A stretch of DNA of 61,963 nt from Candidatus Omnitrophota bacterium (GTDB lineage Bacteria > Omnitrophota > Gorgyraeia > 2-01-FULL-45-10), in NCBI GenBank assembly GCA_016929115.1, contig JAFGJL010000077.1:1-61963 (forward strand). The letters run 5' to 3'. The notes under the pieces are model-generated. The model ran no database searches. It saw nothing but the letters and a program-made list of their open reading frames with translations, and had not been told where the DNA came from. Below, piece by piece: positions 1 through 61,963 of this stretch. The position numbers were made by a program, and so were the translations under genes. Numbering within the stretch: position 1 is the stretch's first letter; each line of letters starts with the position of its first letter.

Positions 1-1620
1 ACCGGCCGCGACGGCATCCACGGCGCGACCTTCTCGTCAGGAGAGCTGACCACGGCGTCAGAGGAGGTCTCCGGCTCATGCGTCCAGATCGGAAATCCCA
101 TACAGGAAAAGAAGGTCACGGACACGCTCCTTAAGGCGCGCGACCTGGACCTGTACACCTCAATAACCGACTGCGGCGCGGGCGGGCTCTCGAGTGCGGT
201 GGGGGAGATGGGCGAAGAGCTCGGCGTTGAAGTGGAGCTTGAGAAGGTCCCGTTAAAATACAAGGGCCTTTCGTACGCGGAGACATGGATATCGGAGGCC
301 CAGGAAAGGATGGTACTAGCGGTAAGCCCTGACCATATAGATGAATTGACGGCCGTGTTCGAGGAAGAGGACGTCGAGGTAACGGTGATCGGAAAGTTCA
401 CCGGCGATAAACACCTGAAGGTCTTTTACGGCGGGGAGCTGGTCTGCGACCTTGACATGGACTTCCTCCATAACGGCCTGCCTCCGGTCAAGAGAAAGGC
501 CGTCTGGAAAAAACAAGTCCTTAAAGAACCTCCGAAAAACAAGCAAAAAGACCTTACTGAGCACCTTTTGAAAGTCCTGGCGAGCCCGAACGTGGCAAGT
601 AAGGAGTGGATCATCCGCCAGTACGACCACGAGGTCCAAGGCACCAGCGTTCTGAAACCGCTCCAGGGCATACGCGAAGACGGGCCGGGCGACGCGGCCA
701 TAATAAAACCGGTGCTCGGTTCCAGGAAAGGCGTCATCATATCGAACGGCATCAATCCGGAATACGGCAAGATCGACCCTTACTGGATGGCGGCCAGCGT
801 GATAGACGAGGCCCTGCGGCAAGTGGTCGCCGTAGGCGGCAATACAGGCAAGGCCGCTATCCTGGACAACTTCTGCTGGGGAAACACCAATAAGCCTGAC
901 AGGCTGGGAGGCCTCGTCAGGGCGTCGCAGGCCTGTTACGACATCGCCAAGGCATACGGCGTGCCGTTCATCTCGGGCAAAGACAGCCTCAACAACGAAT
1001 ATTCGACCGGCAGGAAGACGATCGCCATACCGCCGACCCTTCTCATCTCATGCATAGCGGTCATGGAGGATACGTCAAAAGCGGTAACGATGGACGCGAA
1101 GACGGCGGAAAACGCGATATACCTGGTCGGGCTTACGCATGACGAGCTTGGCGGCTCGCAGTATTACAAGACGCGCGGATTCGTGGGCAACAATGTGCCT
1201 AAAGTCGACCCGGCCCTCGGCAAGCGCATCATGACCAGCCTCTCGAACGCGATAAGGAAAGGCCTGGTCGCGTCGTGCCATGACTGTTCTGACGGCGGCA
1301 TGTCCGTCGCGCTGGCTGAAATGGCGTTCGCGGGCGGCCTGGGCATGAAGATAGAGCCCGGCGCCTTCAAGCCGCCAGAAGGGCAGAAGCCGCTCGATAC
1401 GGATGTCCTGTTGTTTTCGGAAAGCAACTCACGTTTCATCGTCGAGGTCAGGGACGAGAAGAGATTCATAAGCGCGATGAAGGGCGCGCCGGTATGGAAA
1501 CTGGGCCATGTGGCAAAGGGCCCTTACTTCAGGATATTCGGCGCGGATAAGAAGCCAGCCGTCGATACTACCATAGACCGGCTCAAAGGGGCATGGCAGG
1601 GGACGTTCAAGGATCTTTAA
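1..1620 (+). CDS. purL: phosphoribosylformylglycinamidine synthase subunit PurL (5' end cut by window edge)
   Basis: Frame 1 is open from nt 1 (TGRDGIHGATFSS...DCGAGGLSSAVGEMG) and runs into ORF 199..1620. It shows PurL/AIR-synthase-like motifs. purQ follows 4 nt later. Confidence 0.9.
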   Translation, partial: TGRDGIHGATFSSGELTTASEEVSGSCVQIGNPIQEKKVTDTLLKARDLDLYTSITDCGAGGLSSAVGEMGEELGVEVELEKVPLKYKGLSYAETWISEAQERMVLAVSPDHIDELTAVFEEEDVEVTVIGKFTGDKHLKVFYGGELVCDLDMDFLHNGLPPVKRKAVWKKQVLKEPPKNKQKDLTEHLLKVLASPNVASKEWIIRQYDHEVQGTSVLKPLQGIREDGPGDAAIIKPVLGSRKGVIISNGINPEYGKIDPYWMAASVIDEALRQVVAVGGNTGKAAILDNFCWGNTNKPDRLGGLVRASQACYDIAKAYGVPFISGKDSLNNEYSTGRKTIAIPPTLLISCIAVMEDTSKAVTMDAKTAENAIYLVGLTHDELGGSQYYKTRGFVGNNVPKVDPALGKRIMTSLSNAIRKGLVASCHDCSDGGMSVALAEMAFAGGLGMKIEPGAFKPPEGQKPLDTDVLLFSESNSRFIVEVRDEKRFISAMKGAPVWKLGHVAKGPYFRIFGADKKPAVDTTIDRLKGAWQGTFKDL

Positions 1621-1624
1621 CCGG

Positions 1625-2434
1625 ATGAGCAAAATAAAAGCGATCATACTCAGGACAGCCGGAACGAACTGCGATAAAGAGACCGCGTTCGCGTTCGAGG
1701 CGGCGGGGGCTTTTACGGAACTAGTGCACATCAATGAGCTCACAGGGGGAGGGAAGAGGCTGGCGGATTACCAGGTCCTGGCCATACCGGGCGGCTTCAC
1801 TTACGGCGACGACATCGCGAGCGGCAAGATACTCGCCAATGAGCTGCGCTTCAAGCTGGAAGAAGACCTCCAGCGTTTCATGAAAGACGGGAAGCTCATC
1901 ATCGGCATCTGCAACGGTTTCCAGGTATTGCTGAAATCGGGGCTGCTCCCCAATTTCTCGGGCGATTTCCAGACTATCGAGTCGACGCTCACATTGAACG
2001 ATTCGGATAAGTTCGAGGACAGGTGGGTATACCTTAAGAATATCAAAAATCAAAAATCAAAAATCAAAACTAAGTGTGTTTGGACGGAGGGGGTCAAAGA
2101 TATCATCTATCTGCCGGTGGCGCATGGGGAAGGGAAGTTCATACCAAAGAACAAAGAGATCCTCGGAAAGCTCAAAAAAGAGGGGATGGTAGTATTTGAA
2201 TACGCGGATGAGAGGGGGGAGAGGGCGGATTATCCTTACAATCCCAATGGTTCGGTCGAGAACATAGCCGGCATATGCGATAAAACGGGGCGCATATTCG
2301 GGCTGATGCCGCATCCCGAAAGGCATATCAGCTCTTCCCAGCACCCCTCCTGGACAAGAAATAAAAAAGCCGGCCCTGGTGACGGATTTGCCATATTCAA
2401 GAACGGCGTGGATTTTGCGAAAAAATATTTGTAA
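1625..2434 (+). CDS. purQ: phosphoribosylformylglycinamidine synthase subunit PurQ (glutaminase)
   Basis: Class-I glutamine amidotransferase motifs GICNGFQ and HGEG...HPE. Lies directly after purL. Confidence 0.9.
   Translation: MSKIKAIILRTAGTNCDKETAFAFEAAGAFTELVHINELTGGGKRLADYQVLAIPGGFTYGDDIASGKILANELRFKLEEDLQRFMKDGKLIIGICNGFQVLLKSGLLPNFSGDFQTIESTLTLNDSDKFEDRWVYLKNIKNQKSKIKTKCVWTEGVKDIIYLPVAHGEGKFIPKNKEILGKLKKEGMVVFEYADERGERADYPYNPNGSVENIAGICDKTGRIFGLMPHPERHISSSQHPSWTRNKKAGPGDGFAIFKNGVDFAKKYL
2042..2069 (+). repeat. perfect (ATCAAAA)x4 tandem heptamer inside purQ
   Basis: Read directly: atcaaaa atcaaaa atcaaaa atcaaaa. It is translated as part of NIKNQKSKIKTK. Confidence 0.95.
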
Positions 2435-2488
2435 TTTAGCCCGACTTAATGTATTATTATTAGCATAATATACCGGCAGTTTGGAGAA

Positions 2489-3211
2489 ATGGATCATTCA
2501 ACGCAAACGATAAAAAAGCTCCCGCCCCAAAAAGACATCTTCAGCGACCATCTCGTCGATACGTACTTCTATCAAAAAAAGTCCGAAAAAAAGCCAGCCC
2601 CGCAGATAAAACATAAAAAAGCCGCGCCTTTATTAATCATTATCCCGTTAGTAATCGCTTTTATCGCCGCTTTTATAGCCGCCGCATTCTACGCCAACAA
2701 CTTCTACAAGAGGTCCGCAAGCCGGAGGCTGGCTAAAGCCACCGCGATCACTATCACTAAGGGCGGGGCGATCGAGAGAGACGTCGTCCAGAAGGCGGAA
2801 TTCCACGGTTACGCGAAAGGAAAAGGCTCGATAACAAAAGACCAGATCGTCCTGAAGAACATCAACAAATACAAATGGTCGGACCTGTCGCTCGATTTCC
2901 GGGTCCCGCTGGATTTTTCCGGCAAGCATCTTTCCATGGCGCTCAAGAGCAAGGTCGGCGGCGAGAAGATAAGCCTGGTCATGCGCGATTCGCATAACCG
3001 GTCGGTACGGCTGCGCGACATCTTCGTGACATCCAACTGGCGCACCGAGACGATACCCTTAAGCACCATCAAGCGCGATATAGACCTGTCCAATATAACG
3101 CACATGAGATTCGAATGCGATTATGTCGGCGAACCTGCCAAGGGAGCAGGCATTGCGGCCGAGGTCACTATTTACATAAAGGACGTAACGATAAAGAAGG
3201 AGGCACGCTAA
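2489..3211 (+). CDS. hypothetical single-pass membrane protein (Lys-rich N-terminal tail, beta-rich C-terminal domain)
   Basis: GGAGA lies upstream of the ATG. The N-terminal 45 aa are basic (KKSEKKPAPQIKHKKAAP). One TM helix (LLIIIPLVIAFIAAFIAAAFYA). The stop TAA abuts the ATG of the next gene. Confidence 0.65.
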   Translation: MDHSTQTIKKLPPQKDIFSDHLVDTYFYQKKSEKKPAPQIKHKKAAPLLIIIPLVIAFIAAFIAAAFYANNFYKRSASRRLAKATAITITKGGAIERDVVQKAEFHGYAKGKGSITKDQIVLKNINKYKWSDLSLDFRVPLDFSGKHLSMALKSKVGGEKISLVMRDSHNRSVRLRDIFVTSNWRTETIPLSTIKRDIDLSNITHMRFECDYVGEPAKGAGIAAEVTIYIKDVTIKKEAR

Positions 3212-4345
3212 ATGAGGATAATATCGATAACCAATCAAAAAGGCGGCTGCGGAAAGACTACGACAGCGATAAACCTGTCAAGCGCGCTGGCCCTGGCGGG
3301 AAGGAGGACCCTTATCATAGACCTTGACCCGCAGGCTCACGCCTCGTTCGGGCTCGGCATAACGAGCCAGCAGGCCGACAAGTCGATATATAACGTCCTC
3401 ACGGAAAACGACGAGAAGAGGCGACCGCTCGAGAGTTGCATCGTCAACGTATCTAAGAAGCTGGACATAGTGCCGTCGAGCATACTGTTGAGCACCCTGG
3501 AACAGGAACTGAAGGACAAGGAAGACGCGGTATCGAAACTGCACAATGTCCTGGTGGGCGCGAACCTGCCTTATGACTACGTCATCATCGACTGCCCGCC
3601 GAGCCTCGGGTTCCTCACCTTCAACGCGCTGAGAGCGGCGGCCCTCATCATAGTCCCGATCGACATGAGCGCGTTCTCGCTTATGGGCGTAGGAAAGCTT
3701 CTTGGCATGCTGGAGCTCATCAACCTCAAGATAGGGCATGTGCCGCGGGTGAAAGCCCTCGCCACGCTTTTCGACAAGAGGACAAAATACTCGCAGACGA
3801 TGTTCGACGAGATCAAGATGTTCTTCAGGGACCAGATGCTGGACTCGGTCATCCGGATGAACGTCGCGCTAAAGAAAGCGGTCCCTGCCGGCGTATCGGT
3901 CATGCAGTTCGAGCCCTACTCGACCGGCGCTTCCGATTACGGCGCGCTCGCCCAGGAAGTCCTCAGGATAGAAGGGGATTCGGAGTTCGAAAAGGCGATG
4001 GCCGAGGTCTCTGCCGAGACACAGGCCCCTGCTCCTATCCCGTCCGTTCCGTCTGTTCCGTCCGTCCCGGCCGCTCCGGCGATCTCTACAGGGGAGGCCA
4101 CGTTCGCTATCGACGCACCGGGCGCCAACGAAGTCTATGTCGTAGGCGATTTCAACAACTGGCAGGTCGGCAGCGACGGCAGGCTTTCGAAAAGCGAGAG
4201 CGGAAGATGGGAGAAACGGCTCGGCCTTTCATCCGGCAAGTACAGCTACAAGTTCGTCGTAGACGGCCAGTGGATCCTCGATACCAACAATGCCGAAAAG
4301 GAACAGAATTCCTTCGGGACTTTCAACTCGGTGCTGAAGGTCTGA
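3212..4345 (+). CDS. ParA/MinD-family ATPase fused to a C-terminal CBM48 / AMPK-beta-type glycogen-binding module
   Basis: Deviant Walker A NQKGGCGKTTTAINLS and ParA-like core to about aa 250. Pro-rich linker with (PSV)x3 at 4040..4066. C-terminus is EVYVVGDFNNWQ...GKYSYKFVVDGQWILD. An AAGGAGG SD lies inside the upstream gene. Confidence 0.8.
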   Translation: MRIISITNQKGGCGKTTTAINLSSALALAGRRTLIIDLDPQAHASFGLGITSQQADKSIYNVLTENDEKRRPLESCIVNVSKKLDIVPSSILLSTLEQELKDKEDAVSKLHNVLVGANLPYDYVIIDCPPSLGFLTFNALRAAALIIVPIDMSAFSLMGVGKLLGMLELINLKIGHVPRVKALATLFDKRTKYSQTMFDEIKMFFRDQMLDSVIRMNVALKKAVPAGVSVMQFEPYSTGASDYGALAQEVLRIEGDSEFEKAMAEVSAETQAPAPIPSVPSVPSVPAAPAISTGEATFAIDAPGANEVYVVGDFNNWQVGSDGRLSKSESGRWEKRLGLSSGKYSYKFVVDGQWILDTNNAEKEQNSFGTFNSVLKV

Positions 4346-4349
4346 TAAA

Positions 4350-4997
4350 ATGGCAATACTGAACGCGGATTTCATAAAAGAGGACCCCTGGCGCATATTC
4401 CGCATCATGAGCGAATTCGTTGACGGCTTCGAAGAGCTTTCGAACGTCAATAAGGCGGTCTCGATCTTCGGCTCATCGCGGGCAAAACCCTCGGACAAGT
4501 TCTATAAACTGGCGGAGAAGACCGCGGCCCTGCTGGCAAAGAACGGCTACGCCGTGATCACCGGCGCCGGGCCCGGCATCATGGAGGCGGCCAACAAAGG
4601 CGCTAAGGATGCGGGCGGTGACTCCATAGGCCTCAACATCCTGATACCGACGATGCAAAGACCTAACAGGTATGTGACGCGGCTGATTGAATTCAGGTAC
4701 TTCTTCTGCAGGAAAGTGATGTTCGCCAAGTACTCCAAGGCCTTCGTCGTCTTCCCGGGCGGTTTCGGGACCATGGACGAGCTCTTTGAGGCGATGACGC
4801 TGATACAGACCGAGCGCGTGGACCCGTTCCCGGTCATTATCGTCGGCGGCGAATACTGGAAGGACCTTGTGCGTTGGATAAAAGAGACCATGATCCGCTA
4901 CAATACTATCCATAAAAACGACATAAAGATATTCACAGTGGCGAATTCGCCCCAGGAAGTGCTCTCCGTAATAAAAAGGTTTTACAAGAAGAAATAG
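4350..4997 (+). CDS. LOG-family (TIGR00730-type) nucleotide phosphoribohydrolase
   Basis: PGGFGTMDELFE motif, GAGPGIMEAANKGA, and typical length of about 215 aa. Confidence 0.8.
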   Translation: MAILNADFIKEDPWRIFRIMSEFVDGFEELSNVNKAVSIFGSSRAKPSDKFYKLAEKTAALLAKNGYAVITGAGPGIMEAANKGAKDAGGDSIGLNILIPTMQRPNRYVTRLIEFRYFFCRKVMFAKYSKAFVVFPGGFGTMDELFEAMTLIQTERVDPFPVIIVGGEYWKDLVRWIKETMIRYNTIHKNDIKIFTVANSPQEVLSVIKRFYKKK

Positions 4998-5031
4998 CCA
5001 GCCGAAAAGACGCTTTTAACCACGAAAATCC

Positions 5032-5040
5032 TGATATAAT
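5032..5040 (+). promoter_or_regulatory. candidate extended -10 promoter (TGaTATAAT) upstream of mnmG
   Basis: tgatataat read directly. The same 9-mer occurs upstream of glgC. No clear -35. Confidence 0.35.
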
Positions 5041-5093
5041 GGGGGAGAGGTGTCTCTGCGTAAAAAGAGGGCAAAAACGCGCATAAATAAAAA

Positions 5094-5165
5094 GGATGGC
5101 AACAGCACTTTTTCGGTACTATGTACCTGTAGGCCCGATAACGGGTCATTAAGCTGTTGTCATCC
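5094..5165 (+). other. 72-nt stem-loop in the mnmG leader region
   Basis: ggatggcaacagc (5094..5106) pairs with gctgttgtcatcc (5153..5165): 13 bp with one G-U. An inner cccg-ataa-cggg hairpin is present. Confidence 0.5.
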
Positions 5166-5232
5166 ACCTATAATTATACACTGCTTTTTTCAAAAAAACA
5201 AGACCTGGGCTTAAATTTATCCGCCTCGTAAT

Positions 5233-7032
5233 ATGTCTAAAATGTCAATATATGATGTAATTGTGATAGGCGCAGGGCACGCGGGATGCGAGGCAAGCCT
5301 GGCAGCGGCACAGCTTGGCCGAAAAACTCTCCTTTTGACCATGAATGCCGATTCTATAGGCCTCATGTCCTGTAATCCCTCCATAGGGGGCCTGGCAAAG
5401 GGGCAGCTCGTAAGGGAAGTTGACGCCTTGGGGGGCAGGATGGCGTTGGCGTCAGACCATACCGCGATACAGATAAGGACCTTAAATACCAGAAAAGGGC
5501 CTGCGGTGAGGTCGACAAGAGCCCAGGTAGACAGGCACGCCTACCAGTCATACATGAGATCGGCCGTAGAAAACCAGCCGAACTTGGATATCCGCGAATG
5601 CCTCGCGGAAAGGATCCTGATAGAGAACGGCGCGGTCAAGGGGGTCGAAACATCGCTGAAAGAGGCCTATTTCGGCAAGACGCTCATAATAGCTGCCGGC
5701 ACCTTCCTGAACGGGCTTCTCCATATAGGCCTCGAACATATGCCGGGGGGGAGGATGGGGGAGAGGCCTTCCGAAGGGCTTTCAGGCTCCCTTAAAGAGC
5801 TGGGGCTGACCATGGGCCGGCTAAAGACAGGGACATGCGCCCGGCTGGACGGCAGGACCATCGAGTTCGACAGGTTGACCGCGCAGCACGGAGATGAGGA
5901 CGCCGTACCGTTCTCGTTCCGGACGAAAAAGATATCCGGAAGGCAGCTGCCTTGTTATATCACATATACCAACCAGAAGACGCACGATATAATACTGTCC
6001 AGCCTTGACCGGTCACCGCTGTTTACGGGCATCATAAAGGGTACGGGCGTGCGTTACTGCCCGTCCATCGAAGACAAGATACACCGGTTCCCGCAACGCG
6101 ACAGGCACCATATATTCCTGGAACCCGAGGGCCTCAATACGGTCGAATACTATCCGAACGGCATATCGACCAGCCTGCCGGTGGATGTGCAGGAGGAGAT
6201 CATACATTCCATCGAGGGGCTGGAGCATGCGAAGATCACCAGGCCGGGTTACGGGATAGAGTACGATTTCGCCGACCCCACGCAGCTATATCCTACGCTG
6301 GAGGCAAAGGGCATGCCGGGGTTATACCTGGCGGGCCAGATAAACGGCACGACAGGATACGAAGAAGCGGCAAGCCTGGGGCTTATCGCGGGCATCAACG
6401 CCGCCTTAAAAGTAACGGACAAAGAGCCCTTTGTCCTGGGGCGTTCGGAAGCTTATATCGGCGTGCTTGTCGATGACCTGGTCACCAAGGGAACGAACGA
6501 GCCTTACCGCATGTTCACCTCGCGCGTCGAGTACCGGCTCATCCTGCGCGAAGACAACGCGGACCTGCGGCTTACAGAGTTGGGATACAAGATAGGATTG
6601 ATAGGCCGGGAACGTTACGACCATGTCATGGGAAAAAGGGACCGCATAAAAAAAGAGATGGCCAGGCTCCGGGAAACGCGGGCCGAAAAGGCGCTGAGGC
6701 GCCCCGGCACAAGATATGAGGACATAACAACCGCCGAAGAGCAGACCGGCCTTTCGCCTGAAGAGCGGAAAGAGGTCGAGATCGAGGTCAAATACGAGGG
6801 ATTCATAAGAAGGCAGCTCAGTGAGATCGATCGGTTCAAGAGCATCGAAAAGATAAGGGTTCCCGACGGCTTCGACTACGGGCCGGTCCACGGCCTCTCC
6901 TCTGAGATCAGGGAGAAGCTTTCGCGCATAAGGCCGCTCACCCTCGGCCAGGCATCGCGGATATCCGGCGTAACTCCCGCGGCGATATCGATAATGATGG
7001 TGTATCTGGAGAAAAGACGGCGGAAAGGTTAG
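5233..7032 (+). CDS. mnmG: tRNA uridine-5-carboxymethylaminomethyl modification enzyme MnmG (GidA)
   Basis: N-terminal FAD fold YDVIVIGAGHAGCEA. GidA-family similarity along the full length. Confidence 0.95.
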   Translation: MSKMSIYDVIVIGAGHAGCEASLAAAQLGRKTLLLTMNADSIGLMSCNPSIGGLAKGQLVREVDALGGRMALASDHTAIQIRTLNTRKGPAVRSTRAQVDRHAYQSYMRSAVENQPNLDIRECLAERILIENGAVKGVETSLKEAYFGKTLIIAAGTFLNGLLHIGLEHMPGGRMGERPSEGLSGSLKELGLTMGRLKTGTCARLDGRTIEFDRLTAQHGDEDAVPFSFRTKKISGRQLPCYITYTNQKTHDIILSSLDRSPLFTGIIKGTGVRYCPSIEDKIHRFPQRDRHHIFLEPEGLNTVEYYPNGISTSLPVDVQEEIIHSIEGLEHAKITRPGYGIEYDFADPTQLYPTLEAKGMPGLYLAGQINGTTGYEEAASLGLIAGINAALKVTDKEPFVLGRSEAYIGVLVDDLVTKGTNEPYRMFTSRVEYRLILREDNADLRLTELGYKIGLIGRERYDHVMGKRDRIKKEMARLRETRAEKALRRPGTRYEDITTAEEQTGLSPEERKEVEIEVKYEGFIRRQLSEIDRFKSIEKIRVPDGFDYGPVHGLSSEIREKLSRIRPLTLGQASRISGVTPAAISIMMVYLEKRRRKG

Positions 7033-7108
7033 CGTATAGCGTATAGCGTTTAGCGTATAGGAAAGACAAAATTTTTACTATACGCTATCCGCTAAACGCT
7101 CGACGCTA
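7030..7108. repeat. REP-like palindromic element, copy 1 (TAGCGTW heptamer arms)
   Basis: Left arm tagcgtatagcgtatagcgtttagcgtatag (7030..7060). 17-nt loop. Right arm ctatacgctatccgctaaacgctcgacgcta (7078..7108). 26 of 31 positions are complementary. The first TAG is the mnmG stop codon. Confidence 0.9.
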
Positions 7109-7124
7109 GAAATCCATTCATCAC

Positions 7125-8084
7125 ATGCGCCTATACAACGATTATAACTCATACTTAAGGGAAAAATACGGCTGCAAGGTATACCGTATCGGCCTCGACG
7201 CGGGATTCTCGTGCCCAAACCGCGACGGGACAAAAGGTTTCGGCGGATGCATCTACTGCAACGAGGAGGGCTCACGAGCTTCCTACGCGGATCCGGCATT
7301 ATCCGTCGCAGAGCAGTTAAGGTCGCGGATAAAAAAACTCAGGGAAAAGAACGGCCCTAAAAAATACATAGCGTACTTCCAGGCCTTCACCAATACCTAC
7401 GCGCCCGCCAAGGAGCTGAGGCCCATATACGACCAGGCGGCGTCTAACGACGTCGTAGGCATATCGATAGGGACGCGGCCGGACGCGATAGACCTCGCCA
7501 AGCTGGAGCTTATAGCGTCATACAAAGACAGATATGAAGTGTGGATAGAATACGGCCTGCAGTCGGCCCACGACAAAACGCTTCTTGCTTTACAGCGGGG
7601 ACATACGTTCGCGGATTTCGCGAACGCCGTGCACCTGACGAAGAGGTTCGGTATCTCCGTCTGCGGCCACGTGATATTGGGCCTGCCCGGAGAGACCGCG
7701 GCGGAGATGATGGAGACGGCCGACAAGCTCAGCGAGCTAAAAGTCGACGGGGTGAAGATACACCTCCTGCACATCCTGAAGGGGAGCAGGCTCGAGCAGC
7801 TATACGCGGGCGGGAAGATACGGCTTCCTGAACAGGATGAATACGTGGAGCTGGTATGCGATTTCCTGGAACGCCTTTCGCCTGACATCGTCATACAGCG
7901 GCTGACAGGGGAGGGGACGCGTGAGAAACATGTAGCCCCGCTCTGGGCACTGGACAAGCTGGGAACGATAAAGAAGATAGAGGAGACGTTAAAGAAAAGG
8001 GGGAGCCGCCAAGGTACGAGTTTTGAGGCGGCCTTTAATCCAAAAATCAAAATCCAAAGATCAAAATTACATATAAAAACCTAA
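7125..8084 (+). CDS. TIGR01212-type radical SAM protein
   Basis: CPNRDGTKGFGGCIYCN cluster motif and a radical-SAM core. The C-terminal tail KIKIQRSKLHIKT is unusual. Confidence 0.8.
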   Translation: MRLYNDYNSYLREKYGCKVYRIGLDAGFSCPNRDGTKGFGGCIYCNEEGSRASYADPALSVAEQLRSRIKKLREKNGPKKYIAYFQAFTNTYAPAKELRPIYDQAASNDVVGISIGTRPDAIDLAKLELIASYKDRYEVWIEYGLQSAHDKTLLALQRGHTFADFANAVHLTKRFGISVCGHVILGLPGETAAEMMETADKLSELKVDGVKIHLLHILKGSRLEQLYAGGKIRLPEQDEYVELVCDFLERLSPDIVIQRLTGEGTREKHVAPLWALDKLGTIKKIEETLKKRGSRQGTSFEAAFNPKIKIQRSKLHIKT

Positions 8085-8103
8085 AATTTTTGAATTTTGA
8101 TCT
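8058..8103. terminator. AT-rich hairpin between convergent genes (possible bidirectional terminator)
   Basis: agatcaaaatt (8058..8068) is the exact reverse complement of aattttgatct (8093..8103). It overlaps the 3' ends of both ORFs. Confidence 0.4.
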
Positions 8104-9322
8104 ATATCCTGGTCCCGTCCTTGATCACGGCGTTCTTGGGGACGATCACAATGCCGTCCCGTATAAAGTAACCATCGCCGTCAAACTGCCTCAATCCTTT
8201 CGCATTCCTTATCACGACGTTCCTGCCTATGCGCGCGTTCTTATCCACGATAGCCTTCTCTATGACGGAATTATCGCCTATGCCTGTCTTGACGGCGGCC
8301 GTGCTTTTGGCGTCTTCGTAATAATCTGCGCCCATGACCACCGTCCTGGCTATCTTGCAACCCTTTCCTATAGTGGTCCTCAAACCTATGACCGAATCCG
8401 TTATCTGGGCATTCTCTATCACGCTTCCTTCGGCTATGATAGCCCTGCGGATCTTGCACGTATCAAGTATCCTGGGAGCCGGTAAAAATCGGGGCCTGGT
8501 AAAGACCGAACCGCCGTAGAAGGCCGAGAACTGGGACCTTGACAGCGCCATCTCTATGTTGGCGTCGTAGAAAGACCTTATCGTCCCTATATCCCTCCAA
8601 TAACCGTGGAAGGAATACCCGTAGCCGCTGAACTTCTTTATAGAATGAGGGATGACCTCGCGGCCGAAATCTATATCGTTGCCTTCCAGGACCTTGGACA
8701 GGATGCGCGCATTGAAGATATAGACGCCCATCGATGCCAGATAAGAGCCTTTGTGCTTCAGCCCTTTTAATTCAGCGACGGCCTTGGGCTTTTCCCTGAA
8801 ACCGGTTATCCTATCATCGGCGCCGAGCTTCATGATGCCGAACTCTTTCGTCTCGCTCGCCCTGACAGGGAAGACCGACAGGCTAAAGTCGGCCTTCTTC
8901 TTCCTGTGAAAATTGATGAAATCCCGGTAGTCCATATCATAGAGATGGTCGCCCGAGAGTATCAATATATCCTCATTGCCCTTAAGCTCAAGATGCATTA
9001 TGTTGCGCCTGACCGCGTCGGCCGTGCCCTGGAACCAGACCGCGCTGTCGATCGTCTGTTCGGCGGCAAGGATCCTGACAAAGGCCCTGGAGAAATAGTC
9101 GAACCGGTAGGTATTATTGATATGGTTGTTGAGCGACTCCGAATTGTACTGCGTCAGCACGTAGATGTCTTTTATATTGGAGTGGAGGCAGTTCGAGATG
9201 GGTATGTCGATCAGCCGGTATTTGCCCCCTATGGGGACGGCCGGTTTGGAGCGGTACATAGTAAGCGGAAAGAGGCGTTTTCCCTGTCCGCCTCCGAGAA
9301 TCAGCGCCACGACCCTTTTCAT
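8102..9322 (-). CDS. glgC: glucose-1-phosphate adenylyltransferase
   Basis: N-terminus LILGGGQGKRLFPLTMYRSKPAVPIGGKYRLIDIPISNC and a C-terminal left-handed beta-helix region. Confidence 0.9.
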   Translation of the reverse strand: MKRVVALILGGGQGKRLFPLTMYRSKPAVPIGGKYRLIDIPISNCLHSNIKDIYVLTQYNSESLNNHINNTYRFDYFSRAFVRILAAEQTIDSAVWFQGTADAVRRNIMHLELKGNEDILILSGDHLYDMDYRDFINFHRKKKADFSLSVFPVRASETKEFGIMKLGADDRITGFREKPKAVAELKGLKHKGSYLASMGVYIFNARILSKVLEGNDIDFGREVIPHSIKKFSGYGYSFHGYWRDIGTIRSFYDANIEMALSRSQFSAFYGGSVFTRPRFLPAPRILDTCKIRRAIIAEGSVIENAQITDSVIGLRTTIGKGCKIARTVVMGADYYEDAKSTAAVKTGIGDNSVIEKAIVDKNARIGRNVVIRNAKGLRQFDGDGYFIRDGIVIVPKNAVIKDGTRI

Positions 9323-9343
9323 ATCATATTTCCTTTTTTAAAA

Positions 9344-9352
9344 ATTATATCA
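9344..9352 (-). promoter_or_regulatory. candidate extended -10 promoter (TGaTATAAT) for glgC
   Basis: The minus strand reads tgatataat, then tttttaaaaaaggaaatatgat and the ATG. Confidence 0.4.
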
Positions 9353-9470
9353 TAAGTACCCTCAAAAACAAGGATTTTAATACTCTTGGCATTAGCGCCG
9401 ATAAGATCAAGGATGCGGCCGACCTGGTAAAGACGATAGCGAACAGGTCGAAATAAATCTAGCCCGGGTA

Positions 9471-9499
9471 TTGCAAATGCCGGGTTTTACAGGTATACT
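9471..9499 (+). promoter_or_regulatory. sigma70-type promoter TTGCAA-17-TATACT
   Basis: -35 at 9471..9476, 17-nt spacer, -10 at 9494..9499. Located about 28 nt upstream of the mini-ORF start. Confidence 0.5.
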
Positions 9500-9526
9500 T
9501 TAGGACGCTAAAAAAAAGAGGTGCGT

Positions 9527-9583
9527 ATGTGCAAGACCTGCGGAGCCCATAAGAAGAAAGGGAAGAAGAAAAAGAAGAAATAG
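9527..9583 (+). CDS. 18-aa peptide MCKTCGAHKKKGKKKKKK (below the ORF-track length cut-off)
   Basis: AAGAGG SD 5 nt before the ATG. Promoter upstream and intrinsic terminator downstream. 10 of 18 codons are Lys. Confidence 0.45.
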   Translation: MCKTCGAHKKKGKKKKKK

Positions 9584-9621
9584 GCGTTCCTTGTTAGAAT
9601 AGCGGTTTTTAATATTTATAA

Positions 9622-9664
9622 GCCCCGCCAAATCCATAAAGGTCCTGGCGGGGTTCGTATTTTA
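9622..9664 (+). terminator. rho-independent terminator after the mini-ORF
   Basis: ccccgcca (9623..9630) pairs with tggcgggg (9646..9653), followed by ttcgtatttt. Confidence 0.65.
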
Positions 9665-10228
9665 GGGGCAGAAATAAAGCTCCCGATAGGATCTGATGTC
9701 GGCCATGAAACCGCCTTTTAAACACGCGCCAGGATAGCCCTAAACACTCAAAACAGGCCCAAGAGCGAGACTTCGCAGCCATTACAGGGAAAGAGGCCGT
9801 CCATAATGGGCCGCGAAGCAATAAAAAGAAATAGAGCAAAATAGCCGTTCGATGTGGACGCCAAAAATACCTGCCGGTAAACCGGAAGCAGTGCCTGAAC
9901 AAAAGTACACTTATCAACAGGAAATTCATACATATATATAACTATATGAGGGACAGCGTGTTGCGTGTTTTATTTCCATCTTGGCTAGTTAACATAAGAT
10001 ATATTATAGGACGTTACCGAATAGGCTAGCTTGGGCTATATTGTCTCTATGGGTCCTTCCGGGATGGCTCTTGTGGGGATTCTGGCGCGGTGTTGCGCCC
10101 TTTTATGGATTGGTAACTATCCTCCGATACCCAAGAAAATGAACGGATTCGGTATCGGTATGCTGGCACAGCCAGCCGCACTAAATATCATTATAGCCAG
10201 GCAACCATATATCAGGAACCTTATCAGT

Positions 10229-10528
10229 TTATGGCTCAAGTTTAAAGTATCCGCCTTTGATACGGATTATCTTTCCTTTAACAAGAGCTTCAGCCAGGCA
10301 CTTGCGGGCCTTCTTTAAAACCCTTGAAAAAGTCTGTTGGCTGACCCCCATAAAGAGCGCCGCTTCGGCCTGGCTTAAGTCCAACTGGTCGGCCAGCCTG
10401 ATCGCCTCGCGCTCTTCGAGCTTCAGCTCTATATGGTCAGGCCTTCCAACCTTGCCGCGCGGGCTGAACTGCCTTATCTTGGGCTCGTCTTTTATGACCC
10501 GTTGCTTTACAGGACGCCCTTTTGACAT
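10229..10528 (-). CDS. DUF134 (UPF0251) family predicted DNA-binding protein
   Basis: GRPVKQRVI...FSPRG...LKLEEREAIRLADQLDLSQAEAALFMGVSQQTFSRVLKKARKCLAEAL matches the DUF134 pattern as I remember it. Confidence 0.7.
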   Translation of the reverse strand: MSKGRPVKQRVIKDEPKIRQFSPRGKVGRPDHIELKLEEREAIRLADQLDLSQAEAALFMGVSQQTFSRVLKKARKCLAEALVKGKIIRIKGGYFKLEP

Positions 10529-10582
10529 GATCGCCCACCGCTATTTAAATACCTATTTTAGAAAAATTATCCACACCTTATC

Positions 10583-10602
10583 TTATGAGTATATACTCAT
10601 AA
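10583..10602. promoter_or_regulatory. perfect 20-bp palindrome upstream of the DUF134 gene (candidate operator)
   Basis: ttatgagtat|atactcataa is exactly self-complementary. It lies 55-74 nt upstream of the start codon and contains TATACT. Confidence 0.4.
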
Positions 10603-10617
10603 ATATGCATAAAAAAA

Positions 10618-10983
10618 TTAGAAGTTCTTGTCCTTGAATATCTCATCGATCTGCCGCTGGATGTCCTCCATATCCCTGGCTTCCTCTTTCCATCTGTCCC
10701 AGTGGGCCGTAACGAGATCCTCTGCCTCCAGGATGAGCGGCTTAAAATCTATGTTGAGCTCTTTGGAGAGGAAATCCATGGATGTCAAAAGGACGACGAT
10801 CCATTTTTCCCGCTCATTGAGCTCCTCAAAGATGATGTCGAATATCTTCTTTATCTGCTTCCTGTCCTTTTGGATATCTTTTTCCGCCCTTTCGACCCTC
10901 TTCTTTAGGCGGGCCAAGGCCTTATCGGCCTTTTTTGTCCCGGCGCCCATGGATGACACCTTCTTTCCTTTGAGATCTCCCAT
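10618..10983 (-). CDS. hypothetical charged / coiled-coil-like protein
   Basis: ORF with K/E/R-rich heptad-like sequence. Its start abuts the stop of the upstream membrane-protein ORF. Confidence 0.55.
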   Translation of the reverse strand: MGDLKGKKVSSMGAGTKKADKALARLKKRVERAEKDIQKDRKQIKKIFDIIFEELNEREKWIVVLLTSMDFLSKELNIDFKPLILEAEDLVTAHWDRWKEEARDMEDIQRQIDEIFKDKNF

Positions 10984-11295
10984 CTAACGGCTCGGACCTT
11001 TCATGAAAACCTTAAAAAGCCATATGGCTGTCCTAACGACCAGATAGAGAAAATAAAGCAAAAGCAGCGCGATAGGATATACCAGCATCGAGAAACGTTC
11101 GGACTTATCGTAGATGAAGGTATCATTCGCCCACATGACAACAAGGCCTATGGCGATGATCAGGATAAAACCGGCGTTCTTCCTTACAAAGAGGCCTATC
11201 TTTCCAAATAAGCCGCTGCCAGGAACGTTCTTATCCATGCCTATCCCCTCCCTTGCCCCGTTTGCGCTAACGGGTAGCGAAAGGCTTAAGGACAC
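10984..11295 (-). CDS. hypothetical small membrane protein (2 predicted TM helices)
   Basis: Hydrophobic stretches FILIIAIGLVVMW and VYPIALLLLYFLYLVV. The true start may be the internal Met at 11238. Confidence 0.5.
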   Translation of the reverse strand: MSLSLSLPVSANGAREGIGMDKNVPGSGLFGKIGLFVRKNAGFILIIAIGLVVMWANDTFIYDKSERFSMLVYPIALLLLYFLYLVVRTAIWLFKVFMKGPSR

Positions 11296-11357
11296 TTAAC
11301 CCGATGTGAGGGCGCGCTTATAACTTTCTCTTATCCTAATACGAGACGCAGCGGATT

Positions 11358-11525
11358 TTAATTTGCGCCCTCCTGTGAATTCTCCGCGACAAACTTCTTT
11401 ATCTCGTCGATATTGTCCAGGATCATCCTCGCCTTGGAAAGGCCGAAAGAGAACGGATATTTATCGTTCTCATCCCTTCTTATGATCAACACCGGCTTAC
11501 CCTTAAATTCGCCTCTTTCAACCAT
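11358..11525 (-). CDS. unlisted 55-aa ORF (MVERGEFKGKPVLIIRRDENDKYPFSFGLSKARMILDNIDEIKKFVAENSQEGAN)
   Basis: AAGGAG lies 6 nt upstream of the ATG. It overlaps the 3' end of the upstream gene by 8 nt. Below the ORF-track length cut-off. Confidence 0.5.
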   Translation of the reverse strand: MVERGEFKGKPVLIIRRDENDKYPFSFGLSKARMILDNIDEIKKFVAENSQEGAN

Positions 11526-12390
11526 CGCTAGCTCCTTCTTTTTTATTGACCAGCACCGCCGTTATCTTTGTAAAAAGCGGCGCCTTGACCATGCCATACA
11601 CGGGAATCCGCAAATTATCGCACGAAAAATAACAGCTCGCGTTCCCTTTCTTCACCCGCTCCCCTTTCAGAACGGCGTACGGCTCCACATAGAACGTCTC
11701 GTACGTAACGTTGTCCAGCTTGATGAACGCCTTCTTTTCGATGAGCCCGAAGAGATTATAGACCTCCTCGTTGTTCACCACCGTATATCCCACCTTCTGC
11801 CCGACGTACGCGTCTACCGTCCTGAAGTAATACGCGGCGCTCAGGGAATCCTGTACGTCGCCGGGTATATCGAACGTCTTCCGGGAGCCGTCACACAGAT
11901 TATGAAAATAGGCCTTCTTCGCATTGTAATCGAAGACCGTGACGGCGTCCTTCTTATATCTCCCCTCCCTTCTCCTGACCACATGCTTAAGGCTCACATA
12001 CCGCTCTTTGTCGATATATGAGAGGTAGGTATCATCGACAGGATATATCTTTGAGCAAAAAGCGTTCGTCCTGGCGGTGAGCTCGACCACATACGCTTCC
12101 CTGCCTTCAAGGCGCTCGATGCCTTTTACGCGCGCCACCACCGTGGCGACCGGGATGCCGAGCCATGCCACTTCATAGGTAAGCTCTTCCCCGACCCTGA
12201 ACGGCGCGGCCGCCTTTTCGATCGCGATGTCCTTAGCCAGGATCTTGCGGTCTGCCGCAACGACAGAACCCTTGACGACCGCGGCCTTCGATGCGGCGCA
12301 CCCGGCCGATATGAGCGCAAGCAACACGCACCATCCTAGGACGCGGTAAAGCGCAACCCGATCGTTCTTTGATATACCCATATGATCCAT
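11518..12390 (-). CDS. DUF3108-like lipoprotein (tentative)
   Basis: Lipobox-like LLALISAGC. Beta-rich body resembling DUF3108 proteins. The start overlaps the upstream gene by 55 nt, so start choice is uncertain. Confidence 0.55.
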   Translation of the reverse strand: MDHMGISKNDRVALYRVLGWCVLLALISAGCAASKAAVVKGSVVAADRKILAKDIAIEKAAAPFRVGEELTYEVAWLGIPVATVVARVKGIERLEGREAYVVELTARTNAFCSKIYPVDDTYLSYIDKERYVSLKHVVRRREGRYKKDAVTVFDYNAKKAYFHNLCDGSRKTFDIPGDVQDSLSAAYYFRTVDAYVGQKVGYTVVNNEEVYNLFGLIEKKAFIKLDNVTYETFYVEPYAVLKGERVKKGNASCYFSCDNLRIPVYGMVKAPLFTKITAVLVNKKEGASDG

Positions 12391-13565
12391 GTCAGGGCGA
12401 AGATCTCAACGAACAAAAAGGATACCGATGCTCCAATCATACCATATTTCGGGATCAATATAAAGTTCGAAACGATGCTTAAAAGGGCGCTGGCCGCCGC
12501 CTGTTTCAATACAGCCTTTTCATGGCCTGTGGCTATCAGGCCGGTTGAGAAGGGCATGTTCAGCAGGACCATCATCACGCCGCCAAGCATTATGTTGAGC
12601 GGTATGCGCGCGGGAAGATATTGAGCACCCACGGTAATCGATATGAGATACCTGCTGAAAAAGACCAGGGGTATAAGCGCCGCTGCGATCAATATAAGCG
12701 AAAGGCGCAGGAATTTCTTCGTGACTCCGCGGAACTGGCCGACGTCATCGTGGAACGTATAGGTCAGGCGGGGCAACGCGGCGTTCGCGAGAAAGACCGT
12801 GAGGGCGGTTATGCCGCCCACGATCCTGCGCGAAACGGAGAAATACCCCACCTCGTGAGCACTCCTGAAGAATCCGAGGATGATGATATCAAGATTATTA
12901 TATGTCTGGACACATACCGAGATAAGCCATATGATGAGCGAACTGGACAGGTGCAGCCTCATCCTGGCCCTGTCGAGGTGCCGGACGTTAAGCCTGAAAT
13001 GCAACCGCCGTAAAAATATGGCGATGATCGGGACCGTGGCGAGAAAATACAGGATCGGCACCTTCAGCACGTCACCCGGCCCCTTTACGAAGACGTAGAT
13101 AAAGCCAAGCTGCAGAACGGCGGATGTGGTGAACGAGATGAAGACCATGTGCATCTTCTCTACGCCCTGGAACGCCCATTCCGTAGCCAACGCGGCCGTA
13201 AAGACAAGGAGGCAGCTTCCGGCGATCAGTAAGCGGACCAGGGCAGGCTGCTGCCACAGGGCGAGGGCTATGATTATGGTCAAGGCATACAGCGCGCACG
13301 CCACGATGAGCTTGAATGAGACGATATCCGAGACTATCTCCGTCAAGCGGCCCTTGTTGCGCGCGATCTCGCGCACGCCGTATGTCGAAAGGCCAAGATC
13401 GACGAAATTAAGGAGATAGAAAGCGAAGGCGCTTGCGTAGGAAAGGTAGCCGAACGCCTCGACTTTGAGCGCACGGGCAAGGTACATGAAGAGGACGGCG
13501 CTGAGAAGGCTGTTGGTGATGTTCGCCGCGGACATCCACATGAAGTTCTTAGAGACCTTTTCCAT
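12336..13565 (-). CDS. MOP/Wzx-type oligosaccharide flippase family protein
   Basis: About 12 hydrophobic helices, with an N-terminal NFMWMSAANITNSLLSAVLFMYLARAL typical of polysaccharide biosynthesis flippases. Confidence 0.75.
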   Translation of the reverse strand: MEKVSKNFMWMSAANITNSLLSAVLFMYLARALKVEAFGYLSYASAFAFYLLNFVDLGLSTYGVREIARNKGRLTEIVSDIVSFKLIVACALYALTIIIALALWQQPALVRLLIAGSCLLVFTAALATEWAFQGVEKMHMVFISFTTSAVLQLGFIYVFVKGPGDVLKVPILYFLATVPIIAIFLRRLHFRLNVRHLDRARMRLHLSSSLIIWLISVCVQTYNNLDIIILGFFRSAHEVGYFSVSRRIVGGITALTVFLANAALPRLTYTFHDDVGQFRGVTKKFLRLSLILIAAALIPLVFFSRYLISITVGAQYLPARIPLNIMLGGVMMVLLNMPFSTGLIATGHEKAVLKQAAASALLSIVSNFILIPKYGMIGASVSFLFVEIFALTWIIWVYQRTIGLRFTAS

Positions 13566-13566
13566 C

Positions 13567-14778
13567 CTATTTCTTCTTCATCATCCCCTGCAACGCCTCT
13601 AGATACTCAGCCGCTTTTTCTATGTCGCTCTTTTCACCGGACGCCGCGACAGCGCCCTCCTTGCCGGACGATTTCGCCGCTTCCTGTATGGCTTCGGATA
13701 TCTTGTCTATCGTCATGGAGGTGAGCGCCTTCTTTGAGATGGGCCCCAGATAGAACCTCGGCTTTTCTATATCCCCCTTTATCTTGAAATCGAATACGAT
13801 GTCGCCGAAGGACGAGCTGAAGTATTTGACAAGGTCCTGGGTGCTCGCCTCCCAGAGCTGCGCGTTCTCAAAATCCTTCTTCACGTCGAACTCCAATTTT
13901 GAGAGCCTGACCTCATTCGTAGACCCGATGTTGCCGTTATCGAAATCGAAAACGAGCGTTCCGGAGAACTTCCCGCTCCTGAAGACGAACGGCGAATAAC
14001 GGTCATAGTAGGGCTCAAACGGCAGTATATCAACGTCCGAGGCCTCAAGCCGGTTCGACATGGTAAGCTTGGGTGTCTCGGGATGGAATGCCACGACCCA
14101 TCGGAGGACCTGGAAGGGGGCGCCGTTCACGTCCCCCTGACCGGTGGAGGATATGTTCACGACCTTTTCGGAGGCGCTGTCGAATTTGGCCGTTACCGTG
14201 GCATCCACCTTCTCGAGAGTTATGCGGTGCGGCTTGGCCAACTGTAAATTATCGATAAAGGCTATCTTTCCTTTCTTGATAGAGTATGTCTCGGGCAGTT
14301 TTATGGGCGCCGTCATCTTCTTGGCGCTTTTTGCGGCAGACCCGGCCTTGGCCTTGCCCTGGCCCTTGGCGCGCCCTGCGGCTGAGCTCTCCACCATCTT
14401 CCTGAACTCGTCTGAATTGATCCTGCCGTCGCTTAACCGCTCTATGGTCAGGACAGGGCGCTCGATGACTACAACGAGCACCTCGATCCCGTCAAAAAGA
14501 GTCTTGCCGATAAGCCGGTAATCGCAGTATACCTCGCTTGCCTCCAAAAGATAGCGCTCGGAGAACCCGGAAGGATTCAACACTCTAAAGCCCGTCAAAC
14601 CGACCCGATTTCCCTTGAAATCGATATGCAAGCCGCCGATCTTCACGTAGTCGGGCAGGAAATCCCTTACGACCACCTCGGCGGTCCTCCGGATGATCTC
14701 GTGCCGGTAGACATAGATACCCGCGCCACACACTATAAGCGCGGCCACCATCGATATAAACACGATCTTCTTTATCAT
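13567..14778 (-). CDS. membrane-anchored hypothetical protein (AsmA/DUF748-like, tentative)
   Basis: N-terminal TM anchor followed by a beta-rich domain. The family call is from weak resemblance only. Confidence 0.5.
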   Translation of the reverse strand: MIKKIVFISMVAALIVCGAGIYVYRHEIIRRTAEVVVRDFLPDYVKIGGLHIDFKGNRVGLTGFRVLNPSGFSERYLLEASEVYCDYRLIGKTLFDGIEVLVVVIERPVLTIERLSDGRINSDEFRKMVESSAAGRAKGQGKAKAGSAAKSAKKMTAPIKLPETYSIKKGKIAFIDNLQLAKPHRITLEKVDATVTAKFDSASEKVVNISSTGQGDVNGAPFQVLRWVVAFHPETPKLTMSNRLEASDVDILPFEPYYDRYSPFVFRSGKFSGTLVFDFDNGNIGSTNEVRLSKLEFDVKKDFENAQLWEASTQDLVKYFSSSFGDIVFDFKIKGDIEKPRFYLGPISKKALTSMTIDKISEAIQEAAKSSGKEGAVAASGEKSDIEKAAEYLEALQGMMKKK

Positions 14779-14787
14779 AGGATCCCC

Positions 14788-15717
14788 CTACTGGTTCTCC
14801 TTGAAAAGGTCCAAAAACCTGTCCTCATAAGCCTTGTATAAGTCCCACCGGTCCAGCTCGTTCTTGAGATTGACGGCTTTGGTCTTGTCAGCGCGAGCCT
14901 CCTGAAAAAGGCGCTCTATTTTCTCTATTATATAGCCGGGCACCACCTTGTCCCTCTTGGGCGCTTCCCTCTTATCCGCCTTCCCCTCCCCTATCGCGAA
15001 GACATCCTTGACCTTATCCTCCACGATCTCCATCTTGGCATCCATCTCCGCTATATATTCCTCGATCTCTTTCAGGTCTATCTTGAAACCCAATAACTTC
15101 GACAGGACCTCGATTATGGCGGCGGATGCCTTGGGGTTGGGAAGGCTTATCGCATAATGAGGCATCGTCGCCAAAAGGCACATCGCCTCAATACCGCGCT
15201 TCTCCGCAAAACCGAGGAGGAGCCCGTTCAAGCCGAAGACCTGGCCGTCCTCCATGATCTTGACCCCAGACTTCAAGAGAGCGTCCTTAAGCGGCCTTTT
15301 GTTGGCCACGCCGTATACCTCGGCGCGGTCCTTATGGCTTACCGGCGACGGAAAAGCGGCGGCCGTGTAGATGCGGGTCACCTTGGACTCAAGGGCCAGA
15401 TCGAGCACTTTATTCAAAAGGCTCATACCGCCCTGGCCAGGCAGTTGCGCCTGGCCCTCAAATATGATCAGGTTTGCGTCCTTGGCGTAATAAAAGACAT
15501 ACTCCGGCGGGGCCGGCAGTTTCGCCATCCCGTCCTCCACGACCACCGAATCGAGAGAAAAGGACTCATCCACCATGACCTGCGCGAATTTTACCGCTCC
15601 CAGCTTCCTTTTCAGATAATCGACCGTGCCCAAGGCCACATTCCCCATGCCGGGCCATCCGGCGACCATCGCGGGCTTCGAGAAATCCATCTTCTTGTAT
15701 ATCTTCATACTTTCCAT
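14788..15717 (-). CDS. PAC2 (proteasome-assembly-chaperone-like) family protein
   Basis: PAMVAGWPGMGNVALGTVDYL and the overall PAC2-like pattern. Confidence 0.65.
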   Translation of the reverse strand: MESMKIYKKMDFSKPAMVAGWPGMGNVALGTVDYLKRKLGAVKFAQVMVDESFSLDSVVVEDGMAKLPAPPEYVFYYAKDANLIIFEGQAQLPGQGGMSLLNKVLDLALESKVTRIYTAAAFPSPVSHKDRAEVYGVANKRPLKDALLKSGVKIMEDGQVFGLNGLLLGFAEKRGIEAMCLLATMPHYAISLPNPKASAAIIEVLSKLLGFKIDLKEIEEYIAEMDAKMEIVEDKVKDVFAIGEGKADKREAPKRDKVVPGYIIEKIERLFQEARADKTKAVNLKNELDRWDLYKAYEDRFLDLFKENQ

Positions 15718-15723
15718 ATCACC

Positions 15724-15752
15724 ATTATAACGTATTCAACCGGCATCTTCAA
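15724..15752 (-). promoter_or_regulatory. sigma70-type promoter TTGAAG-17-TATAAT, only 6 nt from the ATG
   Basis: The minus strand reads ttgaag-N17-tataat ggtgat ATG. There is no SD. Confidence 0.4.
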
Positions 15753-15775
15753 ATGTATCCTCGATCTCACAAAAT

Positions 15776-15819
15776 AAAAACCTCCTTCCCAACATGCGCT
15801 TGTCAGAAGGAGGTTTTTT
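15776..15819 (-). terminator. intrinsic terminator after the 81-aa ORF
   Basis: cctccttc (15781..15788) pairs with gaaggagg (15806..15813). An A-run and a T-run flank the hairpin. Confidence 0.65.
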
Positions 15820-15837
15820 ATCGGCCTTTTAAAGACC

Positions 15838-16083
15838 TTACTTTCCCTGCGCCGGTTTCGCCTGAGGCGCCGGCGCCGGCTTGGCCGGTCCCTCTTTTTC
15901 CTGCTCCACTATGGACCGGACCTTTATCCATGTGCCGGAATTTACTATCCATACATCGCCGGTCAGGCGGTCAAACTTCGCCACAATAGGCGTATTTACG
16001 ACGATGGCGTACCTGAATTCCAGAAGAAATACTCCGGCTATCATCAGCACCGCGATCACCCAAATAGCGTTCTTCATAGCCAT
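15838..16083 (-). CDS. hypothetical small membrane-anchored protein
   Basis: N-terminal TM helix AIWVIAVLMIAGVFLL and a Pro/Ala/Lys-rich tail. Confidence 0.55.
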   Translation of the reverse strand: MAMKNAIWVIAVLMIAGVFLLEFRYAIVVNTPIVAKFDRLTGDVWIVNSGTWIKVRSIVEQEKEGPAKPAPAPQAKPAQGK

Positions 16084-16098
16084 AGCTCCTTTTGCGCT

Positions 16099-16764
16099 TT
16101 AGTAATATATCTCTTCTTCCGAGACCACCTTGCCGTTCTCATCATACTTGCGTATTATCTTTTTTCTCGTGCCATCCGGAGTCGTCTCATACTGCGGTTG
16201 GACGGATTGCTGTACAGAGGTCTGCTGGGAAGGTATGCGGCGATAGACCCTCCCCCTTCTCTGGCTGGAAGGCTGGGTAAGCGTGTCTAGGAGCGCGTTG
16301 CCTATAACCGAGGTTCCGGCCCCGATGAGCGCGCCTTTACCCGCGTCCCCTCCCGATACGCCGGCGGCGATTGCGCCTGTGCCGGCGCCGACCAATCCCT
16401 GCTTCAAGATCTTTTGCGAGCTCGACTCTTGCGGCGGCTCTTCGTAATACTCCTCCGGCGCGTCCGTATAATAGTAGTCATCCGGCGGCGGGGCGCTCCT
16501 TCTGTAAGTGGAGCGCGGCGGAGCCGTAAGCGCGTCCAGAAGGGCGCTTCCTATGACCGCGGTGCCGGCGCCCACAAGCGCTCCCTGCCCGGCCTTGCCG
16601 CCCGACGCGCTCGCCGATATCGCGCCGACGCCGGCGCCCAGGAGGCCCTGCTTCAGCACCTGACGCGTAGAATCATCGTCCTGCGCATAGGCCGCGTTCG
16701 CCGGCATAAGCATCGCGGAGGCAACGGCCAGCGATATGCACCATATAAAATATTTTAACTTCAT
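16099..16764 (-). CDS. secreted glycine-zipper protein with internal duplication
   Basis: Start moved to the Met preceded by GGAGGG. Signal peptide MKLKYFIWCISLAVASAMLMPANAAYA. Two copies of LKQGL.GAG.GAI.A..SGG.AG.GAL.GAGT.VIG.ALLD.LT. Confidence 0.7.
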   Translation of the reverse strand: MKLKYFIWCISLAVASAMLMPANAAYAQDDDSTRQVLKQGLLGAGVGAISASASGGKAGQGALVGAGTAVIGSALLDALTAPPRSTYRRSAPPPDDYYYTDAPEEYYEEPPQESSSQKILKQGLVGAGTGAIAAGVSGGDAGKGALIGAGTSVIGNALLDTLTQPSSQRRGRVYRRIPSQQTSVQQSVQPQYETTPDGTRKKIIRKYDENGKVVSEEEIYY

Positions 16765-16806
16765 CCTGTGACCCTCCGTTATCCCTGAAACAGTCATTCC
16801 ATCTAC

Positions 16807-16835
16807 ACTATACTTAAAAGGGCCCTGAAGTTCAA
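16807..16835 (-). promoter_or_regulatory. sigma70-type promoter TTGAAC-17-TATAGT
   Basis: Read on the minus strand, about 40 nt upstream of the 16764 start. Confidence 0.4.
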
Positions 16836-16882
16836 GGAAAAACTCTTTCTCTGCGCTCAATGTATTAGACAGCGATCGGGCC

Positions 16883-18382
16883 TTAAAAGTTCCCCCGGCT
16901 TAAGAGTTCTTTCTGAAAGATATTGTCAAGGCCCAGGATGCAGGCCGGATCGAGCGCCTTCTTGATCCGCACCATCTCGAGAATGCCTTCCCGGCCGTAC
17001 ATCTCTTCCAGATACCTGTGCTTTATCTTGCCGATGCCGTGTTCAGCTGAGACCGTCCCTCCGAGCGAGACGCCTTTTTTGACAAAAGCAAGCGCCATAT
17101 CCCTGGCCGCGGCAAGCTCGCGCTCTGACTTCGGCAGCAGATTGACGTGGACGTGGCTTTCTCCCATGTGGCCGAAGACGACGTGCTGGATATCGCTTTT
17201 TTCGAGCGCTTCCCTGTAAAACCTCATCATCTCCAGGAAACGGCTGTCCGGCACCGCTATGTCGTTGCTTATCTTCGCGAAACCGCTCTTCCTGACCATC
17301 TCATTAACGGCCTCCGGTATCAGATAGCGGAATCCGCTGAACTCGTCCACCTCCTTCTCGTTCATCGCCACCCACGTATCATCGACGGAGGCGTTATGCC
17401 TGGTGATGAATTTCGCCCACCGCTCCACGACATCGCCTTCCCTCCCCTCTTCGACCTCTTGCTCTATGAATATCGCCGCGGCGGCGTTTTGAGGGACGTT
17501 CACATTATTCTTCCGGAGGATCCCTACGGCTTCCGTGCCGAAATACTCTATGGACAATATATCGAGGATAAGCCCGTCCTGCGCTATCTTCCGCCTGCAC
17601 GCTGAGCGCATATCGTCGGCAAAAAGCCATGCGTCCTCTTCCTTCGCGAAGAAAACAAAACAGCTCAATATCCTGGCCGGTTTTTTGACCAGCCCCAGCT
17701 CCACCTCCCCTATCACGGAGAGGGTGCCTTCCTGGCCGATAAAGAGGTCGATCAGGTCCATCCCGTCCTTAGCGTAATAACCCGCCGCGTTCTTAACGTC
17801 GGCCGGCATCTTATATGAAGGCAGCGGCACAGTGATAGCCGTGCCGTCATCAAGCCGGATCACCGGGTCGTTTTTGGTCAGGAACCTCTCGCCGCGCCTG
17901 ACCTCTAATATGCTGCCGTTCGAGAGGACCATCTTGAGCCGCTTTACATAGCGCCTCGTAGGGCCGTATTTAAAGGAACGCGCGCCGGAAGCGTTGGTGG
18001 CGACCGTTCCTCCTACGAATGCCGTCTTCTCCGTAGGGTGGCACATGTAGAAGAGGCCTTCTTTCTCGGAGGCCAGCTTAAGGTCCTCAACCGTCACGCC
18101 GGCCTCGACCAGCGCGGACATCTTCTCTCTTGAGATACCGATGACCTTTTTCAGGCGCTCCATCGATATGACCGTCCCGCCGAAGGGGACCCTCGAGCCT
18201 GTAGTGGTTGTGCCGCCGCCTGATATGGTAACAGGGGCCTTCCTGCCGCAAGCCTCCTTCAATACCGCGGACAACTCCTGAAGGTTTTCCGGCACATAAA
18301 CAGCGTCGGCGTTGCCGCCTTTAAGGTTGGAGCTGTCCTCGAAATAGGCCTGTATGGTATCCGGATCTTTTTTTATAAGCAT
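16883..18382 (-). CDS. FAD-linked oxidase (GlcD / D-lactate dehydrogenase family)
   Basis: N-terminal FAD-binding PCMH-type domain (VTISGGGTTTTGS) and a C-terminal FAD-oxidase domain (GGTVSAEHGIGK). Confidence 0.85.
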   Translation of the reverse strand: MLIKKDPDTIQAYFEDSSNLKGGNADAVYVPENLQELSAVLKEACGRKAPVTISGGGTTTTGSRVPFGGTVISMERLKKVIGISREKMSALVEAGVTVEDLKLASEKEGLFYMCHPTEKTAFVGGTVATNASGARSFKYGPTRRYVKRLKMVLSNGSILEVRRGERFLTKNDPVIRLDDGTAITVPLPSYKMPADVKNAAGYYAKDGMDLIDLFIGQEGTLSVIGEVELGLVKKPARILSCFVFFAKEEDAWLFADDMRSACRRKIAQDGLILDILSIEYFGTEAVGILRKNNVNVPQNAAAAIFIEQEVEEGREGDVVERWAKFITRHNASVDDTWVAMNEKEVDEFSGFRYLIPEAVNEMVRKSGFAKISNDIAVPDSRFLEMMRFYREALEKSDIQHVVFGHMGESHVHVNLLPKSERELAAARDMALAFVKKGVSLGGTVSAEHGIGKIKHRYLEEMYGREGILEMVRIKKALDPACILGLDNIFQKELLSRGNF

Positions 18383-18456
18383 AATATACCACCGTTTAAC
18401 GAAGCGGACTTGTCCGCCGAAGCATACTGTCTATTGCTTATTGAATGCGAAGGCGG

Positions 18457-18486
18457 ATAAAATAAAGGGACGGTTTTTCCGCTAAA
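18457..18486 (-). terminator. intrinsic terminator after the 139-aa glycine-zipper gene
   Basis: agggacggttt pairs with aaaccgtccct. A T-rich tract follows on the minus strand. Confidence 0.65.
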
Positions 18487-18534
18487 ACCGTCCCTTTAGA
18501 CTTTCGCGTTCCTCCCCGATAACAACAGGGCGCT

Positions 18535-18954
18535 TTAATTCGATACTTCCTTCTCGGATATCACGTTGCCGTCGGCGTCGTATTCGCGTATGACCCTCTT
18601 CTTGATCTTCGAGCCCTCCGGCGCCGGCGCCTCTGTCGCGCGCGGCTGCCTGTAATCCGGAGGCGGGGGCTCGCGGTACTGCCTCTCTTGCGCGTCTTTA
18701 CTCGCTCCCATCAACGCGCCGCCGACAGCCCCGATGCCGGCGCCTATAGCCGCGCCCTTGCCCGCGTAGCCCGAACCGCTGCCTATCGCCGCGCCAAGGC
18801 CCGCGCCCAGCAGGCCGCCCATGACCGTGCTGCCAAGGACATTGCTCCCACCGCCGGACCTGCCGCTATCGTCGTCATAATCCTCGCCGTAAGCGACAGC
18901 CGCTGCCGTCAAACCGAAGATAACGACAACCGCATACACCATATACTTTTTCAT
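18535..18954 (-). CDS. secreted glycine-zipper protein (paralogue-like of 16099..16764)
   Basis: Signal peptide, a GLLGAGLGAAIGSGSGYAGKGAAIGAGIGAVGGALMG zipper, and a C-terminal KKRVIREYDADGNVISEKEV motif shared with the other gene. Confidence 0.7.
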   Translation of the reverse strand: MKKYMVYAVVVIFGLTAAAVAYGEDYDDDSGRSGGGSNVLGSTVMGGLLGAGLGAAIGSGSGYAGKGAAIGAGIGAVGGALMGASKDAQERQYREPPPPDYRQPRATEAPAPEGSKIKKRVIREYDADGNVISEKEVSN

Positions 18955-18979
18955 GCGCTCCTCCGTAATAGACTATTTT

Positions 18980-19008
18980 AGTATACCGAGAAAAGAGCGA
19001 ATTGACAA
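18980..19008 (-). promoter_or_regulatory. sigma70-type promoter TTGTCA-17-TATACT
   Basis: Read on the minus strand. The leader of about 20 nt contains GGAGG. Confidence 0.45.
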
Positions 19009-19148
19009 GACCAAAATGGGGCCGGCCGGGCCGACAAAAAATCCGCGCGCTTCCACGGTATGCGTATCATACCAGTGGACGCACGCGGACACGCGACCTT
19101 TGGCCCCCCGCAACATCACCGCAAAGAAGGCATCATATCAGCGAAATG

Positions 19149-19514
19149 TTATTCGCCGATATGGCCAAGCGCTTCTTTGAGCTGTTGCTTCTGCCACTCG
19201 GTCTTAAAATCTGATCTCTTTTTATCAGACTCCGATGTCTTTAGCGGCGGTTGGACCGCATTGTACACGGAGCCGGTGCTGACAATGCCCTGATGATGCT
19301 GTGAGCAGATAAGCGAAAAAGCTCCCGCACAGACCAGGAAGACCAAAGCCAAACCCACAACAACACCCTTGCCGTAATTGCGGACCCTCTTCGTGGTGCA
19401 TTTCATATCTATACCCGACGTGATATTGCCGGAAAGATATTCGTCCACGATATCAATGGCATCGGTCTTATTTTCAGCTTCCGTGATCAATTTAATGATT
19501 GTTTTGAACTTCAT
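19149..19514 (-). CDS. hypothetical single-pass membrane protein
   Basis: ORF with a central TM helix VVVGLALVFLVCAGAFSLI and its own promoter upstream. Confidence 0.55.
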   Translation of the reverse strand: MKFKTIIKLITEAENKTDAIDIVDEYLSGNITSGIDMKCTTKRVRNYGKGVVVGLALVFLVCAGAFSLICSQHHQGIVSTGSVYNAVQPPLKTSESDKKRSDFKTEWQKQQLKEALGHIGE

Positions 19515-19544
19515 ACTTTCTTTCCTTTTAACGTTACAGCGTTA

Positions 19545-19573
19545 AGTATACCTTGATTTAACATTGCAGTCAA
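19545..19573 (-). promoter_or_regulatory. sigma70-type promoter TTGACT-17-TATACT
   Basis: Read on the minus strand, about 25 nt upstream of the ATG at 19514. Confidence 0.45.
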
Positions 19574-19698
19574 GTTACAAAACAAACTATTTTATATTCT
19601 AACGAAAAAAAATAATATATTAGCTTCTAGTAATTTAATGCGGGATTATTTCTGATAAACTGCGTAGGATAATCCGAGGAAGTCCCTGAAGTTTCTCG

Positions 19699-20271
19699 TC
19701 ACGCTATCTTTGCGAGCGACTCGCCCAACTCATATGCTTTCGCGAGCATCTCATCCCGGATCCTGGCGTCCTTTCCGCTCATGTTGGCGCCGCGGAAAAA
19801 GAGTTCACCGGAATATTCGATATTAAGCACGGCAAAAACTATCTTTATGATCTTTTTCGCGCTCTCAAAATATTCCGCTGTGTCCATGCCGCCGACGCAC
19901 AGAAAGGCGCCCTTACGCTTACGCGCGGGCGCCTTTTTCAGCACGTACTTAAGGACCCAGAGCGCCTGCATCCTGTCTATCATCATCTTCAGCTGGGCGC
20001 TCAGGGTTCCGAAGAATACGGGAGAAGCCATTATGATCGAGTCCGCGGCCTGTAATTTGCCATACACCGGTTTCAGGTCGTCTTCCAGGACGCATATGCC
20101 GGCCTTATCGCAGCCGCCGCAATCGATGCAGGGCCTGAAAACAAGGTCGTTCAGGACGATCTTCTCGGTCTCTGCGCCGGCCGCTGCCGCTCCTTCTAGA
20201 GCCCTGTCAAGCAGAAGGTCGGTCAGGCCGCCTTTTTTGGGAGTCCCGCTGATAGCCAGGACTTTCATCAT
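19699..20271 (-). CDS. flavodoxin-fold FMN reductase / iron-sulfur flavoprotein-like protein
   Basis: MKVLAISGTPKKGG flavodoxin-like N-terminus plus a Cys cluster CIDCGGCDKAGIC. Confidence 0.7.
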   Translation of the reverse strand: MMKVLAISGTPKKGGLTDLLLDRALEGAAAAGAETEKIVLNDLVFRPCIDCGGCDKAGICVLEDDLKPVYGKLQAADSIIMASPVFFGTLSAQLKMMIDRMQALWVLKYVLKKAPARKRKGAFLCVGGMDTAEYFESAKKIIKIVFAVLNIEYSGELFFRGANMSGKDARIRDEMLAKAYELGESLAKIA

Positions 20272-20289
20272 ATAAGCCGGGGCCGCTTC

Positions 20290-20472
20290 TTACTTCACCA
20301 ATATCGCGCTGACCGGGCACTGCTCGGCTATTTCCTTAAGGTCGCACGAAGCGCAGTCGTCCTTTATCACATGCGCGAGGTTGTCGTCCCCTATCTCAAA
20401 ACAATCCGGACAATTTGAAGAGCAAAGTCCGCATCCGGTGCACAGCGATTCATCTATCACTATCTTTGCCAT
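20290..20472 (-). CDS. small 4Fe-4S ferredoxin
   Basis: CTGCGLCSSNCP plus a distal C...CP. Length 60 aa. Confidence 0.75.
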   Translation of the reverse strand: MAKIVIDESLCTGCGLCSSNCPDCFEIGDDNLAHVIKDDCASCDLKEIAEQCPVSAILVK

Positions 20473-20482
20473 ACCCCCTCCT

Positions 20483-20893
20483 TTATATGCGATATACGCT
20501 ATCCCCTATCCTCACGCGGGATTTGACCAGAAGCCCTATCTCCTGGCCTTTCCTCCCCTCCTGTACCGGGACACGGTCGAGCTGGATCGACATGACCTTC
20601 TCCTTGAAATTGGTCGTGTGGCCCTTCAGGTAGATCTCGTCGCCTATCTTGAGGCTGTCCTTCATGATCATCACCGCGGCTGCCCTTACTTTGGGGAAAT
20701 AATGCGTCACCTCCCCGATCTTCTCGAGAGTCGCCTCCGGCGTCCTCAGGCGGCCCAGGCCCTTTCTTTTGGCGGGCGCCGCCTTTTTCTTCCTGGCGGC
20801 GCGCTTCGGCGCCTTCCTCCTGGCTGTCTTCTTCACGCGGGGTTTCGTCCGTTTCTTGCGGATGCTTGCCTTTTTACGCGCCATACAGGGCAC
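20483..20893 (-). CDS. translation-factor domain-II-like beta-barrel protein with a 50-aa Lys/Arg-rich N-terminal tail
   Basis: The C-terminal 85 aa (IGEVTHYFPKVRAAAVMI...IGDEIYLKGHTT...IGDSVYRI) resemble elongation-factor-like small proteins. The N-terminus is ARKKASIRKKRTKPRVKKTARRKAPKRAARKKK. Confidence 0.6.
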   Translation of the reverse strand: MPCMARKKASIRKKRTKPRVKKTARRKAPKRAARKKKAAPAKRKGLGRLRTPEATLEKIGEVTHYFPKVRAAAVMIMKDSLKIGDEIYLKGHTTNFKEKVMSIQLDRVPVQEGRKGQEIGLLVKSRVRIGDSVYRI

Positions 20894-20932
20894 CTCCTTT
20901 TGCGTATATTATATTATCCGCTATAGCTATTT

Positions 20933-21592
20933 TCAAGCACTTTTAAATCCCTTTAGGGGACAGGCGCCGCACCGCGGCCTCTTCCTGCAAAATTCTTTCC
21001 CCAGCGCGACTATAAGCGCGTGATATTCGTTGAACATGGCCGGATCGTGGGCCAAGGCGTCCATGAAGAACGTCTGCGCGTCGTGGTAGTCGGCCTTTTC
21101 GCCGAAAAGATGATGGCGTGAAAATATACGCTTGGTATAAGCGTCGACGACAAAAACGGGTTTTTCGAACGCGTAAAGAAGTATCGAATCGCAGGTCTCC
21201 GGCCCTATCCCGTTGACCGCCAGCAGTTCTTTTCTCAGGTCTTCCGTAGGACGGCGGGAGGCCCTGTTCAGGCTGCCGGCGTAATTGGAAAAAAGATAGC
21301 GGATGAAATTCTTTAGCCGCTTCGCTTTGATATTGTAATACCCTGCGGGCCTGATAAGCCGGGCAAGGTCTTTATGCGGGATCTTCCTAAGCGCAGCGGG
21401 CGAAAGGAGCCGGGCCTTCCTGATGTTGGCTATCGCCTTTTCAACATTGGTCCAGGCAGTGTTCTGGGTCAGTATGGCGCCCACTATGACCTCAAAGCGC
21501 GTCCTGCCCGGCCACCACTCCTGCGGGCCGTAATGGCTATAAAGCCGTTCGTAGATATCCAAGAGCGTTTTTCGTTGCTTTCGCAAAGCCAT
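20933..21592 (-). CDS. endonuclease III-related HhH-GPD family protein
   Basis: HhH region LLAVNGIGPETCDSILLYA. C-terminal Cys motif CRKRPRCGACPL. Start trimmed to the Met of MALRKQRK. Confidence 0.75.
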   Translation of the reverse strand: MALRKQRKTLLDIYERLYSHYGPQEWWPGRTRFEVIVGAILTQNTAWTNVEKAIANIRKARLLSPAALRKIPHKDLARLIRPAGYYNIKAKRLKNFIRYLFSNYAGSLNRASRRPTEDLRKELLAVNGIGPETCDSILLYAFEKPVFVVDAYTKRIFSRHHLFGEKADYHDAQTFFMDALAHDPAMFNEYHALIVALGKEFCRKRPRCGACPLKGFKSA

Positions 21593-21688
21593 TTTTACCG
21601 CCCCGCGATCTGTTGATAAAAAAAGGCGCCCCCATTCTGTCATCCCGCTGAACGAGGGCGCCCCTTTAGCCTGTCTCGCCAAGAACTA

Positions 21689-22723
21689 TTAACCTTTTTC
21701 GCTCTTTATCTCGTCGATCGCTGCCCGAGCCGCTTTTCTCACTTTTGTGCTCTCGTCGGTCAGCAGGGGCTCGAGATCCTTGACGAACTCCTGATCGCCG
21801 ATCCTGGCCAGGGACTTTATAGCAGCGACCCTCACGTCTATCATCTCGTCCCTAAGGAGTTTCTTGAGAGTCGGGACGACGTCGTTGCCGCCGATATCGC
21901 CAAGCGCCGTGACGGCCTCGCACCTCATCTCCTTATAATCCCTTTCCGCTATCTTGATGAGGCTCGGGATCGAGCTCGGATCGCGCACCGCCCCTAATGC
22001 CTTGAGCGCCTCCTTGCGGACTTTCAAGTTCCTGTCGTCAAGAAGCGCGTTCAGGGCCGGCAGGGCCGCCCTGTTTCCTATCTTGCCCAATGCCACAGCC
22101 ACGCTCAGGCGAACGTTATCATTGTGATCACTGACAAGCTGCGAGAGCTCATCCATGGACTTCTCTTCCTTTATGTCGCCAAGCCCGTCGATAGCCGCTA
22201 TCCTGACCCTGACATCGGAATCGCCAAGCAGCCTGATAAATACATCGCTCATCTCCGGGTCTTTTATCTGTTGGAGGGAACGGGCGGCGAGGTACCTCAC
22301 TTCCGCGTCAAAATCAGAGAGCGCTTCCTTAAGCGCGTCGACCGCCCTTTTATCGCCGATCCTGCCGAGAGACCGCGCGGCTGCCCGGCGTATTTTCACG
22401 TTCGAATCACTGAGCGCCGCTGTTATGGCATCGATTGCGGCGGGGCTCTTGATGTCCCCCAGTATCTCCATGACCAGGATCCTTAGGCTCACCTTTTCGG
22501 CCGGGCTTTTCGCCGCTTCCGACAGCATAGGCACCGCGTCATCCCCGAGCGAAACGAGCTCGACCGTCGCGTCATGCTCGGTTCTCTTGTCTTTAAGGAG
22601 CATGATGTTCTTCTTGACTGTGGATTTGGCGCTTACGCCTTCATAGCATAACGCCGGCACGCATAGCGCTATGGCCAGGACAGCCGCAAAGCAGAACGAT
22701 AAAACCCTTGACGCCTTTCCCAT
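21689..22723 (-). CDS. secreted HEAT-repeat (PBS-lyase-type) protein
   Basis: Repeated motif .D....VR..A..ALG.IGD..A...L. Start trimmed to MGKASRVLSF (signal peptide), which removes the overlap with lpxA. Confidence 0.7.
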   Translation of the reverse strand: MGKASRVLSFCFAAVLAIALCVPALCYEGVSAKSTVKKNIMLLKDKRTEHDATVELVSLGDDAVPMLSEAAKSPAEKVSLRILVMEILGDIKSPAAIDAITAALSDSNVKIRRAAARSLGRIGDKRAVDALKEALSDFDAEVRYLAARSLQQIKDPEMSDVFIRLLGDSDVRVRIAAIDGLGDIKEEKSMDELSQLVSDHNDNVRLSVAVALGKIGNRAALPALNALLDDRNLKVRKEALKALGAVRDPSSIPSLIKIAERDYKEMRCEAVTALGDIGGNDVVPTLKKLLRDEMIDVRVAAIKSLARIGDQEFVKDLEPLLTDESTKVRKAARAAIDEIKSEKG

Positions 22724-22742
22724 ATATCCTCCTGTTGTTGTC

Positions 22743-23537
22743 TTACCCGAAAAATTCCTCGTCGGTATTGGTATTCCTGCAAATGCCGCGCTTTGAGGAA
22801 GATATGAATGAAAGCAGGTTCTCGACCTCTTTGCAGGGCGGAAGTTTTTCGATCTCATCAACTGCCTGCCCTATATTAAAGTTAGAGCGATAGAGCAGGC
22901 TAAAGGCCTTATCGAGGGCATGTATCGACTCGCGCGCGATCTTCGCCCTGCGCAGGCCCACAAGGTTCAAACAACGGACAGCCGAAGGACCCCGAACGAG
23001 CATGTACGGCGGTACGTCCTTATTCACGCCGGTAAATCCGCCTATCATAGCAAGGGTCCCTATCCTGCAGAACTGGTGGATGACGACATTACCCGATATG
23101 AACGCGCTGTCGCCGACCTCGATGTAGCCGGCCAGCAGCGCGCCGTTGGCTATTATGACGTTATTTCCGATACTGCAATTATGGCCTACGTGGGAAACGG
23201 CCATCAGATAGCAATTATCGCCTATTACGGTAGATGTGTCCTCTTTGGTCCCGCGGTGTATGGTGGCGTATTCCCTTATAACGGTCTTCTTACCTATAAT
23301 AGTATATGTCTTTTTGTCCTCGAACGCCAGATCTTGCGGTATATTGCCTATGACGGCCCCCATATGGATATGGGTGCCTTCGCCTATCTTTGTGCCGCTG
23401 CAGATGTAGGCATGCGGCCATATCCTGACGCCCGGCCCTATCTCGACTTCATCCTCTATGATGCAGAAGGGGCCTATCTCGACATCCGGCGCTATCTTTG
23501 ACCGCCTGCTCACTATCGCGCGTTCGCTTATAGCCAT
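22743..23537 (-). CDS. lpxA: acyl-ACP--UDP-N-acetylglucosamine O-acyltransferase
   Basis: Hexapeptide-repeat beta-helix plus a C-terminal helical domain (RGPSAVRCLNLVGLRRA) typical of LpxA. Confidence 0.9.
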   Translation of the reverse strand: MAISERAIVSRRSKIAPDVEIGPFCIIEDEVEIGPGVRIWPHAYICSGTKIGEGTHIHMGAVIGNIPQDLAFEDKKTYTIIGKKTVIREYATIHRGTKEDTSTVIGDNCYLMAVSHVGHNCSIGNNVIIANGALLAGYIEVGDSAFISGNVVIHQFCRIGTLAMIGGFTGVNKDVPPYMLVRGPSAVRCLNLVGLRRAKIARESIHALDKAFSLLYRSNFNIGQAVDEIEKLPPCKEVENLLSFISSSKRGICRNTNTDEEFFG

Positions 23538-23546
23538 ATCTGATGT

Positions 23547-23575
23547 ATTGTATTTCGTTGGCGGGGAAAAGTCAA
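23547..23575 (-). promoter_or_regulatory. sigma70-type promoter TTGACT-17-TACAAT, 9 nt from the lpxA ATG
   Basis: The minus strand reads ttgact-N17-tacaat acatcagat ATG. There is no SD. Confidence 0.35.
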
Positions 23576-23576
23576 A

Positions 23577-23612
23577 TAAAAACCCCGCCCTTTCGTAAGA
23601 AAGGGCGGGGTT
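23577..23612 (-). terminator. intrinsic terminator after the outer-membrane protein gene
   Basis: ccccgcccttt pairs with aaagggcgggg. A T-run follows on the minus strand. Confidence 0.8.
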
Positions 23613-23634
23613 GGTAACGCTTATCCTGCTGACC

Positions 23635-25125
23635 TTAGAAGCTTACCTTCACAGTGCCGACGACGTCTGTAGCGGTCTTATCGGCATTGACGTAAACATC
23701 ACCGGGCACAAAGAACGCACCGAGGAGCCCAAAGCTGACGTCCTCAGTGTAGTCCCAATCTGCCGTAAGGTCCACTTCCTGGCCTATAAATCCACCATTG
23801 TGGATGTTGTCACCGACATTATAGAGGTAGTCGGCATAGGTCCAGAAGAGCAGGTACTTAGCCTGTAATGTCAGGCTCTCGACCGGCTGTATCGAACCGG
23901 TAAACGCGACCTGATGCTGGTTGGTGTATGACGCATCAGCGCAGCTGTTGATGTAGTTGGCTCTGGCCGGATAATCATAGCTGGCATAGTAGGTGCCGAC
24001 CCACTCGCGGATCGCCGAATCATACTTGCCTCTGAACATCCTGTCCCAACCATGCCACGTACCGGTGGCATTGTTCACGACCTGCTCATCGCTCGAACCG
24101 GAATACATGATGTACTCCGCTGCGAGTTTCGGCTTCCAAGCATACCTGTCCTGGAAGACTCTCCACTCGGCCGCAATGTCAAGGGCCCAAGCTGAGCGGT
24201 CTACTTCGTTCAACTGGGACCTGGAATTGATGACCGAACCGAACTGGTAAGCGCCTTCAGCCGCGATCGTGACAACGTCGATAGGATCGAAGCTGCCCCT
24301 CAAACCGAGGGTGTTGACGCTGTTTGAGCCCTTATTGCCGGCCCACTTCTCGACCTCCTGATCGTCCTTGTAGAACCAGTAAGCTTCGGCCTCTGCCCTA
24401 TACTGGTCGAACTTGTAACCTACGTTCACGCCCCACAGGTCGACATCGTCTGCCGGCGAGATCTCGTTCTCCCAGATCTTCGCGTACACGCCGGTGATCG
24501 TCCACGGATCGTAGTCGAGTACCGCCTTGATCGAGTCAAACGCGGTAGCTTCGCTGTACTCCGGGGCTCTCAGCCTGCCGTAGCCTGTGACAATAGCTTG
24601 GTTATACTGCGTCTGCGGCAGGTTCGCGCCGACGATGAAGCCCTTACCGAACCAGAGGTCCTGGCGACCGATGGTTACCGTCAAAGGCGAATAGATGAAC
24701 TCTTTCAACGTTACATAAGCAAGATCTACGTTAACGTTGAAATCGTTCATGTTTGCCACATAACCGCCATCCCCGTTAGGCTGCATGCCGGTGCCCTGAG
24801 CGATGGCCTTTGTCCTGACATCCCAGTCCCTTTCGTTGAAGAGCCTGATGCAGGTGGAGACGTTATCCGTCATATCCGCGTCGATCTGGACCGCAGCAAC
24901 CGTCATGAACCAGCTCTGTGGCGTACCGGGAACTCCGGTATCCGCAGTCAAACCGGTCCTGACAATGTCCGGCTCAGGTGTCGAGCCTCTGTAGTCATAG
25001 GCGCTCCTGAAGATGCCGCGCATCGTCAGGTCACCGCTGACCTTCACGCTCTGTGTCTCGGCGTAGGCCGCTCCTGCGAACAGGGCGACGAGCGCGAGCA
25101 CGCAAAGTACTCTTAAAACCTTCAT
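23635..25125 (-). CDS. outer-membrane beta-barrel protein (porin-like)
   Basis: Signal peptide MKVLRVLCVLALVALFAGAAYA. Alternating aromatic beta-strand pattern. C-terminal ...GTVKVSF. Confidence 0.75.
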   Translation of the reverse strand: MKVLRVLCVLALVALFAGAAYAETQSVKVSGDLTMRGIFRSAYDYRGSTPEPDIVRTGLTADTGVPGTPQSWFMTVAAVQIDADMTDNVSTCIRLFNERDWDVRTKAIAQGTGMQPNGDGGYVANMNDFNVNVDLAYVTLKEFIYSPLTVTIGRQDLWFGKGFIVGANLPQTQYNQAIVTGYGRLRAPEYSEATAFDSIKAVLDYDPWTITGVYAKIWENEISPADDVDLWGVNVGYKFDQYRAEAEAYWFYKDDQEVEKWAGNKGSNSVNTLGLRGSFDPIDVVTIAAEGAYQFGSVINSRSQLNEVDRSAWALDIAAEWRVFQDRYAWKPKLAAEYIMYSGSSDEQVVNNATGTWHGWDRMFRGKYDSAIREWVGTYYASYDYPARANYINSCADASYTNQHQVAFTGSIQPVESLTLQAKYLLFWTYADYLYNVGDNIHNGGFIGQEVDLTADWDYTEDVSFGLLGAFFVPGDVYVNADKTATDVVGTVKVSF

Positions 25126-25346
25126 TTAATCCTCCTTTAAGGATTATGTATGTACGATGTATTTATATTTATTTAGGGCTCATGTGCATCATTGAAACGT
25201 TTTTAACGAGCCCCTTCGAATATATCTTATATTGCTTTATCTACAATCACCACGTCTTGATAGTCTAGGGCTAGCTTGTCCACCACCTCCTCTTTCGCCA
25301 AGACTTAAACTATCTATGGTGTTATAGGCACACGTTATTGCTATAA

Positions 25347-25374
25347 AGTATACCACAGAATCTGCGAGTGTCAA
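25347..25374 (-). promoter_or_regulatory. sigma70-type promoter TTGACA-16-TATACT for the porin-like gene (about 215-nt leader)
   Basis: Read on the minus strand, at 25369..25374 and 25347..25352. Confidence 0.5.
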
Positions 25375-25411
25375 GGAGAATTTAACTTTTTATTCCTAAC
25401 TATTCTCCTAA

Positions 25412-26059
25412 CTATCTTATATTCCTTACGATCGTTCTTGAATTATTGAAAACATCTCTGATGTCTGATGGGGCTAGGCCGGCTGACTTTAAGATCTTAA
25501 CTGCATCGGCTTGCGATATAAGGTCCTCATCGCTGTGGGCATCGCTGTTCAAGACAAGCTTTGCGCCTACCGACCGTGCCATCTTGAACAGCCTTTTGTT
25601 GGGAGCGCTGTGGTTCTTCCTTGAAGTAAGCTCAAGATAGACGCCCCTCTTTTTAGCAAGGATCACATCCTCTTTTGTTATTAATCCCGGATGCGCCAAT
25701 ATCGTACAGCCGGCTTCGATAGCCATCCTGTTAGTCCCCTTCAATACCGGCTCTGAGACAGTCTCGCCGTGCACTATAACGACCTTCGCGCCGTTCTTTC
25801 TCGCGAACTTCACAAGCGGCTTTATCTCCCGGACGGGGACGTGCGTGATCTCTACGCCGGGTATCGCCAAGATCTTCCAGTGTTTGTTAAGGACACTGCA
25901 GACCTTTATGATCCTCGGGAGGACGAAATCTATATTCGAAGAATCGACATGGTCGGTGAGCGCTATCGCGGTGTAGCCGAGCGCCTCCGCGCGCCTGACG
26001 ACCTCGCTCGGAAGGAGCTCCCCGTCGGAAAGAAGCGTATGTGTGTGCAGGTTTATCAT
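25412..26059 (-). CDS. PHP-domain phosphoesterase (histidinol-phosphatase-like)
   Basis: MINLHTHTLLSDGEL, later DHVD, and the SDAH motif of the PHP fold. Confidence 0.75.
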   Translation of the reverse strand: MINLHTHTLLSDGELLPSEVVRRAEALGYTAIALTDHVDSSNIDFVLPRIIKVCSVLNKHWKILAIPGVEITHVPVREIKPLVKFARKNGAKVVIVHGETVSEPVLKGTNRMAIEAGCTILAHPGLITKEDVILAKKRGVYLELTSRKNHSAPNKRLFKMARSVGAKLVLNSDAHSDEDLISQADAVKILKSAGLAPSDIRDVFNNSRTIVRNIR

Positions 26060-26160
26060 ATGTTTTTTACCCGCGTTTAGGGTCCTACGGATTCTTTTAG
26101 GTACTTCAGCGGCTAAAGTCCTCGCTATTCGCTCGGACTTCTTAACGCCGCTTCAGTATC

Positions 26161-26181
26161 AAACTTCGCTTCGCGAAGTTT
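26161..26181 (-). terminator. 9-bp hairpin immediately 3' of the tRNA
   Basis: aaacttcgc-ttc-gcgaagttt. There is no strong T-run. Confidence 0.3.
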
Positions 26182-26257
26182 GGCGCCCCTGGCCTGAGTC
26201 GAACAGGCGACACCAGGTTTAGGAAACCTGTGCTCTATCCATCTGAGCTACAGGGGC
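26181..26257 (-). tRNA. tRNA-Arg (anticodon CCU), CCA encoded
   Basis: Hand-folded cloverleaf: GCCCCTG TA GCTC AGATGGATA GAGC A CAGGT TTCCTAA ACCTG GTGTC GCCTG TTCGACT CAGGC CAGGGGC G CCA. Confidence 0.9.
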
Positions 26258-26356
26258 GCTGTAATCCGAGTCCTTAGCCCTGTCGGCGAAATCCGCCGAA
26301 GCCCTCTGTCTATCTCGCATCGTTGGCGTAAGCGGAGAGCTACAGGGGCGGCGGCC

Positions 26357-26881
26357 TCAGCAATACTCATCTTTAATGATCGAATAGACGGGATAGCCCT
26401 TTAGCTTCTCGCGGCCTTTCAGGGGAAGGAGCTCTATCAGGAACGCTATGCCCGCTATCTCTCCGCCCATCTTCTCCACAAGGTCTATAACGGCCCGCGT
26501 AGTCCCGCCGGTGGCAAGCAGATCGTCTACGATAAGGACCTTGTCGCCTTTCTTAAAGGCGTCCTTATGCATCTCCAGCGCGTCCTTGCCATACTCGAGG
26601 TCGTATGTGATGGTGTGTTTTTCGTGCGGCAGCTTGCCTGGTTTTCGTATAGGCACGATGCCCAGGCCAAGCTTGTAGGCGAGCGCGGCGCCGAATATGA
26701 AGCCTCTCGACTCCACGCTCAGGACAACCTGGGCCTTCTTTCCTTCAAGCTCCGACGCTAACATGTCTATGGACTCTTTGAATGCCTTGCCCTCTTTAAG
26801 GAGCGTTGTTATATCCTTGAATATGATGCCCGGTTTCGGGAAGCCCGGGATATCCCTTATATATTTTTTCAGGTCTTTCAT
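26357..26881 (-). CDS. apt: adenine phosphoribosyltransferase
   Basis: PRPP-binding motif VLIVDDLLATGGT plus full-length Apt similarity. Confidence 0.9.
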   Translation of the reverse strand: MKDLKKYIRDIPGFPKPGIIFKDITTLLKEGKAFKESIDMLASELEGKKAQVVLSVESRGFIFGAALAYKLGLGIVPIRKPGKLPHEKHTITYDLEYGKDALEMHKDAFKKGDKVLIVDDLLATGGTTRAVIDLVEKMGGEIAGIAFLIELLPLKGREKLKGYPVYSIIKDEYC

Positions 26882-26888
26882 GTGATAT

Positions 26889-27716
26889 CTACCCTTTCCT
26901 CAATGCCAGCTCTTTTTCCTGCTGAAGTATGAGTTTTCTCATCTTGCGCATGGCCGCGGATTCGATCTGGCGGACCCTTTCCCTCGTGATGCCGAAGTGC
27001 TTGGCGGTATCTTTGAGAGTACAGGTGACCCCGTCCTTAAGGCCGAACCTCAGGCGCAGTATCTTCTGCTCGCGCTTGGACATCTTGCCCAGGAGGTCCT
27101 TTATCCTCTCTCTGACAAAGAAGTTCGAGAGCCCGTCGGCCGCGGTCGCCACGTTCTCGTCCTCTATGAGGTTCATGAACTCGATCGAGCCCTCCTCGCC
27201 GACCGGCGCGTTAAGGCTCGATATGCCGGTCACCATCTTATTGAGCTGGCGCGCCCGCTTCATCGGGAGCTTCATCCTCTTGGCGATCTCGTTAAGCCGC
27301 GGCTTGCGCTTGAACCGTTCGGTAAGCTGGTCCGTGGTCTTTTTGAAGCGCATCAAAAGCTCCAAGACGTAGACCGGGATGCGGACCGTCTTGCCCTGGT
27401 TCGCGATGGCCCTCGAGATATACTGGCGTATCCACCACGCGGCGTAGGTCGAGAAGCGGTAACCCTTCCTGGGATTGAACTTCTGGACCGCCTTCATGAG
27501 GCCGAGGTTGCCTTCCTCGATGAGGTCGAGCATCGACACGCCGAAGTACGAATATTTCTTGGCGATGTTGATGACGAGCCTGAGGTTCGACTGTATCATC
27601 CTGGCCCGCGCGGCCTTATCGCCCTTCTTTATCCGCCTGGCGAGCTCTATCTCCTCTTCCGGCGTCAGGAGCGGGAGCTTCTTGATATCTTTCAGATACA
27701 GCCTTATCGCATCCAT
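26889..27716 (-). CDS. sigma70-family RNA polymerase sigma factor (regions 2-4, short form)
   Basis: Regions 1.2/2: IRLYLKDIKKLPLLTPEEE, NLRLVINIAKKY, GLMKAVQKFNPRKGYRFSTYAAWWIRQ. Region 4.2 HTH: TLKDTAKHFGITRERVRQIE. Confidence 0.85.
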   Translation of the reverse strand: MDAIRLYLKDIKKLPLLTPEEEIELARRIKKGDKAARARMIQSNLRLVINIAKKYSYFGVSMLDLIEEGNLGLMKAVQKFNPRKGYRFSTYAAWWIRQYISRAIANQGKTVRIPVYVLELLMRFKKTTDQLTERFKRKPRLNEIAKRMKLPMKRARQLNKMVTGISSLNAPVGEEGSIEFMNLIEDENVATAADGLSNFFVRERIKDLLGKMSKREQKILRLRFGLKDGVTCTLKDTAKHFGITRERVRQIESAAMRKMRKLILQQEKELALRKG

Positions 27717-27717
27717 A

Positions 27718-30459
27718 CTATTTTTTCTTCTTTCCCTTCTCCTCCGCGACCGCCTGCGCCGCCGCTAGCCGCGCTATCGGCACGCGGTACGGAGAGCAGC
27801 TGACATAATCCATCCCGACCGAGTGGCAGAACTTTATGCTGTCGGGATCGCCGCCGTGTTCGCCGCAGATACCGACCTCAAGGCCTTTTCTCGTCGAGCG
27901 GCCGCGCTGTATGCCCATGGCGATGAGCTGTCCCACGCCTTCGCGGTCGATCGTCTGGAACGGATCCTTAGGCAGTACCTTCTTGTCGAGATAGTCGGGC
28001 AAGAACCCTCCGATGTCATCCCGGCTGAAGCCGAACGTCATCTGCGTCAGGTCGTTCGTACCGAAGGAGAAGAACTCCGCCACCTCGGCTATCTTATCGG
28101 CGACAAGCGCCGCTCTCGGTATCTCTATCATCGTCCCTATCATGTAATGGAGCTTCACATTGTATTTCTTCTGGACCTCTTCAGCCTTCGCCTTGATGAT
28201 GTCATACTGGTCCCTTATCTCGGCCTGTGAGCCGACGATCGGCACCATCACTTCAGGGAATACCTTGACCTTGTTCCTGGTCAGCTCCGCAGCCGCTTCG
28301 AAGACCGCCTGGACCTGCATCCTGGTGATCTCCGGATAGGTTATGCCTAAACGGCAGCCGCGGTGGCCGAGCATCGGGTTCAGTTCGTGGAGCTTGTCGA
28401 TACGTGACTCGAGCTTTTCAAGCGTGATGCCGAGCTCGGCGGCAAGCTCTTTCTTCTTATCGTCTTCCTTCGGCAGGAACTCGTGAAGCGGGGGGTCCAG
28501 AAGGCGTATGATGACAGGCAGGCCTTCCATCGCCTTTAATATCCCGATGAAATCCTCCCTCTGGTAAGGCAGTATCTCCGCGAGCGCCTTTTCCCTGTCA
28601 GCCACCGTCTCGGCGACGATCATCTTGCGCATCGATTTGATCCTGGCCGGGTCGAAGAACATGTGCTCGGTACGGCACAGCCCGATGCCCTGGGCCCCGA
28701 ACTTGCGCGCCGTCGTCGCGTCATCCGGCCTGTCGGCGTTCGTCCTGACTTTAAGACGGCGGACCTCGTCGCATATCTTCATGAAAGCCTTGAAATATTT
28801 ATCGTGCTCCATATCGGGCTCTACGAGAGGCAGCTTCGCGGCGTACACGTTCCCCTTCGTGCCGTTGAGCGTGACCCATTCACCTTCCTTGACGGTCGTA
28901 TTGCCCACCGAGAAGGTCCTGCTTTCGCTGTCGATATGGATGGCGGCGCAGCCCACTATGCAGCACTTACCCCAGCCGCGCGCGACGAGCGCCGCGTGCG
29001 AGGTCATACCGCCTTTGGACGTCAGCACGCCCTGGCTCGAGTGCATGCCGTGCACATCTTCGGGGGAGGTCTCCTCGCGCACGAGGACCACCTGCTTGCC
29101 TTCCCTTGCCCATGCTTCGGCTGTATCAGAAGTAAAGACTGCCATCCCGACGCCGCCGCCCGGGCCTGCCGGCAATCCCCTCGCGACCGGCCTGGCGCCC
29201 TTCTCCGCCGAAGGATCGACCATCGGGTGGAGGAGCTCGTCGATCTGCGCCGGAGTGACCCTAAGGGTCGCCTCCTCTTTGGATATAAGTTTCTCTTTCA
29301 CCATATCGACGGCAATGCGCACAGCCGCTGTACCGTTCCTCTTGCCGATACGGCACTGCAGCATGAAGAGCCTTCCCTTTTCGATGGTGAACTCGATGTC
29401 CTGCATGTCGCGGTAATGCTCCTCAAGCCGCCTTTGGATATCAAAAAGCTCCTTATATGCCTTGGGCATGATCTCCTCGAGCGTCTTCAGGTCCTTGTTG
29501 TGCTCGCTCTTAGACTCCGCGTTGATAGGCCCGGGCGTCCTGATGCCAGCGACAACGTCTTCGCCTTGGGCGTTAACGAGGTATTCCCCGTAGAACTTGT
29601 TCTCGCCGTTGCCCGGATCGCGCGTGAACGCGACGCCCGTGGCTGAATCGTTGCCCATGTTACCGAAGACCATCGCCTGGACGTTCACCGCCGTGCCCCA
29701 TTCGTCCGGTATGCCCTCGATCTTCCTGTAAGAGACGGCGCGCTTGCCGTTCCATGACGCGAAGACCGCGCCGATACCGCCCCAGAGCTGGTCCTGCGGG
29801 TCGTCCGGGAAATCCTTGCCGAGGACGTCCTTTATCCTGACCTTGAACATATCGCAAAGTTTTTTCAGGTCGGCGACCTTCATGTCCGTATCGCTCTTGT
29901 AACCCTTCTTCTCCTTCATGTCGCCCAGGATATTCTCGAGCTGCTTGCGGATGCCCATGCCTTCTTCCGGCTCAATGCCCGCGGCCTTCTCCATGACGAC
30001 GTCCGAGTACATCATGATGAGGCGGCGGTAAGCGTCATAGACGAAACGTTCGTTGCCCGTGAGCGCGACAAGTCCCGGGATCGTCTTCTCGGTCAGGCCG
30101 ACGTTGAGGACCGTCTCCATCATCCCGGGCATCGACTTGCGCGCGCCCGAGCGGACAGAAACGAGAAGCGGGTTCTTCGGATCGCCGAACGACTTACCCA
30201 TGAGCTTCTCGACCCGCGCCATCGCCTTCGCGGCTTCCTCGCGCATGCCCTTCGGATAAGTCTTCTTGTTCTGGTAATAGTAGGTGCAGACGTCGGTCGT
30301 CACCGTGTATCCCGGAGGCACCGGCAGTTTCAGTTTCGGATGTCCAGCCATAGCCGCGAGGTTCGCCCCTTTTCCTCCGAGGAGGTTCTTCATCGATTCG
30401 TCGCCGTCCGCCTTGCCGCCGCCGAAAGCATAGATGTACTTCTTGGAATTACCGGCCAT
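27718..30459 (-). CDS. ppdK: pyruvate, phosphate dikinase
   Basis: Full-length PPDK similarity, including the phospho-His region GGMTSHAALVARG. Start trimmed to MAGNSKKYIYAFGGG. Confidence 0.92.
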   Translation of the reverse strand: MAGNSKKYIYAFGGGKADGDESMKNLLGGKGANLAAMAGHPKLKLPVPPGYTVTTDVCTYYYQNKKTYPKGMREEAAKAMARVEKLMGKSFGDPKNPLLVSVRSGARKSMPGMMETVLNVGLTEKTIPGLVALTGNERFVYDAYRRLIMMYSDVVMEKAAGIEPEEGMGIRKQLENILGDMKEKKGYKSDTDMKVADLKKLCDMFKVRIKDVLGKDFPDDPQDQLWGGIGAVFASWNGKRAVSYRKIEGIPDEWGTAVNVQAMVFGNMGNDSATGVAFTRDPGNGENKFYGEYLVNAQGEDVVAGIRTPGPINAESKSEHNKDLKTLEEIMPKAYKELFDIQRRLEEHYRDMQDIEFTIEKGRLFMLQCRIGKRNGTAAVRIAVDMVKEKLISKEEATLRVTPAQIDELLHPMVDPSAEKGARPVARGLPAGPGGGVGMAVFTSDTAEAWAREGKQVVLVREETSPEDVHGMHSSQGVLTSKGGMTSHAALVARGWGKCCIVGCAAIHIDSESRTFSVGNTTVKEGEWVTLNGTKGNVYAAKLPLVEPDMEHDKYFKAFMKICDEVRRLKVRTNADRPDDATTARKFGAQGIGLCRTEHMFFDPARIKSMRKMIVAETVADREKALAEILPYQREDFIGILKAMEGLPVIIRLLDPPLHEFLPKEDDKKKELAAELGITLEKLESRIDKLHELNPMLGHRGCRLGITYPEITRMQVQAVFEAAAELTRNKVKVFPEVMVPIVGSQAEIRDQYDIIKAKAEEVQKKYNVKLHYMIGTMIEIPRAALVADKIAEVAEFFSFGTNDLTQMTFGFSRDDIGGFLPDYLDKKVLPKDPFQTIDREGVGQLIAMGIQRGRSTRKGLEVGICGEHGGDPDSIKFCHSVGMDYVSCSPYRVPIARLAAAQAVAEEKGKKKK

Positions 30460-30572
30460 TTCTCTTACCGCTCCTTTCGAATTTGCGAAGCAAATTCGAT
30501 ACTGAAACAGCGTAAAAATGCGACCCAAGGGAGCATTTTAGCTGCCGAAGTATCTTATCGCCTCATTTCAAC

Positions 30573-31883
30573 TCAATCTTTGAACTTATCGACTAAATAC
30601 GCTTTGACCGTATCGACGCTTATCCTGTCCTGTTTCATCGAATCCCTGTCGCGGACCGTCACCTTGCGGTCACTCAGGCTGTCCACATCGACGGTGATGC
30701 AGTACGGCGTCCCTATCTCGTCCTGCCGCCTGTAGAGCCGGCCGATGGAAGCGGTGTCGTCGTACATAACTTTAAATCCCTTGCGGAGTCCGTTGGCGAT
30801 GTTCTTTGCCAGCTCCACCAGGTCGGGCCTGTTGCGTAACAGCGGGAGCACCGCGGCCTTTAGCGGCGCCAGCGCCTTGTGGAGGGCCAGGCTCACACGC
30901 TTCTCGCCCTTTACCTCTTCCTCCCTGTACGCGTCGAAGAGGAACGCAAGTATAGCGCGGTCTATGCCGCCTGAAGGCTCGATGACGTACGGGATGAACC
31001 GCTCCTTAGTGGCCTCGTCGAAATAGTCGAGCTCCTTGCCGCATAGGCGGCTGTGCTGCTTCAGGTCGAAATCCGTCCGGTTGGCGATACCCTCCAGCTC
31101 GGACCAGCCGAACGGGAAATTATATTCTATGTCTGTGCACGCCTTAGCGTAATGGGCAAGCTCCTTCTTCTCGTGCTGGCGCTTCCTCAGGTTCTCCTTC
31201 CTGATGCCGAACCTCGCATACCAGACGAACCTCTCTTCGACCCACTTGTGGTACCATTCGTCGTCGGTGCCGGGCTTCACGAAATACTCTATCTCCATCT
31301 GCTCGAATTCGCGCGAACGAAATGTGAAGCTGCGTGTGGTTATCTCGTTGCGGAAGGATTTTCCTATCTGGGCGATGCCGAACGGTATTTTCCGACGCAT
31401 AGAATTGACGACATTCTGGAAATTTACGAAGATGCCCTGAGCGGTTTCGGGCCTGAGGTAGGTGAGGCTGCCTTCATCCTCGATGGGACCCAGGTGCGTC
31501 TTCAGCATAAGGTTGAACTGCCTGGCCTCTGTCAGCTCTCCGCCGCACTCCGGGCATTTCTTGCCGGTGACGTTCTCGACCTTGAAGCGCTTCTTGCAGG
31601 ACTTGCAATCCGCGAGCGTGTCCTCGAAACTCGACACGTGGCCGGAAGCCATCCACGTCATCGGGTGCATGAGGATAGCGGCTTCGATCCCCTCTATGTC
31701 ATCCCGCTCGTAGACGTTGGAGCGCCACCAGGCCTCTTTGAGGTTCTTCTTTATCTCTGCGCCGATCGGGCCGTAGTCCCAGGTGGCCGCAAGCCCGCCG
31801 TATATCTCGCTCGACTGGAATATTATGCCGCGCCGCTTGCAAAGCGACACGAGCTTGTCCATCATATCAGGTTGTTGCTGCAT
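30573..31883 (-). CDS. glyQS: glycine--tRNA ligase (dimeric class II type)
   Basis: SLCKRRGIIFQSSEIYGGLAATWDYGPIG and class II motifs. The exact start Met is uncertain. Confidence 0.9.
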   Translation of the reverse strand: MQQQPDMMDKLVSLCKRRGIIFQSSEIYGGLAATWDYGPIGAEIKKNLKEAWWRSNVYERDDIEGIEAAILMHPMTWMASGHVSSFEDTLADCKSCKKRFKVENVTGKKCPECGGELTEARQFNLMLKTHLGPIEDEGSLTYLRPETAQGIFVNFQNVVNSMRRKIPFGIAQIGKSFRNEITTRSFTFRSREFEQMEIEYFVKPGTDDEWYHKWVEERFVWYARFGIRKENLRKRQHEKKELAHYAKACTDIEYNFPFGWSELEGIANRTDFDLKQHSRLCGKELDYFDEATKERFIPYVIEPSGGIDRAILAFLFDAYREEEVKGEKRVSLALHKALAPLKAAVLPLLRNRPDLVELAKNIANGLRKGFKVMYDDTASIGRLYRRQDEIGTPYCITVDVDSLSDRKVTVRDRDSMKQDRISVDTVKAYLVDKFKD

Positions 31884-32001
31884 GGGGGAGGTTTTTCGGT
31901 TTATATATGATTATTTTATTATAAAAGCGCTAATAATATGAAAATCTCCGTTATCGTAACATACGGCATACGCAAAATCAAGTGAAAACGATGCGCGCCC
32001 C

Positions 32002-32754
32002 CTACGCCTCTATCGCCTTTAAGAACCTCAATGTATTGAAACGGTGCTCTACGTGGTAATCGAGAAACCTTCTCAGGACCCTCTCCAGGTCCCTCCCCAC
32101 CTCGGAGGCTACCTTGACCCGCATCAGCTTCTCGAGGCCCGACGAACGGACGTGCTCGATGAACTTGACCGTACCGGCCATGACCGGCTGGCTCGTCTTA
32201 TCGCTCTGCCCGCATACGTCGCACAGGAGCCCTCCGTGGAGCAGGCTTAAGGAAGGCCGCGCGCCGAGGGCCTTGCCGCAGTGCGAACAGCGCCCCAGGG
32301 CCGGCATCAGGCCGAGCAGGCCGAGAATCTTGATCTCGAATATACGCGCGATCCTTTTCGGGCTATCCTCACCGCACAGGAGCCTGAGGCTGTGAGAGAG
32401 GAGCTCGAATACTTCTTTATGGGGGTCGTGCAGGACCGTGACCGCGTCGGCGAGCTCTATGAAGTACGAGGCGTAGGCGAGCTTTTCGAGCGACGAGCGC
32501 ACGGGAGCGAAGAACTCCAGGAGGTCACAGTGCGATATCGTGAAGAGCTCGCTCTTCTTCCGCTCGTAGAAGACGACGTTGTCGAGGGCGAATATCTCGA
32601 AGGCCCCGCCGCCGCAGGCGGCGCGTACGCCGCGGGCCCCCTTCACGACGCCTTTTATCTTTCCGAAACCCTTCGTGTAGAAAGTAAGGATAAGGCTCGT
32701 CTCGCGCAGGTCCTGCCTACGCAAAAGTATCGCCTCTGATTTTTGGATGGGCAT
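32002..32754 (-). CDS. recO: DNA repair protein RecO
   Basis: OB-fold N-terminus EAILLRRQDLRETSLILTFYTKGFGKIKGV and zinc motif CSHCG...CDVCG. Confidence 0.85.
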   Translation of the reverse strand: MPIQKSEAILLRRQDLRETSLILTFYTKGFGKIKGVVKGARGVRAACGGGAFEIFALDNVVFYERKKSELFTISHCDLLEFFAPVRSSLEKLAYASYFIELADAVTVLHDPHKEVFELLSHSLRLLCGEDSPKRIARIFEIKILGLLGLMPALGRCSHCGKALGARPSLSLLHGGLLCDVCGQSDKTSQPVMAGTVKFIEHVRSSGLEKLMRVKVASEVGRDLERVLRRFLDYHVEHRFNTLRFLKAIEA

Positions 32755-32776
32755 CTGTCAGCGGCCGGTTTTAATG

Positions 32777-33475
32777 TCACCTGAACAGTTGGAAAATGAA
32801 CGTCGTCACAAGGACACCGAGGAGGGAGCCGACGATGACCTCCCACACGGTGTGGATCGCGTACTTGACGCGGTGGCGCGCGATCAGGAACGCCATCACG
32901 AAAGCGAGTATGATGATGATCGAGTTGTTCGTCATGAAAGCAATGGCCGTCCAGAGCGAAAAGGCGAACGCGGCGTGGCCCGAAGGCATGCCGCCGCGCA
33001 TCGGCGTGCCTTTATGGAATATGATCTTTCCGGCGATCGTCAGCGCGAGGACCAGGATTATGGACATGAAGGTAAGGTGCCACGGCGACTCCCTTAGCCG
33101 CTCCACGCCGACCTCTATATTGAGGGGTATCGTCTTCGCGAAAAGGACGTAGCCGACTATCAGGGCGTTGAAGGCGACGAGAAGGACGGCGCCCGCCGAC
33201 ACGTCCTTGATGATCCGCGCTATCGGGTGGAACTCGCTCTGGACCATGTCGACTATCAGCTCGATGGCCGTGTTCAGCATCTCGGATACCAGGACGAACA
33301 TGATGGTGATGCAGAGTATGCCGATATGGAGCGCCGAAAAATTGAGCACGATGGCCAACAGGACGACGAGTACGGCTATAAGGAAATGGACCCTCATGTT
33401 GCGCTGGGTCTTCAGGACGTATATGAAGCCCTCTATCGCGGCATTGAAACTTTCGACAATCCCACGCTCTCGCAT
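32777..33475 (-). CDS. dgkA: diacylglycerol/undecaprenol kinase (DgkA) fused to a PAP2-type phosphatase domain
   Basis: N-terminal half has DgkA motifs (NMRVHF, SEMLNTAIELIVD). C-terminal half has PAP2 motifs (K..TPMRGGMPSGHAA and ARHRV..AIHTVWEVIVG). Confidence 0.75.
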   Translation of the reverse strand: MRERGIVESFNAAIEGFIYVLKTQRNMRVHFLIAVLVVLLAIVLNFSALHIGILCITIMFVLVSEMLNTAIELIVDMVQSEFHPIARIIKDVSAGAVLLVAFNALIVGYVLFAKTIPLNIEVGVERLRESPWHLTFMSIILVLALTIAGKIIFHKGTPMRGGMPSGHAAFAFSLWTAIAFMTNNSIIIILAFVMAFLIARHRVKYAIHTVWEVIVGSLLGVLVTTFIFQLFR

Positions 33476-33906
33476 ATCTTCCTCAATATGGCGTTCTGCC
33501 TCTTCGACATCCTCTCACGCCCCGCCTTCGTCACATCATCGTAACCGTAAAGGTGCAGGATGCCGTGGATGACGTAAAGCGCCAGCTCTTCCTCGAACCG
33601 CGTCCCGAAGGCCTTGGCGTTCTTTCTTGCCGCGCAGGGACATACGGCTATAGCGCCCACGAACCTTTTTACCCCGCGCCCTTCGATGCCCATCTTGAAA
33701 CTCAGCACATCCGTCAGGCGCGAGCTGCCTTTGTACCTCTTGTTCAAGCGGCGCATCGCGCGAGCGTCCACAAAGACGATGTCGAGCTCCGCCCTCTTTT
33801 TTGTGGCCAGGCGCGCGCACCGGGCCGCTATCTTTGACAGCAGCTTCTCGTTGAGGCGGCACGACGTGTCGAGGTTGCGGACGGTCACGCCTGCGCTCGC
33901 CGTCAT
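33433..33906 (-). CDS. ybeY: rRNA maturation endoribonuclease YbeY
   Basis: HGILHLYGYDD zinc-binding motif. The 3' end overlaps the dgkA start by 43 nt. Confidence 0.9.
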   Translation of the reverse strand: MTASAGVTVRNLDTSCRLNEKLLSKIAARCARLATKKRAELDIVFVDARAMRRLNKRYKGSSRLTDVLSFKMGIEGRGVKRFVGAIAVCPCAARKNAKAFGTRFEEELALYVIHGILHLYGYDDVTKAGRERMSKRQNAILRKICESVGLSKVSMPR

Positions 33907-34853
33907 TTCACGTTCAGCCTGTCGTAGGCCCTGATGATCTGCTGTACGAGCTCGTGCCTCACGACGTCCTCGCCCTTCAGATATACGAACGCTATGCCCT
34001 CGATGTCTTTCAGGATGGTCCGGACCTGCTCAAGGCCCGAGGTCTTGTTGCTGGGCAGGTCGCTCTGGGTGACGTCGCCTGTTATGACCGTCTTCGAATC
34101 GAAGCCGAGCCTTGTCAGGAACATCTTCATCTGTTCCGGCGTCGAGTTCTGCGCCTCGTCCATGATGATGAAGGAGTCGTTCAGGGTCCTTCCTCTCATG
34201 TACGCCAGCGGCGCGACCTCTATGATGCCCCGCTCTGTGTAATCCTTTATCTTGTCGACCTCCATCATATCGTAGAGCGCGTCGTAGAGCGGCCGCGTGT
34301 ACGGGGAGACCTTCTCGTAAAGGTCGCCCGGAAGATAGCCAAGGCTCTCGCCCGCCTCGACCGCGGGCCTGGTCAGTATGATCCTGGAGACGAGCTGTTT
34401 CTTGAGCGCGTTCACCGCCATCGCCATGGCCAGATACGTCTTGCCGGTCCCGGCAGGGCCGATGCAGAAGACGATGTCGTTCTTCCTTATGGCGTCGACG
34501 TACTCCTTCTGGCCCTTCGATTTCGGCGTGACGTACTGCCTCTTCGATGAGACCTCTATCCTGTCTAGGTATATGGAATGGACGTCGCGCGTCTCGTCCT
34601 CCTTTACGACCTTTATCGCGTATATGATCTCGTGCTTCTTTATAGCGCCGCCCGAGCGCAGGGTAAGGATGAGCTCCTCCAGGAGACGGGACGCGAGCTG
34701 CACGCCTTTCTGCTCCCCCTGGACCTTGAGCGTGTCGGCCCTGGCCACGACCGTAACGCCGAACTCCTTTTCAATGAGCTTTATGTTCTCGTCATGCGTG
34801 CCGAAGAGGGCCCTGGCTTCCTGCAGATCCTTTAACGCTATGATATTTTCCAT
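33903..34853 (-). CDS. phoH: PhoH-family ATPase
   Basis: Walker A GPAGTGKTYLAMAMAV, and the phoH-ybeY-dgkA gene order. Confidence 0.9.
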   Translation of the reverse strand: MENIIALKDLQEARALFGTHDENIKLIEKEFGVTVVARADTLKVQGEQKGVQLASRLLEELILTLRSGGAIKKHEIIYAIKVVKEDETRDVHSIYLDRIEVSSKRQYVTPKSKGQKEYVDAIRKNDIVFCIGPAGTGKTYLAMAMAVNALKKQLVSRIILTRPAVEAGESLGYLPGDLYEKVSPYTRPLYDALYDMMEVDKIKDYTERGIIEVAPLAYMRGRTLNDSFIIMDEAQNSTPEQMKMFLTRLGFDSKTVITGDVTQSDLPSNKTSGLEQVRTILKDIEGIAFVYLKGEDVVRHELVQQIIRAYDRLNVK

Positions 34854-34856
34854 GCG

Positions 34857-36620
34857 CTATTTTTTCAACCTGATATGCAACTCGGTCAACTGCTTCTCGT
34901 CTACGACCGAGGGCGCGCTCGTGAGCGGGCAGAAGGCCTTCTGCGTCTTGGGGAAGGCTATCACGTCGCGGATGGAATCGCTGCCGGTGAAGAACGTCAT
35001 GAGCCGGTCGAGCCCGAACGCGAAACCGCCGTGAGGCGGAGCGCCGTACTTGAAGGCGTCGAGAAGGAAGCCGAACCGCACCTTCGCCTCTTCGCCGCTG
35101 ATACCTATGGTCTTAAAGATAAGCTCCTGCATCACCCTGTCATGTATCCTTATGGAGCCGGAACCGATCTCGGTCCCGTTTATCACGAGGTCGTAGGACC
35201 TTGACCTTATCTTGTGCAGGTCCTTCCCGCCTTCAAGAAGGCCGACGTCGTCCGGATGGACCGAGGTGAACGGATGGTGCTCGGACTCCCAACGCTTCTC
35301 ATCGTCGTTATAGTGGAGAAGCGGGAAATCTAGGATCCACAGGAAATCGAACCTCTTTTCATCGATGAGCCCCAGCTTCTTCCCCAGGTGCTTTCGCAGC
35401 GCGGCCATCGAATCGTAGGCGACCTTCGCCTGGTCGGCGACTATGAAGACCATATCGCCGTCCGAAGCATTGACCATGCCTTTTATGGCTGAGAGCTCAT
35501 CCTGCGAGAAGAACTTATCGATCTGCGAGACAAGCTTGCCGCCTTCGGCCTTAAAGTTCGCGAGCCCCTTCGCGCCGTAGGTCTTGGCCAGCTCCACCAG
35601 TTCATCTACCTGGCCGCGCGAATACGCGCCGCACCCATTTGCGGAAAGAGCGATGATCTTGCCGCCTTTTTTGATGACCTCCTGGAATATCTTGAACTGG
35701 CAGCCTTTCACAGCTTCGGTTATCTCTGAGAGCTCAAGGCCGAACCTTATATCGGGCTTGTCGCACCCGAACCGCGCCATCGCCTCACCGTACTTCATGC
35801 GCGGAAAAGGCGTCTTCAGCTCGATACCGCCGGCCTCCTTGAATATCTTCTTCATCAGGCCTTCGCATATCCCGAATATATCGTCCTCGGTGACGAATGA
35901 CATCTCGAGGTCAAACTGGGTGAATTCAGGCTGCCTGTCGGCCCGCAGGTCCTCGTCGCGAAAGCATTTCGCTATCTGGAAGTAGCGGTCGAGCGACGAT
36001 ACCATCAGGAGCTGCTTGAAGAGCTGCGGCGATTGCGGCAGCGCGTAGAACATGCCGGGATTGACGCGCGAAGGAACGAGATAGTCCCTTGCGCCCTCGG
36101 GGGTGGATTTCGTCAGGATCGGCGTCTCGACTTCGACGAAATCCCTCTCATCGAAGTAGTCCCTGGCGACCTTGCAGACCTTGTGGCGCAATCTTAAGGA
36201 CTTCTGCATCATGGGGCGCCTCAGGTCGAGGTACCTGTACTTCAACCGCGACTCCTCGGTTATGACGGCGTTATCCATGACCTCGAAAGGCGGTGTGAGC
36301 GCCTTATTGAGGACCTCGATATCCGCCACCCTGACCTCTATCATGCCCGTAGCGAGCTTAGCGTTCTCTGTGCCTGCAGGCCTCTTCCCGACAACGCCCT
36401 TCACCTTCACGACGAACTCGGCCCGCAGCTCTTCGCCCTTCCTGTGTACAGCCGCGTTGAGTTGCGGGTCGAAGACGATCTGCGTCAGGCCGTAGCCGTC
36501 GCGCACGTCTATGAATATGAGGTTGCCGTGATCGCGCCTGCCGCCGACCCAGCCGCATAGCGTGACAGCTTTACCGATATCCTTCTCGCCCAGTTCACCG
36601 CAAGTATGGGTTCTCAGCAT
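34857..36620 (-). CDS. aspS: aspartate--tRNA ligase
   Basis: MLRTHTCGEL..., an OB-fold, and class II motifs including GGFAFGLDRL. Confidence 0.95.
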   Translation of the reverse strand: MLRTHTCGELGEKDIGKAVTLCGWVGGRRDHGNLIFIDVRDGYGLTQIVFDPQLNAAVHRKGEELRAEFVVKVKGVVGKRPAGTENAKLATGMIEVRVADIEVLNKALTPPFEVMDNAVITEESRLKYRYLDLRRPMMQKSLRLRHKVCKVARDYFDERDFVEVETPILTKSTPEGARDYLVPSRVNPGMFYALPQSPQLFKQLLMVSSLDRYFQIAKCFRDEDLRADRQPEFTQFDLEMSFVTEDDIFGICEGLMKKIFKEAGGIELKTPFPRMKYGEAMARFGCDKPDIRFGLELSEITEAVKGCQFKIFQEVIKKGGKIIALSANGCGAYSRGQVDELVELAKTYGAKGLANFKAEGGKLVSQIDKFFSQDELSAIKGMVNASDGDMVFIVADQAKVAYDSMAALRKHLGKKLGLIDEKRFDFLWILDFPLLHYNDDEKRWESEHHPFTSVHPDDVGLLEGGKDLHKIRSRSYDLVINGTEIGSGSIRIHDRVMQELIFKTIGISGEEAKVRFGFLLDAFKYGAPPHGGFAFGLDRLMTFFTGSDSIRDVIAFPKTQKAFCPLTSAPSVVDEKQLTELHIRLKK

Positions 36621-37894
36621 ATCCTTTTCTTTATCTCCTCGACGACAGCCGTCCTGTCGATCAATACCTGCTCTCCGCCTTCGGCCATGTCCTTTATGGC
36701 AAGCTTGCCCTGCCTCATCTCGTCCTCTCCCATGATCACTACCGCCTTAGCGCCGTTCTTGTCCGCGCTCCTCATCTGGGATTTGAGCGACGACTCCTTC
36801 AGGTCTATGAGCGTTACCACATTTACCTCATGCAAGTCGTTCAGCTTACTCCGCAGTTCCTCAGCCAGCTTCAGGCCCTCGACCTTCGCCTCTTCGCCTA
36901 AGGTGGCTATATAGATCACGGCCGGCCTGGTAAAGGATCCTTTTTTTTCACCAAGCGCCAGTATCACGCGCTCTATGCCGAGGGCAAAACCTATGGCGCC
37001 GGTATCAGGGCCGCCCATATCCTTTATAAGGTTGTCGTACCTTCCACCGGCAGCGATCGCGTCCTGGCCGCCGAGGGCCGGATGCGTCACCTCGAATACG
37101 GTCCCGGTATAATAATCCAGCCCTCTCACCAGGTTCTTCGCGATATCGACTTCTATCTTCAGGGCCTCGAGGATCTGTCTTACCCTGGAGAAATGGGCCG
37201 CGCATTCGGCGCATAAGCTGTCGATGACATTCGGCGCATTGCGCACGAGCTGTACGCAGGTTTCGTTCTTGCAATCGAGTACGCGCAGGACGTTCTTGTC
37301 CAGGCGCGTTTTGCAGTCGTCGCAGAGCCTGCTCTTTTCGCCTTTTAAATAGGCCTTCAGTTTTTCCGCGAACGCATCCTTGTCCTTCCTGCAACCGAGG
37401 CTGTTCAGCTTTATCACGAAACCCTCAAGGCCGAAGGCGCGCAAAAGACCGTCAAGCCGCATTATGGCCTCGGCATCGACCTGGGGAGAGCGCGAGCCGA
37501 TCACCTCAACGCCCACCTGGTGGAACTGCCGCGAGCGCCCTTTCTGGGGCCGCTCGGCCCTGAACATCGGGCCGATGTAATAAAGGCGCAGCTCGGGCGA
37601 GACTTTATCGAGGGAATGCTCTATATAGGAGCGGACGATGGGCGCGGTGCCCTCAGGCCTTAAGGTCAGCGACCTTTCTTTCCTGTCGCTGAAGGTATAC
37701 ATCTCCTTTGTCACGATATCGGTGGTCTCGCCGATACTCCTGATGAAGACGGCCGTCTCTTCCAGCATCGGCGTGCGTATCTCCCGGTATCCGTAAGACT
37801 CGAGCTCCGCGCGCGAGCGGCGTTCGAGCTCCTGCCAGACGCCGGCATCCTGCGGCAGTATATCCTCCATCCCCCTTATCGACTTATAGCTCAT
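36614..37894 (-). CDS. hisS: histidine--tRNA ligase
   Basis: RGMEDILP, class II HisRS motifs, and a C-terminal anticodon-binding domain. Confidence 0.95.
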   Translation of the reverse strand: MSYKSIRGMEDILPQDAGVWQELERRSRAELESYGYREIRTPMLEETAVFIRSIGETTDIVTKEMYTFSDRKERSLTLRPEGTAPIVRSYIEHSLDKVSPELRLYYIGPMFRAERPQKGRSRQFHQVGVEVIGSRSPQVDAEAIMRLDGLLRAFGLEGFVIKLNSLGCRKDKDAFAEKLKAYLKGEKSRLCDDCKTRLDKNVLRVLDCKNETCVQLVRNAPNVIDSLCAECAAHFSRVRQILEALKIEVDIAKNLVRGLDYYTGTVFEVTHPALGGQDAIAAGGRYDNLIKDMGGPDTGAIGFALGIERVILALGEKKGSFTRPAVIYIATLGEEAKVEGLKLAEELRSKLNDLHEVNVVTLIDLKESSLKSQMRSADKNGAKAVVIMGEDEMRQGKLAIKDMAEGGEQVLIDRTAVVEEIKKRIC

Positions 37895-38167
37895 CTACTT
37901 CACCTTCTTCTTCATCACCATCCCGGACTTGAAGGAGACGATCTTTTTCTCCGGTATCGGGACAGTGACGCCGGTCTTGGGATTGCGGCCGACCCTCGGC
38001 TTCCTCGCCTTCACCTTGAAGACGCCGAAATTGCGAAGCTCGACCGTCTTACCCTCGACCAGCGCCTCTATTATATGGTCGAGCGTCCCCTGGACTATCT
38101 TCTTCACGTCTATCTGCTTTATGCCCGTCTCTTCGGCGATCTTGAGTACTATGTCTTTCTTTGTCAT
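37895..38167 (-). CDS. HU/IHF-family DNA-binding protein
   Basis: 90 aa. ...VELRNFGVFKVKARKPRVGRNPKTG arm motif. Confidence 0.9.
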   Translation of the reverse strand: MTKKDIVLKIAEETGIKQIDVKKIVQGTLDHIIEALVEGKTVELRNFGVFKVKARKPRVGRNPKTGVTVPIPEKKIVSFKSGMVMKKKVK

Positions 38168-38204
38168 TGTTATTCTCCGCGAAGGCCCAGGGCCGAGCTT
38201 TTAC

Positions 38205-38265
38205 CTAGTTCCCGGCCGGGGCGGGAACTAGAGATTTCTTGTTTCCCGCCCCGGCCGGGAACTAG
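38205..38265. other. perfect 23-bp GC-rich inverted repeat with 15-nt loop
   Basis: ctagttcccggccggggcgggaa (38205..38227) is the exact reverse complement of ttcccgccccggccgggaactag (38243..38265). Confidence 0.9.
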
Positions 38266-38283
38266 GCCCATGGACCCTTGGCT

Positions 38284-38700
38284 CTATCTCCTATCAAATA
38301 CGCGCTTAAGGAAAACGGCGACCGGATGGAACTGTTCCAGGCGCTTCTTCTTGTTCTTGAGACGCTCCAGGACGCTGTTAAGGAATATATAAGAGTCCCT
38401 CCAGTCATCATTGACCTTCTTCAGGTGCTTCTCGGACATGAAGCTGACGCTGTTGATAGAGAGGATATCGTTTACCGGGTCCGTCAGGCGCGAGTGCGGC
38501 ATGTATTTGAATTCCAGGCCGCCCCTCAAGGCCTCATACTTTGACGTGATCAGATCCTTCGTCTCCAGGAACTTCTTCTCCTCGTCCTTGGATATGATCT
38601 CCTTGGATATGGTCGTCTCGTATATGGAGTGGAACTTTGTCCAGAACTCCAGGAAATTTTTGAGGTCCTTTATGTCGGTCTCTGTCTTTTTGTCTATCAT
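38284..38700 (-). CDS. hypothetical protein
   Basis: 138-aa ORF downstream of dnaE. No family recognised. Confidence 0.55.
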   Translation of the reverse strand: MIDKKTETDIKDLKNFLEFWTKFHSIYETTISKEIISKDEEKKFLETKDLITSKYEALRGGLEFKYMPHSRLTDPVNDILSINSVSFMSEKHLKKVNDDWRDSYIFLNSVLERLKNKKKRLEQFHPVAVFLKRVFDRR

Positions 38701-38748
38701 AACATGTTATCGCGCAATAGGTTATGCTATCATCTCATCCGGGCAATG

Positions 38749-41700
38749 TCAAGACCTGAAGTTCACGACGTTCTGGCCGAAAAGCTTCTCGACATCGCGC
38801 ACCAGCCCCTCGTGCGGCTCCACGCAGAAGCTCTTGCCGATCGAGACCACGGTGCGCGTTCCGTCAGGCTTTACGAAATGCAGCGCGACCGGCACCTTGC
38901 CGGGATAGCGGGACAGCACCTTCTTCAGGTTATCCAGCACGTGCTTCTCCAGGCCGGCCATCACAAGCTCTATCGCGACCGCCTTCGTATATTTCGAGCG
39001 CACGGCATCTATGGAGACGAGCTCGTTCGCCACGATCTTGGGTTCCTCCTCGCGAAGGTTCAGGCGGCCGCTCACGAAGACGATCGCCTCGGGCTTCACG
39101 AGGGCAGCGGCCTTGGCGAAGGTAGACGGGAATATGAGGACGTCGACCGTGCCCTCGAGGTCTTCGAGCGTGGTTATAGCCATCTTCTCACCCGTCCTTT
39201 TCGTAACGGTGAGCTTAACCTTGCTCAATATCCCGCCTATGCGGACCTCGTCACCGTCCGCGCGCGTCCTGAGCGTGGCGGTGGTCACCGTCGAATATGC
39301 TTTAAGCATCTTGTCGAACTGGGCGAGCGGGTGTTTCGTCACGTAAAAGCCGAGGAGTTCCTTCTCATATGCCAGGAGCTGGTTTTCCGTCCACTCCTGT
39401 ATGTTCGGTACATCCTGCTGCCCCTTCGTCGCCTGCTCCTGCGCCTCGAACGTCTCGAAGAACGACATCTGGCCGTTCGCCCGGTCCTTCTGGACGCCGC
39501 TGGCGACATCGAGCGCCCTGTCGACCATCGCCGAGAGCTGCGAGCGGTAGAGGCCGAGCGAATCCATAGCCCCGCACTTGATAAGGCTCTCGATGACCTT
39601 GCGGTTCACGAGCCGCGAATCTACCTTGCCGGTAAAGTCGTATATCGATTTGAACTTGCCGTATCTCTTGCGCATCGCTATGATCGACTCGATGGCGCCC
39701 TCGCCCACGTTCTTCACCGCGGCGAGGCCGAACCTTATCGCGTCGCCCGCGACCGTGAAGTTGGCGTAGCTCTCGTTGATGTCCGGCGGCAGTATCTTGA
39801 TGTTCATCCTGACGCATTCGGTGATGTACTGGGCGATCTTGTCCAGGTTGTCCTTTTCCGACGTGAGGAGCGCCGCCATGAACTCCACCGGATAGTTCGC
39901 CTTGAGGTAGGCGGTCCGGTAACTGATCATCGCATAGGCGGCCGAGTGGGATTTGTTGAACCCGTATCCGGCGAAATACTCTATCTGGTTGAATATCTTC
40001 TCGCCGACCTTCTTTTCGACGCGGCGGTCTATGCAGCCGTGGATGAAGAGGTCCCTCATCTGGGCCATCTTCTCCGGCTCCTTCTTTGCCATGGCGCGGC
40101 GCAGGTTATCGGCTTGGGCCATGGAAAAGCCGGCTAGCGCCGAGGCGATCCTCATCGCCTGCTCCTGGTAGAGGATGATGCCGTAGGTCTCCTTGAGGAT
40201 CGGCTCAAGCAGCGGGTGGTCATAGCGCACAGTTATCTCGCCGTGCTTGCGCTTCATGAAGTCGTCGAGCATGCCTGAGCCAAGCGGGCCGGGCCTGTAG
40301 AGCGCGATGAGCGCTATGATATCCTCGAACCGCTGCGGCTTCATCTTTTTCAGCAGGTCGCGCATGCCCGAACTTTCAAGCTGGAACACGCCGGCAGTCT
40401 CGGCGTTCACGAGAAGCTTGTACGTCTTCTTGTCGTCCAACTCGATCTTGTCGAGCGCGAGCTCTACGCTCTTAGTACGCTTCAGTATCTTGACCGTCTC
40501 GCTGATAACGGTCAGCGTCTTCAGGCCCAGGAAGTCCATCTTCAGGAGGCCTATCTTGCCGACCGAGTCCATTGAATAGCCGGTGGTGATCTGGTTATCC
40601 TGGACCTTGTAAAGCGGCACGTAATTGACCAGCGGCTTTTGGCTTATGACGACGCCCGCGGCATGCGTGGAGGCATGGCGCGTCAGGCCCTCGAGGACAA
40701 GAGAGGTCTCGATGAGCTGCGCGATCTTCGGGTCGGTCTTATAGAGGTTCCTCAGCTCCGGCTCTATCGTAAGCGCGCGCTCGAGCGTCATGTCGAGTTC
40801 CGGCGGCACGAGCTTCGCTATCCTGTCGACATCGCCGTACGGTATGCCTAGAGCCCTGCCTACATCGCGGATGACGGCCCTGGCCTTCATCGTCCCGAAA
40901 GTTATGATCTGGGCGACATTGTCCTTCGAATATTTCTTCACGACATAGTCGATGACCTCGCCCCTGCGCTCATAGCAAAAATCGATATCGATATCCGGAG
41001 GGCTTATGCGCTCGGGATTCAGGAAGCGTTCGAAGAGGAGGTCGTATTTCAGGGGGTCGATGTCGGTAATGCCGAGGGCGTAGCTGACGACCGAACCCGC
41101 GGCGCTTCCCCTGCCGGGGCCCACCGGTATGCCGTTCTGCTTGGCGTAATTTATGAAATCAAGCACTATGAGGAAGTAGCTGGTGTAGCCGAACTTCTCG
41201 ATGACCTTAAGCTCGTGCTCCACCCTGTCGGAGAGCGTCTTATCCGCGGCGCCGTAACGCGCCTTGATGCCGTCCTGGACAAGGCCCCTCAGATACTCTT
41301 CGCGCGTCTTTCCGGCAGGCGGCTCGTAATGAGGCATATGCGATGTCTTGAAATCCAATTCTACGTTGCATTTTTCGGCTATCGCCAGGGTGTTCTTCAG
41401 CGCCTCCGGAGCGACCGAACCGAAGGTGCGGGCCATCTCCTCCCTGGACTTCAGGTAGAACTCGTTGGTGGACATGCGCATCCTGTTAGGGTCCTCGATG
41501 GTCGTCTGCGTCTGGATGGAGAGAAGCACTTCGTGGGCCGCGGCGTGGCTTTTTTCTATATAGTGGACGTCGTTGGTAGCTACGAGGCCCAGGCCTGTCT
41601 CTTTCGACAGCTGTATGAGAGCTTCGTTCACCTTGTCCTGCTCGGGGATCAGGTTATCCTGTATCTCGAGGTAGAGATCGTCCTTGCCGAAGATGCCCAT

Positions 41701-42195
41701 ATATTCGCTGAGGGCTTTCTTGGCCTGGTCGTATTGATTGGTCTTTATAAGGTGCGGGACCTCACCCTTAAGGCAGCTTGTAAGGCAGATGAGGCCGTCC
41801 TTATGCTGGGCGAGGATCTCCTTGTCGATCCTCGGGCGGTAATAGAAGCCTTCAAGGAATCCGGCGGAGACGAGCTTCATAAGGTTCTTGTAGCCGGTCT
41901 CGTTCTTGGCAAGCAGTATCAGGTGGAAGGAGGCGTCCTGTATGCCGTGGCTTGATTTCTCGAACCGCGAGCCCGGCGCGATGTAGACCTCGCTGCCTAT
42001 TATAGGCTTTATGCCGTGTTTCATCGCGAGCTCGTAGAATTCTACGGCGCCGAACATGTTGCCGTGGTCGGTTATGGCGCACGCCGGCATCCTGTATTCC
42101 TTGACCTTTTTCAGGAGACTACCAAGGATGCACGCGCCGTCCAGGAGGCTGTACTGCGTGTGGACGTGAAGATGGACAAACTCGGAGTGAGTCAT
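38749..42195 (-). CDS. dnaE: DNA polymerase III alpha subunit
   Basis: PHP N-terminus FVHLHVHTQYSLLDGA. Full-length DnaE similarity, 1148 aa. Confidence 0.95.
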   Translation of the reverse strand: MTHSEFVHLHVHTQYSLLDGACILGSLLKKVKEYRMPACAITDHGNMFGAVEFYELAMKHGIKPIIGSEVYIAPGSRFEKSSHGIQDASFHLILLAKNETGYKNLMKLVSAGFLEGFYYRPRIDKEILAQHKDGLICLTSCLKGEVPHLIKTNQYDQAKKALSEYMGIFGKDDLYLEIQDNLIPEQDKVNEALIQLSKETGLGLVATNDVHYIEKSHAAAHEVLLSIQTQTTIEDPNRMRMSTNEFYLKSREEMARTFGSVAPEALKNTLAIAEKCNVELDFKTSHMPHYEPPAGKTREEYLRGLVQDGIKARYGAADKTLSDRVEHELKVIEKFGYTSYFLIVLDFINYAKQNGIPVGPGRGSAAGSVVSYALGITDIDPLKYDLLFERFLNPERISPPDIDIDFCYERRGEVIDYVVKKYSKDNVAQIITFGTMKARAVIRDVGRALGIPYGDVDRIAKLVPPELDMTLERALTIEPELRNLYKTDPKIAQLIETSLVLEGLTRHASTHAAGVVISQKPLVNYVPLYKVQDNQITTGYSMDSVGKIGLLKMDFLGLKTLTVISETVKILKRTKSVELALDKIELDDKKTYKLLVNAETAGVFQLESSGMRDLLKKMKPQRFEDIIALIALYRPGPLGSGMLDDFMKRKHGEITVRYDHPLLEPILKETYGIILYQEQAMRIASALAGFSMAQADNLRRAMAKKEPEKMAQMRDLFIHGCIDRRVEKKVGEKIFNQIEYFAGYGFNKSHSAAYAMISYRTAYLKANYPVEFMAALLTSEKDNLDKIAQYITECVRMNIKILPPDINESYANFTVAGDAIRFGLAAVKNVGEGAIESIIAMRKRYGKFKSIYDFTGKVDSRLVNRKVIESLIKCGAMDSLGLYRSQLSAMVDRALDVASGVQKDRANGQMSFFETFEAQEQATKGQQDVPNIQEWTENQLLAYEKELLGFYVTKHPLAQFDKMLKAYSTVTTATLRTRADGDEVRIGGILSKVKLTVTKRTGEKMAITTLEDLEGTVDVLIFPSTFAKAAALVKPEAIVFVSGRLNLREEEPKIVANELVSIDAVRSKYTKAVAIELVMAGLEKHVLDNLKKVLSRYPGKVPVALHFVKPDGTRTVVSIGKSFCVEPHEGLVRDVEKLFGQNVVNFRS

Positions 42196-42216
42196 TGAGG
42201 CCTGTAAACTACATTT

Positions 42217-42304
42217 TAGCGTATAGCGTTTAGCGGATAGAAAAATAGGATCGGTTGCCCCAAAAAGTTTTAACTATACGCTAAACGCTATCCGCTATAC
42301 GCTA
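42217..42304. repeat. REP-like palindromic element, copy 2
   Basis: Left arm tagcgtatagcgtttagcggatag, 33-nt loop, right arm ctatacgctaaacgctatccgctatacgcta. The right arm is identical over 31 nt to that of copy 3. Confidence 0.9.
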
Positions 42305-42308
42305 GAAA

Positions 42309-43472
42309 TTATTTACCCATCCCGACCCGCTGGGCTACCTGGAACACCTTGCCCTCTGTCTGGATGGACGGGGCTATTATGATATCTGTCTTGTGCATCT
42401 CTTTGACGGTCCTGGCGCCCACGTTGCCCATGGATGTCTGGAGCGCCCCAATAAGGTTCTGGGAGCCGTCGTCGACCTTGGCCGGGCCGTAGAGTATCTC
42501 TTCGAGCGTGCCGCTCACACCGACCCTTATCCTGGTGCCTCTCGGAAGGTTCGCGTGAGGCGTCGCCATGCCCCAGTGGTAGCCCCTGCCGGGCGCTTCC
42601 TGGGACCTTGCGAAGGCGGAGCCCACCATGACCGCGTCGGCCCCGCAAGCGAACGCCTTACAGATGTCGCCGCCGGTGGACATCCCGCCGTCCGTGATGA
42701 TCGGGATGTATTTTTTCTTCTTCTTGTAATACGCGTCGCGCGCCGCGGCGCAGTCTATCGTCGCGGTCACCTGCGGGACGCCGATGCCCAGCACTCCCCG
42801 CGTGGTGCACGCGGCTCCCGGGCCTATGCCGACAAGGAGACCGCTGCAACCGGTGTCGAACAGATCCAGCGCCACCTCGTAAGTAACGCAGTTACCGATG
42901 ATGACCGGGACCTTCATGAACTTGCAGAACTTGTGGAAATCGAGCGATTTGTAGGCCTTCGAGACATGTTTGACCGTTGTGACCGTGGACTGGACGATGA
43001 AGATATCGGCGCCCGCCTCCTGCGCGATGGCGCCGAAGCGTTCCGCCCTCTGCGGGATCGCGCTCACGATCGCCGGAACGCCCTCTTTCTTGATCTCTCG
43101 TATCCTTTTTGAAACGAGGTGCTCTTTTATCGGCTCGACATAAAGGCCCTGCACAAGCTTGGTGGCCTCTTCGGGCGTCGCGCCCGCTATCTTGTCAAGT
43201 ACGTCATCAGGGTTTTCATAGCGCGTCTGCACGCCTTCGAGATTGAGAACGGCCAGTCCGCCCATCTTCCCCATCGCGATCGCGAACTTTACGTCGACAA
43301 CGCCGTCCATGGCGGCAGCCAGTATCGGCACGCGGTATTTCTTCTTGCTGATCTCGACTGAGGTGTCCACTTCCTCCGGATTGATCGTGACCCTGCCGGG
43401 GACAAGCGCGATCTCGTCAAAGCCGTAGCACCTCCGCGCCTTCCTCTCAACGCCAATATAGAATTGCGCCAT
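42309..43472 (-). CDS. GuaB3-type IMP-dehydrogenase-related protein (no CBS pair)
   Basis: TIM-barrel IMPDH-like sequence (FDEIALVPG..., GIGPGAACTTR). 387 aa. Confidence 0.8.
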   Translation of the reverse strand: MAQFYIGVERKARRCYGFDEIALVPGRVTINPEEVDTSVEISKKKYRVPILAAAMDGVVDVKFAIAMGKMGGLAVLNLEGVQTRYENPDDVLDKIAGATPEEATKLVQGLYVEPIKEHLVSKRIREIKKEGVPAIVSAIPQRAERFGAIAQEAGADIFIVQSTVTTVKHVSKAYKSLDFHKFCKFMKVPVIIGNCVTYEVALDLFDTGCSGLLVGIGPGAACTTRGVLGIGVPQVTATIDCAAARDAYYKKKKKYIPIITDGGMSTGGDICKAFACGADAVMVGSAFARSQEAPGRGYHWGMATPHANLPRGTRIRVGVSGTLEEILYGPAKVDDGSQNLIGALQTSMGNVGARTVKEMHKTDIIIAPSIQTEGKVFQVAQRVGMGK

Positions 43473-43538
43473 TTCTAACTCCTCTATATAATGGTAATGA
43501 GTAATTTAATCAAAATACCATCTAAAGATTAGATAACA

Positions 43539-43567
43539 ATGATACAGAATACTCACCATGTTGTCAA
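43539..43567 (-). promoter_or_regulatory. sigma70-type promoter TTGACA-17-TATCAT
   Basis: Read on the minus strand, upstream of the guaB3-like gene. Confidence 0.4.
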
Positions 43568-43571
43568 CGAC

Positions 43572-43603
43572 AAAAAGGGCCCCGGGTCAAGCCCGGAGCC
43601 CTT
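43572..43603 (-). terminator. intrinsic terminator after groEL
   Basis: aagggc...ccggg-tcaag-cccgg...gccctt nested stem. TTTTTG follows on the minus strand. Confidence 0.7.
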
Positions 43604-43632
43604 TACTTATTACTCTTTACTCTTTACTGCTT

Positions 43633-45288
<1,656 letters not shown>

Positions 45289-45297
45289 CTATCGTTT

Positions 45298-45365
45298 TAG
45301 CGTTTAGCGTGGAGCGTATAGCGTTTAGTTCTTTCTATACGCTAAACGCTATCCGCTATACGCTA
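45298..45365. repeat. REP-like palindromic element, copy 3 (groES-groEL spacer)
   Basis: Left arm tagcgtttagcgtggagcgtatagcgtttag. The two arms are separated by a short ttcttt loop. Right arm ctatacgctaaacgctatccgctatacgcta. 25 of 31 positions are complementary. The terminal CTA is the groES stop codon. Confidence 0.9.
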
Positions 45366-45650
45366 TTTCACTATTGCCAGTATGTCCTCTTCCTTTAATA
45401 TAAGGTACTCCTTGCCGTCGATCGATATCTCGGTCCCGGAATATTTCCCGAAAAGGACCTTATCGCCGACCTTCACCTCGGGCGGCACGACCTTGCCCTC
45501 ATCGGAGACCTTACCCTTGCCGACAGCGACGACCTCCGCCTCCTGCGGCTTCTCCTTCGCGGTGTCGGGAAGGACGATGCCTCCCTTCGTCACCTCTTTG
45601 GCCTCTAAGACGCTCACTACGATCCTGTCCGCCAATGGATGTATCTTCAT
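45363..45650 (-). CDS. groES: co-chaperonin GroES
   Basis: [12 protein letters not shown]...[13 protein letters not shown]... Confidence 0.97.
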
Positions 45651-45702
45651 ACCCTACACCTCCTTTTTGTTTTTAACTAACAACTGGCAACTAGCAACTG
45701 AA

Positions 45703-45729
45703 TTAGCACTCACTTCTATCGAGTGCTAA
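45703..45729. promoter_or_regulatory. CIRCE operator (HrcA binding site)
   Basis: TTAGCACTC-N9-GAGTGCTAA is a perfect match to the consensus. It lies between the promoter and groES. Confidence 0.9.
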
Positions 45730-45738
45730 CAAAAGAGT

Positions 45739-45766
45739 ATTATACATCACGCGCAAAAGTTGTCAA
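45739..45766 (-). promoter_or_regulatory. consensus sigma70 promoter TTGACA-16-TATAAT for groESL
   Basis: Read on the minus strand, immediately upstream of CIRCE. Confidence 0.6.
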
Positions 45767-45780
45767 GGATTTTTTTGCTC

Positions 45781-45829
45781 CCCCGTCATTGCGATGAGTC
45801 CCGCCACAGGCGACCGACTAAGCAATCTA
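45781..45829 (-). repeat. short repeat (AGATTGCTT...CGCAATGACGG core), copy 1, downstream of the giant gene
   Basis: The reverse complement reads tagattgcttagtcggtcgcctgtggcgggactcatcgcaatgacgggg. It shares both end blocks with copy 2 at 51775..51816. Confidence 0.7.
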
Positions 45830-45833
45830 AAAA

Positions 45834-45875
45834 ATAGGGACAGATACCGTTTAAACAACCGGTTGCTGTCCCTAT
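45834..45875 (-). terminator. intrinsic terminator after the giant gene
   Basis: atagggacag pairs with ctgtccctat. TTTTTT follows on the minus strand. Confidence 0.75.
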
Positions 45876-45888
45876 TTATTCTTAAATT

Positions 45889-48800
45889 TTAATTTGAAGT
45901 CAGGCTTTGTGTCTGTGGCGGGTTCGCCAGTTGAGTAGAATACGTGAAATTGCCCGTATTGGAATTAGTTTGCGATAGCTGGCTCTCGATGCTCATTCGT
46001 GCGAGGGTTTCTGGGTCAAGATTATCCTGGCGCTTCCACTCATCTTTGGGAAGATCTATTAGATAAATTTGTTCATCGTATGGGTTACCACCGTTTCGAC
46101 ATTGCCACAGAGCTGCTCCATCGCTCATTTGAGGCGGCATGGGAGAATTTGTAAAGGGATAATCTAAGCCAAAACTATGAACTGAATATCCATCATAATA
46201 ATACCCCTGTGCCCCTCCACTTCCCATGCCATACCACACAAATTTACCATCATCTAAGCAAGGAGTTCTATCATAGAACCAATCCTCATAATCGTTATTT
46301 GTGATTTGACGTGTAACTGATCCATCATACAAAAATATTTCGTCGTCATTACCGTCATTTTCATTCCAAATAATTTGGCCGTCATCAAGAGCAAGTGAGA
46401 CATATTCTCTGGGGGGCAGGCCGCTGGATAGTTCCCTACTCACGCTTGCAATTTTTTTAATGTCTTGGCCATCATAAAAGATTAAATCAATCTTTTCTTG
46501 GTCTATAAAATATCGCCCAAAAGGATGGTCTGACGGATCGGGTCTTTTATAAGTTGCGCTCCATGCTATTTGGCCGTTGCTTATTTGTGGAAACACATCA
46601 TCATAATCATTATTCGTTAATTGTCTAACGTCAGTTCCATCATACCAATATATCTCTTTGTCATACCCATCAAAACCTTCCCAGACAACATTACCTAGTT
46701 CATCAACATCCACTTGGAACACATACTTACATAGCCCATTGGTCAAATTTTTTACTTGATTTCCATCATAAAGAAAAATATCGCCGTTTCTATCAAATGC
46801 TCTGTCATATGTGCATACTCTGTTCGAGGACCAAGAGAGATATTTACCGGCACTCACAAGATATTCTTTATAATAGTCATCGTTCGTTATTTGAGTAGCG
46901 CTCATGCCATCGTAGACATAAATTTGGCTATTTTTATAACCGCTGAATTGCTGCCAGGGATTCGGCCCCCAAATCGTCCCATATTCGTAATATCGCCATG
47001 CCACATATTGGCTACTTTCACCAAATAATATAGGATCAGATGCGAATTGAACTCCTCCGTAAACACCACCATCGGAGAAATAGCCATTGTCGCATAACTG
47101 GTCAATGTTGGTTCCATCATAAAAGTAGATATTTGTCGGTGTGGTAATGCCGTATCGAGCGGCGTCTTCGTTTTCATGTTGCCACCAAACTACTTTGCCA
47201 TTTGCCAAATATGGACTATGAACATTTGACGCTATATACTGCGGCGTCCCGATAACCCCCTTTTCAAACGTCCACACCGTCCCATCATCCAGCATCTTTT
47301 TGATAAGCATGCCATCATCATCATATTCCTCGTAAATTGAATCACCAATCTCAACGCTACTCTTAATCTTCCACTTATAATGGATTGTGTTCCCATTTTC
47401 CCAATACTCGATTGCAGACTGAACCTTTCCATCGGCCCCGTAAAAACGTTCCTTATGCTTCGTGGAACCGTCGCCACGATATTCGTATTCATGATGAGAG
47501 CCATCTGTGTAACGCTTTTCTACAATATGCCCCTTACTGTCATAGGTAATGATGTTTCCGTCTTGCCCATACACGACTCGTTTTATCATAATTTTCGATG
47601 CAACATAATACCGCTCTTCCATCTTGGAGTTTGAGCTGCCCCAATATGATATAGTCATGTAATCACCATTTCCCAAAATCCTTTTAATCAGCTTACCCTC
47701 ACTATCGTATTCGCAAATGCCACCGTCAGCAAGGACTTTGGTATACAAATTATATGAAGCGTTATTTAAATATGGGCTTGAACTAGAAAGCTTTGTCCAG
47801 CTTCCATTGGAGTATTTGTAAAGGCCGTATGCGGCGCCGTAGTCGACAATGAGATTGCTTCCCGAGAGCGTAATCGATTCCGGATTTGCTGTGCTTAGTT
47901 TGGTCCATTTGCCGCTGGCGTATTTCCATAAGCCAAGGGAGCCGAAGTCAGCTATTAGATCGGTTCCGCTTATGGTTATGAACTCAGAATTCGATGAGCT
48001 CAGCTTTTTCCATGTTCCTGAGGAGTATTTGTATAAGCCTAAAGAACCAAAATCGACGAAGAGGTCGCTATTTAAGGCTACAAGTGATTCGGGGTTCGAA
48101 GAGGCGATCTTAGTCCACTTGCCTAAGGAATACTTGTAGAGGCCTAAAGAACCGAAATCAACTATAAGGTCATTGCCCGAAAGTGTTAGTGAGTCGGGGC
48201 TTGCGGAGCTTAGTTTCGTCCATTTGCCCGAAGAGTATTTGTAAAGGCCGGTGGAGCCAAAGTCTACTATAAGGTCACTGCCATAGACTAACATTGATTC
48301 CGGATTTGCAGTGCTAAGCCTATTCCATGCCCCTGCGGAGTATTTATATAGACCCAAAGATCCAAAATCTACGAAGATGTCACTGCCTAATGCTATTAGT
48401 GAGTCCGGGCTTGCGCTGCTAAGTTTTGCAAAGGTGTTTCCGGCATATTTATATAGCCCGAGGGAGCCATAGTCAATAAAGAGAGTATCACCTAATGCGA
48501 CCATCGATTTGGGGTTTGCGCTGCCAAGCTTTTTCCATGCGCCTGCGGAATACTTGTAGAGACCCAAAGAGCCGAAGTCCACATATAGGTCAGAGCCCAA
48601 AGCTACCATCGATTCTGGACTTGAGCTGCTAAGCTTTTTCCATGCGCCTGAGGAATATTTATAAAGGCCCAAAGTGCCGAAGTCGATGAATAGGTCACTT
48701 CCCACTGCCACGATCCTCTGCCCCTCTTCTGCCCTCATCTCATAATTATACGTCACTAAGAGGTTGGTAAAATCGGAGTTCTGGTAACACAGTTTCTTGC

Positions 48801-51426
48801 TGACTTTATCCGTGCCGGTGAAGTATTCGTATATATAGGCTATAGCGCCATCGCCATCAGGAGATGCGAGGATTTGCTTGTATGCCCTGGCATATCCCTG
48901 GCCATTGTAATTTTCATCAAGGTATTCGTAATATATGCATCCGTCTGTATCCGGAGTAGCTAGGGTCTTGGATTTTACCCTGTTATCATTATTAAGGTAA
49001 TGGGTGAATACTATGCTGCCGTCACCTGTGGTCTTCTTCTCCAGGAGGCCGTTACCATTATATTCAAAGGTAGCTACAAGGTTTGATAATATGGGATTGG
49101 ATGGGTCTGTGCTGTAATCCGCAGTTCCGTAGCAGTATTTTATGCGCACGACTTTTGAGTTTTCGTGGTAAGCGTATTGGTATGCGATGCTTCCATCTGA
49201 AGCAACTACCTCTTTAACCTCTTTATCCGGCCTTCCGTGGCCCTGGCCACCCCAATCCTCATCAAGGAAATGGCGGTAAATGTTGCCGTTAACATCTGGC
49301 TTGATAGAGATTATGTATTTCTTTCTCCTCGACTCGTAGTAGGTGGAATCTAGAACAACTGCATACGATAAGTCATCGATACTGAAACTGTCATAAGCCG
49401 ACGGCTGAATAACCATCCTGGAAATGTTGCTTCCACCGATATTTATGAAACGCAGCACTCTATCATAGTACCAATCCCAAGGTGTACCATCAGGGGCTAA
49501 TGCGCCATCCATAGGATATGTTTGCACAAAGGTTCCGAGAAGATTACCATAGCTATCATATGTAGTTACTGTGGTATCGTGAAAAGTCCCTGTCAGCCAA
49601 AAACTAACCTGTTCAACTGGAGTATCAAAAAGCAGCGAGAAGCTCGTTTTCTGCATCGGAACCCATGGCTGGTCTCCCCAAACAGATAGCTTATTTGGGC
49701 CCGAGTAAGCATTCCCAAAGCCATCCGTCAATTGCTTAGTTACCTGCAGATGCCCTCCGGTATATGTACTTATAGTCACATCTCCAAAATGTGTGATATC
49801 TCCATAATCTCCCAATGCTAAATCATCAAAATTTATTAAGGTAGCCGGGAGTATCTTTTTTACAAGCGCTCCTTGTATATCATATTCATACGTAGCAACT
49901 AAATCCGAAAATGCCGGGTTTGACGGATCAGTATTGTAATCTGCGGTCCTATAGCAGTATTTTATGCGGGCAACATTACTGTTTTCGTGATAGAAATATT
50001 GATACGCAATGGCACCATCCGGATCGGCCACTTGCTTCACTTCTTTGTCAACCCTCCCCCGATTCTCATTATTCCAATCCTCATCAAGAAAATGGCTGTA
50101 GATGTTGCCGTTGGTATTGGGTTGTATGGTAATAATGTATTTCTTTCTATTTGATTCGTAATAGGTGGGATCGGGCTCAGTATCGCCTATATCTATGGAA
50201 AAGATCGTGCCCCATCCGTATTCCCCTCCCCACTGGGTAGTGCCATAGAGCTTTCCTTCAGGGCCCATAAATAAGCTAGCGAAGGGGCTATCTCCGTCAA
50301 TGCCATTGAATGTATACAATGTTCTAAAATCACTTCCATCTGAATTTATGGAAAAAATTGTACCATAATCGTTATATCCGGTTTCTTGTAGGTCTGGACC
50401 GCCAATGCCCTCACCACTGGTCGTACCATAAAGCTTACCTTGGGAGTCCATAATTAAACCGCCGAAGGGGCTATTCCCTTCGGTCACATCGAATGTGTGC
50501 AACGTTCTATAGTTGCTTCCGTCTGAATTCATAGAAAAAATCGTACCACACTTGTCATCTCCCCCGGCCCAGGCCGTACCGTAAAGAACGCCTTGAGAAT
50601 CCATTATTAAGGTGGCGTGGGCGCTTTGGCCCTCACCCTCATTAAATGAGTGTAACGTCCTATAGTTACTTCCGTCTGAATCTATAGAATAAATAGCACC
50701 CCAACCGTAGGCTCCTCCGGAAGCGGTTGTACCATAAAGCGTACCTCGCGAGTCCATTATTAAGGTAGTGAGGGGTGAAGATGTTACGCCATTGTTGAAT
50801 GAGTATAATGTTGTAAAATTACTCCCGTCAGAATCTATGGAAAAGACTGTGCCATAACCGTAATCTCCTCCTCCTGGTGTCGTACCATAAAATTTACCCT
50901 GGAGGTCTCTTACTAAACCGCCGAAGGGTGGAACTCCCGGAATAGTAAATGAGTGTATTATGCTGTAATCATTTCCATCTAAGTCCATGGAAAATATTGT
51001 ACCGCCATTGTAAGCTCCCCCCCATTGGCTCGTACCATAAAGCGTGCCAAGTGGGTCCACGATTACGCTTGAGAAACAAGGATGATGCCCCATGGTCTCA
51101 TCAAATGAAAGTATTGTCGTAAAATTACTTCCGTCTGAATCAAAGGAAAAAAACGTGCCCCATCCGTAAGCTCCTCCATGACCGGTTATTCCATAAAAAT
51201 TACCTTGATAGTCCATAAATAAACTGCTGCTGGGGTAATATCCGTCTGTCTTATTAAAACTATGTATTAAAGTATATTGATACTCGGCATAAGATGGGGC
51301 CGAGACCATTACCATCATCGAAACCATCACAACTCCAGTAGCTATAGTTGATAGTTTTCTAAGTATCGTCCCCACCCCTCGCAGATTTTGGAGTTCCGTT
51401 ATAGTACTACGATAGTCTGATTTCAT
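45889..51426 (-). CDS. 1,845-aa secreted multi-repeat protein (GloVer-like repeats, duplicated modules, 9x35-aa array, YD-like repeats, C-terminal propeller-like repeats)
   Basis: Single long ORF with a GAGGAG SD. Hydrophobic signal-like segment ending APSYA. See the findings for domain detail. Visibly lower G+C than the flanks. Confidence 0.9.
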   Translation of the reverse strand: MKSDYRSTITELQNLRGVGTILRKLSTIATGVVMVSMMVMVSAPSYAEYQYTLIHSFNKTDGYYPSSSLFMDYQGNFYGITGHGGAYGWGTFFSFDSDGSNFTTILSFDETMGHHPCFSSVIVDPLGTLYGTSQWGGAYNGGTIFSMDLDGNDYSIIHSFTIPGVPPFGGLVRDLQGKFYGTTPGGGDYGYGTVFSIDSDGSNFTTLYSFNNGVTSSPLTTLIMDSRGTLYGTTASGGAYGWGAIYSIDSDGSNYRTLHSFNEGEGQSAHATLIMDSQGVLYGTAWAGGDDKCGTIFSMNSDGSNYRTLHTFDVTEGNSPFGGLIMDSQGKLYGTTSGEGIGGPDLQETGYNDYGTIFSINSDGSDFRTLYTFNGIDGDSPFASLFMGPEGKLYGTTQWGGEYGWGTIFSIDIGDTEPDPTYYESNRKKYIITIQPNTNGNIYSHFLDEDWNNENRGRVDKEVKQVADPDGAIAYQYFYHENSNVARIKYCYRTADYNTDPSNPAFSDLVATYEYDIQGALVKKILPATLINFDDLALGDYGDITHFGDVTISTYTGGHLQVTKQLTDGFGNAYSGPNKLSVWGDQPWVPMQKTSFSLLFDTPVEQVSFWLTGTFHDTTVTTYDSYGNLLGTFVQTYPMDGALAPDGTPWDWYYDRVLRFINIGGSNISRMVIQPSAYDSFSIDDLSYAVVLDSTYYESRRKKYIISIKPDVNGNIYRHFLDEDWGGQGHGRPDKEVKEVVASDGSIAYQYAYHENSKVVRIKYCYGTADYSTDPSNPILSNLVATFEYNGNGLLEKKTTGDGSIVFTHYLNNDNRVKSKTLATPDTDGCIYYEYLDENYNGQGYARAYKQILASPDGDGAIAYIYEYFTGTDKVSKKLCYQNSDFTNLLVTYNYEMRAEEGQRIVAVGSDLFIDFGTLGLYKYSSGAWKKLSSSSPESMVALGSDLYVDFGSLGLYKYSAGAWKKLGSANPKSMVALGDTLFIDYGSLGLYKYAGNTFAKLSSASPDSLIALGSDIFVDFGSLGLYKYSAGAWNRLSTANPESMLVYGSDLIVDFGSTGLYKYSSGKWTKLSSASPDSLTLSGNDLIVDFGSLGLYKYSLGKWTKIASSNPESLVALNSDLFVDFGSLGLYKYSSGTWKKLSSSNSEFITISGTDLIADFGSLGLWKYASGKWTKLSTANPESITLSGSNLIVDYGAAYGLYKYSNGSWTKLSSSSPYLNNASYNLYTKVLADGGICEYDSEGKLIKRILGNGDYMTISYWGSSNSKMEERYYVASKIMIKRVVYGQDGNIITYDSKGHIVEKRYTDGSHHEYEYRGDGSTKHKERFYGADGKVQSAIEYWENGNTIHYKWKIKSSVEIGDSIYEEYDDDGMLIKKMLDDGTVWTFEKGVIGTPQYIASNVHSPYLANGKVVWWQHENEDAARYGITTPTNIYFYDGTNIDQLCDNGYFSDGGVYGGVQFASDPILFGESSQYVAWRYYEYGTIWGPNPWQQFSGYKNSQIYVYDGMSATQITNDDYYKEYLVSAGKYLSWSSNRVCTYDRAFDRNGDIFLYDGNQVKNLTNGLCKYVFQVDVDELGNVVWEGFDGYDKEIYWYDGTDVRQLTNNDYDDVFPQISNGQIAWSATYKRPDPSDHPFGRYFIDQEKIDLIFYDGQDIKKIASVSRELSSGLPPREYVSLALDDGQIIWNENDGNDDEIFLYDGSVTRQITNNDYEDWFYDRTPCLDDGKFVWYGMGSGGAQGYYYDGYSVHSFGLDYPFTNSPMPPQMSDGAALWQCRNGGNPYDEQIYLIDLPKDEWKRQDNLDPETLARMSIESQLSQTNSNTGNFTYSTQLANPPQTQSLTSN
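47767..48711 (-). repeat. nine tandem 105-bp (35-aa) coding repeats
   Basis: Consensus approximately (V/T)(A/L).G(S/N)DL.VDFGSLGLYKYS.G.W.KLSS.(S/N)PES(M/L), aa 906..1220. Confidence 0.9.
50191..51276 (-). repeat. seven tandem ~50-aa GloVer-like coding repeats
   Basis: Recurring ...(L/F)YGTT..GG.YG.GT(I/V)FS(I/M)(D/N)SDGSN(F/Y).(T/I)L(H/Y)SF..., aa 51..412. Confidence 0.75.
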
Positions 51427-51645
51427 TTTTAGTCTCCTCGTTCAGCAGTTTTTAATTTCTAAATAAAAACTAATACCAAAGCCAAATAGATCTTTTTGTC
51501 TTTCCCTTGAAATATTTGATTTGTAGATGGTAAGTTCTTTTCTAAAACAGTGTTATTGGTAGTGAAAAATAGTATTGCAAACTACACTGCGGTTCCTACG
51601 GCTGCAGAGAAATGAGATGATGACTGCAGAATAGAATATGGATTA

Positions 51646-51673
51646 AGTATAGCACGCTTTTTTGTTAAGTCAA
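51646..51673 (-). promoter_or_regulatory. sigma70-type promoter TTGACT-16-TATACT for the giant gene (about 210-nt leader)
   Basis: Read on the minus strand, at 51668..51673 and 51646..51651. Confidence 0.45.
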
Positions 51674-51774
51674 TAGAAAGAGAGCTGTCTTTTTTTTGAC
51701 TAACCGGCTATACTTTATTAGATCACGCGTCAGTTCGCTTGTTGGTAGTGACCGGTTTATTTAGATGCGCCAGA

Positions 51775-51816
51775 TAGATTGCTTCGCCCGTTCGGGGCTC
51801 GCAATGACGGTGGGGG
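51775..51816 (+). repeat. short repeat (AGATTGCTT...CGCAATGACGG core), copy 2, upstream of the giant gene
   Basis: tagattgcttcgcccgttcggggctcgcaatgacggtgggggt. It is in inverted orientation relative to copy 1. Confidence 0.7.
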
Positions 51817-51820
51817 TGGT

Positions 51821-52110
51821 CTTTTAAAGATGTTGCGAGCGGCTTGTTGCATTTTTTCGGCATAGCGCTATTTCGTGCGGTGCGCAAGGATTTACGGCGA
51901 GCGAATGCAAAAACTGACCTCATTAGCTATCGACCGGCTGGGAATTTTTGCCTGACTGCCGTCAGGCAGGCGAATGAGCGAGCCGTTCCCGCCCTCGGTA
52001 AGACCCTGGCGGGATCCCGCCATGAGTTGCTTAAAGTCGGGTGTAGGCGGGAAAACCGTAGCGCACGGCGAAAAAATGCCAAGCCGCGAGCAACTCTTTA
52101 AAAGAGATTG
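51821..52110 (+). mobile_element. MITE-like element, copy A (long imperfect terminal inverted repeats, no ORF)
   Basis: The ends cttttaaagatgttgcgagcggcttgttgcattttttcgg and gcgaaaaaatgccaagccgcgagcaactctttaaaag are inverted repeats. The body is near-identical to copy B. Confidence 0.75.
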
Positions 52111-52113
52111 CTT

Positions 52114-52851
52114 TTAAGCGGACTTGCTGATGAGGTAGAGGCCCTTCAGGGTGAGGTCTTCGTCGATGGTGTGGACCGATGAGGTGTATTTGCGGATGAG
52201 CCGGCAGCTGCCGCCGGTCAGGACGACCTTAAGGTCCCTGCCCAGGAGCTTCCTGTAACGCGCTATGAGGCCGTCACAGGTCACGCCGAGGCTGAAAAGG
52301 ATGCCTCCGCGGATGCTCGAGACGGTATCCTTACCTATAATAGAGCGGGCCGCCTTCAGTTGCACCTTAGGTAACAGCGCTGTCTTTTCATGGAGACCGG
52401 ACAGCGCCATCGCAATGCCTGGCAGGATGAGCCCGCCAAGGTACGCGCCTTTTTTCGATACAATATCGAACGTCACGGCTGTCCCAAGGTCTATGATGAC
52501 GCAGGGTGTGCCGAACAGCTTCTTCGCTGCATAAGCGTTTACCAGTCGATCCTGGCCGACCTGCCGCTTTATGCGATAGAGGTTCTGAATGGGGACCGGC
52601 ACATTGCTTCCAAGTACCAGGACCTGCCGGCACTTCAATACGGCAAGCGCTTTCCTGATCTTCGCTAGCGCCTTCGGCGCAACGCTTGAGATGACGACCT
52701 TCGCGCCTTTGCCGGCAAAACCCTTTAACCGCTTCCCATAAAGATTGTATTCACGCGTCGCTATCTTCGCCCTCTTCACGAGCCGCGGGCCCTTGAACAA
52801 CCCGAGAGTTATATTGGTATTACCTATATCTATCGCTAATAGATGTTTCAT
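52114..52851 (-). CDS. coaX: type III pantothenate kinase
   Basis: LLAIDIGNTNITLGLF and the ASKHA-fold pattern. Lies downstream of birA. Confidence 0.9.
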   Translation of the reverse strand: MKHLLAIDIGNTNITLGLFKGPRLVKRAKIATREYNLYGKRLKGFAGKGAKVVISSVAPKALAKIRKALAVLKCRQVLVLGSNVPVPIQNLYRIKRQVGQDRLVNAYAAKKLFGTPCVIIDLGTAVTFDIVSKKGAYLGGLILPGIAMALSGLHEKTALLPKVQLKAARSIIGKDTVSSIRGGILFSLGVTCDGLIARYRKLLGRDLKVVLTGGSCRLIRKYTSSVHTIDEDLTLKGLYLISKSA

Positions 52852-52861
52852 TTATCTTATC

Positions 52862-53842
52862 TCATCTTACCATAACAATATCGCCTGACGACACTTTTTC
52901 CAATACGCCGGAATCGAGCCGCACGACAAGAGAGCCGTCAGGGTCTACGGTATGCGCCTGGCCCTCGAACGTCCTGCCGGGCAGCATCACTTTTATCCGG
53001 GAGCCGAGCATGGCGGTAAGGCCCTTCCATGCGTCGACGATCGGCTCAAATCCTTCTTCCCGCAATATCCTGTAATACTTCTCGAAGGCTTCGAGTATAT
53101 TCTTTACCAGCTCAACGCGCGATAGATGGCTCTCCGCCCTTCCCGCGCGCGACAATTCCTCGATTATAGAGGTCGCGCCCTTGGGAAGCGCCGATACGGG
53201 CGTATTGACGTTGACGCCGATGCCGACGATGACGAAGTCCACGGAGTCCTGCTCCGCCTTCATCTCCGTAAGTATGCCGCAAACCTTGCGGCCGTCAGAC
53301 ATGATGTCGTTCGGCCATTTGATCACGACGTCGAGGCCGCTCATCCGCCTGATGGCGCTCGCGACAGCGACCGCCGCCAGCAGCGTCACCTTCGATATTT
53401 CATTAGGCGCCATCCGCGGCCTCAATACGCACGACATGTAGACGCCGCCCTTCGAGGGGGACGACCACTGCCTGCCGTGCCGGCCCTTGCCCTTCGACTG
53501 CTCCTCGGCGAGGATCACGGCGCCTTCCCTGACGCCCTTTTCAGCGAGGCCGTAAGCGACGTCGTTCGTTGAATCTACCTTCTTATACGAGATGACCTCC
53601 CTCCCGAATGTCTTAGCCTTGAGGTCCCACCGTACCTCGCCGGGGATAAGCGTATCCGGTATGCGAAGCAGCCTGTAGCCCACATGCGGGCTCGCCTCTA
53701 TCTCATACCCTTCCTCACGCAGCTTCTCGATGCGCTTCCAGATAGCGGCCCGCGATACTCCGGCCTGCTTGCAAAGTTCTTCTCCGGAAACGTAGCTATC
53801 CGGATTCGTCTTCAGTACTTCGAGTATCTTTTCGTCAAGCAT
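52862..53842 (-). CDS. birA: bifunctional biotin--[acetyl-CoA-carboxylase] ligase / repressor BirA
   Basis: N-terminal HTH ([32 protein letters not shown]) and catalytic GKGRHGRQW. Confidence 0.9.
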
Positions 53843-55844
53843 TTTCTTGCCCCTTGCCCCCGGCCCCTTGCTCCAAACTATATTTTTCCTTGAGCCCCTT
53901 TATCTGGTCCCGCAATATGGCGGCACGCTCGAACTGGAGGTTCCGGGCAGCCACTTCCATGTCATGCTGCAGCTCGCCTATGAGCGAGGTGACATCGTAC
54001 TGCTCTTCGGTCTCCCCGGCGGCATCGCTTATTATTTCGCGCGCCCTCTTATAAGACTCGATCCCTTCCCTGACCGCCTTCTCTATGGAGCGCGGCGTGA
54101 CATTGTGCGCCTTGTTGAAAGCGAACTGTATCTTGCGCCGCCTGTCCGTCTCGGAGATCGTCTTCTTCATCGATTCGGTCAGCCTGTCCGCGTACATGAG
54201 GACCGCGCCGTTGATGTTACGCGCGGCCCTGCCCGCTACCTGGATAAGGCTTGTCTCGCTCCTCAAGAAACCCTCCTTGTCAGCGTCGAGGATAGCCACG
54301 AGCGAGACCTCGGGAAGGTCGAGCCCTTCCCGCAGGAGGTTTATGCCTATAAGGCAGTCGAACTTATTGAGCCGCAGGTCGCGCAGTATCTCTACGCGCT
54401 CTATCGCGTCGATTTCCGAATGCAGGTATTTGGCGTTGACGCCCATCTCCCGCAGGTACCGCGAGAGGTCCTCCGCAAGCCGCTTGGTAAGCGTCGTCAC
54501 GAGGACCCGCTCCTTGCGCTCGGCGCGCGCCTTCACCTCTTTGATAAGGTCGTCGATCTGCCCGGTTGTCGGACGCACCTCTATCTGCGGGTCGGTAAGG
54601 CCGGTGGGCCTTATGATCTGTTCGACGATGCGGCCCTTCGAAAGCCCCAGCTCGTAATCCGCCGGAGTCGCGGAGACGAAGACGGCCTGTCTTACCATCT
54701 TCTCGAACTCGTCGAACTTGAGAGGCCTGTTATCGAGGGCCGACGGCAGGCGGAAACCGTAATCAACAAGCGTCTGCTTTCTCGCCCTGTCGCCGTTATA
54801 CATGCCGCGCACCTGGGGGACTGTTACATGCGACTCGTCTATGAACATGAGGAAGTCCTTCGGGAAGTAGTCGATGAGGCACCACGGCCGCGAGCCCGGA
54901 GGCCTGCCAGAAATAAGGCGCGAATAGTTCTCGATGCCGTTACAATATCCGATCTCGCGCATCATCTCGATATCGTAGTGCGTCCGGGACTCAAGCCGCT
55001 GGGCCTCGAGGAGCTTGTTGTCACGGCGCAACTCCTCGAGCCGTCCGGCAAGCTCCTCCTCGATGGACCCGATGGCGCGCTCGATCCGGTCGGATGTCGT
55101 CACAAAATGCTTTGCGGGGTAGATACCGACCTTCTTGAGCGGCGTGATGATGTTGCCCGTGAGCGGGTCTATTTCGTATATATGCTCGATCCTGTCGCCG
55201 AACTGCTCGATGCGGTACGCTGTCTTCGTATAGGCCGGATAGACCTCCATTGTATCGCCGCGGACCCTGAAGGTCGAGCGCTTGAAATCATAGTCGTTGC
55301 GCTCATAATGGATGGCCGTGAGCTTCTTCAGGAGCTCGTCGCGGCCTATCTCGTCGCCCACTTTCGCTATGGCGAGCATTTCGCCGTATTCCTCGGGCGA
55401 ACCCAAGCCGTAGATGCAGGAGACGCTCGCCACTATGATGACGTCGTCCCTGGACATGAGCGAGCTTGTCGCCGAAAGCCTGAGCCGGTCGATATCCTCG
55501 TTGATGGACGAATCCTTCTCGATATAGATATCGCGCTCCGGGATGTAGGCTTCGGGCTGGTAATAGTCGTAATAGCTGACGAAATACTCCACGGCGTTCT
55601 CGGGAAAGAACTCCTTGAACTCGCTGTAGAGCTGGGCCGCGAGCGTCTTGTTGTGGGAGATGACCAGGGCGGGCTTTCCGATAGCCGCGATGACGTTCGC
55701 CATGGTGAAGGTCTTGCCGGAACCGGTTACGCCGAGAAGGGTCTGGTACCGCTCGCCTTTAGTGATATATTCGGCCAGATCCTTGATGGCCTGCGGCTGG
55801 TCGCCTTCGGGTTTGAAATCGCTGACAAGCTTGAAACTTGCCAT
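53835..55844 (-). CDS. uvrB: excinuclease ABC subunit B
   Basis: [29 protein letters not shown], and a C-terminal UVR domain. Confidence 0.97.
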
Positions 55845-55845
55845 A

Positions 55846-56721
55846 TCAGGCTGTCTCTAATGAGATGTCTATCGACTTGACAGAGGCAGTGAGGGAACCG
55901 GCGGATATCATTTCGATGCCGGTCTTCGCATAGCTTTCGATGTTGTCGAGGTTTATGCCTCCGGACGCCTCGAGGAGAGGCTTGAATTTCGCCATCTTCC
56001 GGACCTCGACGCACGCCCTTATGTCGGAAGGGCTCATGTTATCGAGCATGATGATATCGGGCTTCGCCGGAAGGACCTCTTCGAACTCGGCTATCGTCCC
56101 GACTTCGATCTCTACGACCGTCCCCTTAAGGCTCTTATTCCGGACGGTCCGCACCATATCCATCAGGCTCATCTTCGCCCCTTGGCCATTGGCCATGGAA
56201 CCCAGGGCCTTAATATGGTTATCCTTTATGAGCGCTTGGTCATAGAGCCCCATGCGGTGGTTCGAGCCGCCGCCGGCCGCGACGGCGTATTTCTCAAGGT
56301 ATCTTAACAGCGGCAGCGTCTTTCGCGTATCCATCACCTTGACACCGTAGGGCTTCGCCTTGTCGACGAACTTTTTCGTCCTCGTCGCGATCGCGCTTAA
56401 AAATGAAAGGAAATTGAGCATCGTCCGCTCCGCCCTCAGGATAGAAGCCACGCGGCCCTCCAGGAAGGCCAGTTCTTTTCGGGCTCCGACGAGAACGCCA
56501 TCGTCGCAATTCGGCTTAAAGCGGACGGAGTAGTCTATCTGCGCCATCGTCCATTCCGCGACCTGGAGGCCGCATACAACGCAGTCCTCTTTCGCGACGA
56601 TGGCGGCGCCGCCGGACTGGAACTTGCCCACCAGCGCCTGCGTCGTGATGTCGCCCTTGCCTATGTCCTCTTTCAGCGCCGCCTTTATTATCGGCAGCAC
56701 CCGTTCCTTATCGAGCTTCAT
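55846..56721 (-). CDS. nadC: nicotinate-nucleotide diphosphorylase (carboxylating)
   Basis: QPRTase family pattern ([16 protein letters not shown]). Confidence 0.9.
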
Positions 56722-56738
56722 GATTCACCTTTTTATAA

Positions 56739-56993
56739 TGATTTTGTTCCTGCGGCTCGGAATTTTTTCGCCGTGCGCTGCGGTTTTCCCGCCTGCACCC
56801 GACTTTAAGCAACTCATGGCGGGATCCCGCCAGGGTCTTACCGAGGGCGGGAACGGCTCGCTCATTTGCAAAAATTCCCAGCCGGTCTGGTAGCTGATGA
56901 GGTCAGTTTTTGCATTCGCTCGCCGTAAATCCTTGCGCACCTCGCCTCCGGTAGCGCTATGCCGAAAAAATTCAACGAGCCTGGGAACAAAAT
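56739..56993 (-). mobile_element. MITE-like element, copy B (inverted relative to copy A)
   Basis: The reverse complement aligns with copy A. I see only two substitutions over the roughly 105 nt from aatgagcgagcc to ggcgaaaaaat. It lacks the 21-nt hairpin insert of copy A. Confidence 0.75.
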
Positions 56994-57010
56994 CCTTCTA
57001 ACCTAGGATA

Positions 57011-57292
57011 CTACCACTCGCTTTCGCCGGGAACCTTGAGCATGCCTGTCTGCGGGTCGTAGGTCTCCCACGTCTCGCACTGGCCGTCGGCCTCAGCGTT
57101 GAAGCCCTTGCGGATAAGCCTGCCGCCCTTGTCAAATTCGTCAACGCCGTCCATCACGCCGTCTAAGTCCCTGTCAACGGCCACAGCCCTTATATCGCCT
57201 TCAGCGGGCTTATCCGCTGCCGGCGGCTCGGCGTGGCAGAGGTTCGTTCCTGCCACACAAAGCAAGGCGAGCATGATAATCATATACCTCAT
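57011..57292 (-). CDS. small secreted hypothetical protein with Asp-rich DxDxDG-like segment
   Basis: Start moved to the ATG preceded by GGGAGG. Signal peptide MRYMIIMLALLCVAGTNLCHA. DRDLDGVMDGVDEFD segment. Confidence 0.55.
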   Translation of the reverse strand: MRYMIIMLALLCVAGTNLCHAEPPAADKPAEGDIRAVAVDRDLDGVMDGVDEFDKGGRLIRKGFNAEADGQCETWETYDPQTGMLKVPGESEW

Positions 57293-57306
57293 ATATCCTC
57301 CCTTTA

Positions 57307-59985
57307 TCACTTCGCTATGTTCTCCAGGTTCTCCCGCAGCTTCTTTATCTGCAGCTCAAGCTCCGACTTACGCTCCCGCTGCTTCCCGACGACGTCTTCG
57401 GGCGCCTTCGAGAGGAAGTTTTCGTCCTGCAGCCTGCCGGAGATGGCATTCATCTCGTTCGTGAGTTTTGCCGCCTCTTTTGCGAGCCTGGCCTTCTCCT
57501 TATCGAAATCGATAAGCCCCTCAAGCGGCACGTAGGCCTCGATGTCCTTTACGACCGCGGCGGCCGAATTCTTCGGCTTGGGGAACTTGCCTATCTTGAG
57601 GTCTGTTATGCGGGCCAGTCGCTTGATGAACTCTATATTCTCGGATATCGCCTTGCTGCCGCCGGCTTCATGCACGTTCAAGACGACATCGATCGCCTTT
57701 TGCGGCTCGATGTTCCAGACCGCGCGCATGTTGCGGATAGCCGTTATGAGCTCTATTAGGCGGCCCATCTTCTCATCGATTTCCTTCGATATCATCTTCT
57801 CCTGGATATGCGGCCAAGGCTGGACCATTATTGAATCGCCCTCATGGTCCTTTTCGCGAGGCAGTTTCTGCCATATCTCTTCCGTGACGAAAGGCATGAA
57901 AGGGTGAAGCATCCTGAGGCTCTTCTCCAGCACCTTGTACAGGATGACCTGGGTCGTCTTCCTGTCGATCGAGAGCTTCACGATCTCTATATACCAGTCG
58001 CAGAACTCGTGCCAGAAGAACTCATATATGGCGTTCGCCGCCTCGTTGAACTTGTATTCATCGAGGCATTTCCCGACAGACCGGAGCGTCGAATAGAACC
58101 TCGAAAGTATCCATCTGTCGGCGAACGAGAGTTCCGCCGTATCGTAAACGACGCAAAGGTCGGCGGCGACCTCACCCGGCTTCAGGTTCATCAGGATGAA
58201 GCGCGAGGCGTTCCAGAGCTTGTTGGCGAAGTTCCGCCCCAGCTCGAACTTGCTCTCCGACAAAAATACATCCTGGCCCTGGGCCGTGATGGAGATGATG
58301 GAAAAACGGAGCGCGTCGGTCCCGTACTTCTTTATCATGTCGAGAGGATCGATGATGTTGCCGAGCGACTTCGACATCTTCGTCCCGGTAGCGTCGCGGA
58401 CAGTGCCGTGTATGTAGACGTGCCGGAACGGTATGCCGCCCATGAATTCCATCCCGGCCATGATCATGCGCGCCACCCAGAAGAATATGATCTCCTGCGC
58501 CGTTACAAGGGCGTTCGTCGGATAAAAGTATTTCAATTCAGGTGTTTCCCTGGGCCAGCCTAACGTCGAGAACGGCCAGAGCCACGACGAGAACCACGTA
58601 TCAAGGACGTCCGGGTCCTGCTCGATCTCTCTTCCGCCGCATTTCGGGCATTTCGCCGGTTTTGTCTTCGAGACGATCACGCCGGCAGCCGGCCCGGCTT
58701 CGTCCTGGCACTGTTCGCAGTAATAGACCGGGATCCTGTGGCCCCACCATATCTGGCGCGAGATGCACCAGTCGCGTATATTGTACATCCAGTCGAGGTA
58801 GACTTTGGTCCACCTCTCGGGGTAAAATTTTATATCGCCCGTCTCAACGGCCTTGATCGCGGGCTCTGCCAGCGGCTTCATCCTGACGAACCACTGCGGT
58901 GATAGCCTCGGCTCGACCATGGTGTGGCAGCGGTAACAGTGGCCGACCGCGTGGCGGTGAGGCTCGGACTTAACGAAGAGCCCGCGCTCTTTAAGGTCCT
59001 CGATGATCGCCTCCCGCGCCTCGAACCTGTCGAGCCCGACGTAGTCTTCGCCGCCGTTCGAGTTTATCGTGCCGTCGTCATTCATGACGTTGACCTGCTC
59101 AAGGTCATGCTTGCGGCCGAGTTCGAAATCGACCGGGTCGTGCGCGGGCGTGACCTTAAGCGCGCCCGTGCCGAACTTCAGGTCGACTACAGGATCGAGG
59201 ACCAGCTTAAGCTCCCTGTTCAAAAGCGGCAGGATGAGAGTCTTACCGTGGATATGACTGTACCTCCCGTCCTCCGGATTGACGGCGACAGCGACATCGC
59301 CGAGCATCGTCTCGGGCCTCGTCGTCGCGACGACCACATGGTCCTCGCCGCCCCTTTCAGGGTCCTTTACAGGATACTTTATGTAATACAGCATACCGTC
59401 GACATCCTTATGCTGCGATTCTTCGTCGGATAGCGCCGTCATGCACCTGGGGCACCAGTTGATGATATAGTTGCCTTTATAGATAAGGCCTTTGCCGTAG
59501 AGGCGTATGAAGACCTCGAGGACAGCGTCCGAAAGGCCTTCGTCCATGGTAAAACGCGTCCTCTCCCAATCACAGGAGCAGCCCAGCTTTTTTAATTGCC
59601 TGATGATCGTGTTGCCGTACTCCTCGCGCCACTTCCATACCTCGGCGACGAACTTTTCCCTGCCAAGGTCGTGGCGCTTCACGCCTTCCCTGTAGAGCTT
59701 CTTTTCGACGACGTTCTGCGTCGCGATGCCGGCATGGTCCGTGCCGGGCATCCACTCGCTCTCGAAGCCCTGCATGCGCTTGAAACGGATAAGGATATCC
59801 TGGATCGTGTTATTGAGGGCGTGGCCCATATGGAGGATGCCGGTGATGTTCGGCGGCGGAATGACGATAGAATACGGCTTTTTTTTGGGATCGGGCTTTG
59901 CGCGGAAATATCCCTTCTCCTCCCATACCTTATAGATACGGTCCTCTACGTCGTGAGGATTATATGCCTTGGGCAGTTCTGTCAT
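57307..59985 (-). CDS. valS: valine--tRNA ligase
   Basis: HMGH and KMSKS motifs and a C-terminal coiled coil. 892 aa. Confidence 0.97.
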   Translation of the reverse strand: MTELPKAYNPHDVEDRIYKVWEEKGYFRAKPDPKKKPYSIVIPPPNITGILHMGHALNNTIQDILIRFKRMQGFESEWMPGTDHAGIATQNVVEKKLYREGVKRHDLGREKFVAEVWKWREEYGNTIIRQLKKLGCSCDWERTRFTMDEGLSDAVLEVFIRLYGKGLIYKGNYIINWCPRCMTALSDEESQHKDVDGMLYYIKYPVKDPERGGEDHVVVATTRPETMLGDVAVAVNPEDGRYSHIHGKTLILPLLNRELKLVLDPVVDLKFGTGALKVTPAHDPVDFELGRKHDLEQVNVMNDDGTINSNGGEDYVGLDRFEAREAIIEDLKERGLFVKSEPHRHAVGHCYRCHTMVEPRLSPQWFVRMKPLAEPAIKAVETGDIKFYPERWTKVYLDWMYNIRDWCISRQIWWGHRIPVYYCEQCQDEAGPAAGVIVSKTKPAKCPKCGGREIEQDPDVLDTWFSSWLWPFSTLGWPRETPELKYFYPTNALVTAQEIIFFWVARMIMAGMEFMGGIPFRHVYIHGTVRDATGTKMSKSLGNIIDPLDMIKKYGTDALRFSIISITAQGQDVFLSESKFELGRNFANKLWNASRFILMNLKPGEVAADLCVVYDTAELSFADRWILSRFYSTLRSVGKCLDEYKFNEAANAIYEFFWHEFCDWYIEIVKLSIDRKTTQVILYKVLEKSLRMLHPFMPFVTEEIWQKLPREKDHEGDSIMVQPWPHIQEKMISKEIDEKMGRLIELITAIRNMRAVWNIEPQKAIDVVLNVHEAGGSKAISENIEFIKRLARITDLKIGKFPKPKNSAAAVVKDIEAYVPLEGLIDFDKEKARLAKEAAKLTNEMNAISGRLQDENFLSKAPEDVVGKQRERKSELELQIKKLRENLENIAK

Positions 59986-59994
59986 CTCTTACCC

Positions 59995-60462
59995 TTATAG
60001 CTCACTTCGCGTCAAGCTACTCGTTCCATTCGGCGACTTTGCCGTCGAGGATGCTGTTTTAAACAGCCTCCGTATCCGAGGCAGAAAAAGAAAGGCCAGA
60101 AGCGCGGCGAAATATGCCATATTGAACCAGCCGAAAAATGGTTCGCCAGGCTCTATATAGCAATAGGCGCCGTTAAAGACCAGATATATGACGGCCAGGA
60201 GCCGCATGAAGCCGATGTGCGCCGCCCGCAACAGGCACCTGCCGGTATAGATAAGCAGCACGCCGAACAGGGCGGGCGAAAAACTCGGCCAGACCCAGTG
60301 TATCTCGTACGGATAGCCCGTCACGAACTGCCTTATGATCTCGACCTGCCAGATAAATCCGACAAAGAGCGCGTCGGTCACATAGATGCCGATATTCACA
60401 AGGCCGCACAGGAACGCCGCCGCGGCGAAGACCACGATACCGACCGGCGCTTCATCGTTCAT
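59995..60462 (-). CDS. hypothetical integral membrane protein
   Basis: Four hydrophobic helices. Overlaps the upstream ORF by 4 nt. Confidence 0.55.
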   Translation of the reverse strand: MNDEAPVGIVVFAAAAFLCGLVNIGIYVTDALFVGFIWQVEIIRQFVTGYPYEIHWVWPSFSPALFGVLLIYTGRCLLRAAHIGFMRLLAVIYLVFNGAYCYIEPGEPFFGWFNMAYFAALLAFLFLPRIRRLFKTASSTAKSPNGTSSLTRSEL

Positions 60463-60989
60463 CTTTTCCCGCTATACCATTTGGTGAACTTCATCGCGGC
60501 AACGAACGTGCAGATCGATATGACCCAGCTCGTCCCGCTCCAGATATGCGGCGCGACAACCCTGATCGCAGAGCCCACGGTGTTGACGGCGAATGCCGCG
60601 AACCATACCCATGTAATGACGAGATTGGCGTGGAAGAATTCAGGTGTGTCCCAATACTCTTTCGGGACGCTTTCGCGCGCGTACTGTATAGTGAACGGCC
60701 TGCGCATTATGATCGAAACAAGTGTAATGGCCGCCAGGGCCGAGCTGGACATGAGCTGCGTCCAACGGCCTAGCCAGGCGCGGTCTGCAAAAAACGCGGC
60801 AAGCGTGAGTGCGCTAAAAAAGACAAGCGTGCCGGCCTGCAGCACCTTTATGCTGCGCTTCTTCCTGATATCGCCTATCATGCTTGCCAAACTGGCTATG
60901 GCAGCTATGGACGCTGCCTCCAGCATCCTTCCATGACCAGCCAGGATGGCGAATATTATCCACGGAGCGAACCCGATAAGTATGGCCAT
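60459..60989 (-). CDS. hypothetical integral membrane protein
   Basis: About 5-6 hydrophobic helices. No family recognised. Confidence 0.55.
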   Translation of the reverse strand: MAILIGFAPWIIFAILAGHGRMLEAASIAAIASLASMIGDIRKKRSIKVLQAGTLVFFSALTLAAFFADRAWLGRWTQLMSSSALAAITLVSIIMRRPFTIQYARESVPKEYWDTPEFFHANLVITWVWFAAFAVNTVGSAIRVVAPHIWSGTSWVISICTFVAAMKFTKWYSGKR

Positions 60990-61010
60990 ATTATCCTTGT
61001 AACCAAAACC

Positions 61011-61963
61011 TTATTTTTTCGAATCCTTCAGGAGTTTGTATTCTATAGAATCGACGAGCGCCTGCCAGGAGGCATCGATGATGTTCTCCGAGACGCCTAT
61101 CGTCCACCATGAATCCGTCTTGTCCTGCGACTGTATAAGGACGCGCACGCGCGCCGCGGTGCCTTCCTTCTCGTCCAGTACCCGGACCTTGTAATCGGTA
61201 AGGCGCATCTGGGCGAGCTGCGGATAGAAGCCCTTAAGCGCCTTCCTAAGGGCGTTGTCGAGCGCGTTCACGGGGCCGTCTCCCAGGGACGCCGTGTGCT
61301 CCAGCTCTCCACCTACCTTCATCTTGATCGTCGCCTCGGTCGTCATCCTCCCGCCTTTTTTCTTCTCGATGATGACGCGGAAGTCCTGGAGCTGGAAGAA
61401 ATCCCTGAACGTCTTCATCATCCGCTTCATGAGAAGCTCAAGGGACGCTTCCGCGGCCTCGAAGTGGTAGCCCTTGTTCTCCAGGGCCTGGAGCGCCTCC
61501 AATATCCTCTTCGTCTTTTCGCCGCCCTTCCCCACATCGAGCTCAAGGTCCGCCGCCTTCTTAGCGATCATCGACTTCCCCGCCAGTTCCGATATGAGGA
61601 GCCTGCGGTGGTTGCCTACTGTCTTGGGGTCGACGTGCTCGTATGTTCTCGGGTTCTTCAGGACGGCGTTCACGTGGACGCCGGCCTTATGGGCGAAGGC
61701 GCTGTTTCCGACGAAGGGCTGGTTGTCCATAGGTTTCATGTTCGATATCTCGGCGATGAAGCGCGAGACCTCCGTCAGGTCCTTCATCTCAAGATCCGAG
61801 ACGCAATCGATGCCGAGTTTCAGCTTGAGGTTCGCGATGATCGAGACGAGGTTGGCGTTGCCACACCGCTCCCCATAGCCGTTCATCGTGCCCTGGACCT
61901 GGCCGCAACCTGCCTGGACCGCCGCGATGGAATTGGCGACCGCCATGTCGCTGTCGTTGTGCG
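61011..61963 (-). CDS. cimA: citramalate synthase / 2-isopropylmalate synthase family protein (5' end beyond window)
   Basis: NGYGERCGNANL, FVGNSAFAHKAGVHV, and a C-terminal LeuA-type regulatory domain. The frame stays open to the window edge. Confidence 0.8.
   Translation of the reverse strand, partial: HNDSDMAVANSIAAVQAGCGQVQGTMNGYGERCGNANLVSIIANLKLKLGIDCVSDLEMKDLTEVSRFIAEISNMKPMDNQPFVGNSAFAHKAGVHVNAVLKNPRTYEHVDPKTVGNHRRLLISELAGKSMIAKKAADLELDVGKGGEKTKRILEALQALENKGYHFEAAEASLELLMKRMMKTFRDFFQLQDFRVIIEKKKGGRMTTEATIKMKVGGELEHTASLGDGPVNALDNALRKALKGFYPQLAQMRLTDYKVRVLDEKEGTAARVRVLIQSQDKTDSWWTIGVSENIIDASWQALVDSIEYKLLKDSKK

Follow-up and report, generated by a model that had tools for sequence, protein, structure and literature searches.

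We found that a gene pair at positions 2489-4345 of a 61,963-nucleotide stretch of Candidatus Omnitrophota DNA (contig JAFGJL010000077.1, here called the window) encodes a ParA-type ATPase fused to an AMPK-beta-type CBM48 module together with an upstream membrane protein, and that the conservation of this pair in Omnitrophota points to a putative glycogen-related role rather than to immunity. The architecture itself is not new. A bioRxiv preprint (10.64898/2026.10.19.760177, 22 Oct 2026) describes, computationally, a ParA-CBM system termed ConB5, in which a ParA with a C-terminal AMPK1_CBM is preceded by a single-TM protein with an extracytoplasmic CBM or, in an alternative variant, is accompanied by a second, inactive ParA and an inactive REase, and for which immunity is proposed. 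The pair in the window has the former architecture, its upstream single-TM protein being CBM-like. The first-pass annotation of this DNA knew of no description of such a system and is superseded by the preprint on this point. Our literature search for ParA in connection with glycogen positioning returned nothing.

The partner gene (2489-3211, + strand, 240 aa) ends with a TAA (3209-3211, + strand) that directly abuts the ATG of the fusion gene at 3212 (3212-4345, + strand, 377 aa plus stop), an arrangement already reported in the first-pass annotation and seen directly in the sequence. A strong Shine-Dalgarno sequence for the fusion gene, AAGAAGGAGG (3195-3204, + strand, read from the sequence), lies within the end of the partner ORF, 8 nt 5′ of this ATG, and in 10 loci the two genes are in frame. 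A consensus scan located the promoter-like site TTGTAA-17-TATTAT (2429-2457, + strand) between purQ and the partner gene, which may weakly suggest a promoter of the pair's own; such sites were no more numerous than in shuffled sequence. A search for transcripts of the pair in the sole RNA run of the study yielded just 18-nt spurious matches. The idea that the fusion might be an assembly chimera, raised in the first-pass annotation, was ruled out by an independent Logan contig that covers 2300-4597 with 0 differences and by the recurrence of the same fusion in other genomes (see below). The neighbours of the fusion in the window are purQ, the TM partner and a LOG-family gene. As had been noted, no parB is adjacent: the genome's sole ParB_N match lies on another contig (C60), beside the parA of a canonical yidC-parA-parB locus, and ORF 3212-4345 was thereby confirmed as the genome's second, orphan ParA-type ATPase.

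The ATPase core (3212-3976, + strand, residues 1-255) contains the complete deviant Walker A motif KGGCGKT that the first-pass annotation had recognized, together with D37, D39-P-Q and D127. The fusion matched the AAA_31 profile with an E-value of 7e-51 and also matched CbiA; among solved structures, M. xanthus ParA comes closest (8RAY, E 1.7e-45), and the AF2 model of the core has a pLDDT of 86-98. Among the 81 relatives in which residue conservation was counted, the KGGCGKT motif (K10, K15), D37, D39 and D127 are invariant (81/81), which strongly supports a catalytically intact ATPase under strong purifying selection. The protein carries the deviant Walker A signature of the ParA/MinD (SIMIBI) ATPases. 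It does not conform to MinD, which has a C-terminal amphipathic helix that targets the membrane and MinE/MinC as partners: its C-terminus is the CBM48 beta-sandwich, and the minD models score far under their cut-offs. Members of the family are annotated merely as 'AAA family ATPase' or 'chromosome partitioning protein'.

With the chromosomal ParA/Soj proteins (8RAY; T. thermophilus 1WCV/2BEK; H. pylori 6IUB), the fusion shares a similar core (E 1e-33 to 1e-45), the signature lysine of the deviant Walker A, Walker A′ and Walker B and the hydrophobic character of a putative partner-peptide pocket at the dimer interface. It differs by the lack of an adjacent ParB/parS, by the C-terminal CBM48 and by KGGCGKT in place of KGGVGKT. 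We compared the nsDNA-binding patch with that of HpSoj (K199/K227/K230/K247) and of M. xanthus ParA (R238). At the equivalents of HpSoj K227, K230 and K247 the window protein carries M, A and Y, with R215, K221 and K222 nearby, and it has Ala at the position of the DNA-binding R238; it was from the former three positions that the idea of a loss of nucleoid binding arose. For the family as a whole this idea, which may still apply to the clade of the window protein, was rejected, as 70/81 relatives retain K/R at the R211/R238 equivalent and 77/81 gain a K/R at +2. In addition, R is kept at the R182 equivalent in 80/81 and K/R at the R194 equivalent in 69/81, whereas a non-basic residue replaces the R208 equivalent.

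This retention of much of the patch in most members, the position of chromosomal ParA/Soj proteins as nearest relatives and the presence of mnmG near the gene are all consistent with a Soj-like regulator, i.e., a nucleoid-bound ParA paralogue the availability of which is titrated by glycogen, so that chromosome or cell-cycle functions would be linked to energy stores. We consider this reading very unlikely: the 'PRN' arginine is gone throughout the family, Ala stands at the R238 equivalent in the window protein, the adjacency of mnmG is not conserved in relatives, and the acidic residue that receives ParB Arg13 is gone from most of the family. In the ParB-peptide site, the pocket residues (L150, L152, L155, L187 and L192 in M. 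xanthus) remain hydrophobic across the fusion family and Y81 is retained in 79/81 relatives, whereas D110, the acidic receptor of ParB Arg13, is replaced by L/V/I in 68/81, V116 by Q in 76/81 and E82 by N in 39/81, and E117 is E in only 48/81. Because the Arg13 receptor is dismantled, canonical ParB is unlikely to drive the fusion ParA; because the pocket stays hydrophobic while D110 and V116 are altered, it would fit a docking peptide with a changed central charge.

The core is followed by a flexible linker (3977-4096, + strand, residues about 256-295) with Pro/Ser/Val repeats, the Pro-rich PSV linker of the first-pass annotation, of which residues about 270-290 have an AF2 pLDDT below 50 and are modelled as disordered. 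Its column entropy is 3.2, compared with 1.6 for the ParA core and 1.9 for the CBM, and its length varies from 6 to 80 aa in the 81 relatives and reaches about 170 aa in others. Some relatives give a match that ends at residue about 250, and a swapped or absent CBM was considered for these; in all 10 that were examined, the same CBM follows a longer linker.

The C-terminal module (4097-4342, + strand, residues 296-377) is a CBM48 of the AMPK-beta type. The profile comparison proposed in the first-pass annotation placed it above the curated cut-offs of both AMPK1_CBM (51.0 bits vs 26.8, E 1.8e-13) and CBM_48 (24.4 bits vs 22.4), and it matched the AMPK beta1/beta2 CBM structures 4Y0G and 1Z0M with E-values of about 2e-8 (best 1.6e-8); its AF2 pLDDT is 96-97. 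The expected sugar contacts are W317, K347, W354, F368/G369 and N372. Both sugar-stacking tryptophans, W317 and W354, are invariant (81/81), and the remaining contacts are nearly so (K/R347 in 72/81, G369 in 80/81 and N/D372 in 80/81). W317, K347, W354, G369 and N372 are the equivalents of W100, K126, W133, G147 and N150 of AMPK beta1, the last of which we take to be a carbohydrate contact in the AMPK beta1 CBM-cyclodextrin structure. Mutation of W100, K126, W133 or G147 in AMPK beta1 disrupts glycogen binding (PMC6274970). The module differs from that of AMPK beta in being attached to a bacterial P-loop ATPase instead of a kinase scaffold and in having an aromatic residue at the L146 equivalent (F/Y in 61/81); its nearest relatives outside ParA proteins are multi-CBM48/CBM53 proteins. 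Because the sugar-contact residues are conserved across phyla, the ligand should be a conserved alpha-1,4/1,6-glucan and, because the fusion is cytoplasmic, glycogen or maltodextrin. The polysaccharide-binding module of the first-pass annotation can thus be assigned, with strong support from its invariant contact residues, a glycogen-type alpha-glucan as predicted ligand.

A survey of how widespread the fusion is, also suggested at first pass, identified it in at least 559 species-level genomes and in about 60% of 301 Omnitrophota genomes (181 positive, 120 negative; the classification of presence by E-value is fuzzy in family f48). It is all-or-none in 15 of the 19 larger Omnitrophota families, its similarity falls with taxonomic distance within the phylum, and it is kept in streamlined 1-2 Mb genomes. 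The co-occurrence with glg genes, likewise proposed for inspection, was in the expected direction, with glgA in 179/181 fusion-positive and 105/120 fusion-negative genomes (OR 12.8, p 3e-5, uncorrected for phylogeny), but because glgA is nearly universal (284/301) the test has little power and we set it aside as strong evidence. Many glgA-positive families (f3, f5-f8, f10, f13 and f23) are without the fusion, so that it is dispensable for glycogen metabolism. The first-pass annotation had also pointed to a nearby glgC. This gene is indeed present (8102-9322, minus strand), but it lies three unrelated genes from the pair and on the other strand, and its proximity is not conserved in relatives; we therefore rejected it as a functional link. 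A better genomic link to glycogen is the GH57 gene located at −2 in the loci of 23 relatives. PDB relatives of this GH57 (8ZYI, 9JLQ) bear a generic family title only.

At −3, many relatives' loci encode an AlgE-like outer-membrane porin. Together with weak BcsQ matches of the fusion (Pfam E 5e-9; TIGR03371 E 9e-22, far below cut-off), the porin could suggest that the fusion is an accessory ATPase, akin to BcsQ, of an apparatus for polysaccharide export that comprises the TM-CBM protein and the porin, a reading that appears highly improbable to us: the BcsQ scores reflect generic P-loop similarity, the cassette contains neither a synthase nor a glycosyltransferase, and the CBM48 lies in the cytoplasm and belongs to the glycogen-binding type. 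In the genome studied here the cassette is rearranged, GH57 being on contig C54 and the porin 20 kb off. Outside Omnitrophota, in Myxococcota and Desulfobacterota loci, the TM partner is absent, and a second ParA with a degenerate P-loop and an REase-like protein are found instead, as in the alternative variant of ConB5.

The immune reading of the preprint is that the CBM lectins sense carbohydrates made or depleted during infection and that ParA multimerizes and contains the invader; it is based there on rapid divergence of the CBM and on a sporadic distribution. That the preprint presents exactly the same architecture in both variants speaks for it, and so does the REase-like protein of the non-Omnitrophota variant (c16), which suits an immune role by matching the PADLOC candidates PDC-S18 and PDC-S11 (E 5e-9) and is accompanied by the ParA with the degenerate P-loop. 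In addition, no other part of the pair evolves as fast as the periplasmic domain of the partner (47% identity vs 73% for ParA). Within Omnitrophota, by contrast, both premises fail. The CBM48, with its invariant stacking tryptophans, diverges at roughly the pace of the adjacent GH57 (58% vs 64% identity) and less than the porin (47%), and the identities of ParA, CBM48, partner and porin all follow GH57 divergence (rho 0.6-0.76). The distribution there is lineage-conserved instead of sporadic. A search of PADLOC-DB 2.0 gave no match for the partner and just P-loop-level matches for the fusion (E 2.5e-4 at best); the neighbours in the loci are purL/purQ, a LOG-family gene, mnmG, GH57 and the porin, with no defence island, and the gene's persistence in streamlined genomes likewise argues against immunity. 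We thus regard the immune reading as quite unlikely for this pair, the evolution of which, judged from these comparisons, appears housekeeping-like in Omnitrophota.

The partner has no Pfam or NCBIfam match. It is homologous to the upstream proteins of about 190 aa in most Omnitrophota loci (hhalign 97.5%), and the pairing with the fusion noticed at first pass is upheld by its position at −1 on the same strand in 42/47 Omnitrophota-type loci. The AF2 model (overall pLDDT 84) predicts a bitopic inner-membrane protein in which an N-in peptide is followed by one TM helix and, in the periplasm, by a CBM-like beta-sandwich. A Lys-rich juxtamembrane tract, QKKSEKKPAPQIKHKK (2573-2620, + strand, residues 29-44), precedes the TM helix (2621-2695, + strand, hydrophobic core residues 45-69; hydropathy maximum 3.02; AF2 helix 48-83, pLDDT 96). 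The cytoplasmic placement of this N-terminal tail in the first-pass annotation agrees with the positive-inside rule in 38/41 family members, in which the N-flank contains more K+R than the C-flank (mean 6.2 vs 2.3, Wilcoxon p 5e-8). What had been described as a beta-rich domain was modelled as a jelly-roll of the CBM4/11/29/30 type (2744-3199, + strand, residues 86-237, pLDDT >90); Foldseek matched it to CBM30 (1WZX, 2C24) and CBM29 (1GWL) structures with a probability of 1.0, E-values of about 1e-7 and target-normalised TM scores of 0.6-0.7, and its W184 is invariant in the family.

The cytoplasmic N-terminus contains the conserved motif KDIFSDHLVDTYFY (2531-2572, + strand, residues 15-28; family consensus [KR]x[ED][IVL]Y[ED]HLAx[IVT]Y[LF]), in which L22, A23 and Y26 are among merely five near-invariant residues of the family. 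In the AF2 model, residues 16-27 form a helix with the hydrophobic register (i, i+4, i+7, i+8) that ParB shows in its motif for binding ParA (PMC12462528) and with an acidic residue at the position of ParB Arg13. Residues 15-28 probably constitute a ParA-docking peptide. The resemblance to ParB is only suggestive because the same register is common in amphipathic helices. The available portion of preprint 10.64898/2026.10.19.760177 makes no mention of this motif or of its ParB-like register. A structure prediction of the ATPase with this peptide, as called for at first pass, was performed on a read-through chain of partner and ParA, with the 10 loci with in-frame gene pairs as paired guide rows in the alignment; the N-terminal helix gained no confidence (pLDDT 52-59 vs 56 alone), an outcome that lends docking no support, in a model that is a monomer, whereas the pocket needs a dimer.

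The periplasmic location of the CBM-like domain weighs against a glycogen organizer. Bitopic topology, with conserved elements on either side of the membrane, would also fit transmembrane coupling or regulation instead of positioning: the periplasmic domain would report, or anchor to, an envelope or imported glycan, and the N-terminal peptide would switch the ParA-CBM, which would act at the granule as a scaffold for, or a regulator of, enzymes of glycogen such as GH57. The conserved cassette, with its AlgE-like porin and GH57, is in line with such coupling, as is the use of the same CBM as a glycogen sensor by AMPK beta (PMC2642990). We consider this combined reading unlikely, as the cassette is rearranged in the present genome and the TM partner is altogether absent from relatives outside Omnitrophota.

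The reading that we tentatively prefer, at somewhat below an even chance, is that the pair is an ATP-switched, bivalent tether or organizer of glycogen that docks on the ParB-like peptide of its membrane partner. The two genes would then form a module that handles cytoplasmic alpha-glucan (glycogen). ATP binding would produce the sandwich dimer common to all ParA/MinD ATPases, displaying two tethered CBM48 modules that would capture glycogen particles bivalently, through avidity. The dimer interface would create the hydrophobic pocket in which canonical ParA receives the N-terminal peptide of ParB; the partner helix would dock there and, through control of the ATPase, determine at the inner membrane how long the dimer lasts. 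Once ATP is hydrolysed, the dimer would revert to monomers and glycogen would be released. In sum, ATP would gate how glycogen is tethered, distributed and inherited relative to the envelope, and in relatives with a full basic patch the nucleoid may serve as an additional reference.

McdAB of carboxysomes and other ParA/MinD positioning systems (PMC10241942, PMC11407121) similarly employ an orphan ParA-family ATPase for a non-DNA cytoplasmic cargo, here a presumed one, and a partner with a short N-terminal interaction peptide. The present pair differs in that the cargo would be bound in cis and in that the presumed activator is an integral membrane protein, not a cargo-bound adaptor that stimulates the ATPase on a nucleoid matrix, so that the classic diffusion-ratchet wiring would not apply as such. 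It is possible, if doubtful, that the pair represents the first dedicated machine for organizing or partitioning a polysaccharide storage granule, with a wiring inverted relative to ParABS and McdAB. In such a machine, ParA would carry its own cargo receptor, as two tethered CBM48 modules per ATP dimer, and the regulator would be a membrane-fixed protein that mimics the ParA-binding helix of ParB with a reversed central charge, a reversal that would insulate the partner from the ParB of the same cell and make the envelope the reference for glycogen.

PhaM/PhaF-type proteins tether PHA granules to the nucleoid and thereby provide for even inheritance of a carbon-storage granule. The concept is shared with the pair described here; the proteins are unrelated, contain no ATPase switch and serve another polymer. 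To our knowledge, no bacterial system places or partitions glycogen, and the cargos to which ParA/MinD ATPases are known to be tied thus far, by separate adaptors, are DNA and proteins. The family is large. In Omnitrophota, the invariance of its sugar-binding residues, its enzyme-like rates of divergence, its conservation by lineage and its adjacency to GH57 lead us to infer a glycogen-related function and provide falsifiable grounds to doubt the immune assignment there; the analysis also names candidate residues and a partner peptide. If true, a polysaccharide cargo or a lectin-triggered ParA defence would, either way, be new biology for the ParA family.

Both ORFs of the first-pass annotation were confirmed: a predicted single-pass membrane protein of 240 aa, here called the partner (2489-3211, + strand), and a 377-aa ParA-CBM fusion (3212-4345, + strand) that matches Pfam AAA_31, CbiA and MipZ and, at its C-terminus, AMPK1_CBM and CBM_48. 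The TAA stop codon of the partner directly adjoins the ATG of the fusion, as read from the sequence; this start codon is preceded, at a distance of 8 nt, by a strong Shine-Dalgarno motif (AAGAAGGAGG). The pair is flanked by purL, purQ, a LOG/TIGR00730 gene, mnmG and a radical-SAM gene, with glgC on the opposite strand. The LOG/TIGR00730 (SLOG-fold) gene (4350-4997) begins 4 nt past the stop codon of the fusion and does not cluster with genes downstream of the fusion in relatives; in PADLOC it matches PsyrA weakly and over part of its length (E 1.4e-7, ~65 residues), probably through the shared Rossmann/SLOG fold only. Nearby envelope or polysaccharide genes, encoding a Polysacc_synt flippase-like protein (12336-13565), a DUF3108 protein (11518-12390) and an LpxA-like acyltransferase (22743-23537), all on the minus strand, are unrelated to the pair as far as we can tell.

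The source genome is a sediment MAG of 1.5 Mb and 90% completeness; nearly all of its closest relatives bear the label Candidatus Omnitrophota. Because the genome's canonical yidC-parA-parB genes lie on a separate contig (C60, locus L082: 108-1403, 1498-2331 and 2414-3292), the fusion is a second, orphan ParA, as had been proposed. We used this locus as an internal control for residue comparisons; its ParA contains KGGVGKT and IPRNIRITE, and its ParB begins with MEKKALGKGLSALIP. An assembly chimera, which the first-pass annotation had named as grounds for refutation, is excluded because an independent Logan contig spans 2300-4597 with 0 differences and the same fusion is present in at least 559 species-level genomes.

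HMM searches identified the ATPase as ParA (AAA_31, E 7e-51, plus CbiA), and among solved structures M. xanthus ParA is the nearest (8RAY, E 1.7e-45), ahead of T. thermophilus and H. pylori Soj. Because KGGCGKT, D37, D39-P-Q and D127 are all invariant across 81 aligned family members, we read the ATPase as an active enzyme under strong constraint. Where canonical ParA has Val (KGGVGKT), the family has an invariant Cys (81/81; Cys13, 3248-3250 in the window), a family signature that might conceivably serve in redox chemistry or metal binding. The non-specific DNA-binding patch of H. pylori Soj comprises K199, K227, K230 and K247 (PMC6393308), and R238 binds DNA in M. xanthus ParA (PMC12462528). 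Family-wide, the equivalent of R182 is Arg in 80/81, those of R194 and R238 are K/R in 69/81 and 70/81, respectively, and a new K/R occurs two residues on in 77/81, whereas the Arg of the canonical 'PRN' has given way to a non-basic residue; the patch thereby appears remodelled rather than lost. Because M, A and Y occupy the three conserved basic positions in the window protein, nucleoid binding is doubtful for its own clade. That the fusion is a Soj-like regulator seems improbable to us.

The predicted C-terminal module was recovered by AMPK1_CBM (51 bits, cut-off 26.8) and CBM_48 (24.4 bits, cut-off 22.4), and the carbohydrate-binding modules of AMPK beta1/beta2 match the last 93 residues (E ~2e-8). 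Mutation of W100, K126, W133 or G147 in AMPK beta1 disrupts glycogen binding (PMC6274970). The equivalents of these residues are strongly kept in the family (W317 and W354 in 81/81, K/R347 in 72/81 and G369 in 80/81). So is N/D372 (80/81), the equivalent of beta1 N150, which we take to be a sugar-contact residue in the beta1 CBM structure. Because the protein is cytoplasmic and its alpha-glucan site is conserved, the ligand would most plausibly be glycogen. An AF2 model of the fusion resolved the ParA core (pLDDT 86-98) and the CBM (96-97), with residues ~270-290 disordered; these comparisons firmly support a predicted active ParA-type switch that is flexibly tethered to a conserved module for alpha-glucan binding. 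Among the alternatives to the reading favoured below, glycan-responsive regulation is the likeliest, although still unlikely. Ten phylum relatives in which the CBM seemed missing, the match stopping after the ParA core, all carry it behind longer linkers (25 to ~170 aa). Apart from ParA fusions, the module is closest to multi-CBM48/CBM53 proteins; P0005-P0007 (477-479 aa) combine CBM48/AMPK1_CBM and CBM53-type modules without ParA, with 39-47% identity to the window CBM, and some proteins of this type are annotated as branching enzyme.

When the neighbouring genes at 80 related loci were clustered, the gene pair proved to recur: in 42 of 47 Omnitrophota-type loci, the gene immediately preceding the fusion, in the same orientation, encodes a single-pass membrane protein. 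The partner has no match in Pfam or NCBIfam; its relatives form two homologous clusters (hhalign 97.5%) of ~190 and ~270 aa, the window protein belonging to the latter. In its AF2 model (pLDDT 84), residues 16-27 form a short helix, a TM helix follows, and residues 86-237 fold into a beta-sandwich (pLDDT above 90) resembling the jelly-rolls of CBM30, CBM29, CBM4 and CBM11 (Foldseek; probability 1.0, TM 0.6-0.7). Because K+R residues flanking the TM helix average 6.2 on the N-terminal vs 2.3 on the C-terminal side (N > C in 38/41 family members, p 5e-8), the positive-inside rule predicts a cytoplasmic N-terminus, as proposed earlier for its basic tail, and a periplasmic CBM-like domain. The most conserved residues besides W184 and F208 are L22, A23 and Y26, within the N-terminal motif [KR]x[ED][IVL]Y[ED]HLAx[IVT]Y[LF]; a membrane partner with a conserved, predicted cytoplasmic peptide is thus firmly supported in Omnitrophota.

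This motif shares its hydrophobic register with the ParA-binding peptide of ParB, a register common in amphipathic helices, but has Glu or Asp at the position of ParB Arg13, which contacts Y81, E82, D110 and E117 of M. xanthus ParA (PMC12462528). The corresponding pocket of the fusion family is likewise hydrophobic and keeps Y81, whereas D110 is replaced by L/V/I in 68/81 members and V116 by Q in 76/81. This pattern fits a peptide site that has been kept but changed in specificity, and that may be insulated from the cell's own ParB. AF2 of the natural read-through chain (partner-Gly-ParA-CBM, with an alignment built for that chain) gave no pLDDT rise for the partner helix.

In 23 relatives the gene at -2 is GH57, and that of an AlgE-like porin comes before it. 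Because the GH57 of the window's own genome is on another contig (C54) and the porin 20 kb away, only the partner-ParA pair is constant, and the ancestral cassette is rearranged in the window. That GH57 (C54:16101-17744) is orthologous to the cassette enzyme, with 42% identity, and its solved relatives 8ZYI and 9JLQ bear generic GH57 titles only. In the window, homologues of genes bordering the cassette in most relatives, namely the AlgE-like porin (23635-25125), a small EF-Tu-domain-2-like protein (20483-20893) and DUF134 (10244-10522), are dispersed over 20 kb on the opposite strand. Export, as a function for the pair, is very improbable. Co-occurrence with glg genes was upheld in direction, glgA being present in 179/181 fusion-positive vs 105/120 fusion-negative genomes (OR 12.8, p 3e-5, without phylogenetic correction), but with glgA almost ubiquitous (284/301) this test is weak; many glgA-positive families are without the fusion.

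Our literature search on ParA plus glycogen found nothing relevant. The first-pass annotation knew of no such system; the architecture has, however, been described in a bioRxiv preprint dated 22 Oct 2026 (10.64898/2026.10.19.760177), which names it a 'CBM-containing system' (ConB5). There ParA is combined with AMPK1_CBM, and the accompanying genes encode either a single-TM protein, located upstream and equipped with another CBM on the extracytoplasmic side, or an inactive REase together with a further ParA that is itself inactive. Both variants occur among our loci, the second in Myxococcota and Desulfobacterota, and the window pair is a real, conserved module that belongs to this system. In six loci outside Omnitrophota (L050, L052, L057, L066, L075 and L077), which represent the second variant, the +1 gene encodes a second ParA-like protein (283-328 aa) with a degenerate P-loop and the +2 gene a NucS/REase-like protein of ~190-230 aa matching PADLOC candidates PDC-S18 and PDC-S11 (E 5e-9). 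In two Myxococcota-type loci (L057:7235-7768 and L075:276-746), the gene immediately preceding the fusion encodes a MerR-like HTH protein. The closest relatives of the fusion (L001 and L002, 59-60% identity) have no TM partner, their upstream ORFs being short and spurious-looking, and have a conserved 145-aa ORF after the fusion; L002 also has transposase-like and PIN-domain genes in its vicinity.

The preprint proposes an immune function on the grounds of rapid CBM divergence and sporadic distribution. Both premises fail for the window's variant because CBM48 identity is near that of GH57 and the distribution follows lineages. Across 22 loci with the cassette in common, mean identity was 73% for the ParA core, 64% for GH57, 58% for CBM48, 57% for a small membrane protein and 47% for the partner and the porin, and the divergence of each protein correlated with that of GH57 (rho 0.6-0.76). 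Of 301 genomes sampled throughout the phylum, about 181 (60%) encode the fusion; it is all-or-none in 15 of the 19 families represented by 4 or more genomes and drops in similarity as taxonomic distance grows. PADLOC gave no match for the partner and P-loop-level matches only for the fusion, and the neighbours of the pair are housekeeping genes; we give immunity a low probability, a little below that of glycan-responsive regulation. The reading that we favour, tentatively, is that the pair may serve in ATP-gated, bivalent tethering or organisation of glycogen, for which the membrane partner would serve as the reference.

Follow-up and report, generated by a model that had tools for sequence, protein, structure and literature searches.

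A probably horizontally acquired gene for a large mosaic repeat protein between coaX and groES in a member of the Omnitrophota

Surface proteins are the main candidates for the means by which the uncultivated and probably host-dependent Omnitrophota make contact with their hosts. Ultra-small cells and dependence on a host have been described for the phylum, and adhesion has been proposed as the role of its large surface proteins (PMC10066038; bioRxiv 10.1101/2023.11.21.568195). In a contig of Candidatus Omnitrophota bacterium (the window hereafter, meaning the whole stretch of 61,963 nucleotides analysed), a single long gene separates coaX from groES. This raises the question of where the gene came from, how its product is built and whether that product may belong to the proteins by which these cells touch others.

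Gene, locus and origin

The gene is read from the minus strand, as 1,845 codons in one unbroken ORF, and the longest ORF overlapping it in any other frame has 96 aa. The original prediction gave the coordinates and the length correctly and left out the strand; a plus-strand reading of 45889-51426 was rejected, its translation being full of stops. The features of the locus are as follows.

45889..51426, minus strand: complete reading frame for the 1,845-aa protein, counted with its stop codon (ORF list and translation)
45830..51760, no strand: low-GC island formed by the gene and its 34% GC leader, between coaX and the groES promoter (GC profile)
51646..51673, minus strand: promoter-like site TTGACT-16-TATACT, the -10 hexamer being preceded by TG (consensus scan, 10/12 matches)
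51434..51439, minus strand: ribosome-binding site GAGGAG, separated by 7 nt from the ATG (read from the sequence)
45829..45880, minus strand: hairpin terminator (AAATAGGGACAG ... CTGTCCCTATTTTTT) that immediately follows the stop codon (inverted repeat I5)
51841..52087, no strand: MITE-like element of 245 nt with terminal inverted repeats of ~30 nt, adjoining the island

The earlier description of the gene as a compositionally foreign cassette is borne out by both base composition and gene order. Its GC3 is 0.427, against 0.656-0.811 in the 29 other genes of the window, and the next genes on either side are groES and coaX, two members of a conserved housekeeping cluster whose junction is intact in 14 Omnitrophota relatives and is split here by the gene. 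Accordingly, the distance between coaX and groES is 6.46 kb in this genome and 130-530 nt in the 14 other loci. Loci related to the central part of the protein have a GC content of mostly 0.42-0.50. Taken together, sequence composition and synteny strongly support the view that the gene is a foreign, horizontally acquired single-gene cassette.

Such a cassette would be self-contained, with promoter-like hexamers, ribosome-binding site, ORF and terminator now residing in an Omnitrophota chromosome. The promoter-like site, which lies ~220 nt upstream of the start codon and inside the 34% GC leader, is a consensus match only, of a kind that is as numerous in shuffled sequence as in the region. 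The stem of the terminator resembles the one 3' of coaX in one of the relatives (L001). A second copy of the MITE-like element is found at 56752-56981, and no Rfam family corresponds to this 245-nt repeat.

The possibility, raised in the original prediction, that the ORF is a misassembly of repeat-containing reads was examined and not upheld. The longest exact DNA repeat within the gene is 20 nt, on which ground misassembly through repeat collapse was rejected, and the two most similar copies of an internal module (module A, below) are saturated at synonymous sites (pS 0.86) and conserved at non-synonymous ones (pN 0.19). This pattern points to purifying selection among the duplicated modules, which may predate the transfer.

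Module architecture of the protein

The 1,845-aa protein is a singleton in a collection of 5.8 billion proteins, among which it has no full-length homologue. Repeats were mapped by BLASTP of protein fragments against the masked protein itself, and every repeat class that had been proposed was recovered in its place. In order from the N-terminus, all on the minus strand, the segments are:

51286..51426: aa 1-47, signal-like N-terminus (read from the translation)
50188..51276: aa 51-413, seven GloVer repeats (TIGR03803) of ~50 aa each (NCBIfam and self-similarity)
49855..50172: aa 419-524, module A copy 1, 70% identical to copy 2 (unit HMM, E 2.9e-37)
49351..49854: aa 525-692, all-beta insert domain of 168 aa, unique within the protein, between module A copies 1 and 2
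49033..49350: aa 693-798, module A copy 2 (self-BLASTP, unit HMM)
48733..49005: aa 808-898, module A copy 3, full-length and diverged (self-BLASTP, unit HMM)
47767..48711: aa 906-1220, nine tandem 35-aa repeats (self-BLASTP)
47227..47727: aa 1234-1400, YD/MORN-like beta-hairpin repeats, a linker (weak Pfam matches)
46117..47217: aa 1404-1770, 7-8 degenerate repeats of TIGR04275 (beta_prop_Msarc) type (phmmer relatives, unit HMM)
45892..46116: aa 1771-1845, polar tail with no transmembrane segment (translation)

The N-terminus consists of a charged n-region of 24 aa (basic residues R16, R23 and K24), a hydrophobic segment from L25 to A43 and the residues APSYA, after which EY follows; by eye, S-Y-A stands before E48. 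From this layout we infer Sec export and cleavage of the signal, and the 19-residue hydrophobic stretch could instead be an uncleaved membrane anchor.

The seven ~50-aa repeats that follow had been placed at aa 51-412 and attributed to the GloVer type. Both points proved right: self-BLASTP and seven TIGR03803 stretches delimit the array at 51-413, and the family profile scores 284.9 bits (E 7.5e-87) against a curated cut-off of 44 bits. This region is matched by 2,144 relatives, the matches covering only this ~20% of the protein, and none of them has the other 80% in common with it. As in other GloVer proteins, the array is joined to unrelated extracellular modules within a large secreted mosaic; the large proteins sharing it carry Ig, cadherin, PKD, SLH, T9SS or PEP-CTERM modules. 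However, by motif count many of these relatives bear the motif over most of their length, whereas here it is confined to the first fifth, and the anchors found in some of them (T9SS PF18962, SLH PF00395, PEP-CTERM PF07589) are missing from this protein. A C-terminal sorting signal by 'choice of anchor' (PEP-CTERM, T9SS and others) is typical of the GloVer family and not obligatory. The family has no experimentally known function, and a literature search found no paper using the terms TIGR03803, Gloeo_Verruco or GloVer-containing. A PDB sequence search returned nothing usable, either with the GloVer part or with the remainder of the protein.

Module A, a unit of ~95 aa, had been described as present twice with a partial third copy. 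The two full copies stand, and the third turns out to be complete though diverged, with 35-45% identity to copies 1 and 2. The module matched none of the families tested, and a PDB search with its profile gave nothing usable. A weak RHS_repeat match lies at its end; kinship with the YD segment was considered and rejected, profile comparison having found none.

Between the first two copies, where an insert of ~165 aa had been foreseen, lies a domain of 168 aa that has no Pfam or NCBIfam match and is 63% identical to a standalone 267-aa protein (P0121), which starts with a signal peptide of its own and terminates in a PEP-CTERM-like sequence, VPAPGAVILGSIGITFSGWLLHKRRML. Structure prediction (AF2) of aa 414-905 from an alignment of five sequences reached a pLDDT of 44.7, and a Foldseek search with this low-confidence model returned, for the insert, a weak likeness to carbohydrate-binding modules (CBMs). 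The insert is thus possibly a jelly-roll akin to a CBM, a reading that is a mere hint because the middle region is poorly modelled.

The nine tandem 35-aa repeats at aa 906-1220 were reproduced by self-BLASTP exactly as first described. AF2 modelled the array at pLDDT 85.6 and pTM 0.78 with 36 strands, that is, nine times four, and Foldseek matched the model to propellers only (TMq 0.31-0.54), Virginiamycin B lyase among them. The array is therefore predicted to form a nine-blade beta-propeller of four-stranded blades, in keeping with the earlier suggestion of propellers in the protein. A word-indexed search with the array recovered nine relatives, one of which (P0275) is annotated as FG-GAP/VCBS (PF01839/PF13517); FG-GAP also scores 88 bits in a protein of locus L050. 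With these annotated relatives the array shares the core DFG..GLW.Y..G.W..L. From the FG-GAP/VCBS repeats of integrin-alpha type (PF01839, PF13517), which it resembles in the predicted four-stranded blade, it differs in having nine predicted blades rather than seven, and in the deletion of the D-x-D-G-D-G loop, which leaves unusually short blades of 35 residues. The calcium-binding loop D-x-D-x-D-G is absent from all nine repeats and present in three relatives (P0275, P0278 and P0280). Pfam FG-GAP itself does not match the array, the Tectonin and HVO_0234 propeller matches fall below threshold, and a PDB search with the 35-aa profile found no solved relative by sequence. Matches to HTH_CHD1, DUF5878 and WWE_3 were rejected as chance, lying at or below the cut-off and within the repeats, where no individual stretch passes.

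The YD-like repeats of the original prediction correspond to a weak YD-type stretch. RHS_repeat scores 24.0 bits (cut-off 22) over a single stretch at aa 1368-1388, a marginal match with no RHS core. The segment also matches DUF2963 (24.4 bits, cut-off 22.6), and MORN_2 stays below its cut-off.

The second propeller that had been suspected in the C-terminal repeats gained support from homologues. The repeats, resolved at about 1433-1770, form units of 42-69 aa with inserted loops and have 1,864 relatives (best E 3e-82). Among these, phmmer links them to P0158 (E 6.8e-41) and P0171 (E 3.6e-39), PEP-CTERM proteins that score 126.8 and 101.7 bits with TIGR04275 (curated cut-off 85). The C-terminal 446 aa have no NCBIfam match at E <= 0.1, TIGR04275 included, and reach no Pfam threshold. 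In the PDB, the profile of the family matches the designed six-blade Pizza6 propellers (E 1.3e-5) and, at E 9e-4, the propeller of PH0594, so that the repeats probably form, on the strength of these profile matches, a propeller of 7-8 blades. The repeats are homologous to those of TIGR04275 proteins (EIFLYDG..V.QLTNNDYDD..PQIS.G.I.W), but the copy here is degenerate and ends in a polar tail instead of a PEP-CTERM signal. The relatives include PEP-CTERM surface proteins such as these two and also fusions with polysaccharide deacetylase or with RHS, one of the latter carrying DUF6531 and RHS repeats; a further relative (P0137) ends in a DCSG-type sequence that looks NlpC/P60-like by eye and scores only 12 bits in NCBIfam. 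This pattern is as expected of a targeting module.

Neither Pfam (E up to 10) nor NCBIfam (E up to 1) detected a catalytic family anywhere in the protein, in agreement with what had been read from the translation. The ~500 residues assigned to no family, module A and the insert together, may nonetheless hold a cryptic activity. The matches to TLD (24.3 bits, cut-off 24.5) and DUF1348 were rejected as chance, being at or below the cut-off and inside repeats with no single stretch passing, as was the NCBIfam match to PGF_pre_PGF, at or below the cut-off and likewise inside repeats.

Environmental relatives and the polar tail

Sequence comparison indicates that the protein does not stand entirely alone, environmental relatives having been recovered for its central part. 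The succession of module A and 35-aa-type arrays recurs in environmental contigs (L029, L046, L050, L052, L054/L055; proteins P0122-P0124), colinear with aa ~695-1215 at 24-35% identity and with the same ~95-aa module. In contrast to the protein studied here, these relatives are without the GloVer array and mostly without the C-terminal propeller of TIGR04275 type; several carry another N-terminal signal, F-L-W-E-Q-x-x-W-A-G, and some add FG-GAP, beta-helix, CBM30 or GH2 domains. P0121, P0123 and P0124 lie on short contigs, and their genomic context is uninformative.

What part of this family and its kin (L028, L054/L055 and P0124) has in common with the protein, beyond the central modules, is the end of the chain. 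The motif TGNFTYSTQLANPP occupies aa 1824-1837 (nt 45916-45957), 8 residues before the stop, and recurs 8-11 residues before the stop in these relatives and nowhere else in the sequences searched. The wider pattern reads ...E..A.RMS.ES.L.Q...G-[GN]-[FY]-[TS]-[FYQ]-[ST]-x(1-3)-[LM]-A-[NDG]-x-P, with another 8-11 residues before the chain ends. The preceding domain varies: it is the TIGR04275-type propeller here, while L054/L055 have the 35-aa array in that place and P0124 has module A units. Since the tail stands at the extreme C-terminus whatever domain precedes it, it shows the positional behaviour of sorting signals.

The end of the protein, ...NFTYSTQLANPPQTQSLTSN, has neither a hydrophobic helix nor a basic end, and PF07589, PF18962, TIGR04183 and SLH give no match in the whole protein at permissive E-values. 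The absence of a PEP-CTERM, LPXTG or T9SS signal, as first read, thus agrees with the Pfam and NCBIfam searches. The broader statement that the protein lacks an anchor stands insofar as no known one was found, and needs amending insofar as at least three related proteins carry the tail motif at their very C-terminal end too. The ~40-residue polar tail might, as a tentative and rather doubtful proposal drawn from this conservation, represent a new kind of C-terminal tag for sorting, secretion or docking, with no transmembrane segment. It would then mark an unnamed family of large surface proteins, which may be characterised by module A, of ~95 aa, and by the FG-GAP-derived blade of 35 residues that has no loop, both of them unclassified. 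If the tail is such a tag, the Omnitrophota host has imported a protein that needs, or exploits, a matching export or attachment partner. The original prediction had also proposed a search for neighbouring secretion genes, and in the 62-kb window this found no secretion-system gene, type II secretion and pilus genes included. With no known anchor and no such gene in the window, passage across an outer membrane is left unexplained.

Function and its alternatives

We hold with moderate confidence that the gene encodes a horizontally acquired, Sec-exported, non-enzymatic all-beta binding protein, most likely an adhesin or cell-contact factor; surface location, ligand class and adhesion are proposed from the modules present and from what is known of other Omnitrophota. 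In such a protein, the seven-repeat GloVer domain would form the N-terminal end, followed by a stalk of three module A units bearing one globular beta domain, possibly CBM-shaped. A nine-blade mini-propeller derived from FG-GAP-type repeats would come next, then a short YD/MORN-like hairpin linker, a propeller of 7-8 blades of TIGR04275 type and the polar tail. The whole may bind surface structures of other cells or particles in a multivalent manner, the ligands probably being glycans or envelope polymers, and would be displayed or released with no known covalent or transmembrane anchor.

The closest parallel within the phylum is offered by the giant proteins, defined by ORFs longer than 20-30 kb and multiple transmembrane helices and proposed to adhere to prey or host and to bind carbohydrates (Seymour et al. 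2023, PMC10066038; West-Roberts et al. 2023, bioRxiv 10.1101/2023.11.21.568195). Like them, the present protein is an extracellular repeat protein, as predicted, of the same phylum with few annotated domains. However, its 1,845 aa fall short of their size by a factor of 10-80, its 5.5-kb ORF encodes a single, N-terminal hydrophobic segment, no type II secretion or pilus genes adjoin it in the window, and the gene is foreign to the genome.

An unlikely alternative is that the protein serves the envelope and does not recognise other cells, acting either as a structural component or coat (S-layer-like or matrix) or as a released matrix protein, its propellers serving self-assembly or attachment to the cell's own envelope. 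All-beta repeats, a signal-like N-terminus and the lack of enzyme domains fit this equally well, the TIGR04275 model derives from surface proteins of archaea and has PEP-CTERM proteins as its relatives in this case, the conserved tail could dock to the cell's own envelope, and a 'coat' of giant protein has been described in V. archaeovorus (PMC10066038). Nevertheless, one would expect relatives to possess a core envelope component too, and its codon usage to be host-like, whereas the gene is absent from this site in 14 relatives, has a foreign GC3 and encodes a singleton.

Of similarly low probability is a role as the targeting part of a factor degrading polysaccharides or cell walls, with the insert, the GloVer array or module A hydrolytic or lytic on prey or substrate. 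The fusions of C-terminal-repeat relatives to polysaccharide deacetylase and the NlpC/P60-like end of P0137 agree with such a role, as does one relative of the central part that combines CBM30 with a GH2 TIM barrel. Omnitrophota giant proteins have moreover been implicated in cell-wall degradation (bioRxiv 10.1101/2023.11.21.568195). Some propellers are enzymatic, as the lyase among the fold matches of the 35-aa array recalls. Against this, no hydrolase, lyase or peptidase family was found at permissive thresholds, and the enzymatic domains of the relatives are separate, recognisable modules that are absent here.

Less probable again is that the ORF is not a functional gene of its host, being a chimeric assembly between coaX and groES or a very recent acquisition that has no role. 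Its composition is extremely unlike that of the flanks, a repeated MITE-like element adjoins one junction and the protein is a singleton. But a chimera would require two mis-joins returning exactly to the neighbour gene of a conserved cluster, the terminator at the downstream junction resembles the native coaX terminator of L001, and a 5.5-kb ORF has stayed intact in AT-rich DNA with a ribosome-binding site and signs of purifying selection, even if the latter may predate the transfer.

Finally, an RHS/YD-type polymorphic toxin or toxin delivery vehicle, to which the marginal RHS_repeat match (24 bits, cut-off 22), the weak one at the end of module A and the relative with DUF6531 and RHS repeats might point, is highly improbable and was rejected, since the YD-like stretch spans only about 170 aa, the RHS core (NF041261) is not matched, the C-terminus is a repeat propeller with a polar tail and no toxin domain, the adjacent genes are groES and coaX with no immunity gene, and module A has no profile similarity to the YD segment.

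Returning to the contact protein that we favour, we regard it as most likely an unusual representative of a common type and not a new kind of system. Large secreted repeat proteins are very common in metagenomes, and the general significance of the finding is therefore modest, leaving the view of how such proteins work unchanged. Four of its building blocks are unclassified and merit family models, namely module A, the PEP-CTERM-associated insert, the 35-residue mini-blade propeller and the tail motif. For the Omnitrophota it offers a compact and tractable example of a surface protein, with 1,845 aa compared to the tens of thousands of the giants, and suggests that contact proteins can arrive ready-made, as cassettes of a single gene, and can do so even within a core cluster of housekeeping genes.

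Coding capacity and modular layout

The minus strand of 45889-51426 holds a single unbroken ORF of 1,845 codons, as seen in the ORF listing and translation, with a ribosome-binding site (GAGGAG) 7 nt upstream of its ATG. The plus-strand translation of this interval is rich in stops, and the longest competing ORF in any other frame is at most 96 aa. The original prediction had the coordinates right and left the strand unstated. Its description of the ORF and modules was also correct: self-comparison of fragments by BLASTP, unit HMMs and a direct repeat listing, from which the module map was built, reproduce every class. The third copy of the ~95-aa unit (module A), which had been called partial, is complete, though diverged.

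Module map of the 1,845-aa protein
aa 1-47: signal-like segment ending in APSYA
aa 51-413: seven ~50-aa repeats
aa 419-524: module A, copy 1
aa 525-692: unique insert
aa 693-798: module A, copy 2 (70% identity to copy 1)
aa 808-898: module A, copy 3 (complete; 35-45% identity to copies 1 and 2)
aa 906-1220: nine 35-aa repeats
aa 1234-1400: weak YD-like repeats
about aa 1433-1770: seven to eight degenerate repeats, unit length 42-69 aa
aa 1771-1845: polar tail

In DNA terms the repeats are ancient: exact repeats inside the gene reach 20 nt at most, and nucleotide identity among the 35-aa units averages 57%. Between module A copies 1 and 2, synonymous sites are saturated (pS 0.86) and non-synonymous sites conserved (pN 0.19), indicating purifying selection on a protein. 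This pattern and the short longest repeat are not as expected of an artefact of collapsed or mis-joined reads, and the evidence points to a real coding sequence rather than the misassembly of repeat-containing reads that the original prediction had raised against itself.

A horizontally acquired single-gene cassette

The gene is flanked by housekeeping genes, with dnaE, guaB3, groEL and groES on one side and coaX, birA, uvrB, nadC and valS on the other, all on the same strand. The contig is assigned to Candidatus Omnitrophota by its CoaX, at up to 61% identity to MAGs of the phylum. The order (nadC-)uvrB-(birA-)coaX-groES-groEL, usually followed by guaB3-dnaE, is conserved in 14 Omnitrophota loci, none of which contains a relative of the 1,845-aa protein; their coaX-groES gap measures 130-530 nt, versus 6.46 kb in the window. 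The gene has a GC content of 0.434 and a GC3 of 0.427, compared with GC3 values of 0.656-0.811 in the 29 other window genes. Every segment of it is low in GC3 (0.35-0.51), and its leader has 34% GC. Both this composition and the contiguity of coaX and groES in the 14 loci uphold the predicted compositionally foreign cassette, and show a horizontally acquired single-gene cassette. Related environmental loci have GC contents of mostly 0.42-0.50, which would fit a lower-GC donor lineage. No integrase or transposase is present.

Signals in and next to the low-GC island (45830-51760)
51673-51646, minus strand: promoter-like TTGACT-16-TATACT with extended -10 (a consensus match alone, such matches not being enriched in the region)
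45829-45880: hairpin terminator, stem like that of the coaX terminator of relative L001
45739-45766 and 45700-45730: perfect groES promoter TTGACA-16-TATAAT, then CIRCE operator TTAGCACTC-N9-GAGTGCTAA

The resemblance of the hairpin stem to the L001 terminator suggests that insertion took place just upstream of the native coaX terminator. The groES promoter and CIRCE arrangement is the same in the relatives L001-L004.

Several other elements were observed in the window. A MITE-like element of ~245 nt occurs twice in inverted orientation (51841-52087 and 56752-56981; ~96% identical), with ~30-nt terminal inverted repeats (GCGGCTTGGCATTTTTTCGCCGTGCGCTA ... TAGCGCTATGCCGAAAAAATGCAACAAGCCGC), a folding z-score of -3.6 and no Rfam family match. 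Between the two copies lies the coaX-birA-uvrB-nadC block; the first copy, next to the low-GC island, has an additional 20-nt hairpin. In the window nadC and valS are 586 nt apart, versus 14 nt in relative L003. The island edges (51778-51806 and about 45787-45830) carry short palindromes, CGTCATTGCGAG...CGAAGCAATC and an inverted, diverged copy of it, which may be hairpins of the REP type or relics left by the insertion. A 42-nt inverted repeat of TAGCGTATAGCG-type units has one arm behind mnmG (7030-7071) and one in the groES-groEL intergenic region (45324-45365); the arms are 88% complementary. In the Omnitrophota relative L009, uvrB is matched in two pieces ~1.7 kb apart (aa 1-46 at 6265-6402, aa 45-652 at 8071-9894), which could reflect an intein, intron or insertion. 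A second lower-GC stretch of the window (about 8000-12000; 0.47-0.48) contains small ORFs only; the ORF at 10229-10528 looked like a small DNA-binding protein. The window also encodes, at 3212-4345, an unusual fusion of a ParA/MinD-type ATPase with an AMPK1_CBM glycogen-binding module.

Module families and predicted folds

The 1,845-aa protein is a singleton in a collection of 5.8 billion proteins. A search with the whole protein recovered 2,144 relatives, and all the matches listed cover just ~16-23% of the query, namely its N-terminal repeats. These had been named as the choice-of-anchor tandem repeat GloVer type, an identity confirmed by NCBIfam (TIGR03803, 284.9 bits, seven stretches over aa 51-413). 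The relatives join GloVer arrays to Ig, cadherin, PKD, FN3, SLH, T9SS or PEP-CTERM modules. A PDB sequence search yielded no related solved structure, and a literature search for TIGR03803, Gloeo_Verruco and GloVer-containing found no paper using those names. By sequence, the N-terminal domain is assigned to a known, functionally uncharacterised family.

Just nine relatives were found for the 35-aa array. Three of them (P0275, P0278 and P0280), annotated as FG-GAP or VCBS, share its DFG..GLW.Y..G.W..L core and carry in addition a D-x-D-G-D-G loop, which is missing from the window protein and from relatives P0276 and P0277. The AF2 model obtained from an alignment with the nine relatives (pLDDT 85.6, pTM 0.78) has exactly 36 strands, four per repeat, and its Foldseek matches in the PDB are beta-propellers only, at modest TMq (0.31-0.54), including eight-blade designer proteins, BamB, PorZ and the BT4663 sensor. 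Given this strand count and these matches, the best reading of the model is a nine-blade propeller with unusually short blades.

Exhaustive searching by HMMER, with aa 1221-1845 as query, gave 1,864 relatives of the C-terminal repeats (best E 3e-82). These relatives pass NCBIfam TIGR04275 (beta_prop_Msarc), P0158 for instance with 126.8 bits and P0141 with 151.6 bits, and the family profile matches six-blade designed Pizza propellers (E 1.3e-5) and the PH0594 propeller. The guess of a second propeller is thereby supported by homology, although the window copy itself reaches no Pfam or NCBIfam threshold. Some relatives (P0158, P0171) end in PEP-CTERM signals, whereas the window protein has a polar tail instead; others are fusions with polysaccharide deacetylase or with DUF6531 and RHS, and P0137 has an NlpC/P60-like end read by eye (just 12 bits in NCBIfam). 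Because of these ends and fusions, the repeats may be a surface-displayed targeting module. Both the 35-aa and the C-terminal array derive, with much divergence, from known families of propeller repeats.

Module A, the insert and the tail fall into no established class. Module A (~90-100 aa; consensus TYY.S..L.SKTL..PD..GNIYYHY.DEDW.GQGYGR.D......PD.DGAIAY.Y.Y......K..Y.......L..TY.Y) has no relative in Pfam, NCBIfam or PDB, and a profile comparison with the YD segment showed no resemblance. A standalone homologue of the insert, P0121 (267 aa; L021:1038-1841; 63% identity), has a signal peptide of its own and ends in a PEP-CTERM-like sequence (VPAPGAVILGSIGITFSGWLLHKRRML). The domain therefore occurs both anchored and embedded, and the insert is an autonomous extracellular domain able to bear its own anchor. 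The AF2 model of aa 414-905 is poor (pLDDT 44.7) and all-beta. Foldseek matches of the insert, its best-modelled part, are jelly-roll carbohydrate-binding modules (8x8h and 8wc1, TMt 0.52-0.56; also CBM4, CBM6, CBM22 and CBM61), a hint only of a similar fold. In the YD-like repeats, RHS_repeat scores 24.0 bits (cut-off 22) and DUF2963 24.4 (cut-off 22.6); these matches are marginal, MORN_2 falls short of its cut-off, and the segment looks like generic beta-hairpin repeats rather than an RHS shell.

With module A as the seed, a metagenome scan recovered 38 loci, whose arrangements were read by tblastn with the whole protein. L029, L046, L050, L052 and L054/L055 have module A arrays and, behind them, arrays of the 35-aa type, in a stretch colinear with aa ~695-1215; module A precedes C-terminal-type repeats in L038 and YD-like sequence in L037. 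The closest relative, L024 (GC 0.40), is 74% identical to copy 1 (70% by whole-protein tblastn). Family members bear FG-GAP (88 bits in the L050 protein), right-handed beta-helix, CBM30 and GH2 TIM barrel domains. The central third of the protein is thus part of a recurrent unnamed environmental family, linked in some members to polysaccharide-active domains.

Within this family, module A stands beside FG-GAP repeats, CBM30 and a GH2 TIM barrel in the L050 protein (7722-16160; >2,800 aa); in P0123, beta-helix-like inserts break module A units at one fixed position. The large module A proteins of L037, L046, L049 and L050 carry an unusual N-terminal signal motif, F-[LF]-W-[EDQ]-Q-x-x-W-A-G, right after the hydrophobic segment, absent from the window's protein.

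Among complete C-termini compared, the window protein, P0124 and the proteins of L028 and L054/L055 share a motif, G-[GN]-[FY]-[TS]-[FYQ]-[ST]-x(1-3)-[LM]-A-[NDG]-x-P, after a polar stretch and 8-11 residues from the stop; L033 and L041 have weaker versions. The pattern was derived from the same four sequences that carry it; 282 fetched proteins, the six-frame translations of 61 loci and the window gave no further occurrence. Its constant position behind domains that vary from protein to protein suggests a C-terminal tag; that it is a new sorting tag we consider rather unlikely.

Proposed role of the protein

We propose that the product, presumably exported by Sec as judged from its N-terminus, would be a chain of binding modules of beta-propeller and beta-sandwich type that has no enzymatic function. 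The propeller fold is predicted with confidence in the 35-aa array, rests on homology in the C-terminal repeats and is assumed from the seven-fold repeat in the GloVer region. Such a chain may bind multivalently to polymers at the surface of other cells or particles, in view of its domain content, the fusion partners of its relatives and the roles proposed for large Omnitrophota surface proteins (PMC10066038; bioRxiv 10.1101/2023.11.21.568195). The one clue to passage of the protein across the outer envelope, or to its retention there, is the shared tail motif; the rest of the 62-kb window holds housekeeping genes, with none of the neighbouring secretion genes that were to be looked for.

A structural coat protein is not favoured over such a binding role. 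Nor do the data favour a lytic factor that would have a cryptic enzyme and use the protein for targeting: as originally predicted, no catalytic domain is recognisable, searches at permissive Pfam and NCBIfam thresholds giving no catalytic family. The same searches gave no known sorting signal either. An RHS-type toxin, to which the marginal YD scores and the RHS fusions of relatives would be relevant, is likewise not favoured. A non-functional gene or assembly chimera is not favoured either; the substitution pattern of module A speaks against it, though the selection may be older than the transfer.

The multivalent binding protein proposed here would be of a familiar kind, a large secreted repeat-module mosaic gained by horizontal transfer; its architecture as a whole is unique in the databases searched.
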